Positions 1 through 64,000 of a stretch of 64,000 nucleotides of DNA are shown one piece after another. Each line of letters begins with the position of its first letter. Positions within the stretch are counted from its first letter, which is position 1. The notes below the pieces were generated by a model, which had not been told where the DNA came from, made no database searches, and was given only the letters and a program-made list of their open reading frames with translations. The position numbers and the translations under genes are program-made. This stretch comes from an uncultured Microthrixaceae bacterium (GTDB lineage: Bacteria; Actinomycetota; Acidimicrobiia; Acidimicrobiales; VFJN01), in assembly GCA_963727905.1 (NCBI GenBank), contig CAVSIC010000021.1, positions 34,998 through 98,997 of the forward strand. Reading direction: 5' to 3'.

Positions 1-327
1 TCGACCGCGGACGACCGCGGGCACGCCGAGGTCGAAGACGTCCGTCGTGCCGGTCATCTCGAACACGCGCAGCACGGCCGGCGAGGCGTCCTCCACCACC
101 ACACGGCCCTCGCCCTGCGACAGCGCGATGAGGGCACCGAGCCCGCTCGAGTCGAGGAAGGTCACGGCGGAGAGGTCGAGCACGACGTCCTGGCCCCGGC
201 CCACGAGCTCGGCCACGAGTGCTTCGATCCGGTCACCGCCGTCCAGGTCCAGGTCGCCCGACGCCAGCACCCGGATGGGGCGAGCATCTGTGTCGACCCA
301 GAGGGAGAGCTCCTGCGCGTCCTGCAC
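1..327 (-). CDS. STAS-domain anti-sigma-factor antagonist (RsbV/SpoIIAA-like); C-terminus runs off the window edge
   Basis: Absent from the supplied ORF track because there is no stop inside the window. The reverse strand from GTG at 327-325, with GGAGG 5 nt upstream, reads VQDAQELSLWVDTDARPIRVLASGDLDLDGGDRIEALVAELVGRGQDVVLDLSAVTFLDSSGLGALIALSQGEGRVVVEDASPAVLRVFEMTG. This contains the STAS core 'LDLS.V.FLDSSGLG.L'. Confidence 0.75.
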   Translation of the reverse strand, partial: MQDAQELSLWVDTDARPIRVLASGDLDLDGGDRIEALVAELVGRGQDVVLDLSAVTFLDSSGLGALIALSQGEGRVVVEDASPAVLRVFEMTGTTDVFDLGVPAVVRGR

Positions 328-536
328 GGCTGCCTCCTAGCGGCATCGGGACCGCCCCAGCGGGTCGATCCGGTCTCCCCAGGCATTCCCGCTCGGGTCC
401 GGGCCCAACCCGCCCGGGCAGGTCTGCGATCTGAACGGGACGGGTAGGGCGGTCGGCGGTGCGAAGGACGGACCGAAGGACCAGCGCGGGCAAGCATCGG
501 AACGGAGCCCGGATCACCGTGGCACCGGGCCCGGGT

Positions 537-590
537 GCCCGCGATGAGGACCCGCGCATGAGGACCCGCGCATGAGGACCCGCGCATGAG
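537..590 (+). repeat. 14-bp tandem direct repeat ATGAGGACCCGCGC: 3 full copies (544, 558, 572) plus partial copies at both ends
   Basis: Read directly: gcccgcg ATGAGGACCCGCGC ATGAGGACCCGCGC ATGAGGACCCGCGC ATGAG. The last ATG (586) is the start codon of the downstream CDS. Confidence 0.95.
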
Positions 591-1770
591 TAGCGGCGCC
601 GTCGACCCGTTCGCGCTCGATCTCCCCGCCGACAGCTCGGCCCCTCGCCTCGCCCGATCCGCCGTGTCCGAGCTCGTCGGCGAGCACCCGCGGCACGACG
701 ACCTCCTGCTGTGCGTGTCCGAGGTCGTCACCAACGCGGTGCTCCACGCCCACTCCACCTCCCAGCTGCGGGTGCACCACGAGGGGAACCGCCTGATCGT
801 GGAGGTCCTCGACCACGACCCCACGATCCCGACCCGGCGCCAGCACGACCTCGCTGCCCCGACGGGCCGCGGACTCCACCTCCTCGACGCGCTCACCACC
901 GCGTGGGGCACCAGCCCCGCCGAGGGTGGGAAGATCGTCTGGTTCGAGTTCGACCTGCACGGGGGGCGGCCGGTGGCCGATGCGGGACAGGCGATGGCGC
1001 GCGTGGAGCTCGTGGGACTGCCCCTCGACGTCCACCGGCGCGCGAGCGAGCACGGGGAGACCCTCCGGCGCGAGCTCTCCCTCGTGCACTACGCCGCCTC
1101 GCCCGACGGGGTCCCCGTCCGGCTCTACGAGCTCGGCGTCGAGCTGGGCGAGCGCTACGGAGGCCTCAACAACGAGGTCGACGAGCGGATGGCCCAGGCC
1201 GTCGCCGACCTCGCGACCACCAGCGTCGACCTGTCCTACGTCCTGCCCGCCGCCGCCGCCGACGATGTCGAGCGCCTCGCCGGACTCCTCGACGAGCTCG
1301 ACCAGTACTGCGCCGACCGCGACCTCCTCACCTTGGTCACCCCGCCCGAGGCCCTCGCCTACCGGCGGTGGTGGCTGTCCGAGGTCATCGAGCAGCTCCG
1401 CGACGGACGACCGCCGCGCCCGTGGAGCGATCCCGGTGCCGACGCTCCCCCTGGGGCGGTGCCGGCCCGACCGGCGTCGGCCGTGACGGTCGACGGCGCC
1501 GCCGCCACCACCGTCGTCGTGGTCGGCGACCTCGATCTCGAGCAGGCCCCGCGACTGCGCGACGAGCTCGTCGGGCACGTCGACGCCGGAGTCCGCGAGA
1601 TCGTGGTCGACCTGGAGCGCTGCTCGTTCCTCGACTCCACTGGCATCAGCCTGCTCGTCACCACCCACCTCCGACTCGCCGCCGAGGGCGGCGGGCTGGC
1701 CTTGGCGAACCTGACCCCGCAGGTCGCCGCCGTGATCGAGCTCTCGGGGCTGCAAGAGATGATCCTGTAG
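586..1770 (+). CDS. Fusion protein: N-terminal RsbW/SpoIIAB-like HATPase_c anti-sigma serine-kinase domain, unassigned middle region, C-terminal STAS domain
   Basis: 394-aa ORF. The N-terminus 'LLLCVSEVVTNAVLHA ... PTGRGLHLLDALTTAWG' shows the kinase N-box and G-box pattern of anti-sigma kinases. The C-terminus 'VVVVGDLDLEQAPRLRDELV...VVDLERCSFLDSTGISLLVTTHLRL...LANLTPQVAAVIELSGL' is a STAS fold signature. Confidence 0.8.
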   Translation: MSSGAVDPFALDLPADSSAPRLARSAVSELVGEHPRHDDLLLCVSEVVTNAVLHAHSTSQLRVHHEGNRLIVEVLDHDPTIPTRRQHDLAAPTGRGLHLLDALTTAWGTSPAEGGKIVWFEFDLHGGRPVADAGQAMARVELVGLPLDVHRRASEHGETLRRELSLVHYAASPDGVPVRLYELGVELGERYGGLNNEVDERMAQAVADLATTSVDLSYVLPAAAADDVERLAGLLDELDQYCADRDLLTLVTPPEALAYRRWWLSEVIEQLRDGRPPRPWSDPGADAPPGAVPARPASAVTVDGAAATTVVVVGDLDLEQAPRLRDELVGHVDAGVREIVVDLERCSFLDSTGISLLVTTHLRLAAEGGGLALANLTPQVAAVIELSGLQEMIL

Positions 1771-1846
1771 GCGATGGGTCCGGGCGGAACCTCCGAGCAG
1801 CTGCCCACCCGCCGGTCGCGCCGCGCGCGGGCTGCCGGTCGCCCTG

Positions 1847-3961
1847 GTGCTGCTCGTCGGCGGCGTCTCCACGGCGCTCGTCTGGCACCGCGCGGACACC
1901 GACGTCGACCGACGTGACGACGCCGCGGTGAGCGCGACCGTCGACCTGATCGACGGGACCGTCATGGCGGTGCAAGCCGGGCTCTCCGGTGCCGACGCCC
2001 TCGTCCAGCAGGATGGCACCGTCAACCTCGACGCGTTCCGCTCGTACGCGTCCGGCGTCGTCGCAGCCACCACCCTGGAGTCGCTGGCGTTCGTGCCGAT
2101 CGTGCGCGAGGCCGACCGCGCCGCCTGGGAGCTGTCCACGGGCCGGACGATGATCGAGCGGCCCACCGCGGGGGCCGCGCCGGCGCCGCCCCGCCCGTTC
2201 CACTACCCCGTCACCGAGGTCGTCCCGATCACCGACGTGAACCGCGGCATCCTCGGCTTCGACCTGGCCGGCGATCCCATCCGTGGCACTGCGGCCGACC
2301 AGGCCCGGGACCGTGGGGTCCTCGTCTTCAGCGAGCCGGTGCCATCGCAGCCCACGGGCCGCCTCTCGTTCTTCCTCACCCGGGCCCTGTACCGGCCCGG
2401 GGTTCCCCTCGACACCGTGGCGCAGCGCCGCGACGCCACCGTGGCGTTCATGTCCACCGGATACCTGGCCGAGGTCCTGCACGACACCCTCATCGCCGGG
2501 CTCCCGAAGGGGACCTTCTTCGAGGTCCGCGACGGCACCACGTCGCTCGCCAGCGGCGGCAGCCACCACCGGCACGATGCCGAGCTCACCACCGAGGCCA
2601 CCGGCCGCACCTGGTCCGTCATCGCCGCCAACCCCAACGGTCCGACCCGCTGGCTGGCCGGGCTGATCGCCGGCGTCACGGTGCTGCTCACCGGCGCGCT
2701 GGCGATGCTGTGGCGCCGCACCAACCGCTACGACGACCAGGTCCTCCGGTCGACCACCCACCTCCAGGCCCTCGCCGGGTTCGCCACCGGCCTGGCCCCG
2801 CGCCGCAGCAGCGACGACGTGATGAGCTACCTCACGAGCGCCGTGCTCGCCCCGCTCGACGGGATCCATGCCGCCGTCGGCGTGGTCGAGGGCGATCGCC
2901 TCAAGCGCTACTTCACGCCGGGTCCGCTCGCCCAGGCCACCCGCACCGCGCTCCCGGCCACCAACCCGCTGTCCGCCGACACCCCCCTCACCGTCGCCGC
3001 CCGCACTGACGAGACGGTGCTCCTCGCGTCCACGGCCGAGATGCGCGACCGGTACCCGCACCTGGCCGACGCGTGGATGGCAGCCGGGTTCGGGGCGACG
3101 GCCAACCTCCCACTGCACGATCGCCAGGGCGCGGTGATCGGTGCCCTCGGTGTGGCGTGGGACCGCCCGGTGGAGTTCGACGCCGACCTCGTCGGCCGGC
3201 TCACCACCGTCGCCGGCATCGCCGGTCAGTCGTTGGAGCGGGCCCGGCTCGCCGACGCCGAGCACCGGCTGGTCGACGCGCTGCAGACCGATGTCCTTGC
3301 CCCGCTCCCCCACTCCGACGCCCTGGCCTGCGCCGCCCGCTACCTGCCCGCGTCCCAGTCCGTCGGGATGGGGGGCGACTGGTTCGAGGGGATCCTGCTC
3401 GACGACGGCCGCTACGTGGTGGTGGTCGGCGACATCGCCGGGCACGGGATCACCGCGGTCGGGCAGATGGCGCAGTTCCGCACGATGCTCGGCACCCTGA
3501 TCCGCCTCGGCACGCCCCTCGACGAGCTGATCGAACGGGCGTCGCGGTCGGTGGAGGGCACGGGGCGCATCGCCACCGCCGTCGTCGTGGCGATCGACCC
3601 GGCGGCCGGCACCCTCGCCTACGTGGCCGCCGGCCACCCGCCGCCGCTCCTGCGCCTCCCCGACGGCACCACGCGCGTCCTCGGCGACGGGCGCCGCCCG
3701 CTCATCGGCGTCACCCGTGCGTCCGACCCGGCCGGCACCCACGAGTTCCCGATCGGCGCGACCCTGCTCTGCTACACCGACGGGCTCATCGAACGGCGGA
3801 GCGAGTCGATCGACCTCTCGGTCCGACGCCTCGCCGAGCAGCTGACGGGGCTCAGCGCCGGCGACCCGGAGCGCATGGCCGACAGCCTGCTCGAGGCGTG
3901 CCTGTCGCCGGGCGAGCAGACCGACGACGTCGCCCTCGCGCTGATCACCCGCCGCGCGTAG
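1847..3961 (+). CDS. Membrane sensor phosphatase: CHASE extracytoplasmic domain - TM - GAF - PP2C/SpoIIE phosphatase (RsbU-like)
   Basis: 704-aa ORF. The N-terminal TM segment is followed by 'FHYPVTEVVPITDVNRGILGFDLAGDPIRGTAADQARDRGVLVFSEPV', which is CHASE-like. A second TM (WLAGLIAGVTVLLTGALAML) and a GAF-like region follow. The phosphatase part reads 'GGDWFEGILLDDGRYVVVVGDIAGHGITA...CYTDGLIERR...DDVALALI'. The only in-frame start after the upstream stop is GTG 1847 (CTG 1832 is possible). Confidence 0.85.
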   Translation: MLLVGGVSTALVWHRADTDVDRRDDAAVSATVDLIDGTVMAVQAGLSGADALVQQDGTVNLDAFRSYASGVVAATTLESLAFVPIVREADRAAWELSTGRTMIERPTAGAAPAPPRPFHYPVTEVVPITDVNRGILGFDLAGDPIRGTAADQARDRGVLVFSEPVPSQPTGRLSFFLTRALYRPGVPLDTVAQRRDATVAFMSTGYLAEVLHDTLIAGLPKGTFFEVRDGTTSLASGGSHHRHDAELTTEATGRTWSVIAANPNGPTRWLAGLIAGVTVLLTGALAMLWRRTNRYDDQVLRSTTHLQALAGFATGLAPRRSSDDVMSYLTSAVLAPLDGIHAAVGVVEGDRLKRYFTPGPLAQATRTALPATNPLSADTPLTVAARTDETVLLASTAEMRDRYPHLADAWMAAGFGATANLPLHDRQGAVIGALGVAWDRPVEFDADLVGRLTTVAGIAGQSLERARLADAEHRLVDALQTDVLAPLPHSDALACAARYLPASQSVGMGGDWFEGILLDDGRYVVVVGDIAGHGITAVGQMAQFRTMLGTLIRLGTPLDELIERASRSVEGTGRIATAVVVAIDPAAGTLAYVAAGHPPPLLRLPDGTTRVLGDGRRPLIGVTRASDPAGTHEFPIGATLLCYTDGLIERRSESIDLSVRRLAEQLTGLSAGDPERMADSLLEACLSPGEQTDDVALALITRRA

Positions 3962-3973
3962 GGCTCCCCGCAG

Positions 3974-4318
3974 TCACCGCCAGCTCCCGCCGGACTCGTC
4001 GGTCGCGACGATGACGGCGTCGCGCCGCTGGAACATCGCCAGGCAGCCGTACGGGAGATCGGTGCGGTGGTAGGCGTCGCAGAGGCCGTCGTCGCGGTGG
4101 ACCCAGGCCGCGAGGCGATCACCGACGCTCTCGTCGTCGTCCGCGCCGAGCTCGTCGGGCGGACGGAACGCGAGCGTGACCAGCTGGGCCGGACGACCGG
4201 CCCCCCCGTCTCCCCCCTCGACGAGCTCGAGTGCGTCGACGACGAGGGTGCCGTCGTCGTGGGAGACGTGCACCAGCTGCCAGCGGTGCCGCTCCCAGTG
4301 GTCGCCGCCGATCTCCAC
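3974..4318 (-). CDS. Hypothetical protein (about 114 aa)
   Basis: This is the C-terminal part of track ORF 3974..4867. Coding-like composition starts only near GTG 4318 (VEIGGDHWERHRWQLVHVSHDDGTLVVDALELVEGG...). The upstream part of the ORF is antisense to the thiolase gene and Arg/Pro-rich. No recognisable domain. Confidence 0.45.
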   Translation of the reverse strand: MEIGGDHWERHRWQLVHVSHDDGTLVVDALELVEGGDGGAGRPAQLVTLAFRPPDELGADDDESVGDRLAAWVHRDDGLCDAYHRTDLPYGCLAMFQRRDAVIVATDESGGSWR

Positions 4319-4338
4319 GAAGCCGGGCCGGTCGGAGA

Positions 4339-4491
4339 TCAGCTGGTGCTTCGGCTTCGGAAGACGGAGTAGCCGCCCGGGCCGACGAGGCAGGCGGCGA
4401 CGAGCAGCAGCACCCCGAAGATGATCTGGCCCTGCAACAGCTGGACCACCCCGACGATGGCGATGATGACGGCGATGATGGGAAGGAGCAT
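4339..4491 (-). CDS. Small two-TM membrane protein with a GPGG motif (50 aa)
   Basis: Not in the ORF track. The reverse strand from ATG 4491 reads MLLPIIAVIIAIVGVVQLLQGQIIFGVLLLVAACLVGPGGYSVFRSRSTS*, i.e. two hydrophobic helices and a GPGG turn. It resembles the small 'GPGG-motif membrane protein' family as I recall it. Confidence 0.55.
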   Translation of the reverse strand: MLLPIIAVIIAIVGVVQLLQGQIIFGVLLLVAACLVGPGGYSVFRSRSTS

Positions 4492-4562
4492 GCCCACCCC
4501 CTACCCGGGCGCACGCGGCTAGAACCATCGGACCGATCGCACCCGCCGACCTGGAGGTCCCC

Positions 4563-5804
4563 GTGGCGCAGCCCCGTGAAGCGCTCATCATCGAAGCCGT
4601 CCGCTCTCCGCGAGGCACGGGCAAGGACACGGGGTCGCTGCACCCGGTCCACCCGCAGCGCGTCCTCGCGCAGGTGCTCAACGCGCTGCGCGACCGCACC
4701 GATCTCGACACGCGCCAGGTCGACGACGTGGTGATGGGGTGCGGCGCGGGCTCGGGCGACCACTCGATGGACATCGCCCGCATGGCCGCGCTCGACGCCG
4801 GCTGGGACACCGACGCGCCCGGCGTGACCCTGAACCGCTTCTGCGGCTCCGGCCAGCAGGCGGTCACGTTCGCGGCGATGGGCGTGCTGTCCGGTCACCA
4901 GGACATCGTCGTGAGCGGCGGCGTCGAGTCGATGTCCCGCCCGTCGCCCATGCACGTCGACGGCTTCAGCGCGAACAACCCTCACCTGTTCGAGCAGTAC
5001 GCGATGGTCCCGCAGGGCATCTCGGCCGACCTGATCGCCACGATCGGCGGCTTCACCCGCGAGCAGTGCGACCAGCTGGCCGTGGACAGCCAGGCCCGGG
5101 CCGCGGCCGCGATCGCCGAGGGCCGCTTCGAGCGGAGCCTCGTGCCGATCAGCGACGACGACGGCAACGTGGTCCTCGCCGCCGAGGAGTTCCCCCGGCC
5201 CGGCACCACCCTCGAGGGCCTCGCAAGGCTCTCGCCGAGCTTCGAGAAGATGGGCGCGTACGAGGACCCGAAGTCCGGCATCACCCTCGACCAGACGGCC
5301 CTCCTCGCCTATCCGCAGGTCGAGCGCATCGAGCACGTGCACCACGCCGGCAACTCCTCGGGCGTGGTCGACGGCGCGGGCGCGGTGCTGGTGGCGTCGA
5401 GGCAGGCGGCGGAGGCGAACGGTTGGACGCCGCGGGCAAGGATCACCATGACGGCGACGGCCGGCACCGAGCCGGTGATCATGCTCACCGCCCCCGGGCC
5501 GGCCACGCTCCGATGCCTCGAGAAGGCCGGCATGACGATCGGCGACATCGACCTGTTCGAGGTCAACGAGGCCTTCGCCTCCGTGGTGCTGCAGTGGCTG
5601 GCCGACACGGGCGCCGACTGGGACCGGGTGAACGTCAACGGCGGGGCCATGGCGCTCGGCCACCCGATCGGGGCCACCGGCGCCATGTTGATCGGCACGC
5701 TCGTGGACGAGCTCGAGCGCCGGGACCTCCAGACGGGTCTCGTCACGATGTGCACCGGCGGCGGGATGGGCGTGGCCACCATCATCGAGCGCACCGGACC
5801 GTGA
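4563..5804 (+). CDS. Acetyl-CoA C-acyltransferase (thiolase)
   Basis: 413 aa. Active-site Cys context 'LNRFCGSGQQAV', then 'NVNGGAMALGHPIGATGA' and the C-terminal 'MCTGGGMGVA' thiolase signatures. Confidence 0.9.
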   Translation: MAQPREALIIEAVRSPRGTGKDTGSLHPVHPQRVLAQVLNALRDRTDLDTRQVDDVVMGCGAGSGDHSMDIARMAALDAGWDTDAPGVTLNRFCGSGQQAVTFAAMGVLSGHQDIVVSGGVESMSRPSPMHVDGFSANNPHLFEQYAMVPQGISADLIATIGGFTREQCDQLAVDSQARAAAAIAEGRFERSLVPISDDDGNVVLAAEEFPRPGTTLEGLARLSPSFEKMGAYEDPKSGITLDQTALLAYPQVERIEHVHHAGNSSGVVDGAGAVLVASRQAAEANGWTPRARITMTATAGTEPVIMLTAPGPATLRCLEKAGMTIGDIDLFEVNEAFASVVLQWLADTGADWDRVNVNGGAMALGHPIGATGAMLIGTLVDELERRDLQTGLVTMCTGGGMGVATIIERTGP

Positions 5805-7243
5805 TCTCGTTCGTCCAGCGCCTGCGAGACCTCGCCGCGGAGGACCCCGACCGCCCCGCCGTCACCCTCGGGTCCACCACGATGACCCGGGCCCAGCTCG
5901 AGGACCGGTCCGACGCGCTGGCCCGCGTGCTGCTCGACCGGGGCATCGGCGTCGGCGACCTGGTGTCGATCGTGTCGGGGAACCACCCGGACTGGTTCGT
6001 CGCCTGCGAGGCCCTGTGGAAGGTCGGGGCCATCCCGCAGCCGTTGAACGTGAAGATGGCCGACTCGGAGATCGCCGCGGTGGTCGACCTGGCGGAGTCG
6101 AAGGTGGTGATCACCGCGGACGCCGCCCGCTTCCCGGACCGCGTCACCGTCGATCCCGGCGAACGGCTCGACGACGGGCGCCCGCTGCCCGACGTGGTGA
6201 GCCCGGCCTGGAAGGCGCCGACGTCGGGCGGGTCCACCGGCCGGCCGAAGCTCATCGTCACCGCCGACGCCGCCGAGCTCGACCCCGAGGCCCTTCCCCT
6301 GTCGGCCACGTTCGGGATCCCGCCGGGCGGCTGCCTGGTGATGCCCGGGCCGCTGTACCACAACGGTCCGCTGATCTGGTCGTGGGCGTCGGTTCTCAGC
6401 GGGGCGCAGGTGGTGCTGTTCGAGCGGTTCGACGCGGAGGCGGTGCTGCGGGCGATCCAGGACCACCGGGCCGACGTCGTCTACCTCGTGCCGACGATGA
6501 TGAAGCGGATCTGGCGCCTCCCGGATGAGGTGCGCAACGCCTACGACCTCTCCAGCCTGCAGCTCGTCTGGCACCTCGCCGAGCCGTGCCCGGTGTGGCT
6601 GAAGCGCGCATGGATCGAGTGGCTCGGGCCGGAGCGGATCATCGAGCTCTACGGCGGCACCGAGGCCCAGCTCAGCTGCATCATCCTCGGCACCGAGTGG
6701 CTCGAGCACGAGGGGTCGGTCGGCAAGCCGCTCGGCGGCCGGATCAGCATCCGCGATCCCGACGGCAACGAGGTCCCCGCCGGGACCCAGGGCGAGGTGT
6801 GGCTCCGCAGCGACCGCGAGACCCCCACGTACCGCTACGTCGGGGCGGAGGCCCGCACCGTGGGCGACGGGTGGGAGTCGCTGGGCGACCTCGGCCATGT
6901 GGACGACGAGGGCTACCTGTACCTCGGCGACCGCAGCGCCGACATGATCCTCGTGGGCGGGGCCAACGTGTACCCGGCCGAGGTGGAGGGCGTGCTGGGC
7001 GAGCACCCCGCGGTGCGGTCGTGCGCGGTGATCGGCCTCCCCGACGAGGACAAGGGCAACCGCGTCCACGCCATCGTCGAGGCCGAGCCGGGCAGCGTCT
7101 CCGAGGAGGAGCTCATCGCGCTGGCCCGGGCCCACCTCTCGATCTACAAGGTCCCCCGCACCGTCGAGCTGGTGGACGAGCCGCTGCGCGACGACGCCGG
7201 CAAGGTCCGCCGGACGCAGCTCCGGGCAGAGCGCCTCTCGTGA
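5801..7243 (+). CDS. AMP-dependent acyl-CoA synthetase/ligase
   Basis: GTG 5801 overlaps the thiolase stop (GTGA). Motifs: AMP-binding 'PTSGGSTGRPKLI', 'YGGTEA', 'GDLGHVDDEGYLYLGDRSADMILVGGANVYPAEVE' and 'KVPR'. The long upstream extension of track ORF 4739..7243 is out of frame with, and overlaps, the thiolase gene. Confidence 0.9.
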   Translation: MISFVQRLRDLAAEDPDRPAVTLGSTTMTRAQLEDRSDALARVLLDRGIGVGDLVSIVSGNHPDWFVACEALWKVGAIPQPLNVKMADSEIAAVVDLAESKVVITADAARFPDRVTVDPGERLDDGRPLPDVVSPAWKAPTSGGSTGRPKLIVTADAAELDPEALPLSATFGIPPGGCLVMPGPLYHNGPLIWSWASVLSGAQVVLFERFDAEAVLRAIQDHRADVVYLVPTMMKRIWRLPDEVRNAYDLSSLQLVWHLAEPCPVWLKRAWIEWLGPERIIELYGGTEAQLSCIILGTEWLEHEGSVGKPLGGRISIRDPDGNEVPAGTQGEVWLRSDRETPTYRYVGAEARTVGDGWESLGDLGHVDDEGYLYLGDRSADMILVGGANVYPAEVEGVLGEHPAVRSCAVIGLPDEDKGNRVHAIVEAEPGSVSEEELIALARAHLSIYKVPRTVELVDEPLRDDAGKVRRTQLRAERLS

Positions 7244-7283
7244 CGGGTGGCCGACTCCATCCGACGCGGTACGGTCCGTCCCC

Positions 7284-8459
7284 GTGACCGCCGTGAACGT
7301 CCCCACCGCCGATCTGCTCGACCCCGCCTGGTGGGTCGATCTCGATTCGGTCCACGAGTTCTTCACGTGGGCCCGCCGCGAGGCGCCGGTGTGGCGCGAC
7401 GAGAAGCGCTCCGTGTGGGCCGTCACCCGCCACGCCGACGTGATGGACGTCGAGCGCCGAAGCGACGTGTTCTCCTCCCGGGGCGCCTACCGCGCCAACG
7501 TCGTGCCCGACGAGACCAACACGATCGCGCTCGACGATCCGGAGCACCTCCAGCAGCGCCGCATCGTCAACCGGCGCTTCACGCCCCGCGCCGTCGACGA
7601 GCACGTGCCGTTCCTGCAGTCCCGCATCGACGAGCTGATCGACACCGTGAGCCCGACCGGCCGGTGCGAGGTCGTCCACGACCTCGCCGGCCAGCTGCCG
7701 AGCCGGCTCACGGCCGAGCTCCTGGGCTTCCCCGAGGAGCGCTGGGAGGACGTCAAGGGCTGGTCGGAGCGCCTGATGCGGACCGACGCCCTCATGGTCG
7801 ACCCCGAGGTCGGCATCGGGATGATGCAGGCCATCGTCGAGTTCAACTCCCTGCTGGTGGACACCGCGACCGAGCGCAGGGGCTGCCCCGCCGACGACCT
7901 CGTGACCGCCTGGGTCGAGGCCGGCATGGACGAGATGACGATGATGCACGAGACCGGGCTGTTCATCGCCGGCGGTGCCGAGACCACACGCACCGCGATC
8001 GCCCGGGGCCTCGCGATCCTGGCCGAGCACCCCGACCAGTGGGAGGCGGCCGCCGGCGACCCCGAGCTCGTGCCCGGCCTGGTCGAGGAGGTCATCCGCT
8101 GGGTGACCCCGCTCAACAACATGTTCCGGATCGTCACCCGCGACGACCAGATCGCCGACCAACCGGTGGCCACCGGCGACCGCGTGATGCTGGCGTACCC
8201 GTCGGCGAACCGTGACGAGGCGATCTTCGACGAGCCCTTCACCTTCGACATCCGCCGCGACCCGAACCACCACATCGCGTTCGGGCAGGGCACGCACTTC
8301 TGCGTGGGGGCCAACCTGGCCCGGCTCGAGCTGCGGATGCTCTTCGGCTCCCTCACCCAGCGGTGGACCGACCTGCGGATCCTCACGCCGCCCGACATCG
8401 AGCCGAACATCTTCGCCGGGGCGGTCCGCCGCTTCGACCTCGGGTTCTCGCTGCGCTGA
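7284..8459 (+). CDS. Cytochrome P450
   Basis: 391 aa. Contains 'AGGAETT' (I-helix), the 'EEVIRW' ExxR motif and the heme-thiolate loop 'FGQGTHFCVGANLA'. Confidence 0.9.
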   Translation: MTAVNVPTADLLDPAWWVDLDSVHEFFTWARREAPVWRDEKRSVWAVTRHADVMDVERRSDVFSSRGAYRANVVPDETNTIALDDPEHLQQRRIVNRRFTPRAVDEHVPFLQSRIDELIDTVSPTGRCEVVHDLAGQLPSRLTAELLGFPEERWEDVKGWSERLMRTDALMVDPEVGIGMMQAIVEFNSLLVDTATERRGCPADDLVTAWVEAGMDEMTMMHETGLFIAGGAETTRTAIARGLAILAEHPDQWEAAAGDPELVPGLVEEVIRWVTPLNNMFRIVTRDDQIADQPVATGDRVMLAYPSANRDEAIFDEPFTFDIRRDPNHHIAFGQGTHFCVGANLARLELRMLFGSLTQRWTDLRILTPPDIEPNIFAGAVRRFDLGFSLR

Positions 8460-8475
8460 CGCGCCGCGCTGACGC

Positions 8476-9000
8476 GTGGCCATCACGTTCCGCCCCCTGC
8501 GCGACCACGACCTCCCGCTGCTGCACGCGTGGCTGAACGACCCCGAGGTCGTGCGCTGGTGGGAGGGAGACGACGTCCGCTGGCCTGCGGTTGTGCAGGA
8601 CTACTGCGAGGCCTCCACCCGCGACGAGCCCGAGGAGCACCACCTCGCCCTCGATGACGGGCGGCCGTTCGGGTGGATCCAGTGCTACCCGGCGTCGGCG
8701 CACCCCGAGGAGGGCGAGCCCTGGACGGCGGCCGGCGCCGACCCCACGTGCGCGGGCATCGACTACCTCATCGGACGCCCTGAGGATCGCGGCCGGGGGC
8801 TCGGCCCACGGATGATCGCCGCCTTCGTGGAGCACGTGGTGTTCCCGCGCCATCCGGAGTGGACCCAGGTCGGCGCCGCCCCCGACGTCGGCAACGCCGC
8901 CAGCTGGGGGTCCCTGGCCAAGCTCGGCTTCCGCCGCGTCGACGACATCCCCGGCAAGGACGGCCCTGGCCGACTGATGGTGTTGGACCGCCCGGCCTAG
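8476..9000 (+). CDS. GNAT-family N-acetyltransferase (Acetyltransf_8 / AAC(6')-like fold)
   Basis: 174 aa. N-terminus 'FRPLRDHDLPLLHAWLNDPEVVRWW', then 'IDYLIGRPEDRGRGLGPRMI' (acetyl-CoA pyrophosphate-binding R/Q-x-x-G-x-G/A pattern). Confidence 0.75.
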   Translation: MAITFRPLRDHDLPLLHAWLNDPEVVRWWEGDDVRWPAVVQDYCEASTRDEPEEHHLALDDGRPFGWIQCYPASAHPEEGEPWTAAGADPTCAGIDYLIGRPEDRGRGLGPRMIAAFVEHVVFPRHPEWTQVGAAPDVGNAASWGSLAKLGFRRVDDIPGKDGPGRLMVLDRPA

Positions 9001-9494
9001 CCGACGGAAGCCGAGTCGAGGCGTTGCGCCAGGCGGCGCAGCGACTCGGCGTTGCGGGCGTGGAGGACCGGCCGCAGCACCGGCGTGAGGGCCACCCAGC
9101 CGCCCTTGGGCCGCTCGCTGAACCGGACCTCGCTGCCGGTCGCGCACGGCACCACGAGCAGCTCGACGTCCGCCCGGAACAGGCCGACGTGGACCACGAG
9201 CTCGAGGCGGTAGGGCGGGTCGGCCGCGGTGGCCTCGGTGGAGTCGTCGATCGTGGCGCCCTTCGTCGGACCGACGGAGTGGCGGAACTCGGCCCCCGGC
9301 GCCGGGAACGCCGAGTCGACCCCCCGGATGCGCTGGGCGCCGACAAGCCAGTCCGGGTACGTGGCGGGGTCCGCGATCACCGCCCACACGTCCTCCGGGG
9401 AGACCGACACCTCGACGCGGGCTTCGACGGGCGACAGGAGGCCGGGCACGCCCTGCACCTGCCCGCTGCCCGCGTGGGCCAGACGGGGTTTCAC
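8997..9494 (-). CDS. SRPBCC-family protein (polyketide cyclase/dehydrase-like)
   Basis: 165 aa. 'VEVSVSPEDVWAVIADPATYPDWL' is a typical SRPBCC N-terminal strand-helix. Its stop shares the CTAG tetranucleotide with the convergent GNAT stop. Confidence 0.7.
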   Translation of the reverse strand: MKPRLAHAGSGQVQGVPGLLSPVEARVEVSVSPEDVWAVIADPATYPDWLVGAQRIRGVDSAFPAPGAEFRHSVGPTKGATIDDSTEATAADPPYRLELVVHVGLFRADVELLVVPCATGSEVRFSERPKGGWVALTPVLRPVLHARNAESLRRLAQRLDSASVG

Positions 9495-9496
9495 GC

Positions 9497-9533
9497 GGGC
9501 GGGCCCGCCGAGCGTCTTCCGACGGGCCCGCCC
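9497..9533 (-). terminator. GC-rich hairpin between the hemerythrin and SRPBCC genes (11-bp stem, 15-nt loop, no U-tract)
   Basis: GGGCGGGCCCG (9497-9507) pairs perfectly with CGGGCCCGCCC (9523-9533). It lies 13 nt downstream of the hemerythrin stop on the minus strand. Confidence 0.4.
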
Positions 9534-9545
9534 ACGCGGCCTGAG

Positions 9546-10109
9546 CTACTGGGCCATCGCCTCCGACAGCGCCTCGGCCAGCTCTTCCTTCTTCATGTCC
9601 GACGCGCCGTCGATGCCGGCGTTCTCGGCCTCGGCGACGAGCTCCTCCTTGGACGAAGCCTTGGCGAGGGCCTCGGCCGGCATCGGCATGCCGAGGGCGA
9701 GCCGCTTGGCCATGAACGGCGTGGCCATGTCGGCCAGCACCGTCTCGCCATCCGAGCGGAGCTTCGGGAAGACGTCGTTCTCCTCCTCGTCGACGTGGTG
9801 CGTGATGCCGGCGATGAGCGCGTCGAGCGCGGCACCGAACCCGGGTTCGTCGGGGGCCAGCGACTGCACGTCCTTGAGGGCCTTCTTGGCGAGCTCGTGC
9901 TCGGTCTCGCCCTCCTGCACGGGCTCCTCGCCGGTGACGGGCTTCATCTTCGGGTACACGACCTCCTCCTCGAGCGCCATGTGCGCCAGGAGGTTGGTGG
10001 TCAGCTCCTCGATGAGAGGCGTGCGGGCGGCGCCCTCGGCCTTCTCGATCTTGTCGAAGAGCTCCTCCACCGTGCGGTGGTCGGCTTCCAGGATCCGGGT
10101 CACGTCCAT
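9546..10109 (-). CDS. Hemerythrin HHE cation-binding domain protein with a C-terminal Rho_N/SAP-like helix-extended-helix tail
   Basis: 187 aa. 'ILEADHRTVEELF', 'HMALEEEVVYP' and 'HHVDEEENDVFP' are hemerythrin His/Glu ligand motifs. The tail 'SKEELVAEAENAGIDGASDMKKEELAEAL' resembles the Rho N-terminal motif. Confidence 0.85.
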   Translation of the reverse strand: MDVTRILEADHRTVEELFDKIEKAEGAARTPLIEELTTNLLAHMALEEEVVYPKMKPVTGEEPVQEGETEHELAKKALKDVQSLAPDEPGFGAALDALIAGITHHVDEEENDVFPKLRSDGETVLADMATPFMAKRLALGMPMPAEALAKASSKEELVAEAENAGIDGASDMKKEELAEALSEAMAQ

Positions 10110-10123
10110 TGCGCGTCCTCCAT

Positions 10124-10157
10124 CGGGGTGGGTTGGGAACCGGGGTGGGTTGGGAAC
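10124..10157. repeat. Perfect 17-bp tandem direct repeat CGGGGTGGGTTGGGAAC x2
   Basis: Read directly at 10124-10140 and 10141-10157. It starts 15 nt upstream of the hemerythrin start codon (10109, minus strand), in the divergent intergenic region. Confidence 0.95.
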
Positions 10158-10231
10158 GACCCGCCGCTACCCAGGCCCGGGCTCGTCCAACCAACGGGTT
10201 TGCCGCCGCCGAAGGCGGGTAGCGGCTGCCG

Positions 10232-11281
10232 ATGACCATCCTGAGCCCGAGCGGCCCGAGCACCGCAGGACCCGAGGATCGGCCCGTCGACCTGCCTGCC
10301 GCCCGCGGCCCGGTGTCCGGTTGGCTGCTCCACCATCTCCGTCGCCCGGTGCACGACGTCGGTCGGGCGCCGATGGCGGACGACCACCCGATCACCGGCG
10401 AGGACAGCGCGCTCGCGCTGTACCTCTGCTACGAGCTCCACTACCTCGGCCTCCCGGACGTGGAGGAGAGCTGGGAGTGGGAGCCGTCGCTGCTGGCCGT
10501 GCGGGCCGGCCTCGAACACCGCTTCGAGCGGGCGCTGGTCGACCTCGTCGGCCACCCCCCGGTCGGCCTCGCCGCCGAGGACGTGGTCGACGACCTCCGG
10601 AGCCTCGCCGAGGGCGGCGACGACGGGCCTTCGCTCTCCGCCCACCTCGAGGCGGCCGGCACCCTGACCGAAGCCCGCGAGCTGGCGGTCCACCGCTCCG
10701 CCTACCAGCTCAAGGAGGCCGATCCACACACCTGGGGGCTCCCCCGCCTGACCGGCCGGGCCAAGGCCGGGATGCTCGAGATCCAGCGCGGCGAGTACGG
10801 CGACGGAGATCCGAACGAGGTCCACGCCACGCTGTTCGCCCGGACGATGCGGGCCCTCGGGCTCGACGCCCGCTACGGGGCGCTCGTCGACCAGGTGCCG
10901 GCCATCTCCCTGAGCACGTGCAACCTCATCTCGCTCTTCGGCCTGCACCGCCGCTGGCGGGGCGCGCTCGTCGGCCACCTCGCGCTGTTCGAGATGTGCT
11001 CGGTGACGCCCATGAGCCGCTACCAGCGCGGCCTCGAGCGCCTCGGCCTCGACGAGGCGGCCACCCGCTTCTACGCGGCGCACGTCATCGCCGACGAGCA
11101 CCACCAGGTGGTGGCCTTGCGCGACATGGTCCGCCCACTCGTGGAGGACGAGCCGTTCCTCAGCGGCGAGGTGGTGTTCGGAGCGCGGGCCCTGCAGGCG
11201 GTCGAGTCGTTGTTCGCCGAGCACGTGCTGGGCGCCTGGGAGCGGGGCGAGACCTCGCTGCGCTCGGGCGACCTCGGCTAG
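10232..11281 (+). CDS. Iron-containing redox enzyme family protein (heme-oxygenase-like fold, Haem_oxygenas_2 type)
   Basis: 349 aa. 'ALALYLCYELHYLG', 'HRSAYQLKEADPHTW' and 'EIQRGEYGDGDPNEVHATLFARTM...FEMCSVTPMSRY...HVIADEHH' match the helical di-iron/heme-oxygenase-like family as I recognise it. Confidence 0.75.
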   Translation: MTILSPSGPSTAGPEDRPVDLPAARGPVSGWLLHHLRRPVHDVGRAPMADDHPITGEDSALALYLCYELHYLGLPDVEESWEWEPSLLAVRAGLEHRFERALVDLVGHPPVGLAAEDVVDDLRSLAEGGDDGPSLSAHLEAAGTLTEARELAVHRSAYQLKEADPHTWGLPRLTGRAKAGMLEIQRGEYGDGDPNEVHATLFARTMRALGLDARYGALVDQVPAISLSTCNLISLFGLHRRWRGALVGHLALFEMCSVTPMSRYQRGLERLGLDEAATRFYAAHVIADEHHQVVALRDMVRPLVEDEPFLSGEVVFGARALQAVESLFAEHVLGAWERGETSLRSGDLG

Positions 11282-11310
11282 CGACCCGCCGAGGCGGGTA
11301 CGCCCCGACC

Positions 11311-12192
11311 ATGCCCCGCCCCGTCTGGACCGGTTCGCTCTCCTTCGGCCTGGTCAACGTCCCCGTGAAGGCGTTCACCGCCACGCGGGACCACTCCGTC
11401 CACTTCCACCAGCTGGAGAAGAAGACCGGCGCCCGCATCCGCAACCAGCGGGTGTCCGACAAGACCGGCAAGCAGGTCGACGCCGACGACATCGAGATGG
11501 GCTACGAGCTGCGCAAGGGCCGCTACGTCACCTTCGAGAAGGACGAGCTCGAGGAGCTCAAGCCGGAGTCGACCCGAGCGGTCGAGGTCACCGACTTCGT
11601 GGCGCTGGAGGACATCGACCCGATGTTCTACGACCGCACCTACTGGCTGGCCCCCGCCGACGACCACGCCAAGGAGGCGTACCAGCTCCTCCACGCGGCG
11701 ATGGTCGAGCGCGGCCGCGTGGGCATCGGCACGGTGGTGATGCGCAACAACCAGTACCTCACCGCCATCCGACCCATCGACAAGGCGCTCGCCATGTCGA
11801 CGATGCGCTTCGCCGACGAGATCGTCGACCGCAGCGACATCGACGGGCTCCCCACCCGCCGCACCAAGCCCAGCCCCAAGGCGTTGCAGCTGGCCACGCA
11901 GATCGTCGACGCGCTGTCGAGCGAGTGGAACCCCGAGCAGTACCACGACACCTACACCGAGGAGCTCGAGGACATCATCGCCAAGAAGGACAAGGGCAAG
12001 GCCGACGTGGTGGAGGAGTCGGGCACCACCGAGCCCCGTGCCGACGTCGGCGACCTGATGGCCGCCCTCGAGGCCAGCATCTCGAAGTCGGGGCGCAAGG
12101 GCTCCTCCCGGCGCTCGTCCCGGCCGGCCACCAAGACGGGCACCGCATCCGGCACGACCACCAAGCGCAAGGCCCGCGCCAAGGCCGGCTGA
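11311..12192 (+). CDS. ku: Ku protein (non-homologous end joining)
   Basis: 293 aa starting at ATG 11311, inside the spurious track ORF 9229..12192. 'MPRPVWTGSLSFGLVNVPVKAFTATRDHSVHFHQL...GYELRKGRYVTFEKDELE...MFYDRTYWLAP' is the canonical bacterial Ku core. The tail is Lys/Arg-rich. Confidence 0.92.
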   Translation: MPRPVWTGSLSFGLVNVPVKAFTATRDHSVHFHQLEKKTGARIRNQRVSDKTGKQVDADDIEMGYELRKGRYVTFEKDELEELKPESTRAVEVTDFVALEDIDPMFYDRTYWLAPADDHAKEAYQLLHAAMVERGRVGIGTVVMRNNQYLTAIRPIDKALAMSTMRFADEIVDRSDIDGLPTRRTKPSPKALQLATQIVDALSSEWNPEQYHDTYTEELEDIIAKKDKGKADVVEESGTTEPRADVGDLMAALEASISKSGRKGSSRRSSRPATKTGTASGTTTKRKARAKAG

Positions 12193-12195
12193 TGG

Positions 12196-12753
12196 TCACT
12201 CCTCCACGTGGACGTGCTCGTGGTGGGCACCGACGAGGACGACCGCCAGCGTGGCCGGTTCGGTGCCGGGGTTCGACCACCGGTGGCGGGTGCCGTTCTG
12301 CACCACCGTGTCGCCGGCGGCGAGCGTGACCATCGCGCCGTCGTCCAGCTCGAGCACGGGGGTGCCGGACAGCACGACCTCGATGTCGCAGGTGGCGGTG
12401 GTGTGCATGCCGGGGGCGCCTGGCTCCATGTGGTCGAGCAGGCCGGGGAGGGTGGCGTTGACCTCGGCCAGGGCGGCCCCGACGTCGACGCCTTCGGGCA
12501 GCTCGTTGTCGCCGTCGGGCGGCAGCGTGAAGAAGTTGAAGCGGAAGCCGCCGACGCTCGGGAAGTAGCGCGACCGCGGCTGCATCGTGCCGTCGTCCGG
12601 GAAGTGCGGCGCCTCGTCGAAGCTCCACAGCTGGTGGAACGAGCTCTTCGGCGAGAACCCCGGCACGAACGGCGCGACGAGGTCGTCGCTGACGAACACC
12701 GCCTTGCCGTCGGCGTCGTGCCCCGTGACCACCCTGCGCACGTCCATGTGCAT
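12196..12753 (-). CDS. Cupin-domain protein
   Basis: The cupin beta-barrel motif 'GMHTTATCDIEVVLSGTPVLELDDGAMVTLAAGDTVVQNGTRHRW' is present. Start set at ATG 12753 (GGGGGA just upstream). The track start 12789 is less likely because it lies in a hairpin-containing upstream region. Confidence 0.7.
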   Translation of the reverse strand: MHMDVRRVVTGHDADGKAVFVSDDLVAPFVPGFSPKSSFHQLWSFDEAPHFPDDGTMQPRSRYFPSVGGFRFNFFTLPPDGDNELPEGVDVGAALAEVNATLPGLLDHMEPGAPGMHTTATCDIEVVLSGTPVLELDDGAMVTLAAGDTVVQNGTRHRWSNPGTEPATLAVVLVGAHHEHVHVEE

Positions 12754-12923
12754 CCCCCGTTCGGTTCTGAATGCGCGAAACCCTCGCATGCCGAGGTTTC
12801 ACGCACACAGAATCCGTGGACGTCGCTACCGGACCCTGGTGACCGGGCCGAGGTAGCCGTGGAACAGCCGCCACATCCGGTGCGGGGGTGCTCCGACCTC
12901 GAACAGCACCTCGTGCCGCTGCA

Positions 12924-13571
12924 TCAGCCGCCGGTCCCCCACTCGTCCCAGTAGGTGATGGTCTCGGCAGGCGGGCGGGCCGCCGGCTTGAAGTCGGTGC
13001 CGATCGTGTGGGCCACGGGGAACAGCGCCACCTGCGTGATGTCGGCGGGGATGCCGAGCAGCTCCGCCACCTCCTGCTCCTTGAAGAGGTGGAGCGTGGT
13101 CCACACGGAGCCGAGGCCGCGGGAGCGCAGCGCGAGGAGGAAGCTCCAGGCGGCCGGGAGGATGGACCCATAGCTCGACGCCGCGATGCCGTTGGGCAGG
13201 TTGTCGACGCGGCCCTGGATGCACGGGATGACGTGGACCGGCACGCGGTCGAGGAACTTGGTGAGCTCGAAGGCGCTCTCGTAGACACGTCGGGTCTGCG
13301 GATCCTCCGAGGTCTGGGCCGCCATCTCGAGGTAGGCCGCCCCCGCCTCGCTGTAGAGCCGGGCGATCTCGGCCCGCTTCGCGGCGTCGGTCACCACGAC
13401 CCAGCGCCAGCCCTGGCCGTTGCTCCCCGTCGGGGCCTGTTGGGCCAGCTCGACGCACTCGAGGATCACGGCCGGATCGACCGGGCGCTCCAGGTCGAGC
13501 CGGCGACGCACGCTCCGCGTGGTGCTCAGCAGGCGATCGGTCTCGGCAAGGTCGAACAGTGCTTCTGACAC
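12924..13571 (-). CDS. Nitroreductase-family (FMN) oxidoreductase
   Basis: 'TTRSVRRRLDLERPVDPAVILECVELAQQAPTGSNGQGWRWVVV' is the typical nitroreductase N-terminus. Start chosen at GTG 13571; GTG 13583 and the track start 13712 are alternatives, and 13712 would run through the divergent promoter. Confidence 0.8.
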   Translation of the reverse strand: MSEALFDLAETDRLLSTTRSVRRRLDLERPVDPAVILECVELAQQAPTGSNGQGWRWVVVTDAAKRAEIARLYSEAGAAYLEMAAQTSEDPQTRRVYESAFELTKFLDRVPVHVIPCIQGRVDNLPNGIAASSYGSILPAAWSFLLALRSRGLGSVWTTLHLFKEQEVAELLGIPADITQVALFPVAHTIGTDFKPAARPPAETITYWDEWGTGG

Positions 13572-13597
13572 CCGTGTCACCGTACTGCCAAGGTCCG

Positions 13598-13632
13598 TTG
13601 CCAGATGGTATCCATTCGGATACCATCTGCCC
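13598..13632 (+). promoter_or_regulatory. Sigma70-like promoter (-35 TTGCCA 13598-13603, 17-bp spacer, -10 TACCAT 13621-13626) overlapped by a perfect 12-4-12 inverted repeat (13602-13629); the transcript is predicted to be leaderless
   Basis: CAGATGGTATCC attc GGATACCATCTG read directly. The ATG at 13633 lies 6 nt after the -10 hexamer and has no Shine-Dalgarno sequence. Confidence 0.6.
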
Positions 13633-13953
13633 ATGACCGCCGCCCAGGCCCTCAAGGAGATCCGCCGCCGCTCGGGGCTGGGCCTCCGGGAGCTGGCGCG
13701 ACGCGGGGGCACCTCGCACGCGACCCTCCACGCCTACGAGTCGGGCGCCAAGGAGCCGCGCCTCGACACGGTGGCCCGACTGGCCGACGCCGCCGGCTTC
13801 ACCCTCGAGGTCAACCTCGCCCCTCGCCCCGACGCTGGGGCCGCTCGGGCGGACAAGGGTCGGGAGCTGGCCGAGGCCCTCGAGCTGGCCGCCGCGTTCC
13901 CCGCCCGCCACCACGCCCGCCTGCGGGCGCCCATCTTCGGCGCGGTCACCTGA
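13633..13953 (+). CDS. XRE-family helix-turn-helix regulator (antitoxin-like)
   Basis: 106 aa. 'LKEIRRRSGLGLRELARRGGTSHATLHAYESGAKEPRLDTVARLADAAG' is a classic HTH_XRE (HTH_3) domain. The C-terminal 45 aa are unassigned. Confidence 0.8.
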   Translation: MTAAQALKEIRRRSGLGLRELARRGGTSHATLHAYESGAKEPRLDTVARLADAAGFTLEVNLAPRPDAGAARADKGRELAEALELAAAFPARHHARLRAPIFGAVT

Positions 13954-13976
13954 CGCTCATCGGGAAGATCCTCGCG

Positions 13977-14480
13977 GTGCACCACGCGCTGCGCGAAGCC
14001 GGGACCCCCCACGCGTTCGGCGGGGCACTCGCCCTCGCGTGGTGCACCCAGCAGGCCCGAGGCACGATCGACATCGACGTCAACGTGTTCGTCGGTGTGG
14101 ACCAGGCCGGCGCGGTGCTCGCCGCCCTGCCCGACGGCGTGGTGTGGGATGACGCCGACCGGGCCCAGCTCGAGCGCGACGGCCAGATCCGGCTCTGGTG
14201 GGACCGGACCCCCGTCGACGTGTTCCTCAACACGACGGACTTCCACGCAGGTGCCGCGTCCCGGGCGCGGCTCGAGCCGTTCGAGGGCGAGGACGTCCCG
14301 TTCCTCGCCTGCCGGGACCTCGCCGTGTTCAAGGCCTTCTTCAACCGGACCAAGGACTGGGCGGACCTCGAGGCGATGGCCGAGGTCGGGGCACTCGACG
14401 TGGAGGCCGTCCTCGGCGTGCTCGCCCGCTACCTCGGCTCCGACGACGAGCGCCTCGACCGGCTCCGCTCCCTCACCTGA
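13977..14480 (+). CDS. Minimal nucleotidyltransferase-fold protein (toxin-like partner of the XRE gene)
   Basis: 'AFGGALALAWCTQQARGTIDIDVNVFV' fits the pol-beta nucleotidyltransferase signature G[GS]-x(9-13)-D-x-[DE]. The start is uncertain: GTG 13977, or CTG 13950 overlapping the XRE stop. Confidence 0.55.
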   Translation: MHHALREAGTPHAFGGALALAWCTQQARGTIDIDVNVFVGVDQAGAVLAALPDGVVWDDADRAQLERDGQIRLWWDRTPVDVFLNTTDFHAGAASRARLEPFEGEDVPFLACRDLAVFKAFFNRTKDWADLEAMAEVGALDVEAVLGVLARYLGSDDERLDRLRSLT

Positions 14481-14530
14481 CGGGGCAGGCGCCACGAGTC
14501 GAGGAGGGGCACCTGGGGTAGGCCCCCGGC

Positions 14531-15130
14531 ATGACCACCGCACCGGAAGCGCTCATCCGCGACCTCGAGCACGAAGATGCCCTCGACGGACCGCAGCAGG
14601 TGATCGGGCGGATCCGCGACGCCCTCCCCGACCCCGTTCGGGAGGAGCTCGAGGGCCAGCGGCTCGGCCATCGGCTCCACCCGCTGTTCACGGACCTGCC
14701 GATCGGGTTCTGGACCAGCGCCTTCTGCATCGACCTCGTCGCCCCGCGCCGTGGCGCCACGGCCGCCCGTCGGTTCGTCGGCCTGGGCGTCCTCAGCGCC
14801 CTGCCCGCCGTGGCCACCGGCGTGGCCGACTTCGGCTACCTCTCGCCGGGCAAGCGGCGGGTCGCGGTGGTGCACGTCGCGGCCAACGCCACCGCCACGG
14901 CGACGTACGGCCTGTCGTACCTGGCTCGGCGCCGGGGCCACCTCGCCCGCGGCATCGTGCTCGGGATGGTGGGGGCCGGGCTCGCGACCGCCGGCGGGTT
15001 CCTGGGCGGCCACCTCGCCTTCGGCCACGACAGCCTCGGCGACGGGGCCGACGCCCCGGCGCCGGAGTCGGCCGGCGTGAGCGTGGCGACCGATCCCGCC
15101 AACGGCCACGCGGTGCCGCTGCGCGTCTGA
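14531..15130 (+). CDS. DUF2231-like integral membrane protein
   Basis: 199 aa. 'HPLFTDLPIGFWTSAFCIDL' followed by three further hydrophobic helices, matching the DUF2231 pattern as I recall it. Confidence 0.65.
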   Translation: MTTAPEALIRDLEHEDALDGPQQVIGRIRDALPDPVREELEGQRLGHRLHPLFTDLPIGFWTSAFCIDLVAPRRGATAARRFVGLGVLSALPAVATGVADFGYLSPGKRRVAVVHVAANATATATYGLSYLARRRGHLARGIVLGMVGAGLATAGGFLGGHLAFGHDSLGDGADAPAPESAGVSVATDPANGHAVPLRV

Positions 15131-15178
15131 CGCTCCTCGTCGCGCCTGACGCTCCTCGTCGACCCCTACGCTCGCATC

Positions 15179-15583
15179 GTGATCGAGGCGGCGGGCGGAG
15201 TGGTCTGGCGGACGGACGACGCGGGACGGCCCGTGCTGCTCCTCGTCCACCGGCCGCACTACGACGACTGGTCGCTGCCGAAGGGCAAGCTCGACGCGGG
15301 TGAGTCGGTCGAGGACGCCGCGCTGCGCGAGGTCCTCGAGGAGACCGGGTTGGCCTGCCGGCTCGGCCGCGAGGCGGCCGAGGTCCGCTACGTGGACCGC
15401 AACGGCAACCGCAAGCGCGTGCGCTACTGGCACATGGAGCTGGTGGAGCCCTTGGCCCTGGCGTTCACGCCCAACGACGAGGTGGACGAGCTGCGCTGGC
15501 TCCCCCCCGACGGGGCCGCCGCCCTCCTCAGCTACGAGCGCGACGTGGCCGTGGTCCGGGAGCTGGAGCGACCCTCGGGCTAG
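15179..15583 (+). CDS. NUDIX hydrolase
   Basis: 134 aa with the Nudix box 'GKLDAGESVEDAALREVLEETGL' (GX5EX7REUXEEXGU). Confidence 0.88.
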   Translation: MIEAAGGVVWRTDDAGRPVLLLVHRPHYDDWSLPKGKLDAGESVEDAALREVLEETGLACRLGREAAEVRYVDRNGNRKRVRYWHMELVEPLALAFTPNDEVDELRWLPPDGAAALLSYERDVAVVRELERPSG

Positions 15584-15596
15584 CGAGCCTTCCGGC

Positions 15597-16055
15597 TCAG
15601 CTGCCCGTCTTCCACTTGTGGACCATGGCAAGGACGGCGGTCAGCACGATCACGGTGTCGAGCACAGCGAAGCCGAGCGTGCGGGACAGGAGCGCGGCCG
15701 CGCCGGACGCGTCGCCGCCCTCCAGCGCGGCGACCCGGCGCTCCGCCAGCCTGGCGAACACGGTGGAGCCCATCACCGCTCCGATCACCACCGCCGAGAC
15801 GCCGACCCAGATGAAGCCGCTGCTCCACGGCCATTCGCCGTCGAGCACCAGGAGCACCCCGGTGATGGGGATGATCGCTCCCATCGCGACGTAGTAGCGC
15901 TGGCCGAGCCACATGGTCTGGCGGGTCCAGGCCACGGCCGACGCGGTCGGCTCCTTGGCGAAGCGGGGTGACAGCACCATCTGCACGAAGTTGGCCCCGA
16001 GCCAGCCGGCCACGGCCGCGATGTGGAGCGTCAGGAGGAGGGTCCGGGTCGTCAT
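15597..16055 (-). CDS. Integral membrane protein, four predicted TM helices, unknown function
   Basis: 152 aa with four hydrophobic segments (LLLTLHIAAVAGWLGANFV, YYVAMGAIIPITGVLLVL, FIWVGVSAVVIGAVMG, FAVLDTVIVLTAVLAMV). Good GC3 bias. Confidence 0.6.
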   Translation of the reverse strand: MTTRTLLLTLHIAAVAGWLGANFVQMVLSPRFAKEPTASAVAWTRQTMWLGQRYYVAMGAIIPITGVLLVLDGEWPWSSGFIWVGVSAVVIGAVMGSTVFARLAERRVAALEGGDASGAAALLSRTLGFAVLDTVIVLTAVLAMVHKWKTGS

Positions 16056-16159
16056 GGGCGCTCAGTCTTCCCCCGTTCGCCAGCCGGTGCTGCCATCCCG
16101 TACGGTGCGGGACGAAGCAGGCAACGCGCGTGACCAATCTCAGGGGGGACCCTCGCACC

Positions 16160-18316
16160 ATGTCGATCGCCATCACCGAAGACCATCTGGCCCTGGCCGA
16201 GACGGCCGCCGACTTCCTCCAGAAGCGGGACGCCCGGGGGGTGGCCCGCTCGATGCTCGAGGCTCCCATCGAGGAGCTCCCCGACTTCTGGAAGGCCCTC
16301 GTCGACCTCGGCTGGCTCGGCCTCCACATCCCGGAGGACCTCGGTGGCTCGGGCTACGGGCTCGAGGAGCTCGTGGTCGTGGTCGAGCAGCTCGGCCGCC
16401 AGATCACGCCCGGCCCGTTCGTCCCCACCGTGATCGCCAGCGCCCTGCTGGTCGCCGCGGGCGACGACGCCACCAAGAGCAAGCTCCTCCCCGGCCTGGC
16501 CGACGGCTCCGTCGCCGGCGCCGTGGCCCTCGCGGGCAACGTCACCGTCGAGGGCGGCAAGGCCTCCGGCGATGCCGGCAACGTGCTCGGCGGCGGCCTG
16601 GCCCAGGTCCTCCTCGTGGCCTCGGGCGACGACGTCGCCGTGGTGGAGGTGGGCGACGGCGTCACCGTCACCGTGCCCGCCAACCTCGACCCCAGCCGCC
16701 GCACCGCCAAGGTCACGCTCGACGGCGCCGCCGCCACCGTGCTCGAGGGCGCCCGCCGCACCCTCACCGACCTGGCCCGCGTGATCCTCGCCGCCGAGGC
16801 CGTCGGCGTCGCCGGCGAGGCGGCCGAGATGGGCGCCGCCTACGCGCGGGAGCGCCTGCAGTTCGGTCGCGTGATCGGCACCTACCAGGCCGTGAAGCAC
16901 CACTGCGCCAACATGGTCGTGGCCACCGAGATGGCCACCAGCGCCGTGTGGGACGCCGCTCGCGCCACCTCCACCGGCGGCGACCAGCTCAGCTATGCCG
17001 CGGCCGTGGCCGCCACGCTCGCGGCGCCGGCCGCCGACAAGTGCGCCAACCTCAACACCCAGGTCCACGGCGGCATCGCCATCACCTGGGAGCACGACGC
17101 CCACCTGTACATGCGCCGGGCCACGACCCTCCTCGGGTACCTGGCCGCCGACGAGGCCGCCGCGGACCTGACCGACCTCGTGCGCAGCGGCGTGGAGCGC
17201 GAGAAGGCCATCGAGCTGCCGCCGGAGGCCGAGGCCATCCGCACCGAGGTCCGGGCCTTCGTCGAGAGCATCAAGGGACTGTCGTCCGACGACCAACGCA
17301 CCAAGCTCATCGAGACCGGCTACCTCATGCCGAACTGGCCCAAGCCGTACGGCCGGGCCGCCGGCGCGGTGGAGCAGCTCGTCATCGAGCAGGAGTTCAA
17401 GGCCGGCGGGATCAAGAAGCCGCAGTACGGCATCACCGCGTGGAACATCCTCACGATCATCCAGTACGGCAACCAGGACCAGCTCGACCGCTGGGTGAAG
17501 CCGGCGCTGGACCAGGAGGTCATCTGGTGCCAGCTCTTCAGCGAGCCCGACGCCGGGTCTGACGCGGCCGGCATCAAGACCAAGGCCACCCGGGTGGACG
17601 GCGGCTGGCTGGTCAACGGCCAGAAGGTCTGGACCTCCGGCGCCCACTACAGCGGCATGGGCTTCGCCACCGTGCGCACCAACCCGGACGTCCCGAAGCA
17701 CGACGGCATCACGATGATGGCGATCGACATGCACGGCACCGGCGTCGAGGTGCGGCCGCTGAAGATGACCACCGGGAACTCGGAGTTCAACGAGGTCTTC
17801 TTCAACGACGTGTTCGTTCCGGACGACGACGTCGTCGGCCCCGTGGACGGCGGCTGGACCGTCGCCCGCGCCACGCTCGGCAACGAGAGCGTGAGCATCG
17901 GCGGCGGCGGTGGCGGCGGCTTCGCGATGCCGCCCCAGGCCCTCCTGTCGCAGTTCGACGCCCACCCGGAGCGCCTCTACGGCGGCGCCGCCCGCATCGG
18001 CCGCTACATCGCCGAGAACCAGGCCATCACGCTGCTCAACCTGCGTTCGGCCAACCGGGCGGTCGCCGGCGGCGGCCCCGGCCCCGAGGGCGCCATGACC
18101 AAGCTCATCCTCTCGGAGATCGGCCACGAGTCGGCGGCCATCCTCACCGAGGTCATCGGTCCAGAGTCCGCCTTCATGGAGGGCGACGGGATGATGAGCA
18201 ACATGATGGTGCTCATGCACCGCGGCCTCTCGATCGCCGGCGGCACCAGCGAGATCAAGCGGAACCAGATCGGCGAGCGCCTCGCCGGCCTGCCCCGCGA
18301 CCCGCTCATCAAGTAG
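16160..18316 (+). CDS. Fused double acyl-CoA dehydrogenase (two ACAD units in one 718-aa chain)
   Basis: Start ATG 16160 inside track ORF 15968..18316. The first half ends with 'YARERLQFGRVIGTYQAVKHHCANM...QVHGGIAITWEHDAHLYMRRA'. The second half has 'CQLFSEPDAGSDAAGIKTKATRVDGGWLVNGQKVWTSGA' and 'IAGGTSEIKRNQIGERLAGLP'. Confidence 0.85.
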   Translation: MSIAITEDHLALAETAADFLQKRDARGVARSMLEAPIEELPDFWKALVDLGWLGLHIPEDLGGSGYGLEELVVVVEQLGRQITPGPFVPTVIASALLVAAGDDATKSKLLPGLADGSVAGAVALAGNVTVEGGKASGDAGNVLGGGLAQVLLVASGDDVAVVEVGDGVTVTVPANLDPSRRTAKVTLDGAAATVLEGARRTLTDLARVILAAEAVGVAGEAAEMGAAYARERLQFGRVIGTYQAVKHHCANMVVATEMATSAVWDAARATSTGGDQLSYAAAVAATLAAPAADKCANLNTQVHGGIAITWEHDAHLYMRRATTLLGYLAADEAAADLTDLVRSGVEREKAIELPPEAEAIRTEVRAFVESIKGLSSDDQRTKLIETGYLMPNWPKPYGRAAGAVEQLVIEQEFKAGGIKKPQYGITAWNILTIIQYGNQDQLDRWVKPALDQEVIWCQLFSEPDAGSDAAGIKTKATRVDGGWLVNGQKVWTSGAHYSGMGFATVRTNPDVPKHDGITMMAIDMHGTGVEVRPLKMTTGNSEFNEVFFNDVFVPDDDVVGPVDGGWTVARATLGNESVSIGGGGGGGFAMPPQALLSQFDAHPERLYGGAARIGRYIAENQAITLLNLRSANRAVAGGGPGPEGAMTKLILSEIGHESAAILTEVIGPESAFMEGDGMMSNMMVLMHRGLSIAGGTSEIKRNQIGERLAGLPRDPLIK

Positions 18317-18322
18317 CGGCGA

Positions 18323-19762
18323 TCAGCCCAGCGACACCCGGAGCGACGGGGCGGTCCCGCGCGGCCCCGCCGGGGGCAAGGGCGCGCGCGTGCGGTTCCG
18401 GGTCAGGGTCAGGCGGTCGATCACGGCCCCGGTAGGGGTGACCGCTCGCAGACGCAGCTCGGTCGTGCCGTCGGGACCCGGCGGGATCACGTCGATCGCG
18501 AGCACGGAGCTGACGGGGTTCGCCACCGCGGACCAGGTCGTCAGCTCCGGGACCTTGAGGCCGATGCCGCCCTGGGTGACGTAGGAGACCCCGGGAAGGA
18601 AGGTCGGGTACGCAGCCTGCCCGCCCCCGCCGGCGGTGATGTAGGTGGTGCCGCGGGCGCTCGACCACGAACCGCCGTTGGCGACCTCGCGCACGACCTC
18701 GCCGCCGCGCATCGGGTGGGCCCGCTCGTAGCAGTGGTTGTGGCCGTTGACGACGAGGTCGACCTGGTGCTCGTCGAACAGCGCGCCCCACGCATCGCGC
18801 ACGCCGCCGTCGGAGCCGTGGACGGCGTTCGAGCAGTAGGCGCAGTGGTGGAAGCCCGCCACGATCCAGTCGATCGTCGGATCCGTCCGCAGCGCAGCGA
18901 GCGTGCGGCCGAGCCACGCCGTCTGCGCGCCACCGGTCCAGCCGCGGTTGCGGGCGATCTCGGAGGAGACGTCGTTGGCGTCGAGGTTCACGAACGCGAC
19001 GTTGCCGTGGCGCGCCGTCCACGCGGTGGGCACGCCCTTCGGGCCGTTGCCGGGCAGCGGCACGCGGGCGAGGTACCCGTCGTAGCCGAGCTCGCCCTGG
19101 CCGTCCTCCATCTCGTGGTTGCCGACGCCGGCCAGCCACGGCGTGGCGGCGCCGCCCGCTCCGGAGACGAGGCCGAGCCACCGGTCCCACACCGCGTGGT
19201 CGACGGTGGGTGGGATCAGCTCAGGCAGGTTGGGCGTGAGGCCGCCGGTCTTCGACGCGTACGAGAGGTCACCCACGACGAACACCACGTCGGGAGCGAT
19301 GCGCCGGATGCTGGCGTCCACCGCGGCGGCCTCGGCGCCGTCGCCCTGGTCACCGAACGCGACGAACGTGAACGGCACCGCCGCCGTCGGCGCCGTGGTC
19401 GCCGTGCCGGAGACGGCGCCACCGGTGTGCGACAGGCGGTACGAGTGCACGGTCGCGGAATCGAGGCCGTCGACCAGCACGTGGTGGTAGCGGACGCTGC
19501 TCCCGACCACCGCCCGCGTCTCGACCGGCACGACCCGGCCGAGGCTGCCATCGAGACCGACCTCGGCCCGCAGGTCGCGCACGGGACCGGGCGTCGACCA
19601 GGCCAGGCGAAGGGACCGGGCCGCATCGGGCCCGTAGCCCACTCGCGGCGCGACCGGCGGCGCGGCCCACGCCCCCGGGGTGCGGAGCAGGAGCAGGCCG
19701 GCGGTGGCCGCCGAGCCCGCGAGGAAGTGGCGGCGGGTGAGGCGGACGGACACCGCCGGCAC
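18323..19762 (-). CDS. Tat-secreted metallophosphoesterase (purple-acid-phosphatase-like)
   Basis: 479 aa. Twin-arginine signal 'LTRRHFLAGSAATAGLLLL...AWA'. Metallophosphoesterase motifs 'FGDQG', 'GDLSY', 'GNHE', 'VAGFHH' and 'GHNHCYER'. Confidence 0.85.
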   Translation of the reverse strand: MPAVSVRLTRRHFLAGSAATAGLLLLRTPGAWAAPPVAPRVGYGPDAARSLRLAWSTPGPVRDLRAEVGLDGSLGRVVPVETRAVVGSSVRYHHVLVDGLDSATVHSYRLSHTGGAVSGTATTAPTAAVPFTFVAFGDQGDGAEAAAVDASIRRIAPDVVFVVGDLSYASKTGGLTPNLPELIPPTVDHAVWDRWLGLVSGAGGAATPWLAGVGNHEMEDGQGELGYDGYLARVPLPGNGPKGVPTAWTARHGNVAFVNLDANDVSSEIARNRGWTGGAQTAWLGRTLAALRTDPTIDWIVAGFHHCAYCSNAVHGSDGGVRDAWGALFDEHQVDLVVNGHNHCYERAHPMRGGEVVREVANGGSWSSARGTTYITAGGGGQAAYPTFLPGVSYVTQGGIGLKVPELTTWSAVANPVSSVLAIDVIPPGPDGTTELRLRAVTPTGAVIDRLTLTRNRTRAPLPPAGPRGTAPSLRVSLG

Positions 19763-19977
19763 GGTAGCGGGAGGGAGCCGTCCGGATCAGGCCAGCCGGC
19801 GGTCGATCTCGGCACCCGGCGGCGCCGCGGCCGCGGCGATGCCCTCGCCGTCCTCGCCATCCGGCCGTGACGCCGGGCACAACCGATGAACGGACGTGCC
19901 AGCCGTCGTCAGAAGGGGAACACTTGGGGGGAACCCACGGTTGACGCCGGGTGACGAAATCGGGTGGGGGTGAGCGC

Positions 19978-22083
19978 ATGACCGAACCACGGACGGAGGG
20001 AGAGCCCTCTGCCGTCGGGCCCCGGCGCACGTCCGACGACATCGCCCCGCTCGTCGACCTCCGGGACCCCGCCGCCGTCGATCCGGCCGCCACCGGGGCC
20101 AAGGCCGCTGCGCTGGCCCGAGCGGCCGCCGCGGGGCTCCCCACCCTCCCCGGGCTGGTGCTCACCACGGCATTCACCGACGACGTCGACGCGGGGGCGC
20201 AGGTGGCCGGCCACCCTGCGCTGCGCGACCTGCCCCGCGCCCTCGTCACCGGAAGCGACCAGCGGCTCATCGTCCGCAGCTCGTCCACGGCCGAGGACGG
20301 CGAGCACACCTCGCAGGCCGGTCAGTTCGCCTCCGTCGCCCCTGTCGATGGCCCCGACGAGCTCGCCATGGCGGTGCAGGTCGTCCTCGACTCGCGACGT
20401 GCCCCCGGCGCGCCGGCCGACGCGGCCATGGCCGTGCTCGTGCAGCCGTACCTCGACGTGGTCGTCGGTGGCGTGATGTTCGGCGTCGACCCCGTGAGCG
20501 GGCGCCGCGACCGCCGGGTGGTGTCCGCCGTCCGCGACTCCGTGGAGGGGCTGGTCAGCGGCACCGTGGCCGGCTCGAGGTACGTGGTGGACCCGGCGGG
20601 CGGCGTCGTCGAGCGCGACCGCGGCGACGGCCCCGCGCTGAGCCGGCGTTCGCTGCGGCGGCTGGTGCGACTTGCCGATCGAGCGGCTGCGCTCTTCGGC
20701 GGTCCGCAGGACATCGAGTGGGCCATCGACCGCCATCGTCGGCTCTGGCTGCTGCAGAGCCGGCCGGTCACCACCGAGGTGCGCGGGGTCCCGATCGGTC
20801 CCGTCTACGGGCCCGGCCCCGTGGCCGAGACGTTCCCGGAGCCGCTCACCGAGCTCGAGCACGACCTCTGGGTGCCGCCCCTGCGCGACGCCGTCCGCCA
20901 CGCGGTCGTCCTCGCGGGGGCGGCGTCGCACCGCGAGATCGCGGCCAGCGGCGTGGTGGTGCAGGTCGAGGGACACGTCGCCATCGACCTCCACCTCGCC
21001 GGTCAGCAGGAGCGGCACCGCGGGATCGCCCACCACGTGGACCCGCGCCCCGCACTGCACCGGCTCCGGGGCACGTGGCGCGTCGGGCGCCTCCGCGCCG
21101 CGCTCCCGAGCCTGGCCGAGCACCTCCTGTCCCGCACCGACGCCGACCTTCGGCGGGTGCCCGAGCTCGGCGACCTCTCCGCCCGGCAGCTCGTCGCCCT
21201 CCTGCACCGTGCCCGCGACGTGCTGCGCGCCCTGCACGCCCACGAGGTGCTGATGGGCCTCCTGACCGACGCCGGCAGCACCCTCACGGGCGCGTCCGTG
21301 GCGCTGCGCGTCCTGGGCAACGCGCGGGAGGAGGGGCTCACCGACGCCGAGATCGTGGAGCGCTACCCGGTCGTGCTCGCCGTCACCGCGCCGCGGGTCG
21401 GCCCGCGGCCCGACCTCGCCCCGGGCCTCGAGACCGGCCTCCTCGGCGACGGTCCCGCCGGCGATCCGCACGAGAACGAGGCGGGCGTGCTGCGGGAGGC
21501 GCTGCGGCTCCGCGTCCGCTGGGTCCAGGAGCTCGGAGGCCGGGCCGCCTGGGAGCTCGGTCAGCGGCTCCACGCAGAGGGCCTCCTCACCGACCCCGAG
21601 CGGGTCCGCCACCTGCACCTCGAGGACCTCGATGCCGTGGCCACCCATCGGGGCGAGCTGGTGCCGGCCCTCCTCACCACCCACGAGGACCACCCGGGTC
21701 CGGCGCTGCCCGCCCGGTTCCGCATCTCCGACACGGGGCGGCCCATCCGGGTGCGCGAGGGCGAGGCCGGCGGCGGCACCGGCGCCGGAGGCGGCGTGGG
21801 CCGCGGGGTCGTCACCCACGACGCGGCCGATCCGCCGGAGGGGTCCGTCCTCGTCACCACCACCCTCACCCCCGGGCTCGGCCCGCTCCTCTCACGGCTC
21901 GAGGGCATCGTCGCCGAGACCGGCTCCGTGCTGTCGCACCTCGCGATCCTCGCCCGGGAGGCCGGCGTCGCCACCGTGGTCGGGTACCCCGCCGCCACCG
22001 AGGAGCTCGCCGAGGGCTCCGTCGTGGTGGTCGACGGCCACACCGGGAACGTCACGATCGAGTCCACGGAGGCCCGGTCGTGA
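19978..22083 (+). CDS. PEP/pyruvate-binding (PPDK_N ATP-grasp) plus C-terminal phosphohistidine swivel-domain enzyme; rifampicin-phosphotransferase-like architecture
   Basis: N-terminal half: 'RSSSTAEDGEHTSQAGQFASV', 'AVLVQPYLDVVVGGVMFGVDPVSG', 'DIEWAIDRHRRLWLLQSRPVTT'. C-terminus: 'LVTTTLTPGLGPLLSRLEGIVAETGSVLSHLAILAREAGVATVVG' (mobile His domain). The start is ATG 19978 or the track start 19951. Confidence 0.8.
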   Translation: MTEPRTEGEPSAVGPRRTSDDIAPLVDLRDPAAVDPAATGAKAAALARAAAAGLPTLPGLVLTTAFTDDVDAGAQVAGHPALRDLPRALVTGSDQRLIVRSSSTAEDGEHTSQAGQFASVAPVDGPDELAMAVQVVLDSRRAPGAPADAAMAVLVQPYLDVVVGGVMFGVDPVSGRRDRRVVSAVRDSVEGLVSGTVAGSRYVVDPAGGVVERDRGDGPALSRRSLRRLVRLADRAAALFGGPQDIEWAIDRHRRLWLLQSRPVTTEVRGVPIGPVYGPGPVAETFPEPLTELEHDLWVPPLRDAVRHAVVLAGAASHREIAASGVVVQVEGHVAIDLHLAGQQERHRGIAHHVDPRPALHRLRGTWRVGRLRAALPSLAEHLLSRTDADLRRVPELGDLSARQLVALLHRARDVLRALHAHEVLMGLLTDAGSTLTGASVALRVLGNAREEGLTDAEIVERYPVVLAVTAPRVGPRPDLAPGLETGLLGDGPAGDPHENEAGVLREALRLRVRWVQELGGRAAWELGQRLHAEGLLTDPERVRHLHLEDLDAVATHRGELVPALLTTHEDHPGPALPARFRISDTGRPIRVREGEAGGGTGAGGGVGRGVVTHDAADPPEGSVLVTTTLTPGLGPLLSRLEGIVAETGSVLSHLAILAREAGVATVVGYPAATEELAEGSVVVVDGHTGNVTIESTEARS

Positions 22084-22607
22084 AGCTCGTCGCCTGGCTC
22101 GCGGGCCTCGCCTCCGCCGTCACCGCCGGGGGCTACATGGTCGTGTCGCTCAACCGGTGGGAGTGGGACCGGGCCCTCTTCTTCGGCCTCATCCTGCTGA
22201 TGGCCGAGGTCGGGCTGGCCACGGGCCTCGTGCTCCGCAAGCTCGATCGCATCTCCGCGCAGGTCGAGCGCGCCGGTCCCGTCGATCCCGCCGTCACCGG
22301 CATCGTGCAGCACACCCGCCCGGCGGCCCCCGACCGGTTCGCGTGGCTCCGGGAGACCACCCAGCGCACCAACGTCTTCATCACCTTCCTCGTCGGCGGC
22401 GGCGTGCTCCTGTCGGGCATGGCGTGGCTCGTCGACCGCGTCGCCTCCCGCACCTCCACCCCCCAGCGCGAGGAGCGCCTCGTTCGCCTCCTCGCCCCGA
22501 TCAGCTACCCCGCCGCGGGCCTCCTGGTCGACGACGCCACGGCCCTGACGCAGGACGTCCCGGGCGACGACGACGGCCAGCTGCGCCGCCTGCTGCGCGG
22601 GACCTGA
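22080..22607 (+). CDS. Hypothetical membrane protein (175 aa), translationally coupled to the PEP-utilising enzyme
   Basis: GTG 22080 overlaps the upstream TGA (GTGA). Hydrophobic helices: VAWLAGLASAVTAGGYMVV, LFFGLILLMAEVGLATGLVL, VFITFLVGGGVLLSGMAWLV. No recognisable domain. Confidence 0.55.
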   Translation: MKLVAWLAGLASAVTAGGYMVVSLNRWEWDRALFFGLILLMAEVGLATGLVLRKLDRISAQVERAGPVDPAVTGIVQHTRPAAPDRFAWLRETTQRTNVFITFLVGGGVLLSGMAWLVDRVASRTSTPQREERLVRLLAPISYPAAGLLVDDATALTQDVPGDDDGQLRRLLRGT

Positions 22608-22612
22608 ACGCC

Positions 22613-23008
22613 GTGCCGGATCAGCGTCGCCTCGTCGCCCGGTTGCTGCTGGCCGGCGTCGGGCTGGCGCTCGGGATCGGGGGCGTGCTGGCGCTGCGGG
22701 AGGCGACCCTCTCCACGCACCAGCACGTGAGCCGCAATACGGAGGCTGTGCTGCTGCTCGACGCGGAGATCAAGGGCGGCGAGCCGGGGCAGACGCGCGA
22801 CGAGGCCGTGGAGGCGATGGTGTGGACCTGCCGCCTCGAGGTGGGGCGCTCGGACCCTCACCGCATCGACGACCTCGGTGACGGTCGCTACCGGGTGGTG
22901 CTGCGGCCGGGCATGGACCAGACCAACCAGCGCCAGCTACGTGGCTGCCTCGAGGACTGGCACATCGACCACGTCCGCATCGACGTGGTCAGCCTCGAGG
23001 TGCGCTGA
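22613..23008 (+). CDS. Hypothetical protein (131 aa) with an N-terminal TM anchor
   Basis: GTG 22613 lies 5 nt after the previous stop. 'LVARLLLAGVGLALGIGGVLAL' is followed by a soluble domain (...VWTCRLEVGRSDPHRIDDLGDGRYRVVLRPGMDQTNQRQLRGCLEDW...). Its 3' end overlaps the convergent PAP2 gene by 72 nt. Confidence 0.45.
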   Translation: MPDQRRLVARLLLAGVGLALGIGGVLALREATLSTHQHVSRNTEAVLLLDAEIKGGEPGQTRDEAVEAMVWTCRLEVGRSDPHRIDDLGDGRYRVVLRPGMDQTNQRQLRGCLEDWHIDHVRIDVVSLEVR

Positions 23009-23701
23009 CGGGTCGGGGGCGACCGTCCGTCCGCCGTGCAGGCGGAGGAGGAGCCACTCGGCGGCCGCGACACCGAGGATGGTGAGCGCCAGGGCGGCCA
23101 CCACGTCGGAGGCCCAGTGCACGCCGAGCCACACCCGGCTGAAGGCCACCGCCACGGCGAGGATCCACACCGAGATGGCCGAGAGCCACCACAGGAACCG
23201 GCGCCGCGTGTAGAGCGCGATCACGGGCGGGAGCAGCCCCCAGCTGGCGGCGATGGCCAGCGGGTGCCCGCTCGGGAACGAGTAGCCGGCGCCGTTGACC
23301 ATCCGGTTGCCATCGGGCCGGGGCCGCGAGATGAGCTCCTTGAGGGTGAACTCCGCCAGCGGGCGGGCGACGGCGATGATCACGATCGCGAGGGCCAGGC
23401 GCGGGCAGCGGCGGGCGGCGAGCAGCGCGGCGACGCCGGCGACCGGGAAGACCACCTTGGTGGAGCCCAGGAACGACACGCGGCGGACCACGGCGTTGAG
23501 CTCCGGCGTGCGGAGGGAGACCAGCCAGCGGGTGATGACCTCGTCCCACGGCAGGGTGTTGAAGATCGCCCCTGCGGCGAGCGCCACGAAGAGGAGGATG
23601 GCGGCCGGGACGAGCCAGCGGAACCGGGCCGACACCTGTCCGAGGGTCATGGGCGGATGGGCGTGCAGGTCCACGAGGGCCAAGGGTAAGGGTTCGGGCA
23701 C
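22937..23701 (-). CDS. PAP2-family lipid phosphatase
   Basis: The three PAP2 motifs are present: 'KELISRPRP', 'PSGH' and 'SRVWLGVHWASD'. Several TM helices. The start could instead be the internal ATG at 23650. Confidence 0.8.
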   Translation of the reverse strand: MPEPLPLALVDLHAHPPMTLGQVSARFRWLVPAAILLFVALAAGAIFNTLPWDEVITRWLVSLRTPELNAVVRRVSFLGSTKVVFPVAGVAALLAARRCPRLALAIVIIAVARPLAEFTLKELISRPRPDGNRMVNGAGYSFPSGHPLAIAASWGLLPPVIALYTRRRFLWWLSAISVWILAVAVAFSRVWLGVHWASDVVAALALTILGVAAAEWLLLRLHGGRTVAPDPSAHLEADHVDADVVDVPVLEAAT

Positions 23702-23741
23702 CCCCGTTGGAAGTCGCGCGACCCGAAATGAGCCGAACGAC

Positions 23742-24680
23742 CTAGCGGGGACCCGCGATCCCCGCGTGCTCGAGGAGGAGCGAGCGGAACTCCGCCTCGG
23801 TGGCGTGCGCCGGCTCCGTCGCGGCCACGAACGCCTCGAACGCCTCGATGAAGTCGGGCGCGGCGTCGGTCGGCAGGAAGTGGCCGATGCCCGGGAGCAC
23901 CACGAGGGTGCTGCCCGGGATGAGCGCGTGGGCGGCGTGGGCGTGGGCCACCGGGATGATCTGGTCGCGCTCGCCCCACAGGATCAGGGTGGGCACCTCG
24001 CTCGCCAGGTAGAGGCGATCGCGGGCGCTCACGCGCTGCCCCATCGGGTCGATCACCGACCGGACGGTGTGGATGAACGCCATCCGGCCGCCGATCTCCG
24101 ACAGACCGGTGTAGCTGCGCCACACCTCGCGGCCCGTGGCGCCCATGCGCAGGCCCCGCCGGCCGAACCACCGGTTGATGGCGTCGAGCACGCTGTGCAT
24201 CTGGCCGCTGAGCAGCACCGGCATCACGAGCTCGCTGCCGGGGAGGCTGACCGCTCGCAGCAGCGAGTTGACCTCCTTGCCCAGACCGCCGCTGGCCACG
24301 AGCACCAGGCGCTCGCACCGCTCGGGGAACTGGTAGGCCAGCTGCAGCGCGACGCCGCCGCCGAGCGAGTGGCCCACGAACGTGGCCCGCTCGATGCCGA
24401 GCGCCACCATCAGGTCGCGCAGGCCGCTGGCGTAGGCGCCGAGGGAGTAGTCGCCCCGGGGCTTGGCGGAGTCGCCGTGGCCCAGCAGGTCGGGCGCCAG
24501 CACGGTGAAGTGGTCGGCCAGGGACGGCATCACCTCGTGCCAGGTGGTGGAGCTGCCGGCCAGGCCGTGGACCAGGACCACGGCGGGACCGGAGCCGGCC
24601 ATGCGGTAGCCGACGTCGTGGCCGTGGATCGTGATGTGGCGAAGGCTCAGGTCGTGGGGGTGGTCGGGCACGGCGTCCAC
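23742..24680 (-). CDS. Alpha/beta-fold hydrolase
   Basis: 'VVLVHGLAGSS', the nucleophile elbow 'GHSLGG' and the C-terminal 'GHF' His motif are present. Start set at GTG 24680 (or 24671), overlapping the upstream gene's stop at 24647. The track start 24848 lies inside that upstream gene. Confidence 0.85.
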   Translation of the reverse strand: MDAVPDHPHDLSLRHITIHGHDVGYRMAGSGPAVVLVHGLAGSSTTWHEVMPSLADHFTVLAPDLLGHGDSAKPRGDYSLGAYASGLRDLMVALGIERATFVGHSLGGGVALQLAYQFPERCERLVLVASGGLGKEVNSLLRAVSLPGSELVMPVLLSGQMHSVLDAINRWFGRRGLRMGATGREVWRSYTGLSEIGGRMAFIHTVRSVIDPMGQRVSARDRLYLASEVPTLILWGERDQIIPVAHAHAAHALIPGSTLVVLPGIGHFLPTDAAPDFIEAFEAFVAATEPAHATEAEFRSLLLEHAGIAGPR

Positions 24681-25414
24681 TGTGGCAGGGCCCGGCGGCG
24701 GTCCAGGAATCGGACCGCGGCCACCACCATCACGAGGACCACGAGCCCGTCGAGCCAGTAGTGGTTGGCGGTGACGACGACCGCGAACGACGTGACCACG
24801 GCATGGACGACCCCGATCCAGCGCCAGCGGGCGCGGGTCATCTGCCACATGCCGTACGCCACGATCAGCGCCCAGCCCACGTGCAGCGAGGGCATGGCGG
24901 CGTACTGGTTGGCCACGCTGGCCACGCCGGGCCGGGAGTAGATGGCCGGGCCGTAGCGGGCGATGGTGTCCACGAAGCCGGCCATCATCCGCGGCGGGGC
25001 CAGCGGGTAGAGGATCTGGGTCGCGAGGGCCACCCCCGTGACGGAGACGAACACGAACCGGATCCGGCGGTACAGGTCGGGGCTCTTCACGTACACGAGC
25101 GCGATGAACGCGACCGTGGCCGGGAAGTGGACCATCGCGTAGTACCGGTTCAGGAGCTTGATCACCGGCAGGTGGTCGAGCAGGACGTCCTGGAGCCGCT
25201 CCTCGTTGGCGAGGCCGACGTCGCGCTCCCAGCGCAGCACGTCACGGGCGTGGTCGAACGCCTCGTCGATGTTGTTCCGCCCGAGGTAGCGGCCGAGCCG
25301 GTACAGGGTGAGCAACGAGAACAGGAGCGCGATCTCGAGGAGCAGCCGACGGCCGAACCGCCCGCGCCACCAGACGCCGACGTGCGACCCCATCTGGACG
25401 CGCCCCGCAGACAC
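24647..25414 (-). CDS. PAP2_3-type membrane protein (inositol-phosphorylceramide-synthase/PAP2-like superfamily)
   Basis: 255 aa, polytopic. 'YAAMPSLHVGWALIV ... VVTANHYWLDGL' matches the PSLH ... H.x.D motif of the PAP2_3 family as I recall it. Confidence 0.65.
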   Translation of the reverse strand: MSAGRVQMGSHVGVWWRGRFGRRLLLEIALLFSLLTLYRLGRYLGRNNIDEAFDHARDVLRWERDVGLANEERLQDVLLDHLPVIKLLNRYYAMVHFPATVAFIALVYVKSPDLYRRIRFVFVSVTGVALATQILYPLAPPRMMAGFVDTIARYGPAIYSRPGVASVANQYAAMPSLHVGWALIVAYGMWQMTRARWRWIGVVHAVVTSFAVVVTANHYWLDGLVVLVMVVAAVRFLDRRRALPQWTPCPTTPTT

Positions 25415-25453
25415 GCTCGGGACCGTACCCCTCTTGCCGTGCTCGAAGCTCCC

Positions 25454-27763
25454 TCAGGCGTCCTGCGGGACCTTCTCCTCCAGCTCGTCGTCGAGGGGGG
25501 CGGCCACGCTGGTGCCCTCCACCGCGACGTGCGGGATCAGCCGGTCGAGCCACCGCGGCAGCCACCAGTTCCGGTCGCCCAGGAGCTCCATGGTGGCCGG
25601 CACCAGGAGCATGCGGACGATGGTGGCGTCGAGGAAGATCGCCGACGCGAGGCCGGTGCCCATCAGCTTGAACGTGCGGTCGTTCTCGAGGATGAAGCTC
25701 CCGAACACCACGACCATGATCGCGGCAGCTGCCGTGATCACCTTCGCCGTGGCGGCGAGCCCGTCGGCCACGGAGGTCCGGCTGTCGCCCGTGCGGTGCC
25801 ACTCCTCCCGCACCCGCGAGAGCAGGAAGACCTCGTAGTCCATCGACAGGCCGAACACGATGGCGAACAGCATCATCGGCATCCAGGGCTCGACCGGGCC
25901 GGGCTGCACGCCGGTGATGTCGCTCAGCCACCCCCACTGGAAGAGGGCGACCATGATCCCGTAGGCGGCACCGATCGACAGCAGGTTCATCACCACCGCC
26001 TTCAGCGGGACCAGCAGCGACCGGAACACCACCATCAGCAGCAGGAACGACAGGATCAGCACGGCCCCGAAGAAGATCGGGATGCGCTCGCGCATCAGGC
26101 TGGAGGCGTCGACGTTGGCGGCGACGATGCCCGTGACCTTGATGTCGGTGCCGGTGGCCTGCTCGACGCCCGGGAGGACGTCGTCACGGAGGCGGTCGAC
26201 GAGCGCGTCGGTGGCCTCGTCCTGCGGTCCGGAGGTGGGGGCGACGAACCACCGCACCGCGGTGCCGGCCTCGTTCGGCTGCGGACCGAGCACGGCCGCC
26301 ACGGACGGATCCGCGCCGACCGCCGTGTTGACCGCCGCGAGCGCCTGCAGGTCGGCCCCCGGCTGGACCTCGGTCACGAGGTACAGCGGGCCGTTGAAGC
26401 CCTTGCCGAAGCCCTCGACCAGGAGGTCGTAGGCCTGCTTCGTGGTGGTGTCGTCCGCGAAGTTGCTCTCGTCGGAGAAGGCCAGGCGCAGCCCGAGCAC
26501 CGGGATCGTGAGCACGAGGAGCACCACAGCCCCGCCGAGCGTCGCCCGCCACGGCCGGTGCTGGATCACGCGGCTCCACCGGTAGGCGACGGTCTCGCGG
26601 CGCGGCTTCGGCGGTCGGTGGGTGATCTCGGTCTTGAGGGCCGGGACGAACGTCCCGACGATCAGGACCAGGATCGCGAGTGGGAACGCGCCCATGAGCG
26701 GGGGGACGTCGAGGCCGAACCCGACGAGGCCGACGGCGACGAGGGTGGCGGCGAGCAGCCCGCGGCGCTTGGTCCGCTCGATGTTCTCGCCGGCGAAGCC
26801 GAGGAACGCCGGGAGCAGCGTCACCGAGGCCAGGACCGTGAGCAGGACGGTGAAGGCGGCCGTGACGGCGAGGCCCTGCACGAACCCGATGCCCATGAGC
26901 AGCATGCCGAGGACCGAGACCACGACCGTGGCGCCCGCGAACAGCACGGAGCGGCCGGCGGTGTCCATCGCGATGCCGACCGACTCCCGCACGTCGTGTC
27001 CGGCATGGAGCTGCTCGCGGTGTCTCGTGATGATCAGCAGCGCGTAGTCGATGCCGACGCCGAGCCCGATCATGATCCCGATGAACGGGGCGAACTCCGG
27101 GACGTCGATGAGGTTGCTGAACAGGATGACGCCCGCCCCACCGATGCCGATCCCCACGAGCGCGACCGCGACGGGCAGGCCCATGGCCAGCACCGAGCCG
27201 AACGCGACGATGAGGATGATCACGGCGAAGGCGAGGCCGAGGGCCTCGGAGCTGGGCTCCTCGAACTCGGCGAAGAGGTAGCCACCGAGCTCCACCCGCA
27301 GGCCGTCGATCTCCGGGAAGTTGTCCTCGATGGCGTCGCGGTCGTCGCCGACCTTCGCGAAGTCGACGTCCTCGGGATACTCGACGTTGGCGTACGCGAT
27401 GGTGCCGTCCTCGGAGATGAGCTCCTCGCCGCCCGGGCCGTACGGGCTCTGCACCGCGACGACCTCGGGGTACGTGGCGACCTCGTCGATGAGCGCGGAC
27501 ATGGCGGCCTGCACCGCGGGGTCGTCCACGCCCTGGTCGGCCTGGAACACGATCGTGCCGACCTGGCCGGCGCCCTGTCCCTCGAACTCCGCGGTGAGGA
27601 TGTCGAAGCCCTCGGACGATTCGGCCCCGGGGAGGCTGAAGTCCTGTCGGTAGTCCTCGCCGATGCTGCTGGCGATGCCGTTGCTCAGGACGAGGATGAG
27701 GACCCACGCGGCGACCACCCAGCGGCGGCGGTCGTGGCACCAGGGACCGAGTCGGGCGAACAT
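25454..27763 (-). CDS. MMPL-family (RND superfamily) lipid transporter
   Basis: 769 aa from ATG 27763. Two six-TM bundles each follow a large periplasmic domain. 'GLGVGIDYALLIITRHRE' and 'GLSMDYEVFLLSRVREEW' are the duplicated MMPL signatures. The track ORF extension to 29329 is antisense to the WS/DGAT gene. Confidence 0.92.
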   Translation of the reverse strand: MFARLGPWCHDRRRWVVAAWVLILVLSNGIASSIGEDYRQDFSLPGAESSEGFDILTAEFEGQGAGQVGTIVFQADQGVDDPAVQAAMSALIDEVATYPEVVAVQSPYGPGGEELISEDGTIAYANVEYPEDVDFAKVGDDRDAIEDNFPEIDGLRVELGGYLFAEFEEPSSEALGLAFAVIILIVAFGSVLAMGLPVAVALVGIGIGGAGVILFSNLIDVPEFAPFIGIMIGLGVGIDYALLIITRHREQLHAGHDVRESVGIAMDTAGRSVLFAGATVVVSVLGMLLMGIGFVQGLAVTAAFTVLLTVLASVTLLPAFLGFAGENIERTKRRGLLAATLVAVGLVGFGLDVPPLMGAFPLAILVLIVGTFVPALKTEITHRPPKPRRETVAYRWSRVIQHRPWRATLGGAVVLLVLTIPVLGLRLAFSDESNFADDTTTKQAYDLLVEGFGKGFNGPLYLVTEVQPGADLQALAAVNTAVGADPSVAAVLGPQPNEAGTAVRWFVAPTSGPQDEATDALVDRLRDDVLPGVEQATGTDIKVTGIVAANVDASSLMRERIPIFFGAVLILSFLLLMVVFRSLLVPLKAVVMNLLSIGAAYGIMVALFQWGWLSDITGVQPGPVEPWMPMMLFAIVFGLSMDYEVFLLSRVREEWHRTGDSRTSVADGLAATAKVITAAAAIMVVVFGSFILENDRTFKLMGTGLASAIFLDATIVRMLLVPATMELLGDRNWWLPRWLDRLIPHVAVEGTSVAAPLDDELEEKVPQDA

Positions 27764-27904
27764 GGCAGCTCCTGCAGGCGTGGGATGGATGTCCGGCAGA
27801 CGCAGCATGGCCTCCCGAGTCATCGGACAAAGGGATCTTTCCTGCACCATCGCGCAGAATCCCTGACATCCCGTGTCCGGTGACAACCGACCAAATACGC
27901 CCAG

Positions 27905-29317
27905 ATGGTCAAGTTCGATAGCGTCGGTCGGATGCCCACTGCGAAGCGCTTGAACGAGGCCGATGCCAACTTCGTGGTGGTGGGGGCCGCGAGCGGCACC
28001 CCGTTCGTGCCCGTCGCGGTCACGGTCTACGAGCACCCGCACCCCGATCCGGCCACCACCGAGCACCTCATCGAGGTGATGTCCCGGCTGCTCCCGTCGA
28101 TGCACCAGCGCATCGTGCGCGATCGGCTGAGCCCCGCGCTCCCCCGCTGGGAGGACGTCCCCGGGTTCGATCCCGCCGACCACACGGTGGTGCTGCCCGC
28201 CCCGGGCGACGGCACCCTGCGGGCCGTCCTCGACTGGGCCCAGGAGTGGGGACGGCTGCCGCTCCCCCTCGACCGTCCGCAGTGGCGGTCCGTGAGCTTC
28301 GAGGACGTCACCGTCGACGGCGTCCCCGGCCGACTCGTGATGGTGGCGCAGTTCCACCACGCGGTGATCGACGGGATGGGCGCGATGCGTCTGGCCGAGC
28401 ACTTCTACCAGTGGGGTCCCGACGGCGAGCTGCCGGCGATGCCCGACCCCGTCGAGGCCGACACCTCCACCCCGTTGGAGGCGTGGAAGGCCGGGTGGGC
28501 ATCCGAGGCCGGCAAGGCCAAGGCGCTGCTCCGCAACACGGGGCGCCGCCTGCGGTGGGCCGCGTCGAACCCGAAGGCCGGCGTCGCCCGCGCCAAGGAG
28601 CTCGGCGCCGCGCTGCAGCGCATGCAGGCCGAGCAGGGCACCGAGCCGCTCAGCCCCCTGCTCCGCCGCACGTCCGACCGCAACCGCTTCGACCACCTTC
28701 GCGTCGACCTCGACGCCCTGCGGGCCGGCGCCCGCTCCCTGGGCGGCAGCGCCAACGACGGCCTGCTGGCGGCGGTGAGCCTCGGCCTGCACCGGTACCA
28801 CCTCGACCACGGCCTGCGCGTCCCCGCGGTGCGCACGGCGATGGCGATCAGCACCCGCACCGAGGCCGACGGCCACGCCGGCAACGAGCTGATCGCCGCG
28901 ATCATGGGGCTGCCGCTCATCGGTGACGCGGAGACCGCGGTGAAGGAGTGCCAGGCCGTCAGCCGCGCCCAGCGGGACGACCGCGACGTGATGTGGCTGA
29001 TGGACCGCTCGCGGGCGGCGATCAACCGCTTCCCGAAGCCCCTGATCGCCCGCACGATCGTGAAGGGCAGCAAGGCCCTCGACATGACGATCTCCAACGT
29101 CAAGGGCATGCCCCTGCGCAGCTGGGTGGGCGGCGTCGAGTCCCTGGAGACCGTGCCCTTCGTCATCGGCGGCCCGGCCCTCTCCGTCACCCTCATCAGC
29201 GGCCCGTCGTTCGCCTCCCTCGGCGTGGTCACCTGCCCCGAGGCCATCACCGACCCCGAGGTCCTGGTGCAGCACTTCGAGAAGGCCTTCGAAGAGGTCA
29301 GCGCCCTCGCCGGTTGA
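27905..29317 (+). CDS. WS/DGAT-family O-acyltransferase (wax ester synthase / diacylglycerol acyltransferase-like)
   Basis: 470 aa. The catalytic 'HHAVIDGMG' (HHxxxDG) motif is present, and the C-terminal half is typical of WS/DGAT. ATG 27932 is an alternative start. Confidence 0.85.
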   Translation: MVKFDSVGRMPTAKRLNEADANFVVVGAASGTPFVPVAVTVYEHPHPDPATTEHLIEVMSRLLPSMHQRIVRDRLSPALPRWEDVPGFDPADHTVVLPAPGDGTLRAVLDWAQEWGRLPLPLDRPQWRSVSFEDVTVDGVPGRLVMVAQFHHAVIDGMGAMRLAEHFYQWGPDGELPAMPDPVEADTSTPLEAWKAGWASEAGKAKALLRNTGRRLRWAASNPKAGVARAKELGAALQRMQAEQGTEPLSPLLRRTSDRNRFDHLRVDLDALRAGARSLGGSANDGLLAAVSLGLHRYHLDHGLRVPAVRTAMAISTRTEADGHAGNELIAAIMGLPLIGDAETAVKECQAVSRAQRDDRDVMWLMDRSRAAINRFPKPLIARTIVKGSKALDMTISNVKGMPLRSWVGGVESLETVPFVIGGPALSVTLISGPSFASLGVVTCPEAITDPEVLVQHFEKAFEEVSALAG

Positions 29318-29323
29318 CCCCGA

Positions 29324-29389
29324 CCCCACTGGTTCTGGCCCGGAACGGTGGACCTATAGGTCGACGATCCCGGGCCAGAACGCGTGGGG
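29324..29389. repeat. 66-bp palindromic intergenic element, copy A (20-bp arms CCCCACTGGTTCTGGCCCGG / CCGGGCCAGAACGCGTGGGG, centre with perfect palindrome GACCTATAGGTC)
   Basis: Read directly. It begins 7 nt after the WS/DGAT stop. A second copy of identical length and arm sequence lies at 46892-46957. Confidence 0.9.
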
Positions 29390-29537
29390 TGTCGCGGGCG
29401 GTGATGGCTCCGATGTAACGCGAAGCCGTCTCCGCGCAATACAGGGGTAGGCACCGACCGGTCCTACCAAGCAGAGGAACCGCGACGCGGTGTCGACCCA
29501 CCGAGGGAGTCCCCTCAGATCGGAGGTCGACGTCTCG

Positions 29538-29930
29538 ATGATCGAGACGGAAGGTCATCGCCTCACTCGGAGGCGCTTCATGGTCGGATCCACAGCAACG
29601 CTCGCGGCCGGGTCCGGATTGCTCGTGGCGTCTGCCACTCCCGCCGGGGCCCTTCCAGGATCCGCGACCGCGAAGATCACCTACGTTGGCGTCGGGGATT
29701 TCGTCCGCTGCCGCATGTACGGCGCAGGGTGGATCCGCGGGACGATCACCTACACCGTGTACCACTACGGCACCGTCATCTGGCGCGACACTCGCGTCAA
29801 GTACAGCGCCACCAGCTTCGACTACACCCACGTCGTCGACTGTGACGGCCTCGACGGTCCATGGGGACTTGTCGTGGACGTCTCCGGGGCCGGGGGCGCA
29901 ACCTCGGCAAACGACGGCACTTGGGTTTGA
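29538..29930 (+). CDS. Small Tat-signal secreted protein, unknown function
   Basis: 'LTRRRFMVGSTATLAAGSGLLVASATPAGA' is a twin-arginine signal with an AxA cleavage site. The mature part is about 100 aa and beta-rich (ITYVGVGDFVRCRMYGAGWIRGTITYTVYHYG...). GC content is visibly lower than in the flanks. The start is ATG 29538 or the track start 29490. Confidence 0.5.
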   Translation: MIETEGHRLTRRRFMVGSTATLAAGSGLLVASATPAGALPGSATAKITYVGVGDFVRCRMYGAGWIRGTITYTVYHYGTVIWRDTRVKYSATSFDYTHVVDCDGLDGPWGLVVDVSGAGGATSANDGTWV

Positions 29931-29942
29931 GGGGAGATTGAC

Positions 29943-30296
29943 ATGACCGACAAGAGCATTCCGAGCCGCACCACCTCCGACGGCGTCTTCCAGACCTTCG
30001 ATCGGGGAGTGTGGACCAGCCACGATGCCCCCGGCTCCTACCGCGAGCAGGTCGAAGAACGAGCCATGGCCCTACTCGCGGCAGCGATCAGGCAGGCCGA
30101 GAACCCGTCGGCCGCTCGACGAGACGCCTCCGAGTCGCTCCGAGCCGCACGGGTCCTCCGGCGTGAGGCCGAGGTTGTGCAGCTCGCCCTCGCCATGACG
30201 GACCGCCACGAGGCGAACGGCTCACCGTTCGACGCGAACCTGGTCCGTTCGTTCATCCGAGAACGCGCCGCCACCAAAACGACCGGCCCACGCTAG
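29943..30296 (+). CDS. Hypothetical cytoplasmic protein (117 aa)
   Basis: ATG preceded by GAGGGGAG. The protein is predicted helical (EQVEERAMALLAAAIRQAENPSAARRDASESLRAARVLRREAEVVQLALAM). No recognisable domain. Confidence 0.45.
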   Translation: MTDKSIPSRTTSDGVFQTFDRGVWTSHDAPGSYREQVEERAMALLAAAIRQAENPSAARRDASESLRAARVLRREAEVVQLALAMTDRHEANGSPFDANLVRSFIRERAATKTTGPR

Positions 30297-30320
30297 CCGA
30301 TTCGGCTCGGACAGCCGCGC

Positions 30321-31422
30321 TTAGGGCTGGCGGCGGGTGAGGCGGTGGAGGTGGGGGGCGGCGCGGCCGGCGACCAGCGGGAGATCGAGGTAGGTGCGGA
30401 GGCCGGGGTCGGCGGCCACGACGTAGGGCACTGCGTTCACGCAGTGCTGCGCGGTGGCGACGATCCCCGGGTTGCGCAGCGAGGCCGGCCTCCACGCTCA
30501 CGGGGTGCAGCTTGTGCGAAGGTCGTCAGGCAGCTCGGGTCACCGGTGACCTCCACCTCGAAGCGCTCGCCGCCGGGGCCGAAGGTCCAGCCGGGATCGA
30601 GGTCGTCGTCGCCCATGAACCAGTTCACCGCCGCGGTGATCACCGGCGTCCCGTCGACCGTGCCCTCCCACCGGAAGCGCTGCGCGGCGACGAGACCCGG
30701 CTCGATCGGCCCGATGGGTGAGTCGATCGGCGCCGTCGCCACGGCCATCTCGTGGGTGGTGCGCAGCTCCGGGTCGAGGTCGAACCCGAGCTCGTCGGCG
30801 ACCATCCACACCGACTGCCGGAAGCCGGCGCCGAGGGCGTCGGCCATGACGCTCGTGCGCGCCTCCTCGGGCGTCTTGCCGAACAGCATCCAGTCGCGGA
30901 TCACGTCGGGGGCGCCGTAGGTGCGGATGTCGGAGAACTCCTCGGCCCGCACGTGGGTGATCGAACCCGAGAGCGCCGACACCATCAGCGGGAAGCGCTC
31001 GGTGATCCCGCCCGGGTGGATGCCCGTGCCGTGCAGGGTGACGCCGGCCTCGCGGCACACCGCGTCGAAGTGCTCGCGCTGGTCGGTCGGCGGGTAGAAC
31101 CAGCCGAGCGGCGTGACCACGTTCTTGCCCGACCGCAGCAGCTGCTCGCACCACGGCCGGGTCCGCCATGAACGGGCTGTAGACGACGCAGTCGGCCTCG
31201 GTGTCGAGCAGTCGCTCGACGTCGGTCGTTGCGGCGACGCCGACCGGCTCGCGGCCGACGAGCGTGCCGAGGTCGGCGCCGTCCTTCGCATCGCTGTGCA
31301 CCCAGCACGCCGACCAGCTCGAGGTCGGCGCGGTCGAGCACCGCCTCGATGGCGGCGCGGCCGACCCCTCCGGTGGCCCACTGGATGACGCGGAGCGGAC
31401 GGTTGGGCGTGGCCGTGGTCAT
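30321..31422 (-). pseudogene. Frameshifted paralogue of the NAD(P)-binding DapB-like/amine-dehydrogenase-family gene at 32968..34035 (at least 4 frame breaks)
   Basis: The protein can only be read by hopping frames. The segments are MTTATPNRPLRVIQWATGGVGRAAIEAVLDRADLELVG, then HSDAKDGADLGTLVGREPVGVAATTDVERLLDTEADCVVYSPFMADPAVV, then EQLLRSGKNVVTPLGWFYPP...WTFGPGGERFEVEVTGDP, then LHPVSVEAGLAAQPG, then IVATAQHCVNAVPYVVAADPGLRTYLDLPLVAG...*. The whole path is colinear with the intact paralogue. Confidence 0.8.
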
Positions 31423-31453
31423 CCCGCAATATCGCGCGGGATCGCCGCCGAGG

Positions 31454-32869
31454 TCAGCGGAGGCGGTGGAACGGGCCGGTGATCGCGAAGCAGAGGCCCT
31501 CGTCCTGGATGTTGGCGAACAGGGTCTTGCCGTCCGGGGCGAAGCACACACCGGTGAACTCGGAGCCGCTGAGCCGGTTGCGGGCGAAGGGGCGGACCTG
31601 GCCGCGCTCGTCCACGGCGAGCAGGTGCTGGGCACCCTGGCCGTCCTCGGCCAGGAAGAACCCGCCGTACGGCGACACGGTGATGTTGTCCGGGCCGTCG
31701 GGCTGGTCCGAGGCGGTGTCGGGATTCACCGGCAGGTGCAGCTCGAGGGTGAGCGTGCGACGGTCGGGGTCGTAGCCCCAGACCTGGCCGTCGTGCTCGG
31801 CCAGCGAGCCGTCGCCGAGCCGGGCGAACGAGCACACGAGGTGGGCCTTGGCGTCGTCGCGGAAGTCGAACCACCGGCGGTCGGGGGTGGCATCCCCCCA
31901 CCACGCCCCCTCGAACTTCCGGCTGCGGGTGACCTCGGTGTCGGCCAGCTGCTTGCGGGTCGACACCGTCGCGGCCTGCGGGTCGGGGACCGGCACCCAG
32001 TCGACGCGGAGTGTCGTGCCGGGGTCGGAGAACACCGACAGGTCGGGCACGTGGGCGCCGCGGAGGCTGCAGCGCATCGCGCTGAGCCGGCCGCCGTTGC
32101 GCAGCGCGCCGTAGGTGCGGCTGCGGTCCCGGGGCTCGAAGCGGTACACGAGCCCGTTGGGGCCCGAGGCGTCCTCCGTGAGGTAGAGGTCGCCGCGGGC
32201 CGGGTCGACGCACACGGCCTCGTGGGCGAACCGGCCGAGCGCCGTCAGCGGCGTGGGCACGAGGTTGTGGAACCGCTGGGCCGGGTCGACCTCGAACACG
32301 AAGCCGTGGTCCTTGTCGGCGGTGGGGCCGGCCTTCTGCTCGGTCTCCTCGCAGGTCAGCCACGTGCCCCACGGGGTGACGCCGCCGGCGCAGTTGGACC
32401 AGGTGCCGGCCAGGCTCACCCGCTCGTCGACCCGCTGGTTGCGGCGGTCGAGCGTGAGGGTGGTGGTGCCGCCCTTGCCCTTGGGGTCGTAGGTGAGCTG
32501 GAGGTCGGCCAGCGTCGGGTTGGCGTCGGCGGCGCCGATCTCGTGGTTCTGGACGAGGCGGACCCCGCCGGCGGGGCCCCAGAACGCGGCGGTGCCGTCG
32601 TGGCGGCCGGGCGTGGCGCCGCCCTCGGTGAGGGGGTCGCCGGCGCGCGACACCACGGCGTAGGTGAACCGGTCGGGCAGGTCGATGACCCCGGCGGGAT
32701 CGGGCACGGGATCGCCGACGGAGCTGGCGGCGGACGCGGGGTTGGCGGCGAGGAGCGTGCTCACGTTGCCGACGGCGAAGGCGCCGGCTCCGATCGCGGT
32801 GTGCTTGAGCATCTGGCGGCGGGTGAGCGACACGGGGGGACCTCCGGGGTGCGTTGGGAGCGACCTCAT
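31454..32869 (-). CDS. Tat-secreted PhoX-like/DUF839 beta-propeller phosphatase
   Basis: 471 aa. Tat motif 'LTRRQMLKHTAIGAGAFAV'. 'NCAGGVTPWGTWLTCEE', 'FAHEAVCVDP...LYLTEDA' and 'PDNITVSPYGGFFLAEDG...EFTGVCFAPDGKTLFANIQ' are DUF839/PhoX hallmarks. Confidence 0.8.
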   Translation of the reverse strand: MRSLPTHPGGPPVSLTRRQMLKHTAIGAGAFAVGNVSTLLAANPASAASSVGDPVPDPAGVIDLPDRFTYAVVSRAGDPLTEGGATPGRHDGTAAFWGPAGGVRLVQNHEIGAADANPTLADLQLTYDPKGKGGTTTLTLDRRNQRVDERVSLAGTWSNCAGGVTPWGTWLTCEETEQKAGPTADKDHGFVFEVDPAQRFHNLVPTPLTALGRFAHEAVCVDPARGDLYLTEDASGPNGLVYRFEPRDRSRTYGALRNGGRLSAMRCSLRGAHVPDLSVFSDPGTTLRVDWVPVPDPQAATVSTRKQLADTEVTRSRKFEGAWWGDATPDRRWFDFRDDAKAHLVCSFARLGDGSLAEHDGQVWGYDPDRRTLTLELHLPVNPDTASDQPDGPDNITVSPYGGFFLAEDGQGAQHLLAVDERGQVRPFARNRLSGSEFTGVCFAPDGKTLFANIQDEGLCFAITGPFHRLR

Positions 32870-32967
32870 GCAAGACGACGCAGATGACCCCTCGGTGGCC
32901 TCCGGTGAGCGCGCGGGTGAGGCGGCGGCGAACTCACCGTCCCGACGACGCCCTAGGGTCCGCCCCC

Positions 32968-34035
32968 ATGGCTGAACAGGTGCCGACGGTCGTGTGGGGG
33001 ACGGGCAACGTGGGGAGGGCGGCGATCCGCGCGGTGGCCGCCCACCCGGGGCTCGACCTGGCGGCGGTCCTCGTGCACGACCCCGCCAAGGTGGGTCGGG
33101 ACGCCGGTGACCTGGCGCGCGCCGGTCGAGACCTCGGAGTGGCCGCCCGCCCCGACGCCGACGGGACCCTGGGCGACATGGCCCCGGGCGCGGTCGTCTA
33201 CGCCGCCTCCGGCGACATCCGGCCGGACGACGCGGCGGCCGACATCGCCAAGGCGCTGCGGGCCGGACACGTGGTGGTCACCCCGGCGATCTACGCGATG
33301 TACGACCCCCGCTCCGCGCCCGCCGAGGTGCGCGACCCCCTCGCGGCGGCGGCCCAGGAGGGTGGCAGCGCCCTGTTCGTGTCGGGCATCGACCCGGGCT
33401 GGGGCAACGACGTGCTCCCCCTGTGGCTCACGGGTCTGGCGTCCACGATCACCCAGGTCCGGTGCCAGGAGATCTTCGACTACACGAGCTACGACCAGCC
33501 CGACTCGGTCCGCTACCTGGTGGGCATGGGTCAGCCGATGGACGAGGTCCCGCCGATGGTGGCCCCGACCGTGCCCACGATGGTGTGGGGCGGGCAGATC
33601 CGCCTCATGGCCCGTGCGCTCGAGCTCGAGCTCGACGAGATCCGCGAGGTGGTCGAGCGCCGGCCGCTCGAGGCCACCGTGGAGAACTCGATGGGCACCT
33701 TCGAGGCCGGCGGGCAGGGCGCCCTCCGCTTCGAGGTGCAGGGCATCGTGGGCGGCGAACCGGTCCTGGTGATCGAGCACGTCACCCGCATCGACCCCCG
33801 CTGCGCGCCCGACTGGCCGCAGCCCCCCGACGGCGCCGACGGTGCCCACACCGTGGTGGTCGACGGGTCGCCCCGCATCGAGGTCACCGTGGAGGCCATC
33901 GCCGAGGACGGACGGGCGGGGGGCGGCAACGCCACCGCGGTCGCCCGTCTGGTCAACGCCATCCCGTGGCTCCGAGCCGCCACGCCGGGCATCTACGACG
34001 CCCTCGACGTGCCGATCCTGCCCGGATGGAAATAG
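32968..34035 (+). CDS. NAD(P)-binding DapB-like / NAD(P)H-dependent amine-dehydrogenase-family protein
   Basis: Start ATG 32968 inside the track ORF. Rossmann N-terminus 'VVWGTGNVGRAAIRAV'. It is colinear with the decayed copy at 30321..31422. Confidence 0.75.
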   Translation: MAEQVPTVVWGTGNVGRAAIRAVAAHPGLDLAAVLVHDPAKVGRDAGDLARAGRDLGVAARPDADGTLGDMAPGAVVYAASGDIRPDDAAADIAKALRAGHVVVTPAIYAMYDPRSAPAEVRDPLAAAAQEGGSALFVSGIDPGWGNDVLPLWLTGLASTITQVRCQEIFDYTSYDQPDSVRYLVGMGQPMDEVPPMVAPTVPTMVWGGQIRLMARALELELDEIREVVERRPLEATVENSMGTFEAGGQGALRFEVQGIVGGEPVLVIEHVTRIDPRCAPDWPQPPDGADGAHTVVVDGSPRIEVTVEAIAEDGRAGGGNATAVARLVNAIPWLRAATPGIYDALDVPILPGWK

Positions 34036-34063
34036 TTGCACTGACAAGTAGGTTGGAGGGAAC

Positions 34064-34585
34064 ATGCCGATCCAACGCCTGAACCACGCGGTGCTCTACG
34101 TCCGTGACCTGGAGCGGACGAGGGCCTTCTACACGGAGGCCCTCGACTTCCGGGTCGTGAACGAGATCCCGGGCTTCGGCCTCTTCTTCCAGGCTCCCGG
34201 ATCGACCAACGACCACGACCTCGGCACCTTCGCCATCGGCGACCAGGCCGGGCCCTCGCCCGCCGGCAAGACCACCGTCGGGCTGTACCACCTGGCCTGG
34301 GAGGTCGACACGCTGGCCGAGCTCGAGCGGCTGGGCGGCGTGCTGTCGGCGCGCGGCGCCCTGGTGGGCGCGTCGAGCCACGGCACCACGAAGTCGCTCT
34401 ACGCGAAGGACCCCGACGGCAACGAGTTCGAGCTCGCCTGGCTGGTGCCGCTCGACCTGCTCGACCAGGTCGCCGTCGACGCCCGATCCGAGATCTCCAC
34501 CCTCGACCTCGCCGGCGAGCAGGCCCGCTACGGCGCCGAGACGCTCGGCGGCATCGGCATCTCCCGTCCGGGGGTCCGGTCGTGA
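34064..34585 (+). CDS. VOC-family (glyoxalase/bleomycin-resistance/extradiol dioxygenase) protein
   Basis: 'RLNHAVLYVRDLERTRAFYTEALDF' and 'LYHLAWEV ... KSLYAKDPDGNEFEL' are VOC beta-alpha-beta-beta-beta modules. RBS GGAGGG upstream. Confidence 0.85.
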   Translation: MPIQRLNHAVLYVRDLERTRAFYTEALDFRVVNEIPGFGLFFQAPGSTNDHDLGTFAIGDQAGPSPAGKTTVGLYHLAWEVDTLAELERLGGVLSARGALVGASSHGTTKSLYAKDPDGNEFELAWLVPLDLLDQVAVDARSEISTLDLAGEQARYGAETLGGIGISRPGVRS

Positions 34586-35637
34586 GCACCGAGACCACGA
34601 CCGAAGCCGGCACCGACAGCCCGGTGCTGCAGACCGTGCCGCTCGGCGCGCAGTGGCCCACGCTCGACCCGTTCCTGTTCTGCGCCCACCACGACGACGA
34701 CTACCCCGCCGGTGACGACGCGATGGCGCCCGCGGTGCCCATCGACGACCGAGAGCTGGGCATGGACTTCAGCGGCCAGGACGGCTGGAGCATGTACCAC
34801 GGCCGCACCGTGCCAGGGTTCCCCAACCACCCCCACCGCGGCTTCGAGACGGTCACCTACGTGCGCAAGGGCCTCATCGACCACTCCGACTCGCTCGGCG
34901 CCGCGGCGCGGTTCGGACGGGGCGACGTGCAGTGGCTCACCGCCGGCGGGGGCATCGTCCACGCGGAGATGTTCCCGCTCCTCGAGCGCGACCGCCCGAA
35001 CCCGCTCGAGCTGTTCCAGATCTGGCTGAACCTGCCCGCCGTCGACAAGCTCGTCGAGCCGTACTTCACGATGCTCTGGGCCGGCGACGTGCCCGTGGTC
35101 CACGAGGTGGACGACGAGGGCCGCGCCACCGACGTCACCGTGATCGCGGGATCGTTCGGCGGCGCCACGCCGCCGGCTCCCCCGCCCGACTCGTACGCGG
35201 CGCGGGCGGACGCCGACGTGGCCATCCTCCACCTGCGCCTCGAGCCCGGCGCCCGCTTCCGCCTCCCTGCCGCGCAAGGCGCCGGCACCGCGCGCGTGCT
35301 CTACATCTTCGAGGGCGACACCCTGCGGGTGGCCGACATCGAGGTCGGCAACGACACCGGCGTGGCCGTCCGGGCCGACGTCGCGGTGGACCTCGTCGCC
35401 GGATCCGCCGAGGTCGACGTGCTCGTGCTCCAGGGCCGTCCGATCGGCGAGCCCGTGGCCCGCTACGGCCCGTTCGTGATGACCACCGAGCAGGAGATCG
35501 AGCAGGCGTTCGCGGACTACCGGGAGACCTCCTTCGGCGGCTGGCCGTGGGACGACGATGCCCCAACCCACGGGCGCGACCGGCCGAGGTTCGCCCGCCA
35601 CGTCGACGGCCGCGTCGAGGAGCCGGCGGAGGCCTGA
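34582..35637 (+). CDS. Pirin-family protein
   Basis: 'GFPNHPHRGFETVTYVRKGLIDHSDSLG...GDVQWLTAGGGIVHAEMFP' is the pirin N-terminal cupin with its His ligands. The start overlaps the VOC stop (GTGA). Confidence 0.9.
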   Translation: MSTETTTEAGTDSPVLQTVPLGAQWPTLDPFLFCAHHDDDYPAGDDAMAPAVPIDDRELGMDFSGQDGWSMYHGRTVPGFPNHPHRGFETVTYVRKGLIDHSDSLGAAARFGRGDVQWLTAGGGIVHAEMFPLLERDRPNPLELFQIWLNLPAVDKLVEPYFTMLWAGDVPVVHEVDDEGRATDVTVIAGSFGGATPPAPPPDSYAARADADVAILHLRLEPGARFRLPAAQGAGTARVLYIFEGDTLRVADIEVGNDTGVAVRADVAVDLVAGSAEVDVLVLQGRPIGEPVARYGPFVMTTEQEIEQAFADYRETSFGGWPWDDDAPTHGRDRPRFARHVDGRVEEPAEA

Positions 35638-35721
35638 TCGGCCGGGTCGGCGCTCTGCAAGTGCCGTTCTCATGGGACTACAGTCACCTTCTCGCCAGAT
35701 CGTCGGAGCAGGGAGAACAGG

Positions 35722-36471
35722 GTGCGCATCGTCGTCGTAGGTGCCTCGAGCGGGATCGGTCGGTGCATCGGGGTCGGTCTGGCCCAGGGCGGGGCGCAGG
35801 TCGCGCTCCTGGCCCGCCGCAAGGAACGCCTCACCGACGCCGCCAAGGACGCCGGACCGGGCACGCTCGCCATCGAGTGCGACGTCACCGACGAGGCATC
35901 GTGCCGCGCTGCCATCGAGGAGGCCGCCTCCGGGCTCGGCGGCATCGACGGCCTCGTCTACACGCCGGGGATCGGACCGCTCGTCCGCCTCGTGGACACG
36001 GACGCCGACCAGTGGCGCCGGGTGTTCGACACCAACGTCATCGGCGCGTCGCTCGTCACCGCCGCCGCGCTCCCCCACCTCAAGGCCGCCACCGGCACCG
36101 GCATCTACCTGTCGTCGGTGAGCGCCTCCCAGACCCCGCCGTGGCCCGGGCTCGGCGCCTACGCCGTGAGCAAGGCCGCCCTCGACAAGCTCGTCGACGC
36201 GTGGCGGGCGGAGCACCCCGACCTCGGGTTCACCCGGCTGATCGTCGGCGAGTGCGCCGGCGGCGAAGGCGATGCGGGGACGGGGTTCGCGGACGCCTGG
36301 GACCAGGACCTCGCCGCCGAGCTCGTGCCGATGTGGATCTCACGGGCCTACATGAGTGGGGCGATGATGCCCGTCGAGCGCGTGGTGGGCGCCGTGGAGC
36401 ACATCCTGCGGGCCGGGGCCACCGATTCGGTCCCGTCCGTCACCGTCGCCCCCCGGCACCCGCCGCTCTAG
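35722..36471 (+). CDS. Short-chain dehydrogenase/reductase (SDR)
   Basis: 'VVVGASSGIGR' (TGxxxGxG type) and 'YAVSKAAL' (YxxxK) are present. Confidence 0.85.
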   Translation: MRIVVVGASSGIGRCIGVGLAQGGAQVALLARRKERLTDAAKDAGPGTLAIECDVTDEASCRAAIEEAASGLGGIDGLVYTPGIGPLVRLVDTDADQWRRVFDTNVIGASLVTAAALPHLKAATGTGIYLSSVSASQTPPWPGLGAYAVSKAALDKLVDAWRAEHPDLGFTRLIVGECAGGEGDAGTGFADAWDQDLAAELVPMWISRAYMSGAMMPVERVVGAVEHILRAGATDSVPSVTVAPRHPPL

Positions 36472-36483
36472 CGGGGACCTTCG

Positions 36484-36876
36484 TTGGACCCGGCGACCTC
36501 CGGCTACGTCGATCGGCCCGACTACCGGGTCGAGCTCCTCCGCCGGCGCAACCGCTGCGAGGTCCGCGCCGGCGACGTCCTGATCGCCGCGAGCGAGCAG
36601 TGCACGGTCGTCGACGAGCAGGACCACGGGCTCGTCGTCTACTTCCCGCGCGCGGATGTCGACCTGACGAAGCTCGAGCCGAGCGACCGCACCAGCCGCT
36701 GCCCGTTCAAGGGCACCGCCACCTACTGGCGCCTGCCCGGAGCAGAGGCCGAGGTGGCCTGGACCTACGAGGACCCGTACCCGCAGGTCGCGGACCTCGC
36801 CGGTCAGGTCGCGTTCTACCAGGACCGCGTCACGGTCACGATCGGCGTGGCCCACCCGGCGGTCTCCGGTCGGTGA
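36484..36876 (+). CDS. DUF427-domain protein
   Basis: 130 aa. '...VVYFPRADVD...TSRCPFKGTATYW...AWTYEDPYPQVADLAGQVAFY' matches the DUF427 pattern. Confidence 0.75.
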   Translation: MDPATSGYVDRPDYRVELLRRRNRCEVRAGDVLIAASEQCTVVDEQDHGLVVYFPRADVDLTKLEPSDRTSRCPFKGTATYWRLPGAEAEVAWTYEDPYPQVADLAGQVAFYQDRVTVTIGVAHPAVSGR

Positions 36877-37724
36877 GCTCGCTCGCCGGCCTGCTGGACG
36901 TGTTCGACGTCGAGGAGGTCGGACCGCACCGGTACCGCGGTCAGCACGACGCCGGGGACCGCGAGGTGATCGACGGCAGCCAGGTGCTGGCCCAGTCGAT
37001 CGTCGCTGCGACCCGGTCGTGCACCGGCAAGGTCGTCCGCTCCGCCCACGCGGTGTTCATCGCGCCGGTCACCGCCGCCCAGCCGATCGACGTCGCGGTC
37101 GAGGTCGTGCGGGAGGGCCGCACGGCCGCGTCCGCGCGGGTGGTCGGCACGCAAGGCGATCGCACGAAGGTCGACGTGCTCCTGCTGCTCGACGTGCCCC
37201 AGCCCGACGTCGTGCGCCGCGCCGCCCAGGTCGAGGCGGTTGGCCCCGACGAGGCCATCGCGCTGCACATGCCGGTGGACGGACGCGAGGTCCGGCTGGT
37301 CGGCGTCGCCGACCCGAACGACCCCGACCACGTCGGGCCGCCGGTGCTCGACGCCTGGGTCCGCTACGACGACCCGCCCCAGCGGGACGACCTGGTGCGG
37401 GCGCTGCTCGCCCACTTCACCGGCCACCTGTCGATCTCCACGAGCATGTTCCCCCACCTGGGCCTCGGCACCGCCCAAGCCCACCGCACGCTGTCCACCG
37501 GCGTGATGACGATCGGCATCGCCTTCCACGAGCCCGTCAGCGCGGGCGGATGGCTGCTGTACCACCACGAGAGCACACAGGTCGGGGCCGGGATGTCCTA
37601 CGTGCGCGGTCAGATCGTGGGCGACGACGGCGCGCTCGTGGCGTCGTTCACCCAGGAGGGGCTGATCCGCGCCTTCGTGCCGGAGGCCGGCGCCGAGGCG
37701 ATCCCGGAGGCCGCGCGGCTCTGA
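36873..37724 (+). CDS. Acyl-CoA thioesterase II (TesB-like, double hotdog)
   Basis: GTG 36873 overlaps the upstream stop (GTGA). 'LLDVFDVEEVGPHRYRGQH...IDGSQVLAQSIVAA...SAHAVFI' and '...GAGMSYVRGQIVGDDGALVASFTQEGLIR' resemble TesB. Confidence 0.8.
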   Translation: MSSLAGLLDVFDVEEVGPHRYRGQHDAGDREVIDGSQVLAQSIVAATRSCTGKVVRSAHAVFIAPVTAAQPIDVAVEVVREGRTAASARVVGTQGDRTKVDVLLLLDVPQPDVVRRAAQVEAVGPDEAIALHMPVDGREVRLVGVADPNDPDHVGPPVLDAWVRYDDPPQRDDLVRALLAHFTGHLSISTSMFPHLGLGTAQAHRTLSTGVMTIGIAFHEPVSAGGWLLYHHESTQVGAGMSYVRGQIVGDDGALVASFTQEGLIRAFVPEAGAEAIPEAARL

Positions 37725-37740
37725 CCGACGGGCCCGTCGG
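37725..37740. terminator. Perfect 16-bp palindrome CCGACGGGCCCGTCGG between the convergent TesB-like and ABC ATPase genes (candidate bidirectional hairpin)
   Basis: Read directly. It fills most of the 19-nt gap between the two stop codons. No U-tract. Confidence 0.4.
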
Positions 37741-37743
37741 CGA

Positions 37744-38469
37744 TCAGGTCAGGACGCCGAGGTACGCGGCCTGCACGTCCGGGTGCTCGCGGACGTGCTT
37801 GGGCGTCCCGGTGGCGATGACCTCGCCGAAGTTGAGGACGAAGATCTCCGAGCACAGCTGCATCACGAGGTCCATGTCGTGCTCCACCAGGAGGATGGCC
37901 ACCCCGGAGCCGGCGACCGTCTCCAGCACCTCGGCGAGGCGCAGGGTCTCGACCTCGTCGAGGCCGCTGGCTGGCTCGTCGAGGAGCAGCACCTTCGGCT
38001 CCGTGGCGAGCGCTCGGCCGAGCTCCACGAGGCGGGCCTGCCCGGTGGGCAGTGCGTCGGCGCGGCGGCCGGCCACCGGCCCGAGGCCGAGGAGCTCCAC
38101 CACCCGGTCGGCCACCGCCACCGCCCCCCGCGTGCCGTGCCGCCGGTTCAGGCCGGCGATCTCCGCGGCGGTGCGGACGTTGTCGAACGCGGTCATCGAC
38201 CCGAACAGCTCGAGCCGCTGGAAGGTGCGGTTCATGCCGAGGCTGGCCCGACGGTGCGGGGGCGCACTGGAGACGTCGACGCCGTCGAGGTGGACCCGGC
38301 CGCGGCAGCGCTGGACGCCCGCGATGGCGTTGAAGGTGGTGGTCTTGCCGGCTCCGTTCGGACCGATCAGGCCGACGATCGTGCCGGCCTCGACCGTCAG
38401 CGAGACGTCACGAACCGCTGCGTGCGCCCCGAAGCGGACGTCCAGGTGCTGCGCGTCGAGCACGGCCAT
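37744..38469 (-). CDS. Branched-chain-amino-acid-type ABC transporter ATP-binding protein (LivG-like), intact
   Basis: 241 aa from ATG 38469 (AGGAGG upstream). Walker A 'GPNGAGKTT', 'LPTGQARLVELGRAL' (signature variant) and Walker B 'LLLDEPASGL' are present. Confidence 0.9.
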   Translation of the reverse strand: MAVLDAQHLDVRFGAHAAVRDVSLTVEAGTIVGLIGPNGAGKTTTFNAIAGVQRCRGRVHLDGVDVSSAPPHRRASLGMNRTFQRLELFGSMTAFDNVRTAAEIAGLNRRHGTRGAVAVADRVVELLGLGPVAGRRADALPTGQARLVELGRALATEPKVLLLDEPASGLDEVETLRLAEVLETVAGSGVAILLVEHDMDLVMQLCSEIFVLNFGEVIATGTPKHVREHPDVQAAYLGVLT

Positions 38470-38883
38470 TGCGAGGCTCCTCCTGTGAGGGATCGGATGG
38501 CGTCCACGAGCTCGAGGTGGTCTCGGCGACGCGCCGCCTCGTGGGCGCGGGCGTCGCGGATCGCCACCGTGAGCCAGTGGGTGAAGAGCGTGAGCGCCCC
38601 GATGATCGCCAGCGCCAGGCCGAGGAGGCCACCGGAGATCAGGTACGGGACCTGCTCCTCGATCAGCACCGAGTTCGCGGCGCCCGACCCACCCGAGCAC
38701 GATCACCAGGAGCCCGGTCGCCATCAGAGAGGCCGCCACGCTCAGGAGGAAGCGCGGGTGGCCGACGATCGACCGGCGACCCTCGTCTCGCAGGTGGTCG
38801 TCGGCGCCGTCGGCGAGTCGGGCGTCGCGCTCCTCCGGAGGTGGCCCCCCGTCGAGCACCTCGAACCGCTCGGGTGAGGTCAT
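38397..38883 (-). pseudogene. Two-TM membrane protein of unknown function embedded in the ABC operon; one +1 frame break near 38685
   Basis: ATG 38883 overlaps the upstream stop (ATGA). It reads MTSPERFEVLDGGPPPEERDARLADGADDHLRDEGRRSIVGHPRFLLSVAASLMATGLLVIVLGWVG. After one extra base it continues as AANSVLIEEQVPYLISGGLLGLALAIIGALTLFTHWLTVAIRDARAHEAARRRDHLELVDAIRSL. The 3' end is uncertain and overlaps the LivG-like start. Confidence 0.5.
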
Positions 38884-40269
38884 GGTTCCTCCCAGTCACA
38901 GGGATCGGTGTGGTCCGCCGTCAGGACGGCGAAGGCGAGCGCCCCGAGCCGGTCGCCGATGAACGGCACCGCCAGCAGGGCGAGCAGCACGAGCGAGCCG
39001 ATGCCGGCGCCCTCGGGGATCGGGACGTCGGTGCCGACCGGGCGCTGGCCGCCGGGGCCGACGGGAGCGGGGGCGACGGTGCCCGGCAGGTCGAAGGTCG
39101 GGGAGATCGACGGCACGTCGAACGAGGTGTCGGGCAGGAACGGTGTCTCGGGCAGGCCGGCCTCGAAGCCCGGACGGGCGGCCAGCGACACGGTGCCGCG
39201 GGCGACCTCGACGGACACGAGGTGCTTCGCCTTCGCGATGGTGAGGACGTCCTCGACGCCGGGAGCACCCGGGATGCGGGTTGTCGATCGGCGGGAAGGC
39301 GTCGATCAGCAGGGCGAGGCCGGGGAGGGTGCGCTGCGACAGCTCGAGGTCGACCTTCAGGCCAGCCGTGGCGAGCTGGCCGGCGGCGCCGCCCTCGAGC
39401 TTCACAGGGCTCGACAGCGTGACGGTGATGCCGACCTGGCGGAGGATCTCGCCGACCGGTCCGGCCAGCCCGCCGAGGAGCGGCCCGAGGATCGGATCGG
39501 CGGCGTCGCCCTGGTGGATGCCCTTGCTGTCGATGGTGACGGGGACGCCCAGGATCGACGCGCCGGCGACGGTGGTGCCACCACTCAGCTTGGTGTCACC
39601 GCCCTCGGAGGTCGCCGTGAGGTCGGTGGTGATCGAGTCGATCACCAGGAGCCCGAGCACGTTGAAGCCGCTGGTCTGGGTGCGGGCGTGCACGGTGACC
39701 GTGGAGCCGTCGGTCTCGGTGGTGGCCGTCGCGGTGACGGTGCCGAACGTGGCCACGGCGGGAGCGTCGACCGCGGGCAGCGTGGCGTGGGCCCGCGATC
39801 CGCGCGTCGGTGACGTCGACCCGCGCCGACGAGGCCCGGGACCGGGCTCACCTCCGCGCTCGGGTTGCCGGAGCCCGACGTCGCCGAGATGCGGTACGGG
39901 TAGGGCGGGAGCGTGCCGGCGGGGTACTGCTGCCGACGCGAGCGACAGCACGACGTCGGGGTTGGCGAGCAGGTCGCCGGGGTCGGCCACGGAGGCCCGG
40001 GCGAAGGTCGACGGGCCGCTGGCGATCGTGGCGAGGGCGTCGGGGATCCCGAGGTCGACGGGGGGCGGCGTCGGGAGGATGTTGCCGAGGTTGTAGAAGG
40101 CGTGGACGCCGGACGCGGCGGCCGACCCCTGGTAGCCGCCGAGCGTGCCGCCGTCCTGCGCGGCGCTGGGGGCACCCTCGAAGAAGCTCGCGGCCACGAC
40201 GAGCCCGAGCACCACCCGGATCGCTCGCAGCGCCGGGTGCCTCCGACCCCTCGTGCCTCTCGCGGTCAT
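38880..40269 (-). pseudogene. Secreted, C-terminally membrane-anchored protein of unknown function embedded in the ABC operon; about 4 +1 frame breaks
   Basis: ATG 40269 overlaps the permease stop (ATGA). The signal-like N-terminus is MTARGTRGRRHPALRAIRVVLGLVVAASFFEGAPSAAQ. The body is readable through four frames (...QYPAGTLPPYPYRISATSGSGNPSAEVSPVPG / ARVDVTDARIAGP / HATLPAVDAPAVATFGTVTATATTETDGSTVTVHARTQTSGFNVLGLLVIDSITTDLTATSEGG... / ...SVEVARGTVSLAARPGFEAGLPETPFLPD...). It ends with the TM segment GIGSLVLLALLAVPFIGDRLGALAFAVL. The length of 1390 nt equals 462 codons plus 4 nt. Confidence 0.55.
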
Positions 40270-41279
40270 GCCTCGACCCCCAGCTCCCCGGGTGCGGCGG
40301 CTCGAGCCTCGGACCGACGGCGGGCCCGTCCCACGAGGGCCTCCCGCCAGCTGCCGCCCTGCCCGAACCCGGACGTCAGCATGCCGGCGAGCCCGTCCGG
40401 CTGGCGGCCGAGGCCGATGGCGGCGGCGGCGATCACGACGAACACCAGCCCGGCGAGGTCGGGGTAGGTGGACTGGGCGTAGACGAGGGCGGCGAACAGG
40501 CCGCCGGCGATCGCCGCACCGGTGACGGTGGTGATGCCGCCGACGAAGGCGTAGAGGAGGATCACGAGGCTGTTCACCGGGTCGAACTGCGTGCCGTCGG
40601 CCGTGCCGTTCATCCCACCGAAGAGCGCCCCCGCGCACCCGGCGATGAACGCCGAGAACGCGAAGATCGCGACCTTGGCCCACCGGACCCGCAGGCCGAG
40701 GGTGGCGGCGGCGAGCTCGCTGTCCCGGATCGCGGTGAGCTGGCGACCGAACCAGCTCCGCCGCACCACGCCCACCACGATCGCCAGCACGACGAACACG
40801 ATCGCGCACCACACGGCGAACGCGGTGTCCGACCGGGTGGAGATGCCGAGCACGTCGGGGCGGCCCACGAAGCGGCCGCTCCGGCCGAAGACGTGCGGGT
40901 CGTCGAGGATCACCGCGCGCCCGATCAGCGCGATGCCGAACGTGCTGAGCGCGAGGTGGAGGCCCCGCAGCCGCACCGACGGCAGCGCGACGAGGACGCC
41001 GAGCAGCCCGGACACCAGCCCGCCGAGCGAGCATGCCGAGCACGTTGTTGCCGCCGAACGCCTCGCCGCCACGAACGCGCCGATCCCCGAGGAACAGGTA
41101 CTGGGTGAGCGAGATCTGGCCCGAGAGCCCGTGAGCGCGACCAGCGACAGCGCGATGGTGGCGATCACGAGGCCGCGCACCAGGTGCGCCGAGATGTCGG
41201 ATCCTCCGAGGTTGCCCGCGAGGGCGACCAGGCCGACGAGCACGGCACCGGCCACAGCCGAGCGGCGCAGGTCGGCACC
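40266..41279 (-). pseudogene. LivM-like ABC permease, multiple frame breaks (boundary with the LivH-like part is approximate)
   Basis: Recognisable only by frame hopping: ...LVIATIALSLVALT / GLSGQISLTQYLFLG / IGAFVAA / EAFGGNNVLGMLA / GGLVSGLLGVLVALPSVRLRGLHLALSTFGIALIG.... These give the LivM 'GQISL...G.GAY' and 'RLRG.Y.A..T' motifs. The C-terminal 230 aa are in one frame. Confidence 0.7.
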
Positions 41280-42187
41280 GGCGGCTGGTCGCGCCCGACC
41301 ACCCGTCCCGCTGACAGGCGGAACGACGGGACGAAGAGCACGGCCAGCACGAGGAAGATGCCCGGGATGGCGAGGCGCAGCCGGAGGAACACGTCGCCGT
41401 CCGGCCAGAGCCACGAGACGTTCGGGAGCTCCTGGCACAGCCCGAGGATCAGCGCGCCGACGAACGTCATCGGCAGGCTGGTGAGCCGGCCGATCATCGC
41501 GGCGCCGTAGGCGTTGAGCACCAGCAGGGTGAGCACGATGGCGTTGAGGTTGGTGCCGGCGGAGAACGAGCACCCCGGCGAGGGCCGCCAGGACGAAGCC
41601 GATCATCCAGCTGTACCGGGCCATCGCCACCGAGCGCACGCCGTTCAGGCGGGCCAGCTCGGGGTCGTCGACCACCGACCGCATGCGGGCGCCGAGCGAG
41701 GTGCCGAAGAGGAGGAACCGCAGGCCGAACGCCACCGCGATGGCGATCGCCACCTGGGCGATGCGGTCGTAGGAGATCGGCACGTCGAGGACCGGATCTT
41801 GTGGTCACCGAGCAGGAACGGGGCGTTGCGGGCCACGTCCTCGGGGAACACCTTCTGCGCGACGCCGAGCAGCCCGACCGTGAGCGCGACGGTGACGACC
41901 AGCGAGGTGGCGTAGTCCGACCCCTGGAACTGTCGCAGCAGGCGCTCCACGACGAGGCCCGCGAGCGGTGCGGCGATGAACACCACGAGGACGACGGCGA
42001 TCGGCGTCGGCACGTCCTGGTTGACGTGGAGCTCGTAGTAGACGAACGCCGCGATCATGCCGACCGCGCCGTGGGCGAAGTTGAAGACGCCGGTCACCGT
42101 GTAGGTGAGCACGAGGCCCATCGCGGCGATGGCGTAGATGCAGCCGAGCATCAGGCCGAACAGCGTGAACTGGAGGAGCTCGGTCAC
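41280..42187 (-). pseudogene. LivH-like ABC permease, multiple frame breaks; reads in frame from the LivF-like ATPase with no stop
   Basis: VTELLQFTLFGLMLGCIYAIAAMGLVLTYTVTGVFNFAHGAVGMIAAF... (LivH N-terminal signature), then ...FLLGDHKI / VLDVPISYDRIAQVAIAIAVAFGLRFLLFGTSLGARMRSVVDDPELARLNGV... / ...LTLLVLNAYGAAMIGRLTSLPMTFVGALILG..., each segment in a different frame. Confidence 0.7.
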
Positions 42188-42915
42188 CGCGCCGCTCCCG
42201 AGGTAGGCGGCCTGCACGGCGTCGTCGGCCCCCGAGCTCGGGCCGTCGTAGGTGACGACGCCGTGGGCCATCACGTAGGCGTGGTCGGCGAAGCGGAGCC
42301 CGACGGTGGCGAACTGCTCGACCACGAGCACCGACACGCCGGCGGAGGCCACGTGGGCGACCGCCTCGTAGAGCTCGCCGACGATCAGCGGGGCCAGGCC
42401 CATCGACAGCTCGTCGACGAGGAGGACCGAGGGGTCGGTGCCCAGCCCGCGGGCGAGGGCCAGCATCTGCTTCTCGCCGCCGGACAGCGTGCCGGCCAGC
42501 TGGGTGCGGCGTTCGGCGAGCCGGGGGAACAGGGTGAAGGCGACCTCGGTGATGCGCTCGAGGTCGGCCCCGCAGGCGGCCGCCACCCGGAGGTTGTCGG
42601 CCACGTTGAGGTTCGGGAACACCGACCGGCCCTCGCGGATGTGGCAGACGCCGAGCCGGGCCAGCACGTCGGCCCCGGCGCCGGTTGAGGTGGCGGCCCT
42701 CGACGTGGCGGCAGCCGCGGGTCGGGGTGAGGAGCCCGCTCATGACGCCGAGGACCGTGGTCTTGCCGGCGCCGTTCGGCCCGAGGAGGGCGGTCACGCT
42801 CGCCACGTCGGACGCCGATGTCGACGCCGTGGACCACCTCGATGCGGCCGTAGGCGGCCCCGACCCCGCGCAGCGCGATCGGCGCGACCTCGGTCGCCTC
42901 CAGCACGCCCGTCAA
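42188..42915 (-). pseudogene. LivF-like ABC ATP-binding protein, two +1 frame breaks in the N-terminal 100 aa
   Basis: TTG 42915 overlaps the substrate-binding-protein stop (TTGA); GTG 42906 is an alternative start. It reads LEATEVAPIALRGVGAAYGRIEVVHGVDIGV / ASVTALLGPNGAGKTTVLGVMSGLLTPTRG (Walker A) / LARLGVCHIREGRSVFPNLNVADNL...LSGGEKQMLALARGL...LLVDELSMGLAP (signature and Walker B), across three frames. Confidence 0.75.
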
Positions 42916-44339
42916 CAGATGAACCCTCGGTCCGGGGTGATCCGCTTCCACTTGCCGTTGACGACCTGCATGAGCACGTAGCACCCGTTGCTCAGCTTCT
43001 TGCCGAGCTGGATCGGCCCGAAGAACCCGTCGGCGTCGTAGGTGCCCGTCCCCCGCAGCTGGGCCAGGAGCGCGTCCCGGGAGATGGGCCCGGGGAGGGC
43101 CTTCACGGAGTCGAAGAAGGCCTTCGACGCCGCCCAGGCGTCGGCCGCGAAGTAGTCGGGGCGGACCCCGGGGGCCACCCGCGCCATCCACTCGACGAAG
43201 CGGGCGGTCTCCGGGTTGGATCCCGCCTCCTCGGTGGGGAGCGAGCGGATCCAGGTGACGGCGTTCTCCGCCGCGGCCTCGCCGGCCACCTCGATGAAGT
43301 CGGACCCGTAGCCGGAGATCAGCTCGAGCTGCTTGAGCTTGTACCCGGTGTCGTACATCGCCCGCGCCATCGTGGCGTTCAGGTTCCCGGCGGCCGGGTA
43401 GAAGAGGTAGTCGGCCTTGCTGTTGGCCACGCCCCGGGCGGCCGCGTCGTAGCTGATCGTGCTGAGCGGGAGCGCCTGCTCGTTCACGATCTTGATGCCG
43501 ACGGCCTGCATCTGCGCCTTCTGCTGCTCGACCTGCGTCCGCACGATGGCGTTGTCGATGTACACGAGGGCGGCCCTCCGGATGCCCTGGGCGTACAGGT
43601 ACTTGTACTTGCCGATCTGCGCGTTGACGTTCGCGAACGGGGGGTTGATGTCGAAGACGGTGGGGGCGGCCTGGAACGTGTCGGCCGTGGCCGTGGCGAC
43701 CACCGGGATCTTCGCGTTGGTCACGATGTCGACCCCACCGCCGTCGCCTGAGGCCAGCCCGCCGGAGATGCCGAGGATCTGCGGGTTGAAGCCCGTGATG
43801 AGGGACCGGTACCGCGCGTTCTCGAAGCCGTCGTCGCCGGACTTGAGCACCACCTGGCGCCCGCACACGCCACCGGTGGCGTTGAGGTAGGCGACGTAGG
43901 CCCGCGACGCGGCGGCCGAGGTCTCGCCCAGGCCGGGAAGGGGGCCGGAGATGGTGTTGATGGCGGCCACCGTGATGGTCTGGGCGGTGACGCCGGGCGC
44001 GGTCGACGGCGCTGCGCAGGGCCGAGGGCCCGAGGCGCCACCCGTGCCGCCGCCGGTGGTCCCGCCGGTGCCGCCGGTGGTCCCGCCGGTGCCGCCGGTC
44101 GTCCCGCCGTCGGTCGCGCCGGCCACCGTGGAGGCCGTCGGGGAATCGGAGCCGCCGTCGCCGCCATCGGTCGCGTCGGCGCCGCTCCCCGCACCGCGGT
44201 TGACGACGAACGAGCGCTCCTCGTCCGACCAGCGGGAGCCGCAGGCCGCCGTGGCGATCAACGCGCACAGCAGGAGCAGCGCAGTGGCGCGACGGGCCGC
44301 CCTGATCGTGCGCGGTGCGCTCAGATCCCCAGCGGCCAT
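42912..44339 (-). CDS. ABC transporter substrate-binding lipoprotein (LivJ/Peripla_BP_6-like), intact
   Basis: ATG 44339 (GGGGAG upstream) is preferred over the track's TTG 44357. The signal and lipobox-like 'LLLLCALIATAAC' are followed by a Gly/Thr-rich linker. The body includes 'ITVAAINTISGPLPGLGETSAAASRAYVAYLNATGGVCGRQV...'. Confidence 0.85.
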   Translation of the reverse strand: MAAGDLSAPRTIRAARRATALLLLCALIATAACGSRWSDEERSFVVNRGAGSGADATDGGDGGSDSPTASTVAGATDGGTTGGTGGTTGGTGGTTGGGTGGASGPRPCAAPSTAPGVTAQTITVAAINTISGPLPGLGETSAAASRAYVAYLNATGGVCGRQVVLKSGDDGFENARYRSLITGFNPQILGISGGLASGDGGGVDIVTNAKIPVVATATADTFQAAPTVFDINPPFANVNAQIGKYKYLYAQGIRRAALVYIDNAIVRTQVEQQKAQMQAVGIKIVNEQALPLSTISYDAAARGVANSKADYLFYPAAGNLNATMARAMYDTGYKLKQLELISGYGSDFIEVAGEAAAENAVTWIRSLPTEEAGSNPETARFVEWMARVAPGVRPDYFAADAWAASKAFFDSVKALPGPISRDALLAQLRGTGTYDADGFFGPIQLGKKLSNGCYVLMQVVNGKWKRITPDRGFIC

Positions 44340-44352
44340 GCTCTCCCCCTGT

Positions 44353-44395
44353 CGCAAGAACGCCCTAATCAGATATGGATATCATAGTTCTCGCA
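44353..44395. promoter_or_regulatory. Imperfect inverted repeat CGCAAGAAC ... GTTCTCGCA flanking an AT-rich core, in the divergent substrate-binding-protein/SDR intergenic region (candidate operator)
   Basis: Read directly: CGCAAGAACgccctaatcagatatggatatcataGTTCTCGCA. The core contains GATATggATATC. This is the only AT-rich stretch in the 91-bp intergenic gap. Confidence 0.4.
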
Positions 44396-44430
44396 ACGGG
44401 CCCACGGCACACCAGGGGAGCACCACACAC

Positions 44431-45258
44431 ATGTCGCTGTTCGACGCCTTCGGCTACAAGGGGAAGCGAGCGGTCGTCGTCGGCGGCGCCACCGGGATGG
44501 GCGCGGCAGCCGCCGAGCTGGTCCGGGACGCCGGCGCCGAGGTGGTCGTGATGGACCGCGCCGAGGTCACCCTCGACGGGGTGAAGGCGATGCAGGTCGA
44601 CATGTCCGACAGGGCCTCCATCGAGGCGGCCGTCGCCGAGAGCGGCGGTCCGGTCGACGCCCTGCTGTCCTGCGCCGGGGTGGCCGACGGCACGCCCGGC
44701 ATCGAGCGGATCAACTTCATCGGCCACCGCCACATGATCGACCTCATGGTCGCCGGCGGGCAGCTGCGCCGCGGCTCGGCCATCGGCCTCATCTCCTCCG
44801 CCGCCGGCTTCGGCTGGGAGCAGAACCTCCCCCTCCTCAACGAGTACCTCGCGATCACGGACTTCGACGAGGCGTCGAAGTGGGCGGTCGACCACGGCAA
44901 GGCCGACTACCTCTGGAGCAAGCTCTCCATCAACGCCTACATCGCCCGCGAGGCGATGGGCTTCCTGAAGCAGGGCATCCGGATCAACGCCATCCTCCCG
45001 GGGCCGACGAACACCCCGCTGGCCCGCGCCAACGCCGAGACGTGGCTGTCCTTCGGCGCCGACTACCGCGAAGAGGTCGGGCTCGAGGCGTCCACGCCGC
45101 TCGACCAGGCCTACCCCCTCGTGTACCTCTGCTCCGATGCCGCCTCGGTGATCACCGGCGTCACCCTCGTCACCGACCTCGGGTACTTCGCCTCCGGGGT
45201 GAGCGGCGCCTTCCCCACCGCGGGCGAGGCGGTCGGGTTCCTGCGCAGCACCTTCTGA
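44431..45258 (+). CDS. Short-chain dehydrogenase/reductase (SDR)
   Basis: 275 aa from ATG 44431 inside track ORF 43951..45258. 'AVVVGGATGMGAAAA' is the dinucleotide-binding loop, followed by 'INAILPGPTNTP'. Confidence 0.85.
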   Translation: MSLFDAFGYKGKRAVVVGGATGMGAAAAELVRDAGAEVVVMDRAEVTLDGVKAMQVDMSDRASIEAAVAESGGPVDALLSCAGVADGTPGIERINFIGHRHMIDLMVAGGQLRRGSAIGLISSAAGFGWEQNLPLLNEYLAITDFDEASKWAVDHGKADYLWSKLSINAYIAREAMGFLKQGIRINAILPGPTNTPLARANAETWLSFGADYREEVGLEASTPLDQAYPLVYLCSDAASVITGVTLVTDLGYFASGVSGAFPTAGEAVGFLRSTF

Positions 45259-45262
45259 CCGC

Positions 45263-46891
45263 GTGCGGCCCCTCCCCGAGCTGACGCCGGCCAACGAGCG
45301 GTTCTGGACCGGCGGGGCCGACGGCACCCTCCACATCGACGGCTGCGGCGACTGCGGTGCCCTGGTGCACCCGCCCGTCCCCGTGTGCCAGGTGTGCCGG
45401 AGCCGCAACCGCGTGATGGTCCCGGTGTCGGGCCGGGCCACGGTCATCGGGTTCACGGTGAACCACCACAGCTGGACCCCCGCGTTCGAGCCGCCGTACG
45501 TCATCGCCAACGTGGCGCTCGAGGAGGACCCGAGCGTCCGCCTCACCACCAACGTCGTGGGCTGCGACCCCGACGACGTGCACGTGGGCCAGCACGTCGC
45601 GGTGCGCTTCGAGCACCACGAGGACGTGTGGGTGCCGCTCTTCGCGCCGACCGGCGAGCCGGCCGCCGACGAGCTGCCGGTGGCCGCGCCGCAACGCCCG
45701 ACGCCGCGCGCGCCGCTGGGCGACGACCGGTACGAGCACCGGTCGGTGCTCTCCGGGATCGGCCGGTCGAGGCTGGGCCGGCGCCTGATGGTCGACCCGC
45801 TGTCGCTCACGATCGACGCCTGCCTCGAGGCCATCGCCGACGCCGGCCTCACCCCCGACGACATCGATGGCCTGTCGACCTACCCCGGCCCGGTGGGCAT
45901 GGGCATGAGCGAGGGCGGTGTCACCGCGGTCGAGGAGGCGCTGCGCCTGCGGCCCACCTGGATCAACGGCGGCGGGGAGCTCCCCGGGCCGGCCGGCTCG
46001 ATCATCGCGGCGATGCTCGCGGTGAGCGCCGGCCTCTGCCGCCACGTCCTGTGCTTCCGCACCGTGTGGGAGTCGACCTACGCGACCCTGGGGCTGCGAC
46101 CCCCGGCCGGCGGCCGGGTTTCGGGCATGAGCGAGCACCGCGCCCCCTTCGGCGCGATGTCGGCGGCCAGCTGGATCGGCGTCAACGCCAACCACTACTT
46201 CCACCGCTACGGGGCGACGCGGGAGATGCTCGGCTGGATCGCCATCAACGGCCGCACCAACGCCGGTCGCAACCCGGCGGCGATCTACCGCGACCCGATG
46301 ACGATGGACGACTACATGGCCGCCCGCCCGATCTCGAGCCCGTTCGGCCTCTACGACTGCGACGTGCCCTGCGACGGCTCGATCGCGGTGATCGTCTCGG
46401 CCGCCGAGGTGGCGCCCGACCTCCCTCACCCCGCGGTCCGGGTCGAGGCCGCGGGCACGCAGATCCTCGAGCGGGTGTCGTGGGACCAGGACACCGTCAG
46501 CCACGAGCCCCAGGTGCTCGGCCAGAGCGCGCACCTCTGGACGCGCACCGGCCTGCGGCCGGCCGACGTCGACCTCGCGCTCGTCTACGACGGGTTCACG
46601 TTCAACGCCATCTCCTGGCTCGAGGGCCTCGGGTTCTGCGGACTGGGCGAGGCCCAGGACTGGCTCGACGGCGGCCGCCGGATCGCGCTCGACGGCGAGC
46701 TCCCGGTGAACCCGCACGGCGGGCAGCTGTCCGAGGGCCGCACCCACGGCTTCGGCTTCCTCTACGAGGCGGTGACCCAGCTCCGCCACGACGCCGGTGA
46801 GCGCCAGGTGCGCGACGCCCGCACCGCGGTCGTCACCTCCGGCGGCGGCACTCCCTCCGGCGTGCTGCTCCTCCGCAACGACCGCCCGTAA
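45263..46891 (+). CDS. Fusion of a DUF35 OB-fold/Zn-ribbon domain with a thiolase-like (SCP-x / lipid-transfer-protein type) domain
   Basis: 542 aa. The N-terminus has 'FWTGGADGTLHIDGCGDCGALVHPPVPVCQVCRS' (Cys4 ribbon) plus an OB-fold. The C-terminal 390 aa are thiolase-fold without the classical biosynthetic thiolase signatures ('SGIGRSRLGRRL...DGLSTYPG...NPHGGQLSEGRTHGFGFLYEAVTQLR'). Confidence 0.8.
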   Translation: MRPLPELTPANERFWTGGADGTLHIDGCGDCGALVHPPVPVCQVCRSRNRVMVPVSGRATVIGFTVNHHSWTPAFEPPYVIANVALEEDPSVRLTTNVVGCDPDDVHVGQHVAVRFEHHEDVWVPLFAPTGEPAADELPVAAPQRPTPRAPLGDDRYEHRSVLSGIGRSRLGRRLMVDPLSLTIDACLEAIADAGLTPDDIDGLSTYPGPVGMGMSEGGVTAVEEALRLRPTWINGGGELPGPAGSIIAAMLAVSAGLCRHVLCFRTVWESTYATLGLRPPAGGRVSGMSEHRAPFGAMSAASWIGVNANHYFHRYGATREMLGWIAINGRTNAGRNPAAIYRDPMTMDDYMAARPISSPFGLYDCDVPCDGSIAVIVSAAEVAPDLPHPAVRVEAAGTQILERVSWDQDTVSHEPQVLGQSAHLWTRTGLRPADVDLALVYDGFTFNAISWLEGLGFCGLGEAQDWLDGGRRIALDGELPVNPHGGQLSEGRTHGFGFLYEAVTQLRHDAGERQVRDARTAVVTSGGGTPSGVLLLRNDRP

Positions 46892-46957
46892 CCCCACTCG
46901 TTCTGGCCCGGGTTTCACGACCCAGGGGTCGACTGTTCCGGGCCAGAAGCCGTGGGG
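46892..46957. repeat. 66-bp palindromic intergenic element, copy B (arms CCCCACTCGTTCTGGCCCGG / CCGGGCCAGAAGCCGTGGGG)
   Basis: Read directly. It starts the base after the stop of 45263..46891 and ends 1 nt before the stop of the convergent P450, so it fills the whole gap. It has the same length and arms as 29324-29389. Confidence 0.9.
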
Positions 46958-46958
46958 C

Positions 46959-48140
46959 CTACGGGGTGGTGACGGGGAGCTTCTCCCAGCCGCGGACGGT
47001 GGAGGTGCGGGCCTGGACGGCGTTGTCCCAGTCGACGTCCCATGTGGGGAACCGCTGCAGCACCTCGTCGAGCGCCACCCGGCCCTCCAGGCGGGCCAGC
47101 GCGGCACCGAGGCAGAAGTGGATGCCGTAGCCGAACGACAGGTGGTGGTCGATCTTGCGGTGGATGTCGAACGACTCGCCGTCCGGGAACTTCCGCTCGT
47201 CGCGGTTGGCCGACGCGTTCAGCAGGAGGATGGCGCTGCCTGCGGGCACCACCTGACCGTGGTGCTCCACGTCCTGGGTGACGTAGCGGGCCTGCACCGG
47301 TGACGGGGCCTCGAACCGCAGGAGCTCCTCGACCGCGCCCGGCACGAGCGAGCGGTCCGCCACGAGCTCGGCCCGCTGGTCGGGGTGCTCGGCCAGGACC
47401 TTGCCCGTCCAGCCGATGAGCCGCGTGGTGGTCTCGTTGCCGGCGGCTGCGATGAGCCCGACGTAGTTCAGGATCTCCTGGCGGTGCAGTCGGCGCGTGG
47501 TGCCGTCCTCGTCCTCGAACTCGGCCTGGAGGAGCTCGGTCATCAGGTCGTCCGACGGGTGGTCGGCTCGCCAGTCGATGTACTCGGCGAAGACCTTGCC
47601 GGAGTCGTCGACCTTCCCCTTCGGGTCGGGTGCGTCGCCGTCGGCCAGGCGCAGCCCCTCGTCGATGGAGTCGCGGATCGCCTCCTGGTCGGCCTCCGGG
47701 ATGCCGAGGAGGAGGCCGATCGTGCGCATCGGCATCCATGCGCCGAGGTCGCGGATGAAGTCGAACCCGCCGCTGCCCACGAGCGGATCGAGGGTCTGCG
47801 CGCAGAACGCGCGGATCTGCGGCTCGATGGCCGCCATCTTCTTCGGGGTGAACACCCGCGAGAGCAGGCCGCGGTGGAGGTCGTGGGTGGGCGGGTCCTC
47901 GAAGATGAAGGTGCCCGGCGGCATCTCGATGTCGGCCTTGATGAGCTCGAGCAGCGAGCCCTTGGCCGACGAGTAGGTCTTGACGTCGAGCAGACCCTGC
48001 TCCACGTCGGCGAAGCGGCTGAGCGCGTAGAAGTCGTGCTTCTCGTTGAAGTAGAGCGGCTGCTCGTCCCGGAGCCGCTTCCACACCGGGTACGGATCCG
48101 AGTCGATCTCGAAGTCGTACGGGTCGTAGTAGACGTCCAC
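46959..48140 (-). CDS. Cytochrome P450
   Basis: 393 aa from GTG 48140 (GGGGGAG upstream). 'AAGNETT' (I-helix), 'EELLRF' (ExxR) and the heme loop 'FGYGIHFCLGAALA' are present. The upstream part of the track ORF (to 48386) crosses the repeat array and is rejected. Confidence 0.9.
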   Translation of the reverse strand: MDVYYDPYDFEIDSDPYPVWKRLRDEQPLYFNEKHDFYALSRFADVEQGLLDVKTYSSAKGSLLELIKADIEMPPGTFIFEDPPTHDLHRGLLSRVFTPKKMAAIEPQIRAFCAQTLDPLVGSGGFDFIRDLGAWMPMRTIGLLLGIPEADQEAIRDSIDEGLRLADGDAPDPKGKVDDSGKVFAEYIDWRADHPSDDLMTELLQAEFEDEDGTTRRLHRQEILNYVGLIAAAGNETTTRLIGWTGKVLAEHPDQRAELVADRSLVPGAVEELLRFEAPSPVQARYVTQDVEHHGQVVPAGSAILLLNASANRDERKFPDGESFDIHRKIDHHLSFGYGIHFCLGAALARLEGRVALDEVLQRFPTWDVDWDNAVQARTSTVRGWEKLPVTTP

Positions 48141-48148
48141 AGCTCCCC

Positions 48149-48196
48149 CAGGTTCTTGCGCAGGTGCTGCGCCAGCTTCTTGCGCAGCTTCTTGCG
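48149..48196. repeat. Four tandem 12-mers (CAGGTTCTTGCG CAGGTGCTGCGC CAGCTTCTTGCG CAGCTTCTTGCG)
   Basis: Read directly. The last two copies are identical. The array abuts the RBS of the minus-strand P450 and lies about 70 nt upstream of the plus-strand LLM oxidoreductase start. Confidence 0.85.
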
Positions 48197-48268
48197 ATTC
48201 GTGCCGACCGAGATCCACGTTACACTGCGGGGAGAGGGACGTTCTCGCTCGGAGGGGAGGGCCGCATC

Positions 48269-49228
48269 GTGCGCATCGGACTGATGGTGGGCCCCGAGCG
48301 CGGACGCTACGCGACCAAGGTCGATCGCCTGCGCGCCGATGCCCGCTGGGCCGAGGACGCCGGGTTCGCCTCCATCTGGGTCCCACAGATCCCGGACGAG
48401 TTCGACGCCCTCACTGCGGCGACGCTGGTCGGGCTCGAGACCTCCCGGATCGAGATCGGCACGGCCGTGATCCCCGTGCAGCCCCGCCACCCCATCGCGC
48501 TCGCCCAGCAGGTGCTGTCGGTGCAGGCGGTCCTGCAGGGCCGGCTCGCGCTGGGCCTCGGCGTGTCCCACCACTGGATCATCGACGAGATGCTCGGCCT
48601 CCCCTACGAGCGGCCGGCCGCCACCATGCGGGCCCACCTCGACGTGCTCGACCAGGCGCTCACGGGTGCCGGCGCCGGCTCGGTCGACGTGGAGAACGAC
48701 CGGTTCCGGGTCCACAACCCGATCGACATCACCGACGTCGGGCCCACCCCCGTGCTGATCGCGGCGCTCGGCCCGCAGATGCTGAAGATCGCCGGCGAGC
48801 GCACCGACGGCACGATCCTCTGGATGGCCGACGAGCGGGCCATCGCCACGCACGTGGTCCCCCACCTCCACGCGGCGGCCGAGTCGGCCAGGCGGCCCAC
48901 GCCGCGCGTCGTGGCCGGCATCCCGGTCTGCGTGTGCGGTGACGACGAGGTCGACGTGGCCGTCGCTCGCACCAACCGGGTCCTGTCCGAGGCCGAGGTG
49001 TCGCCGAACTACCAGAAGCTGCTCGACCTCGGCGATGCGACGGCCGTCGGCGACCTGCTGGCGGCCGGCAGCGAGTCCACGGTCGAGAAGCGGCTCCGCT
49101 CCTTCGCCGACGCCGGCGTCACCGACCTGTCGATCCGCGTCGTCCCCATCGGCGACGACCGCGACCAGCTCATCGCCTCCCGCGACCGCACCCGCGCCTA
49201 CCTCGCCTCGCTCGCCGGCGCCCTCTGA
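48269..49228 (+). CDS. Luciferase-like monooxygenase (LLM) class oxidoreductase, probably F420-dependent
   Basis: GTG 48269 (GGAGGGGAGG upstream). 'VRIGLMVGPERG...AEDAGFASIWVPQ...IGTAVIPV' is TIM-barrel LLM N-terminal logic. The C-terminus reads 'LRSFADAGVTDL'. Confidence 0.8.
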   Translation: MRIGLMVGPERGRYATKVDRLRADARWAEDAGFASIWVPQIPDEFDALTAATLVGLETSRIEIGTAVIPVQPRHPIALAQQVLSVQAVLQGRLALGLGVSHHWIIDEMLGLPYERPAATMRAHLDVLDQALTGAGAGSVDVENDRFRVHNPIDITDVGPTPVLIAALGPQMLKIAGERTDGTILWMADERAIATHVVPHLHAAAESARRPTPRVVAGIPVCVCGDDEVDVAVARTNRVLSEAEVSPNYQKLLDLGDATAVGDLLAAGSESTVEKRLRSFADAGVTDLSIRVVPIGDDRDQLIASRDRTRAYLASLAGAL

Positions 49229-49266
49229 CGCCCGCCCCGACGACCCTCGACCCGATCGGAGACCCC

Positions 49267-50465
49267 ATGTCCGCCCCCCTCCTCGACATCCCGGTGTTCG
49301 ACGCCGACAACCACCTCTACGAGACGCGGGACTCCCTCACGAAGTTCCTTCCCGACCGCTACAAGTCGGCTGTCGACTACGTCGACGTGCGGGGCCGCAC
49401 GAAGATCGTCGTGCGGGGGACGATCAGCCAGTACATCCCGAACCCCACGTTCGACGTGGTGGCCCGACCCGGGGCCCAGGAGGACTACTTCCGCCACGGC
49501 AACCCCGAGGGCAAGAGCCGCCGCGAGATCTTCGGCGAGCCGATGCGCTCGATCCCGGCGTTCCGCGAGCCGGCCCCCCGCATCGAGCTGATGGACGAGC
49601 AGGGCCTCGACCGGGCGCTGATGTTCCCGACGCTGGCCAGCCTCATCGAGGAGCGGATGCGGGACGACCCCGACATGTGCCACGCGGTGATCCACTCGCT
49701 CAACCAGTGGATCCTCGAGACGTGGACCTTCGGCTACGAGGACCGCATCTTCCCCACCCCGGTGATCACGCTCGGCGTCGTGGACAAGGCCGTCGAGGAG
49801 CTCGAGTGGGTGGTCTCGCACGGCGCCAAGGTCGTGCTCATCCGGCCCGCACCCGCGTGGGGCTACCGCGGGCCCCGCTCCCCCGGCAAGGAGGAGTTCG
49901 ACCCGTTCTGGGCCAAGGTCGTGGAGCACGACGTCCTCGTCGGCATGCACTCCTCCGACAGCGGCTACGACCGCTACCAGAACGAGTGGGAGGGCAGCGA
50001 CAGCGAGATGCTGCCGTTCCAGCCGCAGGCGTTCCGGATGCTGTCGCAGTGGCGCCCGGTCGAGGACGCCGTGTCCGCGCTGATCTGCCACGGCGCCCTG
50101 TCGCGGTTCCCGCAGCTGAAGGTCGCGGTGATCGAGAACGGCAGCTCGTGGGTCGAGCCGCTGCTCAAGGTCCTCGCCGACACCTACAAGAAGATGCCGC
50201 AGGACTTCCCCGAGAACCCGATCGGGGTCTTCAAGCGGAACATCCACGTGTCCCCGTTCTGGGAGGAGGACCTCGTCGGCGCTGGCCGACGCTCATCGGC
50301 GAGGACCACGTGCTGTTCGGCAGCGACTACCCGCACCCCGAGGGCCTGGCCGACCCGGCCAGCTACGTCGGGCAGCTGGCCGGCGCCGCCGAGGGCGTCG
50401 TCCGCAAGATCATGGGCGGCAACCTCGCCCGGCTCATGGGCGTCGACGACAAGGTCCTCCGCTAG
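49267..50465 (+). pseudogene. Amidohydrolase-2 family protein with one frame break (-1) near 50285
   Basis: It reads MSAPLLDIPVFDADNHLYE...NIHVSPFWEEDLVG in one frame. It continues as ...TLIGEDHVLFGSDYPHPEGLADPASYVGQL...NLARLMGVDDKVLR* in the track frame 48939..50465. 'FGSDYPHPEG' is the conserved metal-binding end of this family. Confidence 0.8.
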
Positions 50466-50468
50466 CCC

Positions 50469-52017
50469 ATGTCCGCGAGCCCGATGGCCGACAGCATCCC
50501 GGGACTGCTCGACGCCACCGCCTCACAGCACGGCGACCGGGCCGCCGTCGTCGACGGCGACGTCCGACGGACCTGGTCCGAGGTGCAGGCGCGCTCGGAT
50601 GCGGTGGCCGCGGCGCTGATCGAGCTCGGCGTCGAGGTGGGCGACCGCGTCGCGATCTGGGCGCCCAACGGCCACCGGTGGATCGAGGCGGTGCACGGCC
50701 TGCTCCGGGCGGGTGCCGTCCTCGTGCCGATCAACACGCGCTTCAAGGGCCAGGAGGCGGCCGACCTGCTCGGCCGGAGCGGCGCCAAGGTGCTCATCGC
50801 CACCCGGACCTTCCTCGACACCGACCACGTCGCGATGCTCGAGGCCACGGGGGCCGACCTTCCCGACCTCCGCACGACGGTCGTGGCCGAGGGCGAGCGG
50901 TGGGAGGCGTTCCTCGCCACCGCCACGCCCGCCTCACTCGACGAGGCCCGTCGCCGCCGCGCGGCGCTCGGGCCGGACGACACCTCCGACCTCCTCTTCA
51001 CGTCGGGCACCACCGGCGTGCCGAAGGGCGTGGTGATGACCCACGGCCGGACCCTGCGGGTGGCATCGGACTGGGTGGCGATGACCGGGCTCAGCGCCGA
51101 CGACCGCTACCTGATGGTCAACCCGTACTTCCACATGTTCGGGTTGAAGGCCGGGATCCTCGCCTCGACCGTGGCGGGGGCGACGATGTACCCCGAGCCC
51201 GTGTTCGACGCCGGCCGGGCGCTGGCCCGGGTGGCGTCGGACGGCATCACGGTGTTCCCCGGCGCGCCGACGATCTACCAGTCGCTGCTCGACCACCCCG
51301 ACCGGGCCGCCCACGACCTGTCGAGCCTGCGGGTGGCGGTGACCGGCGCCGCCGACATCCCGGTGCGCCTGATCGAGCGCATCCGCGAGGAGCTGCCCTT
51401 CTCCCTCGTGGTCACCGGGTACGGCCTGAGCGAGGCCGGCACCGCCTCCGCCACCACCCCCGACGACGACGCCGAGATCGTGGCCACCACCGTGGGCCGG
51501 GCCCGCCCCGGCTTCGAGATCCGGATCGTCGACGGCGACCGCGACCTCCCCACGGGCGAGGCCGGCGAGGTCGTCCTCCGCGGGCCGTCGGTGATGGCCG
51601 GCTACCTCGACGACCCCGGCGCCACCGCCGCCTCGCTGTCTCCGGACGGCTGGCTGCGCACCGGCGACCTCGGCGTGCTCGACGAGCGCGGCAACCTGCG
51701 CATCGTCGGCCGCAGCAAGGACATGTTCATCGTGGGCGGCTTCAACGCCTACCCCGCGGAGATCGAGAACGCCCTCCTCCGCCACCCCGACGTGCAGCAG
51801 GCCGCGGTGATCGGCATCCCCGACGAGCGCCTCGGCGAGGTCGGCATGGCCTTCGTGGTCACGCGCTCGGGCGACCCGGGCGCCGGACCCGGGATCCTGG
51901 CGTGGTGCAAGGACCAGATGGCCAACTACAAGGTCCCGCGCGCCATCGAGCTCATCGACCGAGCTGCCGCTGAATGCCACCGGCAAGGTCGTGAAGGACG
52001 AGCTCCGTGCGCGTCGC
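50469..52017 (+). pseudogene. AMP-dependent acyl-CoA synthetase 1; +1 frame break at about 51959, after which the frame runs without a stop into the next ligase
   Basis: 'LFTSGTTGVPKGV', 'TGYGLSEAG', 'TGDLGVLDERGNLRIVGRSKDMFIVGGFNAYPAEIE' and 'YKVPRAIELID' are in one frame. One extra base follows, then 'ELPLNATGKVVKDELRAR' (the canonical ligase C-terminus) reads in the frame of 51991..53559. Confidence 0.8.
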
Positions 52018-53559
52018 GACGTCTTCCTGCACCGCGCACTCGAACGGGCCGCCGCCCGGCTCGGAGCCCGCGACGCGGTGCTCGTCGGCGACGACCGCTT
52101 CTCGTTCGCCGACCTCGACGGGCGCAGCAACGCGGTCGCCCGTCACCTGGCCGGGTGCGGGGTGGCCAGGGGCGATCGGGTCGCCGTGATGATGACCAAC
52201 CGCGTCGAGTTCGTCCTCGTGGTGAACGCGGTCAGCAAGCTCGGGGCCGCGTCGGTGCTGCTCAGCCCGGCATGGAAGTCGCTCGAGGTCACCCACGCGA
52301 TCGGCCTCACGGCCCCCACCCACGCGGTGGCCGACGAGCCCGGTTCCGCGCTCCTCGCCGAGGTGCTCGGCGCGGAGCACGTGACGGACCTCAGCGACGC
52401 CGCCGCCCTCGCGGCTGCGCTCGACCACCCGACGGACCCGCTCGACCTCGCTGCGCTCGACCTCGCTGCGCTCGACCCCGTCGCGCTGGAGCCGGCCGAC
52501 GAGGCGATCCTCGTGTTCAGCTCCGGCACCACCGGGCTCCCGAAGGCGGTCCGCCACACGCACGCGTCGATGGGTGCCGCCACCCGGCACTGGGTCGCCG
52601 CCCTCGGCCTGGGGCCGGAGGACCGGTTCCAGGTGGCCACTCCCCCGTCGCACATCCTCGGCCTGCTCAACCTGCTGGCCGCGGCGGAGGCGGGCGCCAC
52701 GGTGCGCCTGCACGGCCGCTTCGACCTCGACGAGGTCCTCCGCCGGATCGGGTCCGATCGGATCACCCTCGAGATGGCGGTCGCCCCCATCGCCCTCGCG
52801 ATGGCCAACCACCCCACGCTGGAGTCCTTCGACCTCTCGTCGCTCCGCTACATCATGTGGGGCGCCACACCGGTCACCGAGAGCGTGGCCGCCACCGTCA
52901 CCGAGCGCACCGGCGTCCGCTTCCTGCCGGCCTACGGCGCCAGCGAGTTCCCCGTGCTCGCCTGCAACCCGGTGGCCGACCCCACCCGCTGGCGGCTCGA
53001 CTCCGCCGGGCTCCCCCCGACCGAGGTGGAGCTGCGCGTCGTCGACCTCGACACCCGCGAGGTGCTCGAGCCGGGAGGCATCGGCGAGATCCAGGCCCGC
53101 GGGCCGTCGGTCATGTCCGGGTACCTCCCCGACGAGGCCAACGCCGACGCGTTCGAGGACGGGTGGTACCGCACGGGCGACGTGGGGTGGCTCGAGGCCG
53201 AGGGCTGGGTGCACCTCACCGACCGGTCGAAGGAGATGATCAAGGTCAACGGCTTCCAGGTGGCCCCGGCCGAGATCGAGGCCGTGCTGCACGGTCACCC
53301 CGCCGTGCTCGACTGCGCGGTGTTCGGCATGGCCGACGAGCGGGCCGGCGAGGTGCCGGTCGCCGCGGTGCAGCTCGACCCCGACCGGCCGGTGGCCGAC
53401 GGCGAGCTCGAGCAGCTCGTGGCCGACTCGCTCGCCACCTACAAGCACCTCCGCCACCTCGTGGTGGTCGACGCCATCCCGCGGCTGCCGTCCGGGAAGG
53501 TGCTGCGGCGCACGCTCCGCGACGAGTGGACGCCCAAGCTCACCGCGGCGGACCGCTGA
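51991..53559 (+). CDS. AMP-dependent acyl-CoA synthetase 2 (start codon unresolved)
   Basis: 'LVFSSGTTGLPKAV', 'YGASEF', 'TGDVGWLEAEGWVHLTDRSKEMIKVNGFQVAPAEIE' and 'LPSGKVLRRTLR' are present. The N-terminal 'FLHRALERAAARLGARDAVLVGDDRFSFADLDGRSNAVARHL' is a normal ligase N-terminus, but no stop separates it from ligase 1. Confidence 0.8.
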   Translation: MKDELRARRDVFLHRALERAAARLGARDAVLVGDDRFSFADLDGRSNAVARHLAGCGVARGDRVAVMMTNRVEFVLVVNAVSKLGAASVLLSPAWKSLEVTHAIGLTAPTHAVADEPGSALLAEVLGAEHVTDLSDAAALAAALDHPTDPLDLAALDLAALDPVALEPADEAILVFSSGTTGLPKAVRHTHASMGAATRHWVAALGLGPEDRFQVATPPSHILGLLNLLAAAEAGATVRLHGRFDLDEVLRRIGSDRITLEMAVAPIALAMANHPTLESFDLSSLRYIMWGATPVTESVAATVTERTGVRFLPAYGASEFPVLACNPVADPTRWRLDSAGLPPTEVELRVVDLDTREVLEPGGIGEIQARGPSVMSGYLPDEANADAFEDGWYRTGDVGWLEAEGWVHLTDRSKEMIKVNGFQVAPAEIEAVLHGHPAVLDCAVFGMADERAGEVPVAAVQLDPDRPVADGELEQLVADSLATYKHLRHLVVVDAIPRLPSGKVLRRTLRDEWTPKLTAADR

Positions 53560-54620
53560 TGGACGTCCGCCTCTCGCCCGAGCAGAACGCCCTGCGCGAC
53601 TCCGCGGCCCAGGTGGTCGACCGACTCGGCGTCGGCGCCGTCGGCGAGCTCGACGACGTCGAGCGGGCTGCCAAGCTCGACGCCGCCGTCGACGCGGCCG
53701 GGTGGCGCGAGCTGCGGACCGACGACGACACGGGCGGGCCGCTGGCCTCCGCGGTCGAGGCCGGCCTGCTCGCCGAGGAGCTGGCTCGCGGCCTCGCCGA
53801 CGCCGCGTTCGTCGGACCGACGCTGGCCGCCGACCTCCGCCGACGAGCTGGCGCGCCGGCGGCCACCGTCCCCGAGACGGTCCTGCTCACCGGGGACCTC
53901 GGTGCGCTCGCGGTCGTCGAGGACCCCTCCCCTCCGGCGAACGCCGTCGCCGTCGACGCCCGAGGGGCCTCCACCGCCCTCGTGCTCATCCCCACGGGAG
54001 CCGGTCACGCGCTCGGCTGGGTCCGACTCCCCGCGGCGGAGACGCGCACCGACCTCACCCGAGCGATGGCACCGTGCGGCGCGGGCGCCGAGGTCGTCCT
54101 CGTCCCCGACCAGCAGCGGACGCTCTGGGAGGACGACCTGGCCGCGTGGACGGCGCTCGGGCTGGCGCTCACCTCCGCCGACCTCGTCGGCACGATGCGC
54201 GGCGCAGTGGACCTCGGGTGCGGGTACGCCAAGGACCGCCACCAGTACGGCAGCCCGATCGGCTCGTTCCAGGCGGTGCAGCACCTGCTCGCCGACGCGT
54301 TCGTGGCGATGGAGGGGTCTCGCAGCGTCGCGCTCCACGCGGCGTGGGCGGTCGATTCGCTCCCGCCGCGGGAGGCGCTGGCCGCCGCCGCGCTGGCCAA
54401 GGCGTACTGCGCCCGCGCCGCCCGCACGGCGTGCGAGACGGCCATCCAGGTGCACGGCGGCATCGGCAACACCTGGGAGTGCCTCGCCCACGTGCACCTC
54501 CGCCGGGCGCTGCTGTCGACCGACGTGCTCGGCGGCGCCGGCGCCAACCTCGACCGGGTGCTCGCCCACCGCGGGCTCAAGGGGTCCCAGGAGATCGGAG
54601 GTGCCCGTGGACTTCGGTGA
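53559..54620 (+). CDS. Acyl-CoA dehydrogenase family protein (first member of an adjacent ACAD pair)
   Basis: 353 aa. Its ATG overlaps the ligase stop (TGATG). 'YAKDRHQYGSPIGSFQAVQHLLAD...IQVHGGIGNTWECLAHVHLRRA' is an ACAD C-terminal domain. It lacks the 'SEPDAGSD' middle-domain motif. Confidence 0.85.
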   Translation: MDVRLSPEQNALRDSAAQVVDRLGVGAVGELDDVERAAKLDAAVDAAGWRELRTDDDTGGPLASAVEAGLLAEELARGLADAAFVGPTLAADLRRRAGAPAATVPETVLLTGDLGALAVVEDPSPPANAVAVDARGASTALVLIPTGAGHALGWVRLPAAETRTDLTRAMAPCGAGAEVVLVPDQQRTLWEDDLAAWTALGLALTSADLVGTMRGAVDLGCGYAKDRHQYGSPIGSFQAVQHLLADAFVAMEGSRSVALHAAWAVDSLPPREALAAAALAKAYCARAARTACETAIQVHGGIGNTWECLAHVHLRRALLSTDVLGGAGANLDRVLAHRGLKGSQEIGGARGLR

Positions 54621-55736
54621 CGCCCCTGAGGAGGCCGCCTTCCGCCACCGCCTGCGCGAGCTGGCTCGCGGAGAACAACCCGGGGCTCCCGACGTCGTCG
54701 ACCGACGACGACTACTGGGCCGGTGCCGCCGCCTGGCACCAGGCGCTCTACGACGCCGGCTTCTTCGCGCATGTCGTGGCCGAAGGAGATCGGCGGCCAG
54801 GAGCTGTCGACCGTCTACGAGGTGATCGTCGACGAGGAGCTGGCCGCCGCCGGCGCCCCGCCCCGCCCGAGCCTCGGCTACCTCGTGAAGGGCATCCTCG
54901 AGCACGGCAGCGAGGACGTCCAGCGGCGCTTCCTGCCCGGGATCGTCAACGGGCGCGAGCGCTGGTGCCAGGGGTTCAGCGAGCCCGACGCCGGCTCCGA
55001 CCTCGCCTCGCTCCGCACCCGGGCCGTGCGCGACGGCGACGACTACGTCATCACCGGGCACAAGGTCTGGACGAGCTACTCCGACGTCGCCGACTGGTGC
55101 CTCGTGCTCGCCCGCACCGACCCCGACGTGGCCAAGCACAAGGGCCTCTCCGCCTTCATCGTGGCGATGGACCAGCCGGGCATCGAGCAGCGTCCGCTCC
55201 GCATGATCAACGGCATCACCACCGAGTTCGGCGAGGTGATCTTCGACGACGCCCGCGTCCCCGCCGCCAACATGATCGGCGACCCCGGCGAGGGGTGGCG
55301 CCTGGCGATGACCGTCGTCAGCCACGAGCGCGAGCCGGGCGAGCTCGGCTACGTCGCCCGCTACACGAAGTCCGTGAACCAGCTCGCCGCCGCGGTGCGC
55401 GAGGAGCCCGAGCGGTTCTCCGACGACCAGGTCACGGACCTCGGCTGGGCCATCGTCGAGGCGGAGATGCTGCGGCTCCACGTCTGCCGCCGGCTGTCCG
55501 ATCGCCTCGACGGCATCGAGCACGGCCCCGATGGCTCGGTGGACAAGCTGCTGATGACCTCCGTCGAGCAGGCCGTCGGCCACGCGGCGCTGGCGATCGG
55601 CGGGACCGGCCACGCCGGCGCGGACACGTGGCTCAAGATCTACCTGTACAGCCGGGCCCAGAGCGTCATGGGCGGCACCTCGCAGATCCAGCGCAACCTC
55701 GTGGCCACCCGCATCCTCGGGCTCCCCACCTCCTGA
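54601..55736 (+). pseudogene. Acyl-CoA dehydrogenase (second member of the pair), two +1 frame breaks at about 54660 and 54770
   Basis: The segments VPVDFGDAPEEAAFRHRLRE, WLAENNPGLPTSSTDDDYWAGAAAWHQALYDAGFFA and MSWPKEIGGQELS...CQGFSEPDAGSDLASLRTRAVRDGDDYVITGHKVWTSY...MGGTSQIQRNLVATRILGLPTS* lie in three successive frames. Confidence 0.8.
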
Positions 55737-55768
55737 TCCACCCCCTCCCGCTGAGCAAGGATCCCCGC

Positions 55769-56566
55769 ATGACCAAGTACGACCTGCCGAACGAGATCCA
55801 GGTCGAGGCCGACGGCCCGATCCGGGTCATCCGGCTCAACCGGCCCGACGAGCTCAACGCCACCAACCACGAGCTCCACAAGGGCCTGGCCGAGCTGTTC
55901 CCGCAGCTCGACGCCGACCTCGACGCCCGGGTGGCGGTGCTCACCGGCAACGGCCGGGCCTTCTCCGCCGGCGGCGACTTCGGCTACATCGACGAGCTCA
56001 CCAAGGACGTCGACCTCCGCCGCGAGACGCTCGTGCACGGGCGCCAGATCGTCACCGGGATGGTCGCCTGCCGCCTGCCGATCGTGGCCGCCGTGAACGG
56101 CCCCGCCGTCGGGCTCGGCTGCAGCCTGGTGGCCCTGTCCGACATCGTGTTCATGGCCGAGAGCGCCCACCTCGCCGACCCCCACGTGCTCATCGGCCTC
56201 GTCGCCGCCGACGGCGGGCCCGTCACCTGGCCGCTGCTCACCAGCCTGCAGCTGGCCAAGGAGTACGCCCTCACCGGCGATCGGATCTCGGCCGAGCGGG
56301 CCGCGGAGATCGGCCTGGCCAACCACGTGTGCCCCGACGACGAGGTGTTCGACCAGGCCCTGGCCTGCGCCAAGAAGATCGCCAAGCTGCCCCAGAAGGC
56401 GTCCGAGGACACCAAGCGCATCCTCAACCTGCACCTCGAGCGGGCGGTGCTGGCCACCCTCGACTTCGCGTTCGCCGCCGAGGACCGCTCGTTCACCTCG
56501 CCCGAGCTGCGGGCCAACCTCGATCGCATGATGTCTGGTGACAAGCCAGCGAAGAAGGACGCCTAG
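55769..56566 (+). CDS. Enoyl-CoA hydratase/isomerase (crotonase)
   Basis: 265 aa. 'VLTGNGRAFSAGGDF' and 'AAVNGPAVGLGCSL' are crotonase oxyanion-hole motifs. Confidence 0.9.
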   Translation: MTKYDLPNEIQVEADGPIRVIRLNRPDELNATNHELHKGLAELFPQLDADLDARVAVLTGNGRAFSAGGDFGYIDELTKDVDLRRETLVHGRQIVTGMVACRLPIVAAVNGPAVGLGCSLVALSDIVFMAESAHLADPHVLIGLVAADGGPVTWPLLTSLQLAKEYALTGDRISAERAAEIGLANHVCPDDEVFDQALACAKKIAKLPQKASEDTKRILNLHLERAVLATLDFAFAAEDRSFTSPELRANLDRMMSGDKPAKKDA

Positions 56567-56569
56567 CCC

Positions 56570-57669
56570 GTGGACTTCGAGCTGACCGACGAGCAGGTCG
56601 CGCTGCAGGAGATCGCCCGCGAGGTGGTCGAGCGCGAGTGCCCGCCCACGCTCGTGCGCGCCGTCGTCGAGGACGACGCCGACACCGACGCGCTCTGGAA
56701 GACGCTCGTCGGCCTCGAGTGGCCCGGCCTCACCGTGCCGGTGGAGCACGGCGGCAGCGGCGCGACCACGGTCGAGCTGGCGGTCGTGCTCGAGCAGCTC
56801 GGCTGGGCGGCCGACCCCACCCCGTTCCTCGCCACCACGACCCAGCACCTCCCGCTCGTGGCCGAGGCGCTCGAGGGCGCGGTGCGCGACGAGCGCCTGG
56901 CGGCCATCGCCGGTGGCAGCCCGGGCGCGGCCGTGCTCGACGCCGGCACCGTCTCGGCCCGCGCCGACGGCGACGACTGGGTGCTGACGGGGACCGCCCC
57001 GCACGTGCTCGACGCCGACCGGGCCGACGAGCTCGCGGTGGTCGTCACGACCGAGCACGGGCCCGGCGTCGTCCTCGTCCCGGGCGGCGTCGGCGCGGCG
57101 ACCAGGGAGCCGTCGGTCGACGCCAGCTTCCACCTGTGCACGGTGACCCTCGACGGCGTCCGCGTGCCGTCGGCCCGCGTGGCGACGGGACCCGCGGTGG
57201 CGACCGCGATCGAGCGGGCCCGCCACGAGGCGCTCACCGGGCTGGCCGCCGCGATGGTCGGCGCCTCGCAGCGGGTCTTCGACCTCGTGCTCGACCACAT
57301 CCGCAGCCGCCACCAGTTCGGCGTGCCCATCGGCTCGTTCCAGGCCGTGAAGCACATGGCCGTCGACGTGCTACATGGCGATCGAGCGGGCCCGGGCCCT
57401 CGTGCCAGTTCGCGGCGCTGACCATCGCCGAGGACGACGAGCGGCGGACGCTGGCCGCCTCGCTGGCCAAGGCGGCCGCCGGCGACGCCCAGCGCATCGC
57501 CAGCCAGCACGGCATCCAGCTGTTCGGCGGCCTCGGCTACACGTGGGAGAACGACCTGCAGCTCTACCTGCGGCGGGCCAAGGTCGGCGAGCTGCTCCTC
57601 GGCTCCGCCCACCAGCACCGCGTCGCCATCAGCCGGCTCGTCCTCGCGGAGCAGGAGGCACCCCGATGA
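56570..57669 (+). pseudogene. Acyl-CoA dehydrogenase family protein, two +1 frame breaks within about 45 nt (57370-57415)
   Basis: MDFELTDEQVALQEIAREVV...RHQFGVPIGSFQAVKHMAVDV is followed by MAIERARALV and then FAALTIAEDDERRTLAASLAKAAAGDAQRIASQHGIQLFGGLGYTWENDLQLYLRRAKVGELLLG...*, in three successive frames. Confidence 0.8.
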
Positions 57670-58864
57670 AGCTGGCCTTCGACGACGCAGACCGAGGCCT
57701 TCCGCCGCGAGTTCGGCGCGTGGCTCGACGCCAACGCGCCGACGCCCGAGGACGACCACCGAGCGCCCGCGCTCGAGCGCGCACATCCCCGAGTGGGCCC
57801 GCCGGTGGCAGCGCACGATGTTCGACGCCGGGTGGCTCGTCCCCGGCAACCCGCCCGAGTTCGGCGGCCGCAACGCCACCCTGCTCGAGCAGTTCGTCCA
57901 CCACGAGGAGCTGGCCCGCCGGAAGATCTACGCCAGCTTCAACCCGCAGGGGCTCTCGATCATCGTCCCGTCGATCCTCGGCTTCGGCACCGACGAGCAG
58001 AAGCAGCGGTGGGCCCGGCCGATCCTGCGGGCCGAGATGACCGCCGCCCTCGGGATGAGCGAGCCCGACGCCGGCTCCGACCTGGCCGGGCTGCGCACCC
58101 GGGCGGTGCTCGACGGCGACCAGTTCGTCGTCAACGGGCAGAAGGTGTGGACCTCCGGCGCGCACGACGCCGACGTGATCCTCACCTTCGTCCGCACCGA
58201 TCCCGACGCGCCGAAGCACAAGGGCATCAGCGTGCTCCTCATCCCGACCGACACCCCCGGCGTGACCCGGCGCCCGTTCGGCTCGATCCAGGGCAAGGCG
58301 GACCAGGACTTCAACGAGGTCTTCTTCGACGACGCCGTCGTCCCCGCCGAGAACCTCCTCGGCGACGCTCCACGAGGGGTGGCGGGTGGCCACCGGCTCG
58401 CTCGGCCACGAGCGGGCGATGCTCTGGCTGGAGTACTCCGGCCACCTGCAGGACCTGACCGAGCGCGGCGGCAACGTGCTCCTCGACGAGGGCCTGCTCG
58501 ACGACGAGCTACGCGCTCGACTGGTTCGGTCGCCTCGTGACCGACGCCCACGCGCTGAGGCTCCTCGGCTACCGCACCCTGGCCAAGACCGGGAAGGGGC
58601 TCGTCCCCACGGAGCAGTCGATCCTCAAGCTCCTCGGCAGCGAGGCCGTGCAGGCCGCCACGCTCCACGTGCTCGAGGCGCTCGGCCCCGACGGGCTCGA
58701 TCCCAACGTGCCGCAGCGCGCCCGCCGAGCCCCTCAACCTCGACGTGTGGACCGAGGGCTGGTTCGACCAGTACCTGCGCACGTTCTCGATGACCATCGC
58801 CGGCGGCACGTCGCAGATCCAGCGCAACATCGTGGCCGAGCACGTGCTCGGCCTCCCCCGCTAG
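57666..58864 (+). pseudogene. Acyl-CoA dehydrogenase, five successive +1 frame breaks
   Basis: ATG 57666 overlaps the upstream stop (ATGA). The segments are MKLAFDDA, EAFRREFGAWLDANAPTPEDD.., HIPEWARRWQRTMFDAGW...MSEPDAGSDLAGLRTRAVLDGDQFVVNGQKVWTSGA...ENLLG, LHEGWRVATGSLGHERAMLWLEY..., YALDWFGRLVTDAHALRLLGYRTLAK... and EPLNLDVWTEGWFDQYLRTFSMTIAGGTSQIQRNIVAEHVLGLPR*. The frame order is 0,1,2,0,1,2. Confidence 0.8.
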
Positions 58865-58870
58865 TCCGGC

Positions 58871-59375
58871 TCAGGGCTCGTCCACCCGGTCGCCCTCGGC
58901 GACCCGGATCTTGCCGATGAGCCGCACGAGGAGGGCCAGCTCCTCCTCCGAGAGCTCGACCGTGTCGAACAGGTCGGCGTTCAGGCCGGTCGACGGCGCG
59001 GTCGAACAGCTTCCGGCCCTTCGCCGTGATCTCCACGAGCGTGGCCCGGGCGTCGGTCGGGTGCGACGCCGGCGGCAGAGGCCCGCGCGCCTCCAGGCGG
59101 TCGACGGCGCTGGTGACGGTGGCCGGCGTGATCCAGAGCCCGTGGCCGACGGCGCCCAGCGTCAGCGGACCGGCCCACCGGAGCATCCCGAGCACCTGGT
59201 AGCGGGCGAAGGTCAGCCCGAGCGGCCGCAGCACGGCCGTGGCGCGGCTCAGGAAGATCTGCTCGGCCCGCATCACGGACACGACCGCGGCCATGCCGTC
59301 GGCGCTGTCGGTCCAACCCTCCTGGAGCCAGCGCTGGCGCGAGGCCTCGACGGGGTCGTAGTCGAGGTGGGGCAC
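58871..59375 (-). pseudogene. MarR-family transcriptional regulator, one +1 frame break near 58990
   Basis: GTG 59375. 'LGLTFARYQVLGMLRWAGPLTLGAVGHGLWITPATVTSAVDRLEARG...HPTDARATLVEITAKGRKLFDRAV' is a winged-helix MarR core. The C-terminus (LNADLFDTVELSEEELALLVRLIGKIRVAEGDRVDEP*) is readable only after skipping one base. Confidence 0.75.
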
Positions 59376-59384
59376 CGGCCGAAC

Positions 59385-61812
59385 CTAGCCCCGCGATGCC
59401 GGCGCCCGGCCCGTGACGCCGCGCTCCGCGAGGTCGGCGAGCTCCTCGTCGGACAGGCCGAGGGCCCCGAGCACCTCCGTCGTGTGCTCGCCCAGCAGGG
59501 GGGCGTGGCGGCGATGGATGCGCTCCGGCCCGCGGGAGAACCGCATCGGCAGCGTGCTGTGCCGGGCGGTGCCGGCGATCGGGTGGTCGACCAGCTCGAA
59601 GAACCCGCGGTGCTGCAGCTGGGGCAGCTCGCCCTGCTGGTGCGGCAGGACCACCTTGCCGACAGGGACCCCCGCCTCCCAGAGGGCGTCGACGACCTCG
59701 TCGCCGGTCCGCGCGTCGCACCAGGCGGACAGCTCGGCGTCGATCTCGTCGTGGCGGGCCCGGCGGCCGTCAACGGTGTCCAGCTCGGGGTCCATCGCCC
59801 AGTCGGGGCCGCCGAGCGCCTCGCGGAGGGCAGCCCACTGGTCGTCGGTGGCGACAGCGATGGCCACCCAGTCGTCTCGCCCGCCGGCGTCGTCGACGTC
59901 GGCCGTGCGGTAGAGGCCCTGGGGCGCGGCGGCCGGGCCGCGGTTGCCGTGCCTCGCGAGGACCGCGCCGTAGGCCGCGTGCTCCACGATCTGCTCGGCG
60001 GCCACGTTGAGCGCGGCGTCGACCATCGGGGCCTCCACGACCACGCCCTCGCCGGTCCGCCGCCGGTGCTCGAGCGCGAGGAGCAGCCCGGTCAGCGCGT
60101 GGAGGCCGGCGTTGGAGTCGCCCACGCAGTACGGCGACACCGGGTTGGTGTCCGGGAACCCGGTCCGCCAGGTGATGCCGGCGGCGTCTTCGATCACGAA
60201 CGCGAACGCGGGTCGTCGCGCCACGGCCCGTCGAGGCCGAAGCCGGGCATCCGCACCACCACCAGGTCGGGCCGGAGCCCGCGCACCGTGTCGAGGTCGA
60301 GTCCGATCTGCTCGAGCACCCGGGGCGTGTTGTTCTCGACGAGGACGTCGCAGGTCGCGACGAGTCGGCGCGACCAGCTCCTTGCCCTCGTCGGTGGCGA
60401 GGTCGAGGGTGACGCTGCGCTTGCCGGCGTTGAGCCCGGAGAAGATCCCCGACTGCTCCCACCAGTCGGGCTCCGAGAAGCGGAGCCCCGCCAGCATCCG
60501 GGTGCCGTCGGGCCGGGTGGTCGACTCGAGGTGGAGCACGTCGGCCCCGAGCATCGCCAGCACGTGCGTGCACAGCGGCCCCGCCCAGAACGCCGTGAGG
60601 TCCAGCACCCGCAACCCCGCGAAGGGCAAGGACCCCACCCCAATGGGTTCTCGCGACGCCGGCGGGACGCCGGCGTCGTCCCCGCGTCGCAGGTTCGACG
60701 GGGTGTGCTCGCCGAGGTGGGGGGCGGGGGTGGGGGTCGCCAGCAGCGGGGGGTCGAAGCGGTAGGGGCGGGCGGGCTCGGCGAAGCCGTCGCGGGGGTT
60801 GGCGACGATCGAGCCGCGGGCCTGGAAGTGGTCGGTGGCGGGGATGGAGGCGCCGTTGCCGATCGGGGCGTGGGGGATGCGGAACGCCCCGGCCAGGTCG
60901 AGGACCTCGGCCGTGGTGTGCTCGGCCATCCAGGCCGCGATCTCCGGCCGCAGGTGCGACCGGTCGGCGAAGAGCTTCCGGTCGTCGGTCCACTCGTCGT
61001 GGCCGACCATCGTGCAGAAGTCGAGCCACTGCTGGCCGGTGCCGACGCCGAGGCCGACGAGGCCGTCGCTCGTCGACTCCACGCCGGGGGTGACGTTGCT
61101 GCGACCGGTGCGGAAGGGCCGACCCACCATGTCGGCGTAGGTCACCGGGTAGTAGGTGAGGCACATCGCCATCACCTCGAGCATCGACAGGTCGACCAGC
61201 TCGCCAGGGCCGTCGGCCAGCGCCCGGGTCCGGGACACGAGCGTGCCGATGGCCGCGTAGGTGCCGGAGAGCCACTCGCCGATCTGCCCGCCGACGGACA
61301 CCGGGGCCCGGTCGGGCGCAGCCGCGGCCGAGCCCGAGGATCCCGCCGGACCAGGCCTGCAGCGTGAGGTCGGTGGCCGGCCGGTCGCTCCACGGCCCGT
61401 CGAGGCCGAACGGCGTGATGGCGGTGACCGTGAGGTGCGGGGCCGACTCCCGGAGCGCGGCCGGCGAGAGCGACGGGAGCTCGGCCAGCCGCGAGCCGCG
61501 CGACCACACGACCGCGTCCGCCCCGCGCAGGAGCTCGTGCACCCCCTCGATGGCGGCGGCGTCGCCCGGATCGACGACGACGCTGCGCTTCGACGAGGCC
61601 AGGAACGCGAACAGCGCGCCGTCCTCGCCGTGGGGGATGGCCGCGCCCGAGGCCGACCAGCGGCGCAGCGGGTCGCCCTCCGGCGCCTCGACCTTGACGA
61701 CGTCCGCGCCGCCGTCGGCGAGGAGCTTCGTGCAGTAGGCGCCGGCGATCCCGCTGGAGAGGTCGACGACGACGTAGCCGTGCAGGGGCGGGGTGGGGGC
61801 AGCCGCGCTCAC
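59385..61812 (-). pseudogene. Double-domain family III (CaiB/BaiF) CoA-transferase, three frame breaks (about 61335, 60375, 60205)
   Basis: GTG 61812 overlaps the upstream stop (GTGA). Domain 1 reads 'LHGYVVVDLSSGIAGAYCTKLLADGGADVVKVEAPEGDP'. Domain 2 reads 'LAGLRVLDLTAFWAGPLCTHVLAMLGADVLHLES'. The segment 'RLVATCDVLVENNTPRVLEQIGLDLDTVRGLRPDLVVVRMPGFGLDGPWRDDP' sits in a different frame from its flanks. Confidence 0.8.
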
Positions 61813-62789
61813 TCGCCGGCCGCTCGACCCTTCTTGCTGAGGCGCCACTCCGGCGGGAAGCGGCTGTCGAAGTCCTTCACGGCCTTCGACAGGCCCTTGT
61901 CGATCGCCTCGCCGGTGCTGTTGTCCTTCCTCTCGTCGGGACGGCCGTAGCCGGCCATCGACTCGAGCATGCCGCTGATGAGCGAGCCCATGTACTCGCC
62001 CTGGTGCTGCTTCATGACCTCGAAGAACGTCTTCTGGATGAAGACCACGTCGGTCGAGCGGTTCTGGGCGCAGGCCGACGCGTACTTGGCGACCTCGGCC
62101 TCGAGCTGACCGCGGGGCACCACGCTGTTCACGAAGCCGAGCTCGGCCATCTCGTCGGCGGTGAAGGGACGGCCGGTGAAGACCATCTCCATGAACTTCC
62201 GCATGCCCATCGTGTGCGCCCACCACCACATGCGCGGCGCGGCGCCCGCGTAGCGGAAGGCGGCGTGGCCGAAGAGCGCGTCGTCAGAGGCGATCACGAG
62301 GTCGGCATCGCCCGCTTGGTAGAAGTGCCAGCCGTAGCAGTAGCCCTTCACCTCCACGATGGAGATCTTCTTGAACTCCTGGAGCGTGCGGCAGCCGCCG
62401 CGGGGGTCGGTGAACCACGACTGGGTCGTGATGGCCCCGTGGCGGAACATCTTGCGGCCGGGGTAGACGACGTCCTCGCCCTCGAGCCGCACCTCGCGGA
62501 GGAGACCGTCGTCGCTGTTGACGGCCTCCATGAACTCGGGCAGGTCCTGGCCGGTGCCGAAGTCGTCGCCCTCGCCGCGGATCACGAGGACCTTCACGTC
62601 GTCGTCGATGTTCGCCTGGTGCAGCAGGTCGGCGTAGCGCAGGCGCATCGCGATGGTCGGCGCGTTGAGCTGCTCGGGCCGGTTCAGCGTGATCGTGGCG
62701 ATCTTGGTCGCCGGGTCCTTCTCGTAGAGGACCCAGCGGAGGGCGTCGGCCTCCGGGTCGGTCTCCGGCCCAGTCGTCTCGTCAGTCAT
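61809..62789 (-). CDS. Enoyl-CoA hydratase/isomerase-family (crotonase-fold) protein
   Basis: ATG 62789 overlaps the upstream stop by 8 nt (ATGACTGA). 'IATITLNRPEQLNA', 'VLVIRGEGDDFGTGQDL' and 'VKGYCYGWHFYQAGDADLVIASDDALF' are present. Confidence 0.85.
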   Translation of the reverse strand: MTDETTGPETDPEADALRWVLYEKDPATKIATITLNRPEQLNAPTIAMRLRYADLLHQANIDDDVKVLVIRGEGDDFGTGQDLPEFMEAVNSDDGLLREVRLEGEDVVYPGRKMFRHGAITTQSWFTDPRGGCRTLQEFKKISIVEVKGYCYGWHFYQAGDADLVIASDDALFGHAAFRYAGAAPRMWWWAHTMGMRKFMEMVFTGRPFTADEMAELGFVNSVVPRGQLEAEVAKYASACAQNRSTDVVFIQKTFFEVMKQHQGEYMGSLISGMLESMAGYGRPDERKDNSTGEAIDKGLSKAVKDFDSRFPPEWRLSKKGRAAGE

Positions 62790-63951
62790 CTCCGGCCTCG
62801 ATCCCCAGGAAGCGTTCCACGTTGGTGCTGACGATCTTGACCGCATCCTCGGGCCCGACGGCGTCCACCACCGCGGCGAGCGACTGCTCGGAGTAGCCGA
62901 AGGTGCTCTCGTTGTGCGGGTAGTCCGAGGACCACAGCACCCGGTCGACGCCGATCCGGTCGATCATCTCGAGGCCGAGCGGGTCGACCATGAACGAAGC
63001 GCACATGTGGTCGCGCCAGTAGTCGGCCACGGGCTTGGCGATGGGGTGGTCGCCCATGTGCTGGAGCGAGGCGTAGAGGTGCTCGCAGTCCTGGATGGCG
63101 GCCGGCACCCAGTTGATGCCGCCCTCGAACCAGCCGACGTGGATGCCGGGGTTGCGGTCGAGGATCCCGCCGAACACGTAGCGGCCGAACATCTCCCGGA
63201 ACGGCGCCACGTTGTGGGCCATGCCGATGAGGACGCTGTTGTCGGCGCACGGCGACCCGAGCGGCGACTCGCCGATGTGGTGCGACACGGGGAGGCCGCT
63301 CTCCTCGATGGCCTCCCACACGGGGTACATGGCCGGCGAGTTGTAGTCGATGGGCTTGTCGTCGTCGCCCTTGCCCGGCTTGAGCGGCAGCCAGAAGGTC
63401 CGGATGCCGAGGTCCTTCATCTCCGCGAGGGTGCGGCGGGCGCCGTCGCCGTCCCACCAGTTGATCATCCCGACGCCGAAGAACCGTCCGTCCGACGCGT
63501 CCTGCAGCTCGGCGACGTGCTCGTTGTAGATGCGGAAGCAGCGCTCGCGCACCGCCTTGTCCGGCCAGCCCATGAGCCCGAGCAGGGCGTTGGGGAAGGC
63601 CAGCTCGCGGTGGATGCCGTCGGACTCGAGCTCGCGCAGGCGGGCGGGGATGTCGGCCGTGCTCGACCCCGCCAGCGGGTCGTACTGCATGAGCACCGCG
63701 GTGAACTCGCGGGGCAGGAAGCCCTTGTCGCTCCCGCCCATCGCGAGGGTCCAGGCGCCGTCTTCGTAGATGACCCGGGGGGCCTGGTCCTTCAGGTCGT
63801 CCGGGAAGCGCTCGTAGAAGATGTCGCCGGCCAGCGAGATGTGGTCGTCGGCCGAGAAGACCCGCGTGCCGGCGGGCAGGCCGGTGGCCCCCGTGGCGCC
63901 GCCGTGGCGGTCCTTCGGTGCGCCGAACCCCCCGCTCGGGTATGTGAGCAT
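62782..63951 (-). CDS. Amidohydrolase-2 family protein
   Basis: 'VFSADDHI' (N-terminal metal-ligand motif), 'VSHHIGE' and 'VLWSSDYPHNEST' are present. Start set at ATG 63951. The track start (GTG 63996) would place an AT-rich TTGACA/TAAATA promoter inside the gene. Confidence 0.85.
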   Translation of the reverse strand: MLTYPSGGFGAPKDRHGGATGATGLPAGTRVFSADDHISLAGDIFYERFPDDLKDQAPRVIYEDGAWTLAMGGSDKGFLPREFTAVLMQYDPLAGSSTADIPARLRELESDGIHRELAFPNALLGLMGWPDKAVRERCFRIYNEHVAELQDASDGRFFGVGMINWWDGDGARRTLAEMKDLGIRTFWLPLKPGKGDDDKPIDYNSPAMYPVWEAIEESGLPVSHHIGESPLGSPCADNSVLIGMAHNVAPFREMFGRYVFGGILDRNPGIHVGWFEGGINWVPAAIQDCEHLYASLQHMGDHPIAKPVADYWRDHMCASFMVDPLGLEMIDRIGVDRVLWSSDYPHNESTFGYSEQSLAAVVDAVGPEDAVKIVSTNVERFLGIEAGDD

Positions 63952-63956
63952 TCCCC

Positions 63957-63986
63957 TATTTACTTTGATGTCGTAGTATCTGTCAA
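63957..63986 (-). promoter_or_regulatory. Sigma70-like promoter: -35 TTGACA (63986-63981), 18-bp spacer, -10 TAAATA (63962-63957), 5 nt before ATG 63951 (leaderless)
   Basis: The minus strand reads TTGACAgatactacgacatcaaagTAAATAggggaATG. It is by far the most AT-rich stretch of the window. Confidence 0.5.
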
Positions 63987-64000
63987 CGATGGGCACCTGG

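Follow-up and report, generated by a model that had tools for sequence, protein, structure and literature searches.

A perfect 14-bp tandem array at the start codon of a kinase-STAS gene, a probable lineage-specific duplication of an upstream-ORF coupling junction in an uncultured Microthrixaceae bacterium

Results

Genes and features at the locus

The window (the whole stretch of DNA analyzed, 64,000 nt from an uncultured Microthrixaceae bacterium) begins with a partner-switching module composed of a divergent STAS gene, a kinase-STAS gene and a CHASE-GAF-PP2C phosphatase gene. A leader with a promoter-like box, an upstream ORF and a tandem array precedes the kinase-STAS gene, and the array runs into its start codon. 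Features are given in window coordinates.

1..327, minus strand: divergent STAS (anti-sigma-factor antagonist) gene, GTG at 327, GGAGG upstream, continuing past the window edge
422..447, plus strand: SigB/SigF-like promoter candidate, GTCT 422-425, 16-nt spacer, GGGTAG 442-447
459..575, plus strand: upstream ORF, GTG 459 to TGA 573-575, 38 codons, VRRTDRRTSAGKHRNGARITVAPGPGARDEDPRMRTRA, putatively translated
538..543, plus strand: degenerate copy of the 3' part of the repeat unit, CCCGCG, one C short of CCCGCGC
544-557, 558-571 and 572-585, plus strand: the 14-bp unit ATGAGGACCCGCGC in three perfect copies, together a 42-bp insertion that every relative lacks
544..561, plus strand: mini-ORF 1 (MRTRA), TGA 559-561 overlapping ATG 558; no GAGGA upstream, GGGTG 6 nt before
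558..575, plus strand: mini-ORF 2 (MRTRA), TGA 573-575 overlapping ATG 572; identical to the last five codons of the upstream ORF
572..589, plus strand: mini-ORF 3 (MRTRA), bridging the upstream-ORF stop and the main start, TGA 587-589 overlapping ATG 586
574..578, plus strand: GAGGA Shine-Dalgarno (SD)-like core, 7 nt before ATG 586; identical copies at 546-550 and 560-564
586..1770, plus strand: kinase-STAS gene, RsbW-like Ser kinase (HATPase_c_2) fused to STAS, 394 aa (Pfam, orthologs, N-terminal alignment)
1774..3961, plus strand: CHASE-GAF-SpoIIE (PP2C) phosphatase gene, downstream in the same module (Pfam)

The label kinase-STAS, which had been given to 586..1770 in a first-pass annotation made from the sequence, was upheld by Pfam: HATPase_c_2 was matched with 35.6 bits and a C-terminal STAS domain with 57 bits, and the kinase domain is of the RsbW/SpoIIAB type. 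ATG 586 is the earliest possible start in the frame of this ORF, and the N-terminus of the product aligns with the starts of its orthologs.

Synteny of the divergent STAS gene is kept at the related loci L012, L014, L017 and L019, and not at L013. At L013 (positions 1-1330) an unrelated 153-aa ORF and an Nramp gene take the place of the divergent STAS gene, while the promoter box and the upstream ORF are still present; the leader therefore belongs to the kinase-STAS gene rather than to its divergent neighbor.

Separately, the phosphatase gene shows an apparent 1-nt frameshift (window 1774-1850; frames compared with L011 and L012). ATG 1774 stands 4 nt past the kinase-STAS stop, likewise in orthologs, and opens MGPGGTSEQLPTRR..., whereas the long phosphatase ORF runs in the +1 frame from GTG 1847 and encodes 704 aa, against 728-730 aa in orthologs. 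The shift is also seen in L014, near GGGCT(G/A)CCGG; a pseudogene, recoding or a systematic error of sequencing could each account for it. Two minus-strand ORFs over the array (233..559 and 514..2166) were rejected as typical spurious ORFs of high-GC DNA, with no support.

Anatomy of the array

Positions 538-590 read CCCGCG ATGAGGACCCGCGC ATGAGGACCCGCGC ATGAGGACCCGCGC ATGAG, where the terminal ATGAG (586-590) begins a fourth copy and at the same time opens the kinase-STAS gene. Direct inspection and Tandem Repeats Finder (TRF) agreed with the earlier description of units at 544, 558 and 572 and a partial unit at 586, the full copies being identical. TRF reported 538-590 with a period of 14, 3.9 copies, 97% matches, one indel and a score of 99, the second highest in the window. 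No further copy of the exact 14-mer was found anywhere in the 64 kb, and allowing ≤2 mismatches gave 3 other matches there, against ~2 expected by chance. Three perfect tandem 14-mers are not a product of chance; this is a true tandem duplication.

Every unit ATG opens ATG AGG ACC CGC GCA TGA (MRTRA), and the TGA overlaps the following ATG as ATGA. The mini-ORFs had been described as lying in successively different frames, with the third ending on ATG 586, and this proved exact: 544 is in frame 1, 558 in frame 0, 572 in frame 2 and 586 in frame 1. All three forward frames are thus closed by a TGA that overlaps an ATG. The frame of the upstream ORF stays open across units 1 and 2, and the ATGA of unit 3 (ATG 572) closes it. 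The assignment of a GAGGA core and an ATG to each unit was likewise borne out, with cores at 546-550, 560-564 and 574-578 that all stand 7 nt ahead of the following ATG, and the calculated anti-SD duplex was -5.6 kcal/mol for each of ATG 558, 572 and 586. Internal units read ATGAGGA where the gene reads ATGAGTA; the sole difference is the G that completes the SD.

This geometry arises because 14 = 3x5-1 and the duplicated 14 bp contain ATGA. Overlapping mini-ORFs are an automatic outcome of any (3n-1)-bp duplication that includes ATGA, and selection is unnecessary to account for them. Selection for the MRTRA peptide itself was considered and rejected: 2 of the 4 sense codons after ATG are rare (AGG and GCA; AGG makes up 2.8% of Arg codons here), and the peptide is absent from all relatives. 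A likeness of the unit to the 5' end of the gene (ATGAG...GACCCG..CGCGC) and to a leader string, GGACCAGCGCG, was also set aside as too weak for a GC-rich genome.

Other tandem repeats were present in the window. The one nearest in kind is a second perfect non-triplet duplication, 17 bp x 2 (CGGGGTGGGTTGGGAAC, 10124-10157), in the leader of a hemerythrin gene between a SigB-like box and a GGAGGA SD; short leader slippage duplications thus recur in this genome. Further repeats were recorded at 44049-44122 (21 bp x 2.9, score 115), 52439-52477 (15 bp x 2.6, perfect) and 15122-15173 (19 bp x 2.7).

The array is confined to one genome

Relatives of the kinase-STAS protein were confined to uncultured Acidimicrobiia, and the closest species representative was a Microthrixaceae metagenome-assembled genome (MAG) with 50% identity. 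DNA was compared at 12 related loci, of which 9 were distinct (L019-L024 and L025/L026 are duplicate contigs); orthologs P0003 and P0016 were left out of this comparison. Protein identity to the window ranged from 50 to over 90%: L013, L014 and L017 fall in the same 90%-identity cluster, followed by L011 (89%), L012 (78%), L018 (~75%), L019-L024 (63%), L025/L026 (63%) and L001 (50%).

The repeat was absent from 9/9 distinct related loci, and at each of them the homologous position holds one start codon only. In alignments with L011, L012, L013, L014 and L017, the window differs by 42 bp that are inserted cleanly at the start codon. The 14-mer was absent from the 24 related loci searched and from viral contigs, and L025/L026, checked by eye, also lacked it. 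A genome-collection scan returned a sole match, the 50%-identical Microthrixaceae ortholog, which has a different upstream region and its own SD. A metagenome scan with the 20-mer at the gene start gave 2 unrelated chance matches only, and no second allele was found there. On these sequence comparisons, the array appears specific to the lineage of the window; because its copies are perfect, it is taken to be young. Counting repeat units in related genomes, a check proposed with the first-pass annotation, thus returned a single start codon and no array at all 9 distinct loci, and the idea that the array is a conserved leader design did not survive the comparison, since even the three relatives in the same 90% cluster lack it.

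The array could be an artefact of assembly or polishing, in which a single true junction was stuttered into three. The window comes from a MAG, the exact protein was found only on one 380-kb NCBI/ENA contig, related ENA MAGs contain indel errors (the frameshifts of L017), and the adjoining phosphatase gene has its own apparent 1-nt frameshift. However, the array (47 bp including the partial unit) is shorter than any read, its flanks align cleanly with those of relatives, and the consensus errors of long-read or short-read assemblies usually take the form of homopolymer indels rather than of a 14-bp unit copied perfectly three times. We give an artefact only a slim chance.

The units could also be a direct-repeat array of binding sites for a DNA- or RNA-binding regulator. 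Three identical sites do lie in a regulatory region, and the related string GGACCAGCGCG occurs at 479-489 within a conserved leader block. Set against this, the repeat is absent in every ortholog even though the module and the promoter/leader block are conserved, a 14-bp spacing is off helical phasing, and the motif was found nowhere else in the 64-kb window, the 24 related loci or the viral contigs. Conservation of the regulators without conservation of the sites makes a binding-site array very unlikely, and it was given almost no weight.

A conserved upstream ORF is coupled to the gene in orthologs

The GTG of the upstream ORF is invariant across all aligned orthologs. In L013, L014, L012, L019 and L025 it opens an ORF of 29, 29, 31, 29 and 30 codons, respectively, whose TGA in each case overlaps the main ATG as ATGA. 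GTG-to-TGA distances in the order L013, L014, L012, L019 and L025 are 87, 87, 93, 87 and 90 nt, all multiples of 3. The 3' halves of these ORFs are unalignable, and their lengths are nonetheless in frame. In L025, a 1-nt difference causes the conserved block to be read in another frame, and the total length is again in frame. The probability of such frame conservation by chance is roughly 1 in 27, counting the five orthologs as three length classes. The second codon of the main gene starts with A in 8/8 loci with an ATG start, while the residue varies (S, T, M). No SD-like motif was seen before the main ATG in the orthologs with a coupled ORF.

These patterns point to selection acting on the coupling rather than on the peptide. 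A conserved peptide was examined as a candidate and rejected, as third positions are not enriched in substitutions and the conserved block has another reading frame in L025. Conserved ATGA coupling of the upstream ORF to the kinase-STAS gene is, from the comparative evidence, well supported but not proven, and the gene family appears to rely on it. Two relatives are without the coupled ORF: L011 (100-130) and L001 (2970-2992) start with GTGG and carry the strong SD-like sequences GGGGAGAG and GAGGAGGAG, respectively. This pattern suggests that, in evolution, dependence on coupling and dependence on an SD have been exchanged for one another. L017 (503-1774) is an exception to the rule; with a GTG-to-ATGA distance of 88 nt, its upstream ORF runs in frame into the kinase-STAS ORF. 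As the L017 coding sequence has obvious internal frameshifts, this fusion is probably a long-read assembly error. A one-unit allele of the window would, by prediction, be fused in the way that L017 is.

In the window, the distance from GTG to the first ATGA is 86 nt, against 87 nt in the closest orthologs, because a C is missing in the 538-543 copy. The duplicated unit is therefore a copy of the probable coupling junction, composed of the 3' end of the upstream ORF, the ATGA and the first bases of the gene. The first-pass annotation had proposed that ribosomes step from termination to reinitiation into the main gene. That proposal gained credibility from orthologs that have an ATGA-coupled ORF and no SD.

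Promoter-like box and leader

A box of the form (N)GTCT-N16-GGGTAG is found at the matching position in L012, L013, L014, L017, L019 and L025, and the invariant GTG of the upstream ORF lies 10-11 nt past GGGTAG. We take the motif to be a SigB/SigF-type general-stress promoter, a prediction that follows from the features of such promoters and from its positional pattern. The pattern G[GT][TC]T-N14-17-GGGTA[CGT] occurred 5 times in the window versus 1.2 expected, and 3/200 simulations reached 5. All five sites have a 16-nt spacer and the form G[GT][TC]T-N16-GGGTA[GC]. At three of them an ATG stands exactly 9 nt downstream. Sites and associated genes are as follows.

422-447, plus strand: motif site upstream of the kinase-STAS leader
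4501-4526, minus strand: motif site
10167-10192, minus strand: motif site
10197-10222, plus strand: motif site
11276-11301, plus strand: motif site
4342-4491, minus strand: 50-aa membrane protein gene, after a 9-nt site
10232-11278: iron-containing redox enzyme gene, after a 9-nt site
11311-12189: Ku gene, after a 9-nt site
9549-10109, minus strand: hemerythrin-domain protein gene, after one further motif site

The 9-nt spacing suggests leaderless mRNAs, and the five sites together look like a general-stress regulon. Compared with the 9 nt before the ATG of the three apparently leaderless genes, the 10-11 nt before the GTG of the upstream ORF indicate that this ORF may have a leader of 1-2 nt. 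The array begins 97 nt downstream of the box. Control of promoter-to-start spacing by repeat number, offered earlier as an alternative role for the array, is unlikely, as the box ends 138 nt upstream of the main start and the array lies inside the predicted transcribed leader.

A block of ~60 nt after GGGTAG (window 448-505; GGCGGTCGGCGGTGCGAaCGACGGACCG..GGACCAGCGCGGGCGAGC), seen in the window and in L012, L013, L014, L017, L019 and L025, is conserved down to 63% protein identity. Since orthologs read this block in different frames, the constraint is on nucleotides (an operator or RNA element). RNAalifold placed a small invariant hairpin (CGGU...ACCG) around the GTG start, with no covariation, and no Rfam family was matched in the leader. 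Scans of 250-750 for sigma-70 promoters and terminators found nothing. Folding of the leader, the array region included, was less stable than that of shuffled sequences (z = +1.86 and +1.94), so the array region appears accessible and a structural switch is unlikely. An attenuator or stalling leader with alternative hairpins was accordingly rejected, given stability below that of shuffles, no Rfam match and no covariation.

The poor structure of the region also suits a rival reading, in which the only consequence of the duplication is a gained ribosome-binding site: the GAGGA before the main ATG would bind ribosomes, and the upstream ORF and MRTRA ORFs would be minor or weak decoys. GAGGA 574-578 is ideally spaced and its anti-SD duplex is -5.6 kcal/mol, GGAGG or GGAGGA lies 5-7 nt before the starts of other genes in the window, and orthologs have no SD whereas the two relatives that lost the coupled ORF gained strong ones. 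Nevertheless, ATG 558 and 572 share the SD and context of ATG 586, so that about two-thirds of direct initiations would fall on mini-ORFs and pay off only with working reinitiation, and the conserved upstream ORF has been kept whole, with its end on an ATGA. As a full account, a binding-site gain is possible and on balance unlikely.

Linkage as a function of copy number

The leader was rebuilt in silico with 0-6 units on the window sequence, each unit lengthening it by 14 nt against the fixed frame of the upstream ORF. With 0 units, the upstream ORF stops at the TAG in ATGAGTAG, a -8 overlap that results because the window leader is 1 nt shorter than those of relatives (86 vs 87 nt). One unit fuses the upstream ORF in frame to the kinase (+33 aa), 2 units give direct ATGA coupling, the observed 3 units give one relay and 4 units give two, and more units add further relays. 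No copy number breaks the main reading frame; the linkage of the upstream ORF alone changes.

These outcomes allow for a selected copy-number switch or rheostat (a contingency locus), in which slippage sets the link with the upstream ORF and so tunes or toggles a stress regulator; they give a specific shape to the slipped-strand switch suggested in the first-pass annotation. Phase variation, to our knowledge, is not known in environmental Acidimicrobiia, which counts against such a switch. In its favor are 42 bp of perfect tandem homology, a computed linkage that differs per unit number from 0 to 4, and the precedent of VNTR3239, upstream of M. tuberculosis fpg, which correlates with expression (PMC2734929). 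However, the array was found in one genome only and no second copy number came to light, a 14-mer in three copies is a poor substrate for slippage next to classical contingency loci, and the main reading frame is intact at every copy number. A selected switch was therefore judged distinctly unlikely. Still fainter is a more elaborate form, a selected, slippage-driven translational gearbox that shifts between -8 overlap, fusion, -4 coupling and relays and that perhaps arose in rescuing the 1-nt deletion. If true, it would give heritable yet reversible expression states of a stress partner-switching module.

Discussion

Proposed origin of the array

The array would be a recent, lineage-specific tandem duplication of the junction, most likely made by replication slippage. 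In the conserved type of leader, a stress-type sigma factor would transcribe the kinase-STAS gene, ribosomes would load on the GTG at or very near the 5' end and translate the short ORF, and termination on ATGA would then be followed by reinitiation on the main ATG. Here, the 14 bp around the junction (CCCGCGC-ATGAG-GA) occur in three extra perfect copies. The upstream ORF consequently ends on the third ATGA, and the five-codon ORF 572-589 would relay the ribosome to ATG 586, at the price of one additional termination-reinitiation step for ribosomes arriving from the upstream ORF. With GAGGA 7 nt before ATG 586, direct SD-led initiation would also become newly possible.

The duplication would be tolerated, and perhaps mildly useful, because the coupling signal is regenerated in every frame. 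With the mechanism and ALTERNATIVES weighed, we favor with moderate confidence a slippage duplication that was tolerated since it regenerates the hand-off signal. We do not think that the array is an evolved regulatory device. Two qualifications apply to its effect on the gene: a five-codon relay containing the rare AGG could be inefficient, such that the array lowers expression, and the coupling could be irrelevant if the new SD dominates.

Comparison with known systems

Coupled small ORFs with an RTGA overlap are over-represented in mycobacteria, where the architecture is conserved and the peptide is not (Shell et al., 2015, PMC4633059). Of the coupling motifs, the -4 overlap is the most frequent and the easiest to evolve, and short coupled ORFs may serve solely for ribosome delivery (reviewed in PMC12548453). 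The upstream ORF described here resembles this class: its 38 codons in the window and 29-31 codons in five orthologs are within the range of 5-50 codons, it is co-oriented with the gene, and its architecture is conserved without its peptide (lengths in frame, 3' halves unalignable). The -4 ATGA overlap is direct in five orthologs, and in the window it is made via ATG 572 and then 586. Unlike the mycobacterial cases, the window has the junction four times in tandem with a mini-ORF relay interposed. The RTGA-coupled ORFs of Mycobacterium belong to leaderless transcripts; the GTG here lies 10-11 nt after the -10-like box, against 9 nt for the ATG of the three apparently leaderless genes in the window.

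Tandem units at start codons have also been described in Actinobacteria. MIRUs lie at mycobacterial start codons with an internal ORF coupled at -4 (PMC12548453, citing Supply 1997); MIRU-VNTR units, as outlined there and in PMC2734929 after Supply et al. (1997), measure 40-100 bp, occupy ~41 dispersed loci and look mobile. The window array shares with them the actinobacterial host, the tandem units at a start codon and a unit ORF that overlaps the next start by -4. It differs in its 14-bp unit, in a unit derived from the local junction with an ORF of just 5 codons, and in its occurrence at one locus only, with no further copy among the 64 kb of the window and the 24 related loci searched. MIRU copy number can vary and affect expression, whereas the window array is known from one allele. 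By analogy, the array would work like a MIRU array, although it is not one, as unit size and dispersal do not agree. The earlier statement that no leader with this architecture has been described was too strong in view of the -4 ORFs of MIRUs (PMC12548453) and of RTGA-coupled ORFs (PMC4633059).

As in contingency loci and VNTRs, perfect tandem repeats are placed by a gene start, and slippage could alter copy number and expression. Unlike in contingency loci, the copies are few, the unit is long and the main frame is never disrupted. On/off control in such loci acts through the reading frame or promoter spacing; here the array lies between the box and the main ATG, and a change in copy number would alter the linkage of the upstream ORF alone.

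In a bicistronic design, a short leader ORF holds the downstream SD and its stop overlaps the downstream start, an arrangement that is robust to context. Each 14-bp unit is laid out exactly in this manner; the cassette is engineered and single, and the array is natural and triplicated. Such synthetic cassettes are mentioned as ref 78 of PMC12548453.

Significance

The array represents no new class of regulator; it is a known type of translational coupling whose junction was duplicated in one lineage. By itself, the repeat is a one-genome curiosity, ordinary in origin, which shows how a gene can survive the duplication of its start codon. Were the number of units to vary within the population, the array would act as a translational rheostat of an unusual sort. 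Nature has also set up an experiment in the triplicated junction: its identical SD-ATG-stop modules follow one another and cover all three frames, and they could be used to measure the efficiency of reinitiation after very short ORFs. Its wider value is that it exposed a conserved, previously unannotated upstream ORF that is ATGA-coupled to an SD-less RsbW-STAS fusion gene, downstream of a candidate promoter of the general-stress type, in uncultured Acidimicrobiia. Judged by its conservation among orthologs, this coupling would carry the 'coupled small ORF' mode of initiation, known from mycobacteria, into a further class of Actinobacteria and to a gene with a signalling role.

Follow-up and report, generated by a model that had tools for sequence, protein, structure and literature searches.

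Introduction

MenT and AbiEii nucleotidyltransferases are a topical group of toxins, which block translation by extending the 3'-end of tRNA and are switched off by an autophosphorylation that their antitoxins induce. To our knowledge, the antitoxins found with these enzymes so far belong to the COG5340 family, the COG4861 family or the rare MenA1 type. In HipB, HigA and MqsA-like type II systems the operator lies over the promoter of the system itself, the antitoxin gene comes first and the toxin gene overlaps it, while in HEPN-MNT systems the nucleotidyltransferase is the antitoxin and AMPylates a HEPN RNase toxin. In MenAT1 of Mycobacterium tuberculosis (Rv0078B-Rv0078A), each of the toxin substitutions D41A, K137A and D152A abolishes toxicity, and the antitoxin MenA1 belongs to a tiny family of 21 genes (PMC10435456). 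The threonine at position 39 of MenT1 and its equivalents in MenT3 and AbiEii are regulatory phosphoacceptors that are dispensable for catalysis (PMC11375011; bioRxiv 10.64898/2026.01.19.700257).

Here we describe a cassette of an XRE-family gene and a nucleotidyltransferase gene from an uncultured Microthrixaceae bacterium, located in a window of 64,000 nucleotides, i.e., the whole stretch of DNA that was analysed. The original prediction had read the pair as an autoregulated, leaderless XRE antitoxin with an AbiE-like nucleotidyltransferase toxin, and this reading is supported by the synteny of the pair, the active site of the enzyme, the operator and the homology to MenT1. With a probability of roughly two in three, we consider the locus to be a toxin-antitoxin module of two genes that belongs to the MenAT/AbiE (DUF1814 nucleotidyltransferase) superfamily and has a type of antitoxin not described before. 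Among the papers retrieved by keyword search, judged by titles, abstracts and one text check, none appears to deal with an XRE-MenT/AbiEii pair.

Results and Discussion

The second gene of the cassette (13950..14480, forward strand) encodes a MenT1-like nucleotidyltransferase of 176 amino acids that we assign to the AbiEii/DUF1814 superfamily. Its AF2 model (pLDDT 95.4) contains the bi-lobed pol-beta nucleotidyltransferase fold, predicted as an N-terminal mixed beta-sheet lobe followed by a bundle of four C-terminal helices (H121-131, H134-145, H151-162 and H167-173), an arrangement that corresponds to the architecture of MenT1 (PMC10435456). The best PDB match of this model in a Foldseek search was MenT1/MenAT1 (8an5, 8an4 and 8rr5; TM 0.72-0.75, E 6e-8), and a profile of 67 family representatives matched MenT1 (Rv0078A) over nearly its full length (E 2.2e-11), with a probability of 94.8% in an hhalign comparison of the family with MenT1. 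Likewise, 52 of the 67 representatives matched the Pfam family AbiEii (PF08843) at E <= 0.01, the gathering cut-off of 22.5 bits being reached by the two that were checked one by one, P0252 (26.2 bits) and P0149 (22.5 bits), compared to a score of 39 bits for MenT1, and some distant members of the family are already named AbiEii/AbiGii toxin family by NCBI. At E <= 0.01 the window enzyme itself gave no PF08843 match; its only Pfam hit, to DUF6036, a family that is not mentioned in the literature searched, was below threshold. It had no match in NCBIfam or in PADLOC (at E <= 0.1 for the latter) and no useful match among PDB sequences, also when a profile of its close homologues was used. The link to MenT1 surfaced only through the structure comparison and the broader family profile, and a structure search of BFVD returned only generic nucleotidyltransferase folds (best TMq 0.56). 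Being homologous to the validated toxin MenT1 both in sequence and in structure, the enzyme bears out the AbiE-type resemblance originally proposed for it. The accompanying suggestion that its size sets it apart from known systems does not hold, as its closest relative, the short MenT1, falls into the same size class (176 amino acids here, 196 amino acids in the MenT1 PDB chain).

The active site is conserved throughout the family. Motifs I and II, G24-G25...R37-G-T39-I-D41-I-D43 (14019..14078, forward strand), are invariant in the broad family alignment and align to FTRDVD of MenT1; the actual spacing is GG-x15-DID (G24 G25 ... D41 I42 D43), which corrects the GG-x11-D-I-D signature first reported. 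The third catalytic carboxylate, D90 of the PVDVF strand (14217..14219, forward strand), is invariant as well and aligns to VVDLLF of MenT1, and a C-lobe motif, K128-x4-R133-x2-D136-W-x-D139, is found at 14331..14366 on the same strand. Among the 67 family representatives (31-57% identity), T39, D41, D43, D90 and R133 are invariant, while K128, D136, W137 and D139 are at least 90% conserved; the catalytic Asp residues, on which the toxin interpretation had been staked beforehand, are conserved across the homologues. T39, D41, K128 and D139 align to T39, D41, K137 and D152 of MenT1, so that by alignment T39 would correspond to the phosphoacceptor of MenT1, and D41 and D43 are the predicted metal-binding carboxylates. 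The window enzyme is acidic, with a net charge of about -11 by residue count, and is not obviously suited to tRNA binding.

Two further groups of small nucleotidyltransferases have to be considered. HEPN-MNT systems are likewise cassettes of two genes, one of which encodes a small nucleotidyltransferase of the pol-beta type, but the enzyme described here is MenT-like rather than MNT-like and a Pfam search detected no HEPN domain in either neighbour, and the MNT-type resemblance that had been suggested is therefore abandoned. A small-molecule (antibiotic) nucleotidyltransferase that is controlled by an XRE repressor and resembles the resistance enzymes ANT(2'')-Ia or Lnu(A) would be consistent with the similar size of these enzymes, with the Foldseek matches of the model to ANT(2'')-Ia (TM 0.59-0.67) and LnuA (TM 0.56) and with the weak matches of 6 of the 67 family members to Pfam Aminoglyc_resit. 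However, we regard such a function as highly improbable, since the profile search of PDB sequences retrieves MenT1 at E 2e-11, while chains of ANT or Lnu are missing up to E <= 10, and the residues aligned to MenT ([ST]-x-D-x-D and K...R..D..D) are conserved. In addition, the XRE protein has no ligand-binding domain and carries a tail that travels with the nucleotidyltransferase, and the predicted translational coupling and putative self-operator of the cassette are typical of toxin-antitoxin operons.

With respect to the translation start of the nucleotidyltransferase, both GTG 13977 and CTG 13950 had been put forward. The start is most likely CTG 13950, because in the homologues, which are 176-180 amino acids long, the first residue is an M or V that falls in the alignment column of this codon; in addition, CTG 13950 overlaps the stop codon of the XRE gene as CTGA. 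These observations favor CTG 13950 over the alternative GTG 13977. Since the start codon is CTG, the expression level of the window copy is uncertain. A 13-nt perfect inverted repeat in the 5' end of the gene was rejected as a conserved RNA element, as 6-11 of its 13 pairs are retained in relatives, mostly as a result of the conservation of W-C-T and H codons.

The first gene of the cassette (13633..13953, forward strand) starts with a leaderless ATG and encodes a putative XRE-family antitoxin/repressor of 106 amino acids, for which Pfam yields only HTH_31 (E 3e-11), HTH_3 (E 7e-10), HTH_19 and HTH_26, and PADLOC only generic HTH regulators of the CapH and RmrA type, matched through the HTH. 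The HTH occupies approximately residues 1-58 (13633-13806). The extra C-terminal tail that had been noticed behind it, comprising residues ~70-106 (13840..13950, forward strand), is as conserved as the HTH itself and consists of a helix, predicted at residues 70-88 in a model of a fused chain, followed by FPARH...PxFG. Within its motif, ELxxxLxLAxxFPARH...PxFG, the residues E78, L79, L83, L85, A86, F89, P90, H93 and F102 are invariant in the XRE alignment. The association of this tail with the enzyme outlasts that of the HTH: in L079 an in-frame deletion of the HTH has left a 55-aa tail-only ORF, in L045 the tail is fused to an ORF that by eye resembles a metallophosphoesterase, the nucleotidyltransferase being intact in both loci, and L087 and L088 also keep the tail on non-HTH partners. 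The tail is found fused to the nucleotidyltransferase itself, too, and single-polypeptide XRE-nucleotidyltransferase chains exist. Because the tail accompanies the enzyme across lineages, even where the HTH is missing, exchanged or part of a fusion, it is likely the module that binds and neutralizes the nucleotidyltransferase. Single-chain fusions of this kind are not typical of classical type II systems, which rely on the degradation of a labile antitoxin.

The partner gene also sets the cassette apart from the described systems. The tail motif has no match in Pfam or among PDB sequences, and searches of PDB chains with the XRE protein, its tail and a tail profile gave matches only through the HTH and left MenA1 (8an5) unmatched, so that a MenA1-type or other solved antitoxin was rejected as the identity of the partner for lack of sequence similarity. 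An AbiEi/COG5340 winged-HTH antitoxin of ~200 amino acids was ruled out as well, since the partner is a 106-aa XRE protein by Pfam. The similarity to MenAT1 lies in the putative toxin, which has the same bi-lobed fold (TM 0.73), matches at profile level (E 2e-11) and shares the aligned T39, D41, K and D of the active site, and in the position of the antitoxin gene upstream; moreover, the putative 55-aa tail-only antitoxin of L079, which has no DNA-binding domain, is comparable to MenA1 with its 68 amino acids (PMC10435456). However, the toxins are only ~20% identical, and the antitoxin described here has no detectable similarity to MenA1 and possesses an XRE HTH, which MenA1 lacks. Similarly, AbiE (AbiEi-AbiEii) and MenAT3/MenAT4 (COG5340-DUF1814) belong to the PF08843 superfamily, which most of the family representatives match. 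They have a conserved Ser/Thr phosphoacceptor two residues before the first catalytic Asp, the position of T39 here, and their antitoxin binds DNA, regulates its own expression and counteracts the toxin through a distinct C-terminal region, a division of labor that is predicted here as well. In contrast, their toxins are larger (~290 amino acids) and contain extra elements, with Foldseek TM values to MenT3/TglT of 0.43-0.54, and their antitoxins are COG5340 winged-HTH proteins of ~200 amino acids instead of a 106-aa XRE protein (HTH_31/HTH_3) with a short tail. The XRE-type antitoxins of type II systems (HipB, HigA, MqsA-like) resemble the partner in their HTH, for which HipB and HigA matches were obtained, but act on toxins that are kinases or RNases and not nucleotidyltransferases, and the tail motif sets the protein described here apart from them.

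The control region upstream of the XRE gene contains the promoter TTGCCA-17-TACCAT described in the original prediction, with a -35-like hexamer at 13598..13603, a 17-nt spacer and a -10 hexamer at 13621..13626 (forward strand). It is the only sigma-70-like match within 13300-15800, with 0.1 expected from shuffles. The -35-like hexamer is weakly conserved in relatives; at the -10, GATACCAT is conserved among the related loci. The perfect 12-4-12 palindrome was found as described (13602..13629, without strand assignment), its arms CAGATGGTATCC (13602-13613) and GGATACCATCTG (13618-13629) being 100% complementary and separated by a 4-nt spacer. The palindrome overlaps the -10, which sits inside the right half-site, and abuts the -35. 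Common to the family is the 7-6-7 core TGGTATC-N6-GATACCA (13606-13625), while the outer CAGA/TCTG bases are specific to the window. This putative operator is not due to chance, since all of its 14 specified bases are found without a mismatch in 57 loci, and 75 of 79 related loci contain the core with no more than two mismatches; across the 64-kb window it occurs only once. In addition, the half-sites co-vary with divergent XRE proteins (TGTTATC in L082, ATATC in L083). The ATG at 13633 is placed 6 nt past the -10, with CTGCCC between them, and no Shine-Dalgarno sequence was found upstream of it, in line with the proposed leaderless layout, which is maintained in the relatives along with the operator and its spacing to the start: the start codon follows ...GATACCA at a distance of 7-8 nt in 56 of 69 loci. 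This arrangement suggests that the XRE protein may repress its own operon by binding the palindrome.

The XRE gene and the nucleotidyltransferase gene are adjacent, co-oriented and overlapping, and the pair is conserved independently of its flanks. As anticipated in the original prediction, for which loss of this synteny would have been the counterevidence, an XRE-type gene or its C-terminal tail is located directly upstream of the nucleotidyltransferase in 80 of 80 related loci, with an NTGA stop/start overlap in ~45 of 71. The genes for a DUF2231 protein (14531-15130) and a NUDIX hydrolase (15179-15583) do follow on the same strand in the window, but they do not co-occur with the pair more widely: both are missing from all 80 related loci and were discarded as components of the module. 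The divergent nitroreductase gene and the cupin gene were discarded as third components, such genes being present in only three loci and not adjacent in two of these. All four genes recur as neighbors only in the close relative L086. What the data show is the gene pair and the homology of its enzyme to MenT1, together with the conservation of active site, operator, leaderless layout, overlap and tail.

The cassette is widespread in Acidimicrobiia and differs in this respect from the tiny MenA1 family: it occurs in at least 506 species-level genomes, and clustering at 90% identity gives at least 6,401 protein clusters for the family. Across 80 species-level genomes the nucleotidyltransferase is 62-79% identical (median 67%) and the XRE partner has a median identity of 53%; the enzyme is unusually conserved for a toxin and more so than its partner. 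The GC content of the cassette is host-like, its vicinity shows no sign of a tRNA gene or a mobile element, and no homologues of the enzyme were found in PLSDB plasmids by tblastn or in IMG/VR viral contigs by pattern scan and tblastn. In relatives the neighbors are housekeeping or metabolic genes, as in L085, where the cassette lies between metK and priA. Because of this high conservation, the host-like GC, the absence from PLSDB and IMG/VR and the housekeeping neighbors, vertical inheritance and a physiological role fit the data as well as a selfish module does.

It is therefore conceivable, although unlikely, that in Acidimicrobiia the enzyme is a domesticated, vertically inherited nucleotidyltransferase with a physiological use, acting on the 3' ends of RNA or tRNA (or on protein), with the XRE protein as its dedicated transcriptional regulator and allosteric partner, and that the pair tunes growth or translation on a signal instead of stabilizing DNA or killing cells. 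The housekeeping-like conservation of the enzyme would be explained by such a growth-control switch, and the stable single-chain fusions and the wide distribution are in line with it. A specific form of this alternative, to which we give an equally low probability, is a largely vertically inherited switch, as opposed to a selfish addiction module, in which a MenT1-type tRNA 3'-end nucleotidyltransferase would stand in complex with a portable neutralizing tail, which can be joined to an XRE repressor, to a different N-terminal domain or directly to the enzyme, and would be switched by autophosphorylation of T39. However, the flanking genes are not conserved but differ between lineages and the cassette has therefore moved, and it occurs twice in at least one MAG (L027 and L048). 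Furthermore, the tail is never lost alongside an intact nucleotidyltransferase, even after deletion of the HTH, which is the dependence expected of an antitoxin, and the closest characterized relatives are all growth-arresting toxins (PMC10435456, PMC7450476).

TIR domains are known from immune systems, and fast turnover is expected of defence genes. The fusion of one relative (P0122) to a TIR domain (TIR_2 E 2e-28), the position of the family within the AbiEii superfamily and the resemblance of the XRE protein to CapH- and RmrA-type PADLOC regulators, which lies in the HTH, could indicate an abortive-infection or defence module with the same biochemistry, whose toxin would be released on infection as in lactococcal and streptococcal AbiE. 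We consider this quite unlikely, as the nucleotidyltransferase has no PADLOC match, the neighbors are metabolic genes and not defence islands, the searches of PLSDB and IMG/VR revealed no association with mobile elements, and conservation is very high.

For the toxin-antitoxin module that we favor, the following mechanism can be proposed. A sigma-70-type promoter would give rise to a leaderless bicistronic mRNA, and the XRE protein, probably as a dimer, would bind TGGTATC-N6-GATACCA over the -10 and repress its own operon. Translation of the nucleotidyltransferase would be coupled to that of the XRE gene via the NTGA overlap, and the tail, with its helix followed by FPARH...PxFG, would bind the enzyme and keep it inactive. 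By analogy to MenT1, MenT3 and AbiEii, free enzyme would be toxic by adding nucleotides to the 3'-CCA ends of tRNA, thereby blocking aminoacylation and growth, and the antitoxin may neutralize it by occlusion combined with induced autophosphorylation of the invariant T39.

Conclusion

In summary, the cassette probably represents a variant, so far uncharacterized, of a known family of toxin-antitoxin systems. Its conserved leaderless promoter, with the putative operator inside, offers a clean system in which to study how genes are regulated in actinobacteria of high GC content. The natural variants, in which the tail stands alone, is fused to the toxin or is carried by other domains, already delineate the functional regions of the putative antitoxin and may serve as a guide to inhibition by minimal peptides. 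If the domesticated alternative were true, the pair would illustrate how an enzyme of a toxin-antitoxin system can be recruited to the everyday control of growth. As a toxin-antitoxin module, the locus would add a very common partner type to the MenT/AbiEii antitoxins, an XRE repressor with a portable tail of ~40 residues, which is paired with MenT toxins of the shortest class and occurs in an actinobacterial class that is large and almost entirely uncultured.

The second gene encodes a MenT1-like nucleotidyltransferase

Direct scans of the 176-aa nucleotidyltransferase (NTase) of the window returned nothing from NCBIfam, PADLOC or PDB sequences and only a sub-threshold match to DUF6036. Its AF2 model (pLDDT 95.4, pTM 0.89) consists of a beta-sheet lobe followed by four helices, and Foldseek against the PDB ranked MenT1, the toxin of M. 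tuberculosis MenAT1 (Rv0078A; 8an5, 8an4, 8rr5), first (TM 0.72-0.75, E down to 6e-8), ahead of JHP933, ANT(2'')-Ia, LnuA, CCA-adding enzymes and MenT3/TglT. MenT1 was also found by sequence with a broad profile of 67 representatives sharing 31-57% identity with the window NTase (E 2.2e-11, residues 8-172), and hhalign to MenT1 gave a probability of 94.8%. The AbiE-type kinship of the original prediction is thus borne out, with MenT1 closest by fold and profile: Pfam AbiEii is matched by 52 of the 67 representatives, its gathering score is reached by the homologues P0252 and P0149 (MenT1 scores 39 bits), and some distant members are already labelled 'AbiEii/AbiGii toxin family' by NCBI.

The active site of MenT1 is defined by T39, D41, K137 and D152, and its toxicity is abolished by D41A, K137A and D152A but not by T39A (PMC10435456). 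These residues align to T39, D41, K128 and D139 of the window NTase, in which the carboxylate triad also includes D43 and D90. Invariant in the broad alignment are G25, R37, T39, D41, D43, D90, F92 and R133, while conservation is at least 90% at K128, D136, W137 and D139. The catalytic aspartates on whose conservation the original prediction had staked itself (D41, D43, D90) therefore do not vary among the 67 representatives; the signature it had read as GG-x11-D-I-D is in fact GG-x15-DID (G24, G25, D41, D43). Given the structure match, the profile match and the aligned active-site residues, the window NTase belongs to the DUF1814/AbiEii superfamily as a short MenT1-like member, divergent and intact, with the fold and active-site features present and the Pfam threshold borderline. 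That it might instead modify antibiotics is unlikely, since the profile search of the PDB retrieves MenT1 but neither ANT nor Lnu chains, and the residues that align with MenT are conserved.

A 344-aa homologue, P0122 (L081:5001-6035, on a 1.1-Mb contig of GCA_028285415.1), carries an N-terminal TIR_2 domain (E 2e-28) fused to a full NTase, without an adjacent XRE gene or a tail motif. A defence role is possible in view of this fusion and of the kinship with AbiE, although neither genomic context nor PADLOC lends it support.

Organization and predicted control of the gene pair

The first gene (ATG 13633 to 13953, + strand) encodes a 106-aa protein (XRE) matching HTH_31 and HTH_3, whose N-terminal 58 residues form a standard XRE HTH resembling ClgR, HipB, DdrO and HigA, and whose residues ~70-106 form, as had been proposed, a separate C-terminal tail. 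The NTase gene follows on the same strand to 14480, probably from 13950, where its start and the XRE stop share CTGA. Of the two NTase starts originally considered, CTG 13950 is most likely, because homologues (176-180 aa) begin with M or V at that column (M in the close relative P0003, V in P0001), and GTG 13977 is retained as a fallback only. Such overlaps are conserved, ATGA, GTGA or TTGA being the usual XRE/NTase junction in related loci. The window has CTG at 13950-13952 where other loci have ATG, GTG or TTG, and its NTase may be poorly expressed, or may depend on GTG 13977 or termination-reinitiation. At its 5' end, the NTase gene also contains a 13-nt perfect inverted repeat (GGTGCACCACGCG, 13976-13988; CGCGTGGTGCACC, 14036-14048; 47 nt apart) that spans the alternative GTG; relatives keep only 6-11 of the 13 pairs, so that it looks window-specific.

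Upstream, the near-consensus promoter was recovered as predicted, with a -35-like TTGCCA (13598-13603, + strand) 17 nt before the -10 TACCAT (13621-13626, + strand), and is the sole sigma-70-like match in 13300-15800, where shuffles predict 0.1. The ATG lies 6 nt past the -10 and lacks a Shine-Dalgarno sequence, and the 12-4-12 palindrome (CAGATGGTATCC, 13602-13613; GGATACCATCTG, 13618-13629) is indeed perfect. Its longer arms are lineage-specific; the conserved, family-wide operator core is a 7-6-7 TGGTATC-N6-GATACCA, exact in 57 loci and present with at most two mismatches in 75 of 79. The start position is conserved as well: 56 of 69 loci have the start codon 7-8 nt past ...GATACCA, so that GATACCAT supplies the -10 and a leaderless cassette mRNA is predicted. 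Thirteen loci, mostly Ilumatobacteraceae-like as judged from the locus list, have a separate TAnnnT -10 and carry the palindrome ~10 nt further upstream of it. In divergent branches the half-sites are altered and the layout is kept (TGTTATC-N6-GATAACA in L082, ATATC-N6-GATAT in L083), a pattern expected if XRE recognises the palindrome, and we infer that it does. A single copy of the motif is present in the 64-kb window, which fits autoregulation and not a regulon.

The divergent nitroreductase (- strand; region 13569-13632) probably starts at GTG 13580, giving 218 aa as in L086:2974-3684. Since a mere 22 nt separate this start from the palindrome, the nitroreductase promoter might likewise come under the influence of the XRE operator in the window lineage; the arrangement was found again only in the close relative L086.

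The tail accompanies the nucleotidyltransferase

The tail is conserved as strongly as the HTH (G76, E78, L79, L83, L85, A86, F89, P90, and further A91, R92, H93, L97, P100, F102), and the AF2 model of the fused chain shows a helix at 70-88 followed by an extended segment. No Pfam family covers it, and neither the tail nor its profile matched any PDB chain, which leaves MenA1, the MenAT1 antitoxin, unmatched.

The form with XRE HTH and tail occurs in Acidimicrobiia and at L082 and L089. In a Solirubrobacterales MAG (L088:2004-2504, 166 aa) and a Chloroflexi MAG (L087:257-571, 104 aa), the NTase is preceded by a gene that overlaps its start; the product, without a recorded Pfam match, has a non-HTH N-terminal domain and terminates in a tail-like L..LL.L...P...FP.L. 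XRE, tail and NTase form single polypeptides in P0149 (two independent contigs), P0169, P0216, P0246 and P0487; P0149 and P0169, the latter between metK and priA, lie at L083:3001-3858, L084:80-937 and L085:3001-3900, downstream of palindromes with the altered half-site ATATC-N6-GATAT or GAGAT. P0239, P0263 and P0270 are tail-NTase proteins without HTH. At L079:3838-4003 an in-frame deletion has removed the HTH, leaving a 55-aa tail-only ORF with operator and promoter intact, and at L045:3144-4004 a metallophosphoesterase-like gene (identified by eye) carries the tail as an in-frame fusion at its 3' end. Both tails overlap intact NTases as ATGA, and one of these loci is from a complete Acidimicrobiales chromosome.

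The tail thus travels with the NTase regardless of the preceding domain, and is present wherever the NTase is present in the 80 loci compared, as would be expected if an active enzyme cannot be tolerated without it. Among the evidence gathered here, this retention is the best indirect pointer to a toxin-antitoxin relationship.

Conservation and genomic context

Relatives of the NTase form at least 6,401 clusters at 90% identity and 1,826 at 50% (E <= 1e-3 for the 50% count). At least 506 species-level genomes contain the family, and the best 80, nearly all Acidimicrobiia MAGs, provided the loci compared. Synteny, on which the original prediction also depended, holds throughout: in 80 of 80 the NTase is immediately preceded, in the same orientation, by an XRE homologue or at least by its C-terminal part. 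The flanking ORFs are an apparently unrelated mix of metabolic and housekeeping genes, and since the pair is constant and its flanks vary, the unit is a two-gene cassette. A third component was rejected, DUF2231 and NUDIX being absent from all 80 loci and nitroreductase and cupin occurring near the pair in only three (non-adjacent in two). The neighbourhood seen in the window, in which one flank of the pair holds haem-oxygenase-like, Ku, cupin and nitroreductase genes and the other NUDIX and acyl-CoA dehydrogenase genes, recurs only in L086. In the window, the haem-oxygenase-like and Ku-like genes (10232-12192) were identified by eye from ORF translations, the Pfam calls Haem_oxygenas_2 and Ku belonging to the syntenic L086 genes; a 987-aa ORF at 9229-12192 is a high-GC artefact resembling Ku only in its C-terminal part. 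One MAG, CAVUMI01 (MFD04212.bin.2.169), holds two cassette copies (L027, L048) with the same operator half-sites, and cross-regulation between them is possible.

The main rival reading, less likely but retained, is a domesticated, vertically inherited regulator. NTase identity across the 80 loci is high (62-79%, median 67%, above the XRE median of 53%), the GC content of the cassette equals that of its surroundings, no tRNA gene was found nearby, no NTase homologues were found in PLSDB or IMG/VR, the neighbours are core genes, and covalent antitoxin-toxin fusions exist; these features fit domestication at least as well as a mobile addiction module.

Proposed mechanism and relation to known systems

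Under the toxin-antitoxin reading, free NTase would add nucleotides to tRNA 3'-CCA ends and halt translation, as characterised MenT relatives do (PMC7450476, PMC10435456), and the XRE tail would bind and block it. Tail binding may also set off autophosphorylation of T39. Such autophosphorylation is known for MenT1 T39, MenT3 S78 and AbiEii T65, none of which needs its phosphoacceptor in order to be toxic (PMC11375011; bioRxiv 10.64898/2026.01.19.700257), and the invariance of T39 across the family is consistent with a regulatory phosphoacceptor role. XRE, alone or in complex, would repress the promoter through the palindrome.

The NTase belongs to the MenT/AbiEii superfamily, with MenT1 closest, but the lack of a MenA1 homologue sets the cassette apart from MenAT1, and the lack of a COG5340 antitoxin from classical AbiE and MenAT3/4; nor is it of the HEPN-MNT type. 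Judged by titles, abstracts and one text, none of the papers retrieved seems to report an XRE-MenT/AbiEii pair, and DUF6036 is nowhere mentioned in the literature searched. We class the cassette as a widespread, putative XRE-plus-tail antitoxin class for short MenT toxins, in which the partner type is new and the superfamily known.

Follow-up and report, generated by a model that had tools for sequence, protein, structure and literature searches.

Within the 64,000-nt stretch of DNA analyzed here (the window), which belongs to an Acidimicrobiia genome, the gene for a putative phosphohistidine-dependent dikinase and the two small membrane-protein genes that follow it, termed g2 and g3, form a conserved actinobacterial gene module, and a phosphatase gene is a recurrent partner of this module. 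We tentatively propose, at somewhat less than even confidence, that the trio encodes a membrane-docked dikinase complex that would supply the cytoplasmic part of a cycle in which a membrane-embedded or translocated substrate is phosphorylated and dephosphorylated. The features of the locus are collected in Table 1.

Table 1. Coordinates of the enzyme-g2-g3 module and of the neighboring phosphatase gene in the window.
Feature	Position	Strand	Remarks
Shine-Dalgarno-like GGGTGGGGGTGA	19962..19973	+	read from sequence; 5 nt upstream of enzyme ATG 19978
Enzyme gene	19978..22083	+	ATG 19978, TGA 22081-22083; 701 aa; dikinase-type, RPH-like domain order
ATP-grasp (PPDK_N) nucleotide-binding domain	20050..20775	+	residues ~25-266; Pfam PF01326
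Middle, presumed substrate-binding domain	20776..21774	+	residues ~267-599; mostly helical (AF2)
Phosphohistidine swivel domain	21775..22068	+	residues ~600-697; Pfam PF00391
g2	22080..22607	+	GTG 22080-22082 overlaps enzyme stop by 4 nt (GTGA); 175 aa
g3	22613..23008	+	GTG 22613, 5 nt past g2 stop; 131 aa
PAP2 lipid-phosphate phosphatase	22937..23701	-	254 aa; convergent with g3, 72-nt overlap; Pfam PF01569

The colinear order enzyme-g2-g3 was found in 74–76 of 84 related loci (tblastn, Acidimicrobiia set), which, together with the 4-nt overlaps between enzyme and g2 (49 of 60 called pairs) and between g2 and g3 (28 of 63 pairs), argues for an adjacency beyond chance. Between genomes with ~62% identical enzymes, g2 is ~64% and g3 44–54% identical, and enzyme genes lacking g2/g3 occur solely as second copies, in MAGs with a full trio elsewhere. 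Another actinobacterial clade, to which Streptomyces parvulus belongs, encodes g2 and g3 as a single fusion protein of ~300 aa, and a g2 profile search retrieved many such fusions of ~290–310 aa, indicating that g2 and g3 function as one unit; in this fused clade, the enzyme gene immediately precedes the fusion gene in the same orientation at all 59 of the 59 loci having upstream sequence. The preliminary description had treated the three genes as a module, an idea that would fail if the downstream ORFs did not stay with the enzyme in other genomes; the gene-neighborhood comparison it had proposed, when carried out, gave the opposite outcome, the two ORFs being strictly linked to the enzyme and elsewhere fused to each other. 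An apparent enzyme-g2 fusion in locus L078 was not relied on as proof of docking, as it stems from reading through in frame in a MAG built from nanopore data; reading it in frame would require the opposite membrane orientation. Three other long proteins (P0406, P0366, and P0372) have frameshift-like junctions and were not used as fusion evidence either.

For the enzyme, the three-part layout read earlier from the sequence, consisting of a PPDK_N-type ATP-grasp part, an unassigned middle, and a C-terminal His domain in a chain of about 700 aa, was reproduced by Pfam, with matches to PPDK_N at residues ~93–266 (E 5e-25) and to PEP-utilizers at residues 620–690 of 701 (E 1e-18), and with no domain upon searching residues 267–600. 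Family-wide invariants of the ATP-grasp domain include RSS (100–102), ED (106–107), AG.F, VLVQ, GPQD.E, and Q.RP.T, with R100, S101, S102, E106, D107, Q244, D245, E247, Q260, R262, and P263 invariant across clades. The swivel motif TGSVLSHLAILAREAG corresponds to residues 648–663; of its T-G-S-x-x-S-H signature, T648, G649, S650, and H654 show no variation across clades, and in alignments to PEP synthase and rifampicin phosphotransferase (RPH), His654 (codon at nt 21937–21939) falls on their phospho-His. Judged by its ATP-grasp motifs and catalytic His, the enzyme is a member of the general phospho-His swivel dikinase superfamily. The middle domain has invariants of its own, namely GPGPVAET.P..L..LE.(D/E)LWV.P (278–301), W367/G370-R371-L372, H420/E423, and RE.LR.R.R...E (506–518). 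In the AF2 model, the ATP-grasp domain (pLDDT 80–92) and the swivel domain are usable, and the middle domain is predicted to be helical at low confidence (pLDDT 25–77), which precludes pocket analysis and any statement about a lipid-binding site. Homologues of the enzyme numbered 2555, the best 120 of these 2555 being 59–66% identical and ~695 aa long.

The membrane proteins likewise agree with their initial reading, according to which g2 is polytopic with a start overlapping the enzyme stop and g3 is a TM-anchored protein encoded immediately behind it. Three hydrophobic segments (~3–24, 32–53, and 98–119) are present in g2, with an RWEW motif that is invariant in the TM1–TM2 linker, Glu43 within TM2, and a conserved C-terminal tail of ~55 aa; g3 combines a single hydrophobic segment, the N-terminal TM helix of residues 4–33, with a predicted beta-alpha-beta-beta-alpha-beta ferredoxin-like domain (residues 45–130; AF2, pLDDT 92), in which Cys73 and Cys112 are invariant in the alignments. 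Charge counting gave a clear topology signal at the g3 helix only and left g2 ambiguous. Among 1169 g2 homologues (468 clusters at 50% identity), none has a Pfam domain, and the precomputed Pfam fields were blank for all g2 and g3 homologues listed. Searches of g2 and g3 against Pfam, NCBIfam, and PADLOC profiles gave zero matches, and a fold search with g3 returned generic ferredoxin-like matches only, none at E <= 0.001. The two proteins match no described family, in line with the earlier impression that the trio lies outside described systems, and the module was not described in any paper found in our literature searches. An anti-phage defense role was dropped, as a PADLOC search had no matches.

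A conserved fourth gene of the module is the PAP2 gene, whose convergent overlap with g3 was confirmed from the coordinates. Its product scores 44.5 bits against PF01569 (cutoff 27.2), has B. subtilis PgpB/YodM (5jki, E 4.5e-18) as its closest solved relative, and carries in translation KELISRPRP, PSGH, and SRVWLGVHWASD, corresponding to all three motifs KX6RP, PSGH, and SRX5HX3D; the next-best named NCBIfam matches are undecaprenyl-diphosphatases. A PAP2 homologue adjoins the trio in 29 of 84 loci and does so in four arrangements (on the same strand after g3, convergent, divergent upstream, or upstream together with a PTP), and the PAP2-bearing loci are scattered over deep branches of the enzyme tree. 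In the fused clade, a gene for a DSP-PTP bearing a CX5R motif immediately follows in 22 of 47 loci, usually in convergent orientation. An N-terminal hydrophobic segment is present in 28 of 30 DSP-PTP copies, with an Arg/Lys-rich N-flank (K+R count of 4.3 before and 1.4 after the segment), for which reason the catalytic domain is predicted to be extracytoplasmic. PAP2 active sites, such as those of PgpB and BcrC, face the outer leaflet, as seen in solved PgpB structures. Both phosphatases occur together in six loci, and about half of the loci are without a phosphatase partner. The preliminary description had invoked nearby lipid-phosphate enzymes more broadly; of these, the PAP2 gene stood up as a conserved partner, but the PAP2_3, alpha/beta hydrolase, MMPL, WS/DGAT, and Metallophos genes did not and were rejected as members together with the acyl-CoA dehydrogenase gene, each being present in 0–2 of 84 loci.

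Several other neighbors were considered. Genes for a REC-thioredoxin-reductase response regulator and a cNMP-binding histidine kinase precede the module in 34 of 84 loci; since these loci form one monophyletic subclade, they represent one evolutionary event, and the pair, which is absent from the window, was rejected as a core partner. An adenylate cyclase gene is inserted between g2 and g3 in one locus (L001), and SpoIIE/PP2C, STAS, or GAF-ANTAR genes were seen near some module loci. In Streptomyces parvulus, a DedA-family gene stops 2 nt before the enzyme gene; DedA was discarded as a general partner, as this linkage is confined to one closely related Streptomyces group and absent from Embleya. 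An upstream regulatory RNA or promoter was also discarded: there was no Rfam family across the whole window and no sigma-70-like promoter or intrinsic terminator within 19500–24000, the sequence upstream of the enzyme gene featuring GC-rich imperfect inverted repeats only.

If the trio indeed is a membrane-docked dikinase, the soluble enzyme would bind ATP through its ATP-grasp domain, the beta-phosphate would pass to His654 of the swivel domain with release of AMP and Pi, and the phosphate would then be handed from His654 to a substrate in the helical middle domain. The g2 and g3 proteins may combine into a membrane unit of four helices, with conserved elements on either side of the membrane. 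This unit would physically tether the enzyme to the inner face and would also handle the substrate by presenting, flipping, or translocating it. As g2/g3 would both dock the enzyme and handle the substrate, the latter might be a membrane lipid, an amphiphilic alcohol, or a membrane-crossing molecule. An outer-face phosphatase, in our locus the PAP2 protein and elsewhere the N-terminally anchored DSP-type enzyme, would strip the phosphate, so that, with the domains facing as we infer, the cycle would run as phosphorylation inside and dephosphorylation outside. The idea of a membrane-associated or exported substrate, put forward initially on the basis of the gene neighborhood, is strengthened by these phosphatase partners. 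Points that speak against the docked-dikinase cycle are the ambiguous topology of g2/g3, the lack of a phosphatase partner at about half of the loci, the restriction of the DedA link to a single Streptomyces lineage, that four TM helices are few for a transporter, and that the gene content would also fit g2/g3 as a sensor. It seems unlikely that the trio is a lipid-carrier or group-translocation machine of a new kind, in which the PAP2 or anchored DSP-phosphatase would first dephosphorylate outside, g2/g3 would move the resulting alcohol (either a carrier lipid of the polyprenol type or a phenolic lipid, e.g., a quinol) across, and the dikinase sitting on g2 and g3 would re-phosphorylate it at the inner face. 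DSP-PTPs have no known action on polyprenyl phosphates.

The gene content can alternatively be explained by a sensor-coupled regulatory kinase, where g2-g3 acts as a transmembrane sensor, with the ferredoxin-like domain and its Cys pair outside and the conserved tail inside, that switches a cytoplasmic dikinase whose target is a soluble metabolite or protein. This is conceivable, yet we consider it rather improbable. VadK of M. tuberculosis provides a parallel, as this PPDK-like protein without a PEP/pyruvate domain can serve as an autophosphorylating regulator (PMC13400623); the small, well-folded g3 domain with its two invariant Cys residues is a possible redox or ligand sensor, and signaling genes recur nearby, including the two-component pair in 34 of 84 loci, the adenylate cyclase gene of L001, and SpoIIE/PP2C, STAS, and GAF-ANTAR genes. 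The two-component link, however, is limited to the single subclade mentioned above, the middle domain is conserved as strongly as a catalytic substrate site, and regulation would leave the recurrent phosphatases predicted outside the membrane unexplained.

The same phosphatases bear on the proposal of a membrane-anchored detoxifying kinase that, in the manner of RPH, inactivates a lipophilic antibiotic or xenobiotic crossing the membrane, with g2/g3 as a mere anchor, or that traps a membrane-permeant phenolic through phosphorylation, as proposed by the authors of the HpeHI study: a phosphatase outside would reverse the inactivating phosphorylation. Among solved structures, RPH comes closest, with an identical domain order, and the hydroxyl compounds phosphorylated by all characterized relatives (RPH, PigC/HapC, HpeHI, PpsAB, and CreHI) are small and often hydrophobic (PMC4844700, PMC12167813). 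Nonetheless, we judge detoxification to be quite unlikely, given a score of 98 bits versus an RPH cutoff of 999, a middle domain shorter by ~100 aa, the lack of conserved catabolic or resistance genes around the module, and strict conservation over hundreds of Acidimicrobiia species, which suggests a housekeeping substrate. The probability is minimal for an ordinary PEP synthase or pyruvate phosphate dikinase of central metabolism with unrelated neighbors. Source annotations of the enzyme homologues read ‘pyruvate, water dikinase’, and the enzyme has its ATP-grasp and swivel domains in common with PpsA, with 8a8e as the best PDB sequence match. Such an identity was refuted by domain content: the PEP-utilizers_C TIM barrel (PF02896) is absent from the enzyme in the Pfam search, nor had it been visible in the preliminary description, and the swivel domain is C-terminal instead of central. 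PEP synthase/PPDK models gave 103–105 bits versus cutoffs of 598–740, and the near-universal linkage to g2/g3 is a further argument against a role in central metabolism.

The module genetically ties a phospho-His dikinase engine to a dedicated membrane unit without a described family, and both recur with phosphatases predicted on the opposite side of the membrane. If the proposed cycle is real, this would amount to a new membrane-associated phosphorylation system in Actinomycetota, assign a role to the orphan families g2 and g3, and correct many database entries named ‘pyruvate, water dikinase’ or ‘rifampicin phosphotransferase’; if the lipid-carrier version held, it would be a third, unrelated solution beside DgkA-type undecaprenol kinases and DedA/DUF368 translocases. 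The module is carried by many Acidimicrobiia from soil and water and also by Streptomyces, and as cultured carriers exist (Streptomyces parvulus 2297 with plasmid pSPA1, Aquihabitans daechungensis DSM 27986, and Salinilacustrithrix flava), the question is directly testable.

Among known systems, the enzyme is closest to RPH, while staying below every family cutoff (98.4 bits versus 999 for NF041857, RIF_Ptrans_rph; 61.3 bits versus 1700 for NF000283). Listeria RPH (RPH-Lm, PDB 5hv1/5fbs) likewise is a single chain of ATP-grasp, helical substrate, and C-terminal His-swivel domains, and 5hv1 ranked first among Foldseek matches spanning the whole enzyme (E 1.6e-20), in line with the initial assignment of an RPH-like order with a shorter or different middle. 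RPH, however, has 864–867 aa, and both the ATP-grasp and the middle domain of our enzyme are shorter. In the profile alignment, RPH residues 703–881 cover the swivel domain together with the end of the domain before it; of the middle domain, which is mostly without detectable sequence similarity to that of RPH and modeled by AF2 at low confidence, the last ~80 residues alone align (to RPH 703–790). Unlike RPH, which to our knowledge is not known to require membrane partners, the enzyme is encoded with g2/g3, and we know of no characterized phospho-His dikinase of its type (RPH, PigC, HpeHI, PpsA, PPDK, GWD) described as anything other than soluble. HpeHI, CreHI, and the phenylphosphate synthase PpsAB share the dikinase chemistry (ATP to AMP), the swivel His, and small hydroxyl substrates, and HpeI (9goj) matches the ATP-grasp domain of the enzyme; in these systems, though, the ATP-grasp and substrate/swivel parts are separate soluble proteins rather than one chain, whereas the extra subunits of our module are membrane proteins. 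Glucan water dikinase (GWD) provides, in reversible glucan phosphorylation, a precedent for a PPDK-type dikinase paired with DSP-family phosphatases that remove its phosphate (SEX4, LSF2, laforin). GWD has carbohydrate-binding modules and another domain order, and it shares one compartment with its phosphatases, unlike the module phosphatases predicted across the membrane from the kinase.

PigC, RedH, and HapC have the same three-domain order and are among the best NCBIfam matches of the enzyme (RedH, E 1.5e-40; PigC, E 1.8e-34), which remains below the PigC and RedH cutoffs (118.8 bits versus 1300 and 139 bits versus 1350, respectively). They are reported to activate a hydrophobic substrate by means of ATP and a phospho-His (PMC13534948). 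With ~880 aa, they are longer than the enzyme and reside in pigment biosynthetic clusters; none of the genes recurring around our module is from a pigment pathway. VadK (Rv1127c), a PPDK-derived histidine kinase that autophosphorylates and is a proposed regulator in M. tuberculosis, shares the ATP-grasp domain and swivel His and is devoid of the PEP/pyruvate barrel (PMC13400623), but is set apart from the enzyme by its description, lacking an RPH-type middle domain and membrane partners. The recycling of undecaprenyl phosphate by undecaprenol kinase DgkA, PAP2/BacA undecaprenyl-diphosphate phosphatases, and DedA/UptA proteins, the latter translocating this lipid (PMC9876793), is a further parallel: the kinase family of our enzyme is unrelated to DgkA and DedA lies beside the module in one lineage only, but the set of activities would be the same, with an inner kinase, an outer PAP2 phosphatase, and either small membrane proteins or DedA as lipid movers.

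The dikinase-type enzyme and the two small membrane proteins encoded downstream of it, g2 and g3, form a module. Rereading the sequence confirmed every coordinate and overlap of the preliminary description; the genes lie in a region of 72–77% G+C, and homologue searches found the closest relatives of all three proteins in Acidimicrobiia. A locus scan with one genome per species gave 404 loci, the best 80 of which were all from Acidimicrobiia. Among the 84 Acidimicrobiia loci related to the window, tblastn recovered enzyme, g2 and g3 in colinear order in 74–76, and elsewhere g2 and g3 are fused, so that the proposed trio, for which conservation of the two downstream ORFs was the point to be checked, holds up. 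A 4-nt overlap joins enzyme and g2 in 49 of the 60 pairs with gene calls, and g2 and g3 in 28 of 63. Searching 1.84 billion representatives with a g2 profile returned 468 clusters, many of them with members of 290–310 aa, which represent g2 joined to g3 via the g3 helix, with the RWEW motif and both cysteines kept. A dikinase gene lies directly upstream on the same strand at all fusion loci with upstream sequence (59/59), and dikinase plus g2-g3 fusion is also annotated on plasmid pSPA1 of Streptomyces parvulus and in related strains. Dikinase copies devoid of g2 and g3 were seen only as second copies in MAGs with a full trio elsewhere.

Features of the trio region and its surroundings in the window
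Feature	Position	Strand	Remarks
Enzyme	ATG 19978 to TGA 22083	+	701 aa, read from sequence
g2	GTG 22080 to 22607	+	175 aa; GTGA overlap with enzyme stop
g3	GTG 22613 to 23008	+	131 aa; 5 nt past g2 stop
PAP2 gene	22937-23701	-	convergent; 72-nt overlap with g3
Metallophos / purple-acid-phosphatase-like	18323-19762	-	479 aa; twin-arginine signal; divergent, directly upstream of enzyme
Alpha/beta hydrolase	23742-24848	-	lipid-related group 23742-29317
PAP2_3	24647-25414	-	lipid-related group 23742-29317
MMPL-type transporter	~25454-27718	-	long ORF; label from reading translation
WS/DGAT-type acyltransferase	27905-29317	+	label from reading translation

Four MAGs harbor such second dikinase copies (loci L023, L039, L040 and L046, paired with L038, L035, L009 and L004, respectively), all with the two-component system kept and g2/g3 absent; the copy at L023 is followed by genes for a 422-aa Exo_endo_phos family protein, a STAS and a PP2C-GAF protein.

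Pfam matches of the enzyme comprise PPDK_N (residues ~93–266) and the PEP-utilizers swivel domain (620–690); the residues in between have no Pfam match and a PEP/pyruvate barrel is lacking, as the preliminary description had noted. All NCBIfam models that matched did so over part of their length and scored far short of their cutoffs, the highest-ranking being the Bacillus-type ‘PEP synthase’ model (PRK06241.2-2), RedH, PigC, PpsA and rifampicin phosphotransferase (RPH). This domain content excludes a true PEP synthase or PPDK. An AF2 model built with 43 homologues as input is confident at the ATP-grasp (about 20–265) and swivel (600–697) domains, residues 267–599 being helical and poorly defined. 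The top Foldseek match in the PDB is the Listeria RPH at full length (E 1.6e-20), and a family profile aligned RPH residues 703–881 to the swivel domain and the final part of the middle domain, bearing out the RPH-like logic originally assigned to the protein. In alignments, the phospho-His of RPH and of PEP synthase corresponds to His654 in the motif TGSVLSH, a residue that is, like the ATP-grasp motifs, invariant in every clade examined; the middle domain has invariants of its own (GPGPVAET.P..L..LE.(D/E)LWV.P; W367/G370-R371-L372; H420/E423; RE.LR.R.R...E). Domains, alignments and sub-cutoff scores, taken together, thus identify the enzyme, at the level of sequence and predicted structure, as a phospho-His dikinase of RPH architecture that falls outside all named families.

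Neither g2 nor g3 matched any entry in Pfam, NCBIfam or PADLOC. The g2 protein has three hydrophobic segments, with the invariant RWEW motif between segments 1 and 2, a Glu within the second segment, and a conserved tail of ~55 aa. For g3, AF2 (pLDDT 92) predicted an initial transmembrane helix and then a domain of beta-alpha-beta-beta-alpha-beta topology, for which a fold search returned generic ferredoxin-like proteins only; two cysteines are invariant in the homologue alignment. Charge counts over 31 fusions put the g3 domain outside and the g2 tail inside, with weak signals at the remaining helices, so that the predicted topology is only partly resolved; an outside location of the g3 domain would fit a disulfide between its two invariant cysteines. 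At locus L078 (8025–10523), dikinase and g2 share one frame without a stop (832 aa, clean junction), which could reflect a genuine fusion or a misassembly of this nanopore MAG; a genuine fusion would require the g2 N-terminus to lie inside the cell.

De novo neighbour clustering and targeted tblastn revealed three kinds of recurrent partners: PAP2, a DSP-type phosphatase and a two-component pair. Among the lipid-phosphate enzymes initially noted near the trio, the PAP2 gene is recurrent (29/84 loci), while PAP2_3 is not conserved with it. PAP2 occurs in four arrangements: it may follow g3 directly on the same strand, be convergent (the case in the window), or lie upstream, either close by and divergent or ~4 kb away. 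In the enzyme tree, the loci bearing it are scattered across the deepest branches, and it also occurs in distant relatives. The window protein retains all three catalytic motifs and is closest to B. subtilis PgpB; in solved PgpB structures, the PAP2 active site faces the outer leaflet. The DSP-type phosphatase (CX5R motif) lies directly downstream, mostly convergent, at 22 of 47 loci in the second actinobacterial clade, where g2 and g3 are fused; in the Acidimicrobiia set it is present at seven loci, six of them also with PAP2. Since 28 of 30 copies carry an N-terminal hydrophobic segment, with a mean K+R count of 4.3 in the flank before it and 1.4 after it, the catalytic domain is predicted to reside outside the membrane or to be secreted.

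The third partner, a REC-thioredoxin-reductase response regulator plus a cNMP-binding histidine kinase, is encoded upstream at 34/84 loci and is absent from the window. As all 34 loci belong to one monophyletic subclade, this linkage amounts to one evolutionary event. Where genes were called, at the three loci L001–L003 (L001 2809–5927), this unusual pair lies 50–70 nt upstream of the dikinase; the regulator output is thioredoxin-reductase-like (TIGR01292, E 3e-63, below cutoff). L001, an Acidimicrobiia MAG locus on the same contig as L005, also has a class III adenylate/guanylate cyclase gene between g2 and g3 (8652–10028), called as two ORFs and probably one frameshifted gene, whose last ~24 residues repeat the g2 C-terminal tail (67% identical to window 22527–22598).

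Other lipid genes beside the window trio (alpha/beta hydrolase, PAP2_3, MMPL, WS/DGAT and the TAT-signal Metallophos gene) were not conserved with it in tblastn; Metallophos, a further secreted phosphoesterase, accompanies the module at 1/84 loci. Because the listed coordinates of the hydrolase and PAP2_3 ORFs overlap, one of the two starts is probably further downstream. On pSPA1 (L089, 4317–5764), a 249-aa protein without family match and a member of the DedA family, which has a VTT domain and weakly matches UptA, are encoded directly upstream of the dikinase, whose start is 2 nt away, with a SpoIIE phosphatase downstream; several near-identical Streptomyces strains share this arrangement, and DedA precedes the enzyme in this one group only. 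Several acyl-CoA dehydrogenase paralogues are found at window 53700–58420 and 16160–18316, tblastn with the 718-aa protein of the latter stretch giving four more matching stretches at 53.7–58.4 kb. An Rfam scan of the whole 64-kb window (1–64000) yielded no family at its gathering score.

Requiring ATP and lacking a signal sequence, the enzyme is expected to be cytoplasmic, and the four-helix membrane unit of g2 and g3, translationally coupled to it, was never found without it. The simplest reading, which we advance tentatively and rate at somewhat less than an even chance, is a cycle of inside phosphorylation and outside dephosphorylation: the dikinase would dock on g2/g3 and phosphorylate, via His654, a membrane-embedded or translocated substrate at the inner face, and PAP2 or the anchored DSP-type phosphatase would take the phosphate off at the outer face. 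Such a cycle could serve export of the phosphorylated species, or outside dephosphorylation could be followed by uptake and trapping inside. By association only, a carrier lipid (polyprenol) as substrate fits PAP2 and DedA.

A sensor-coupled regulatory kinase, with VadK as precedent (PMC13400623), would account for the signalling genes near the module, but leaves the outside phosphatases unexplained. The same phosphatase partnership, along with a housekeeping-like distribution, is at odds with a membrane-anchored detoxifying or trapping kinase comparable to RPH (PMC4844700) or HpeHI (PMC12167813), although this alternative fits the chemistry of the enzyme's family. Our literature searches found no description of an obligate g2/g3 membrane unit or of a pairing with outside phosphatases. 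Relative to known systems, the class of the enzyme is familiar, and the apparently new elements are its obligate membrane unit, made up of two orphan families that are often fused, and the pairing with an outside phosphatase.
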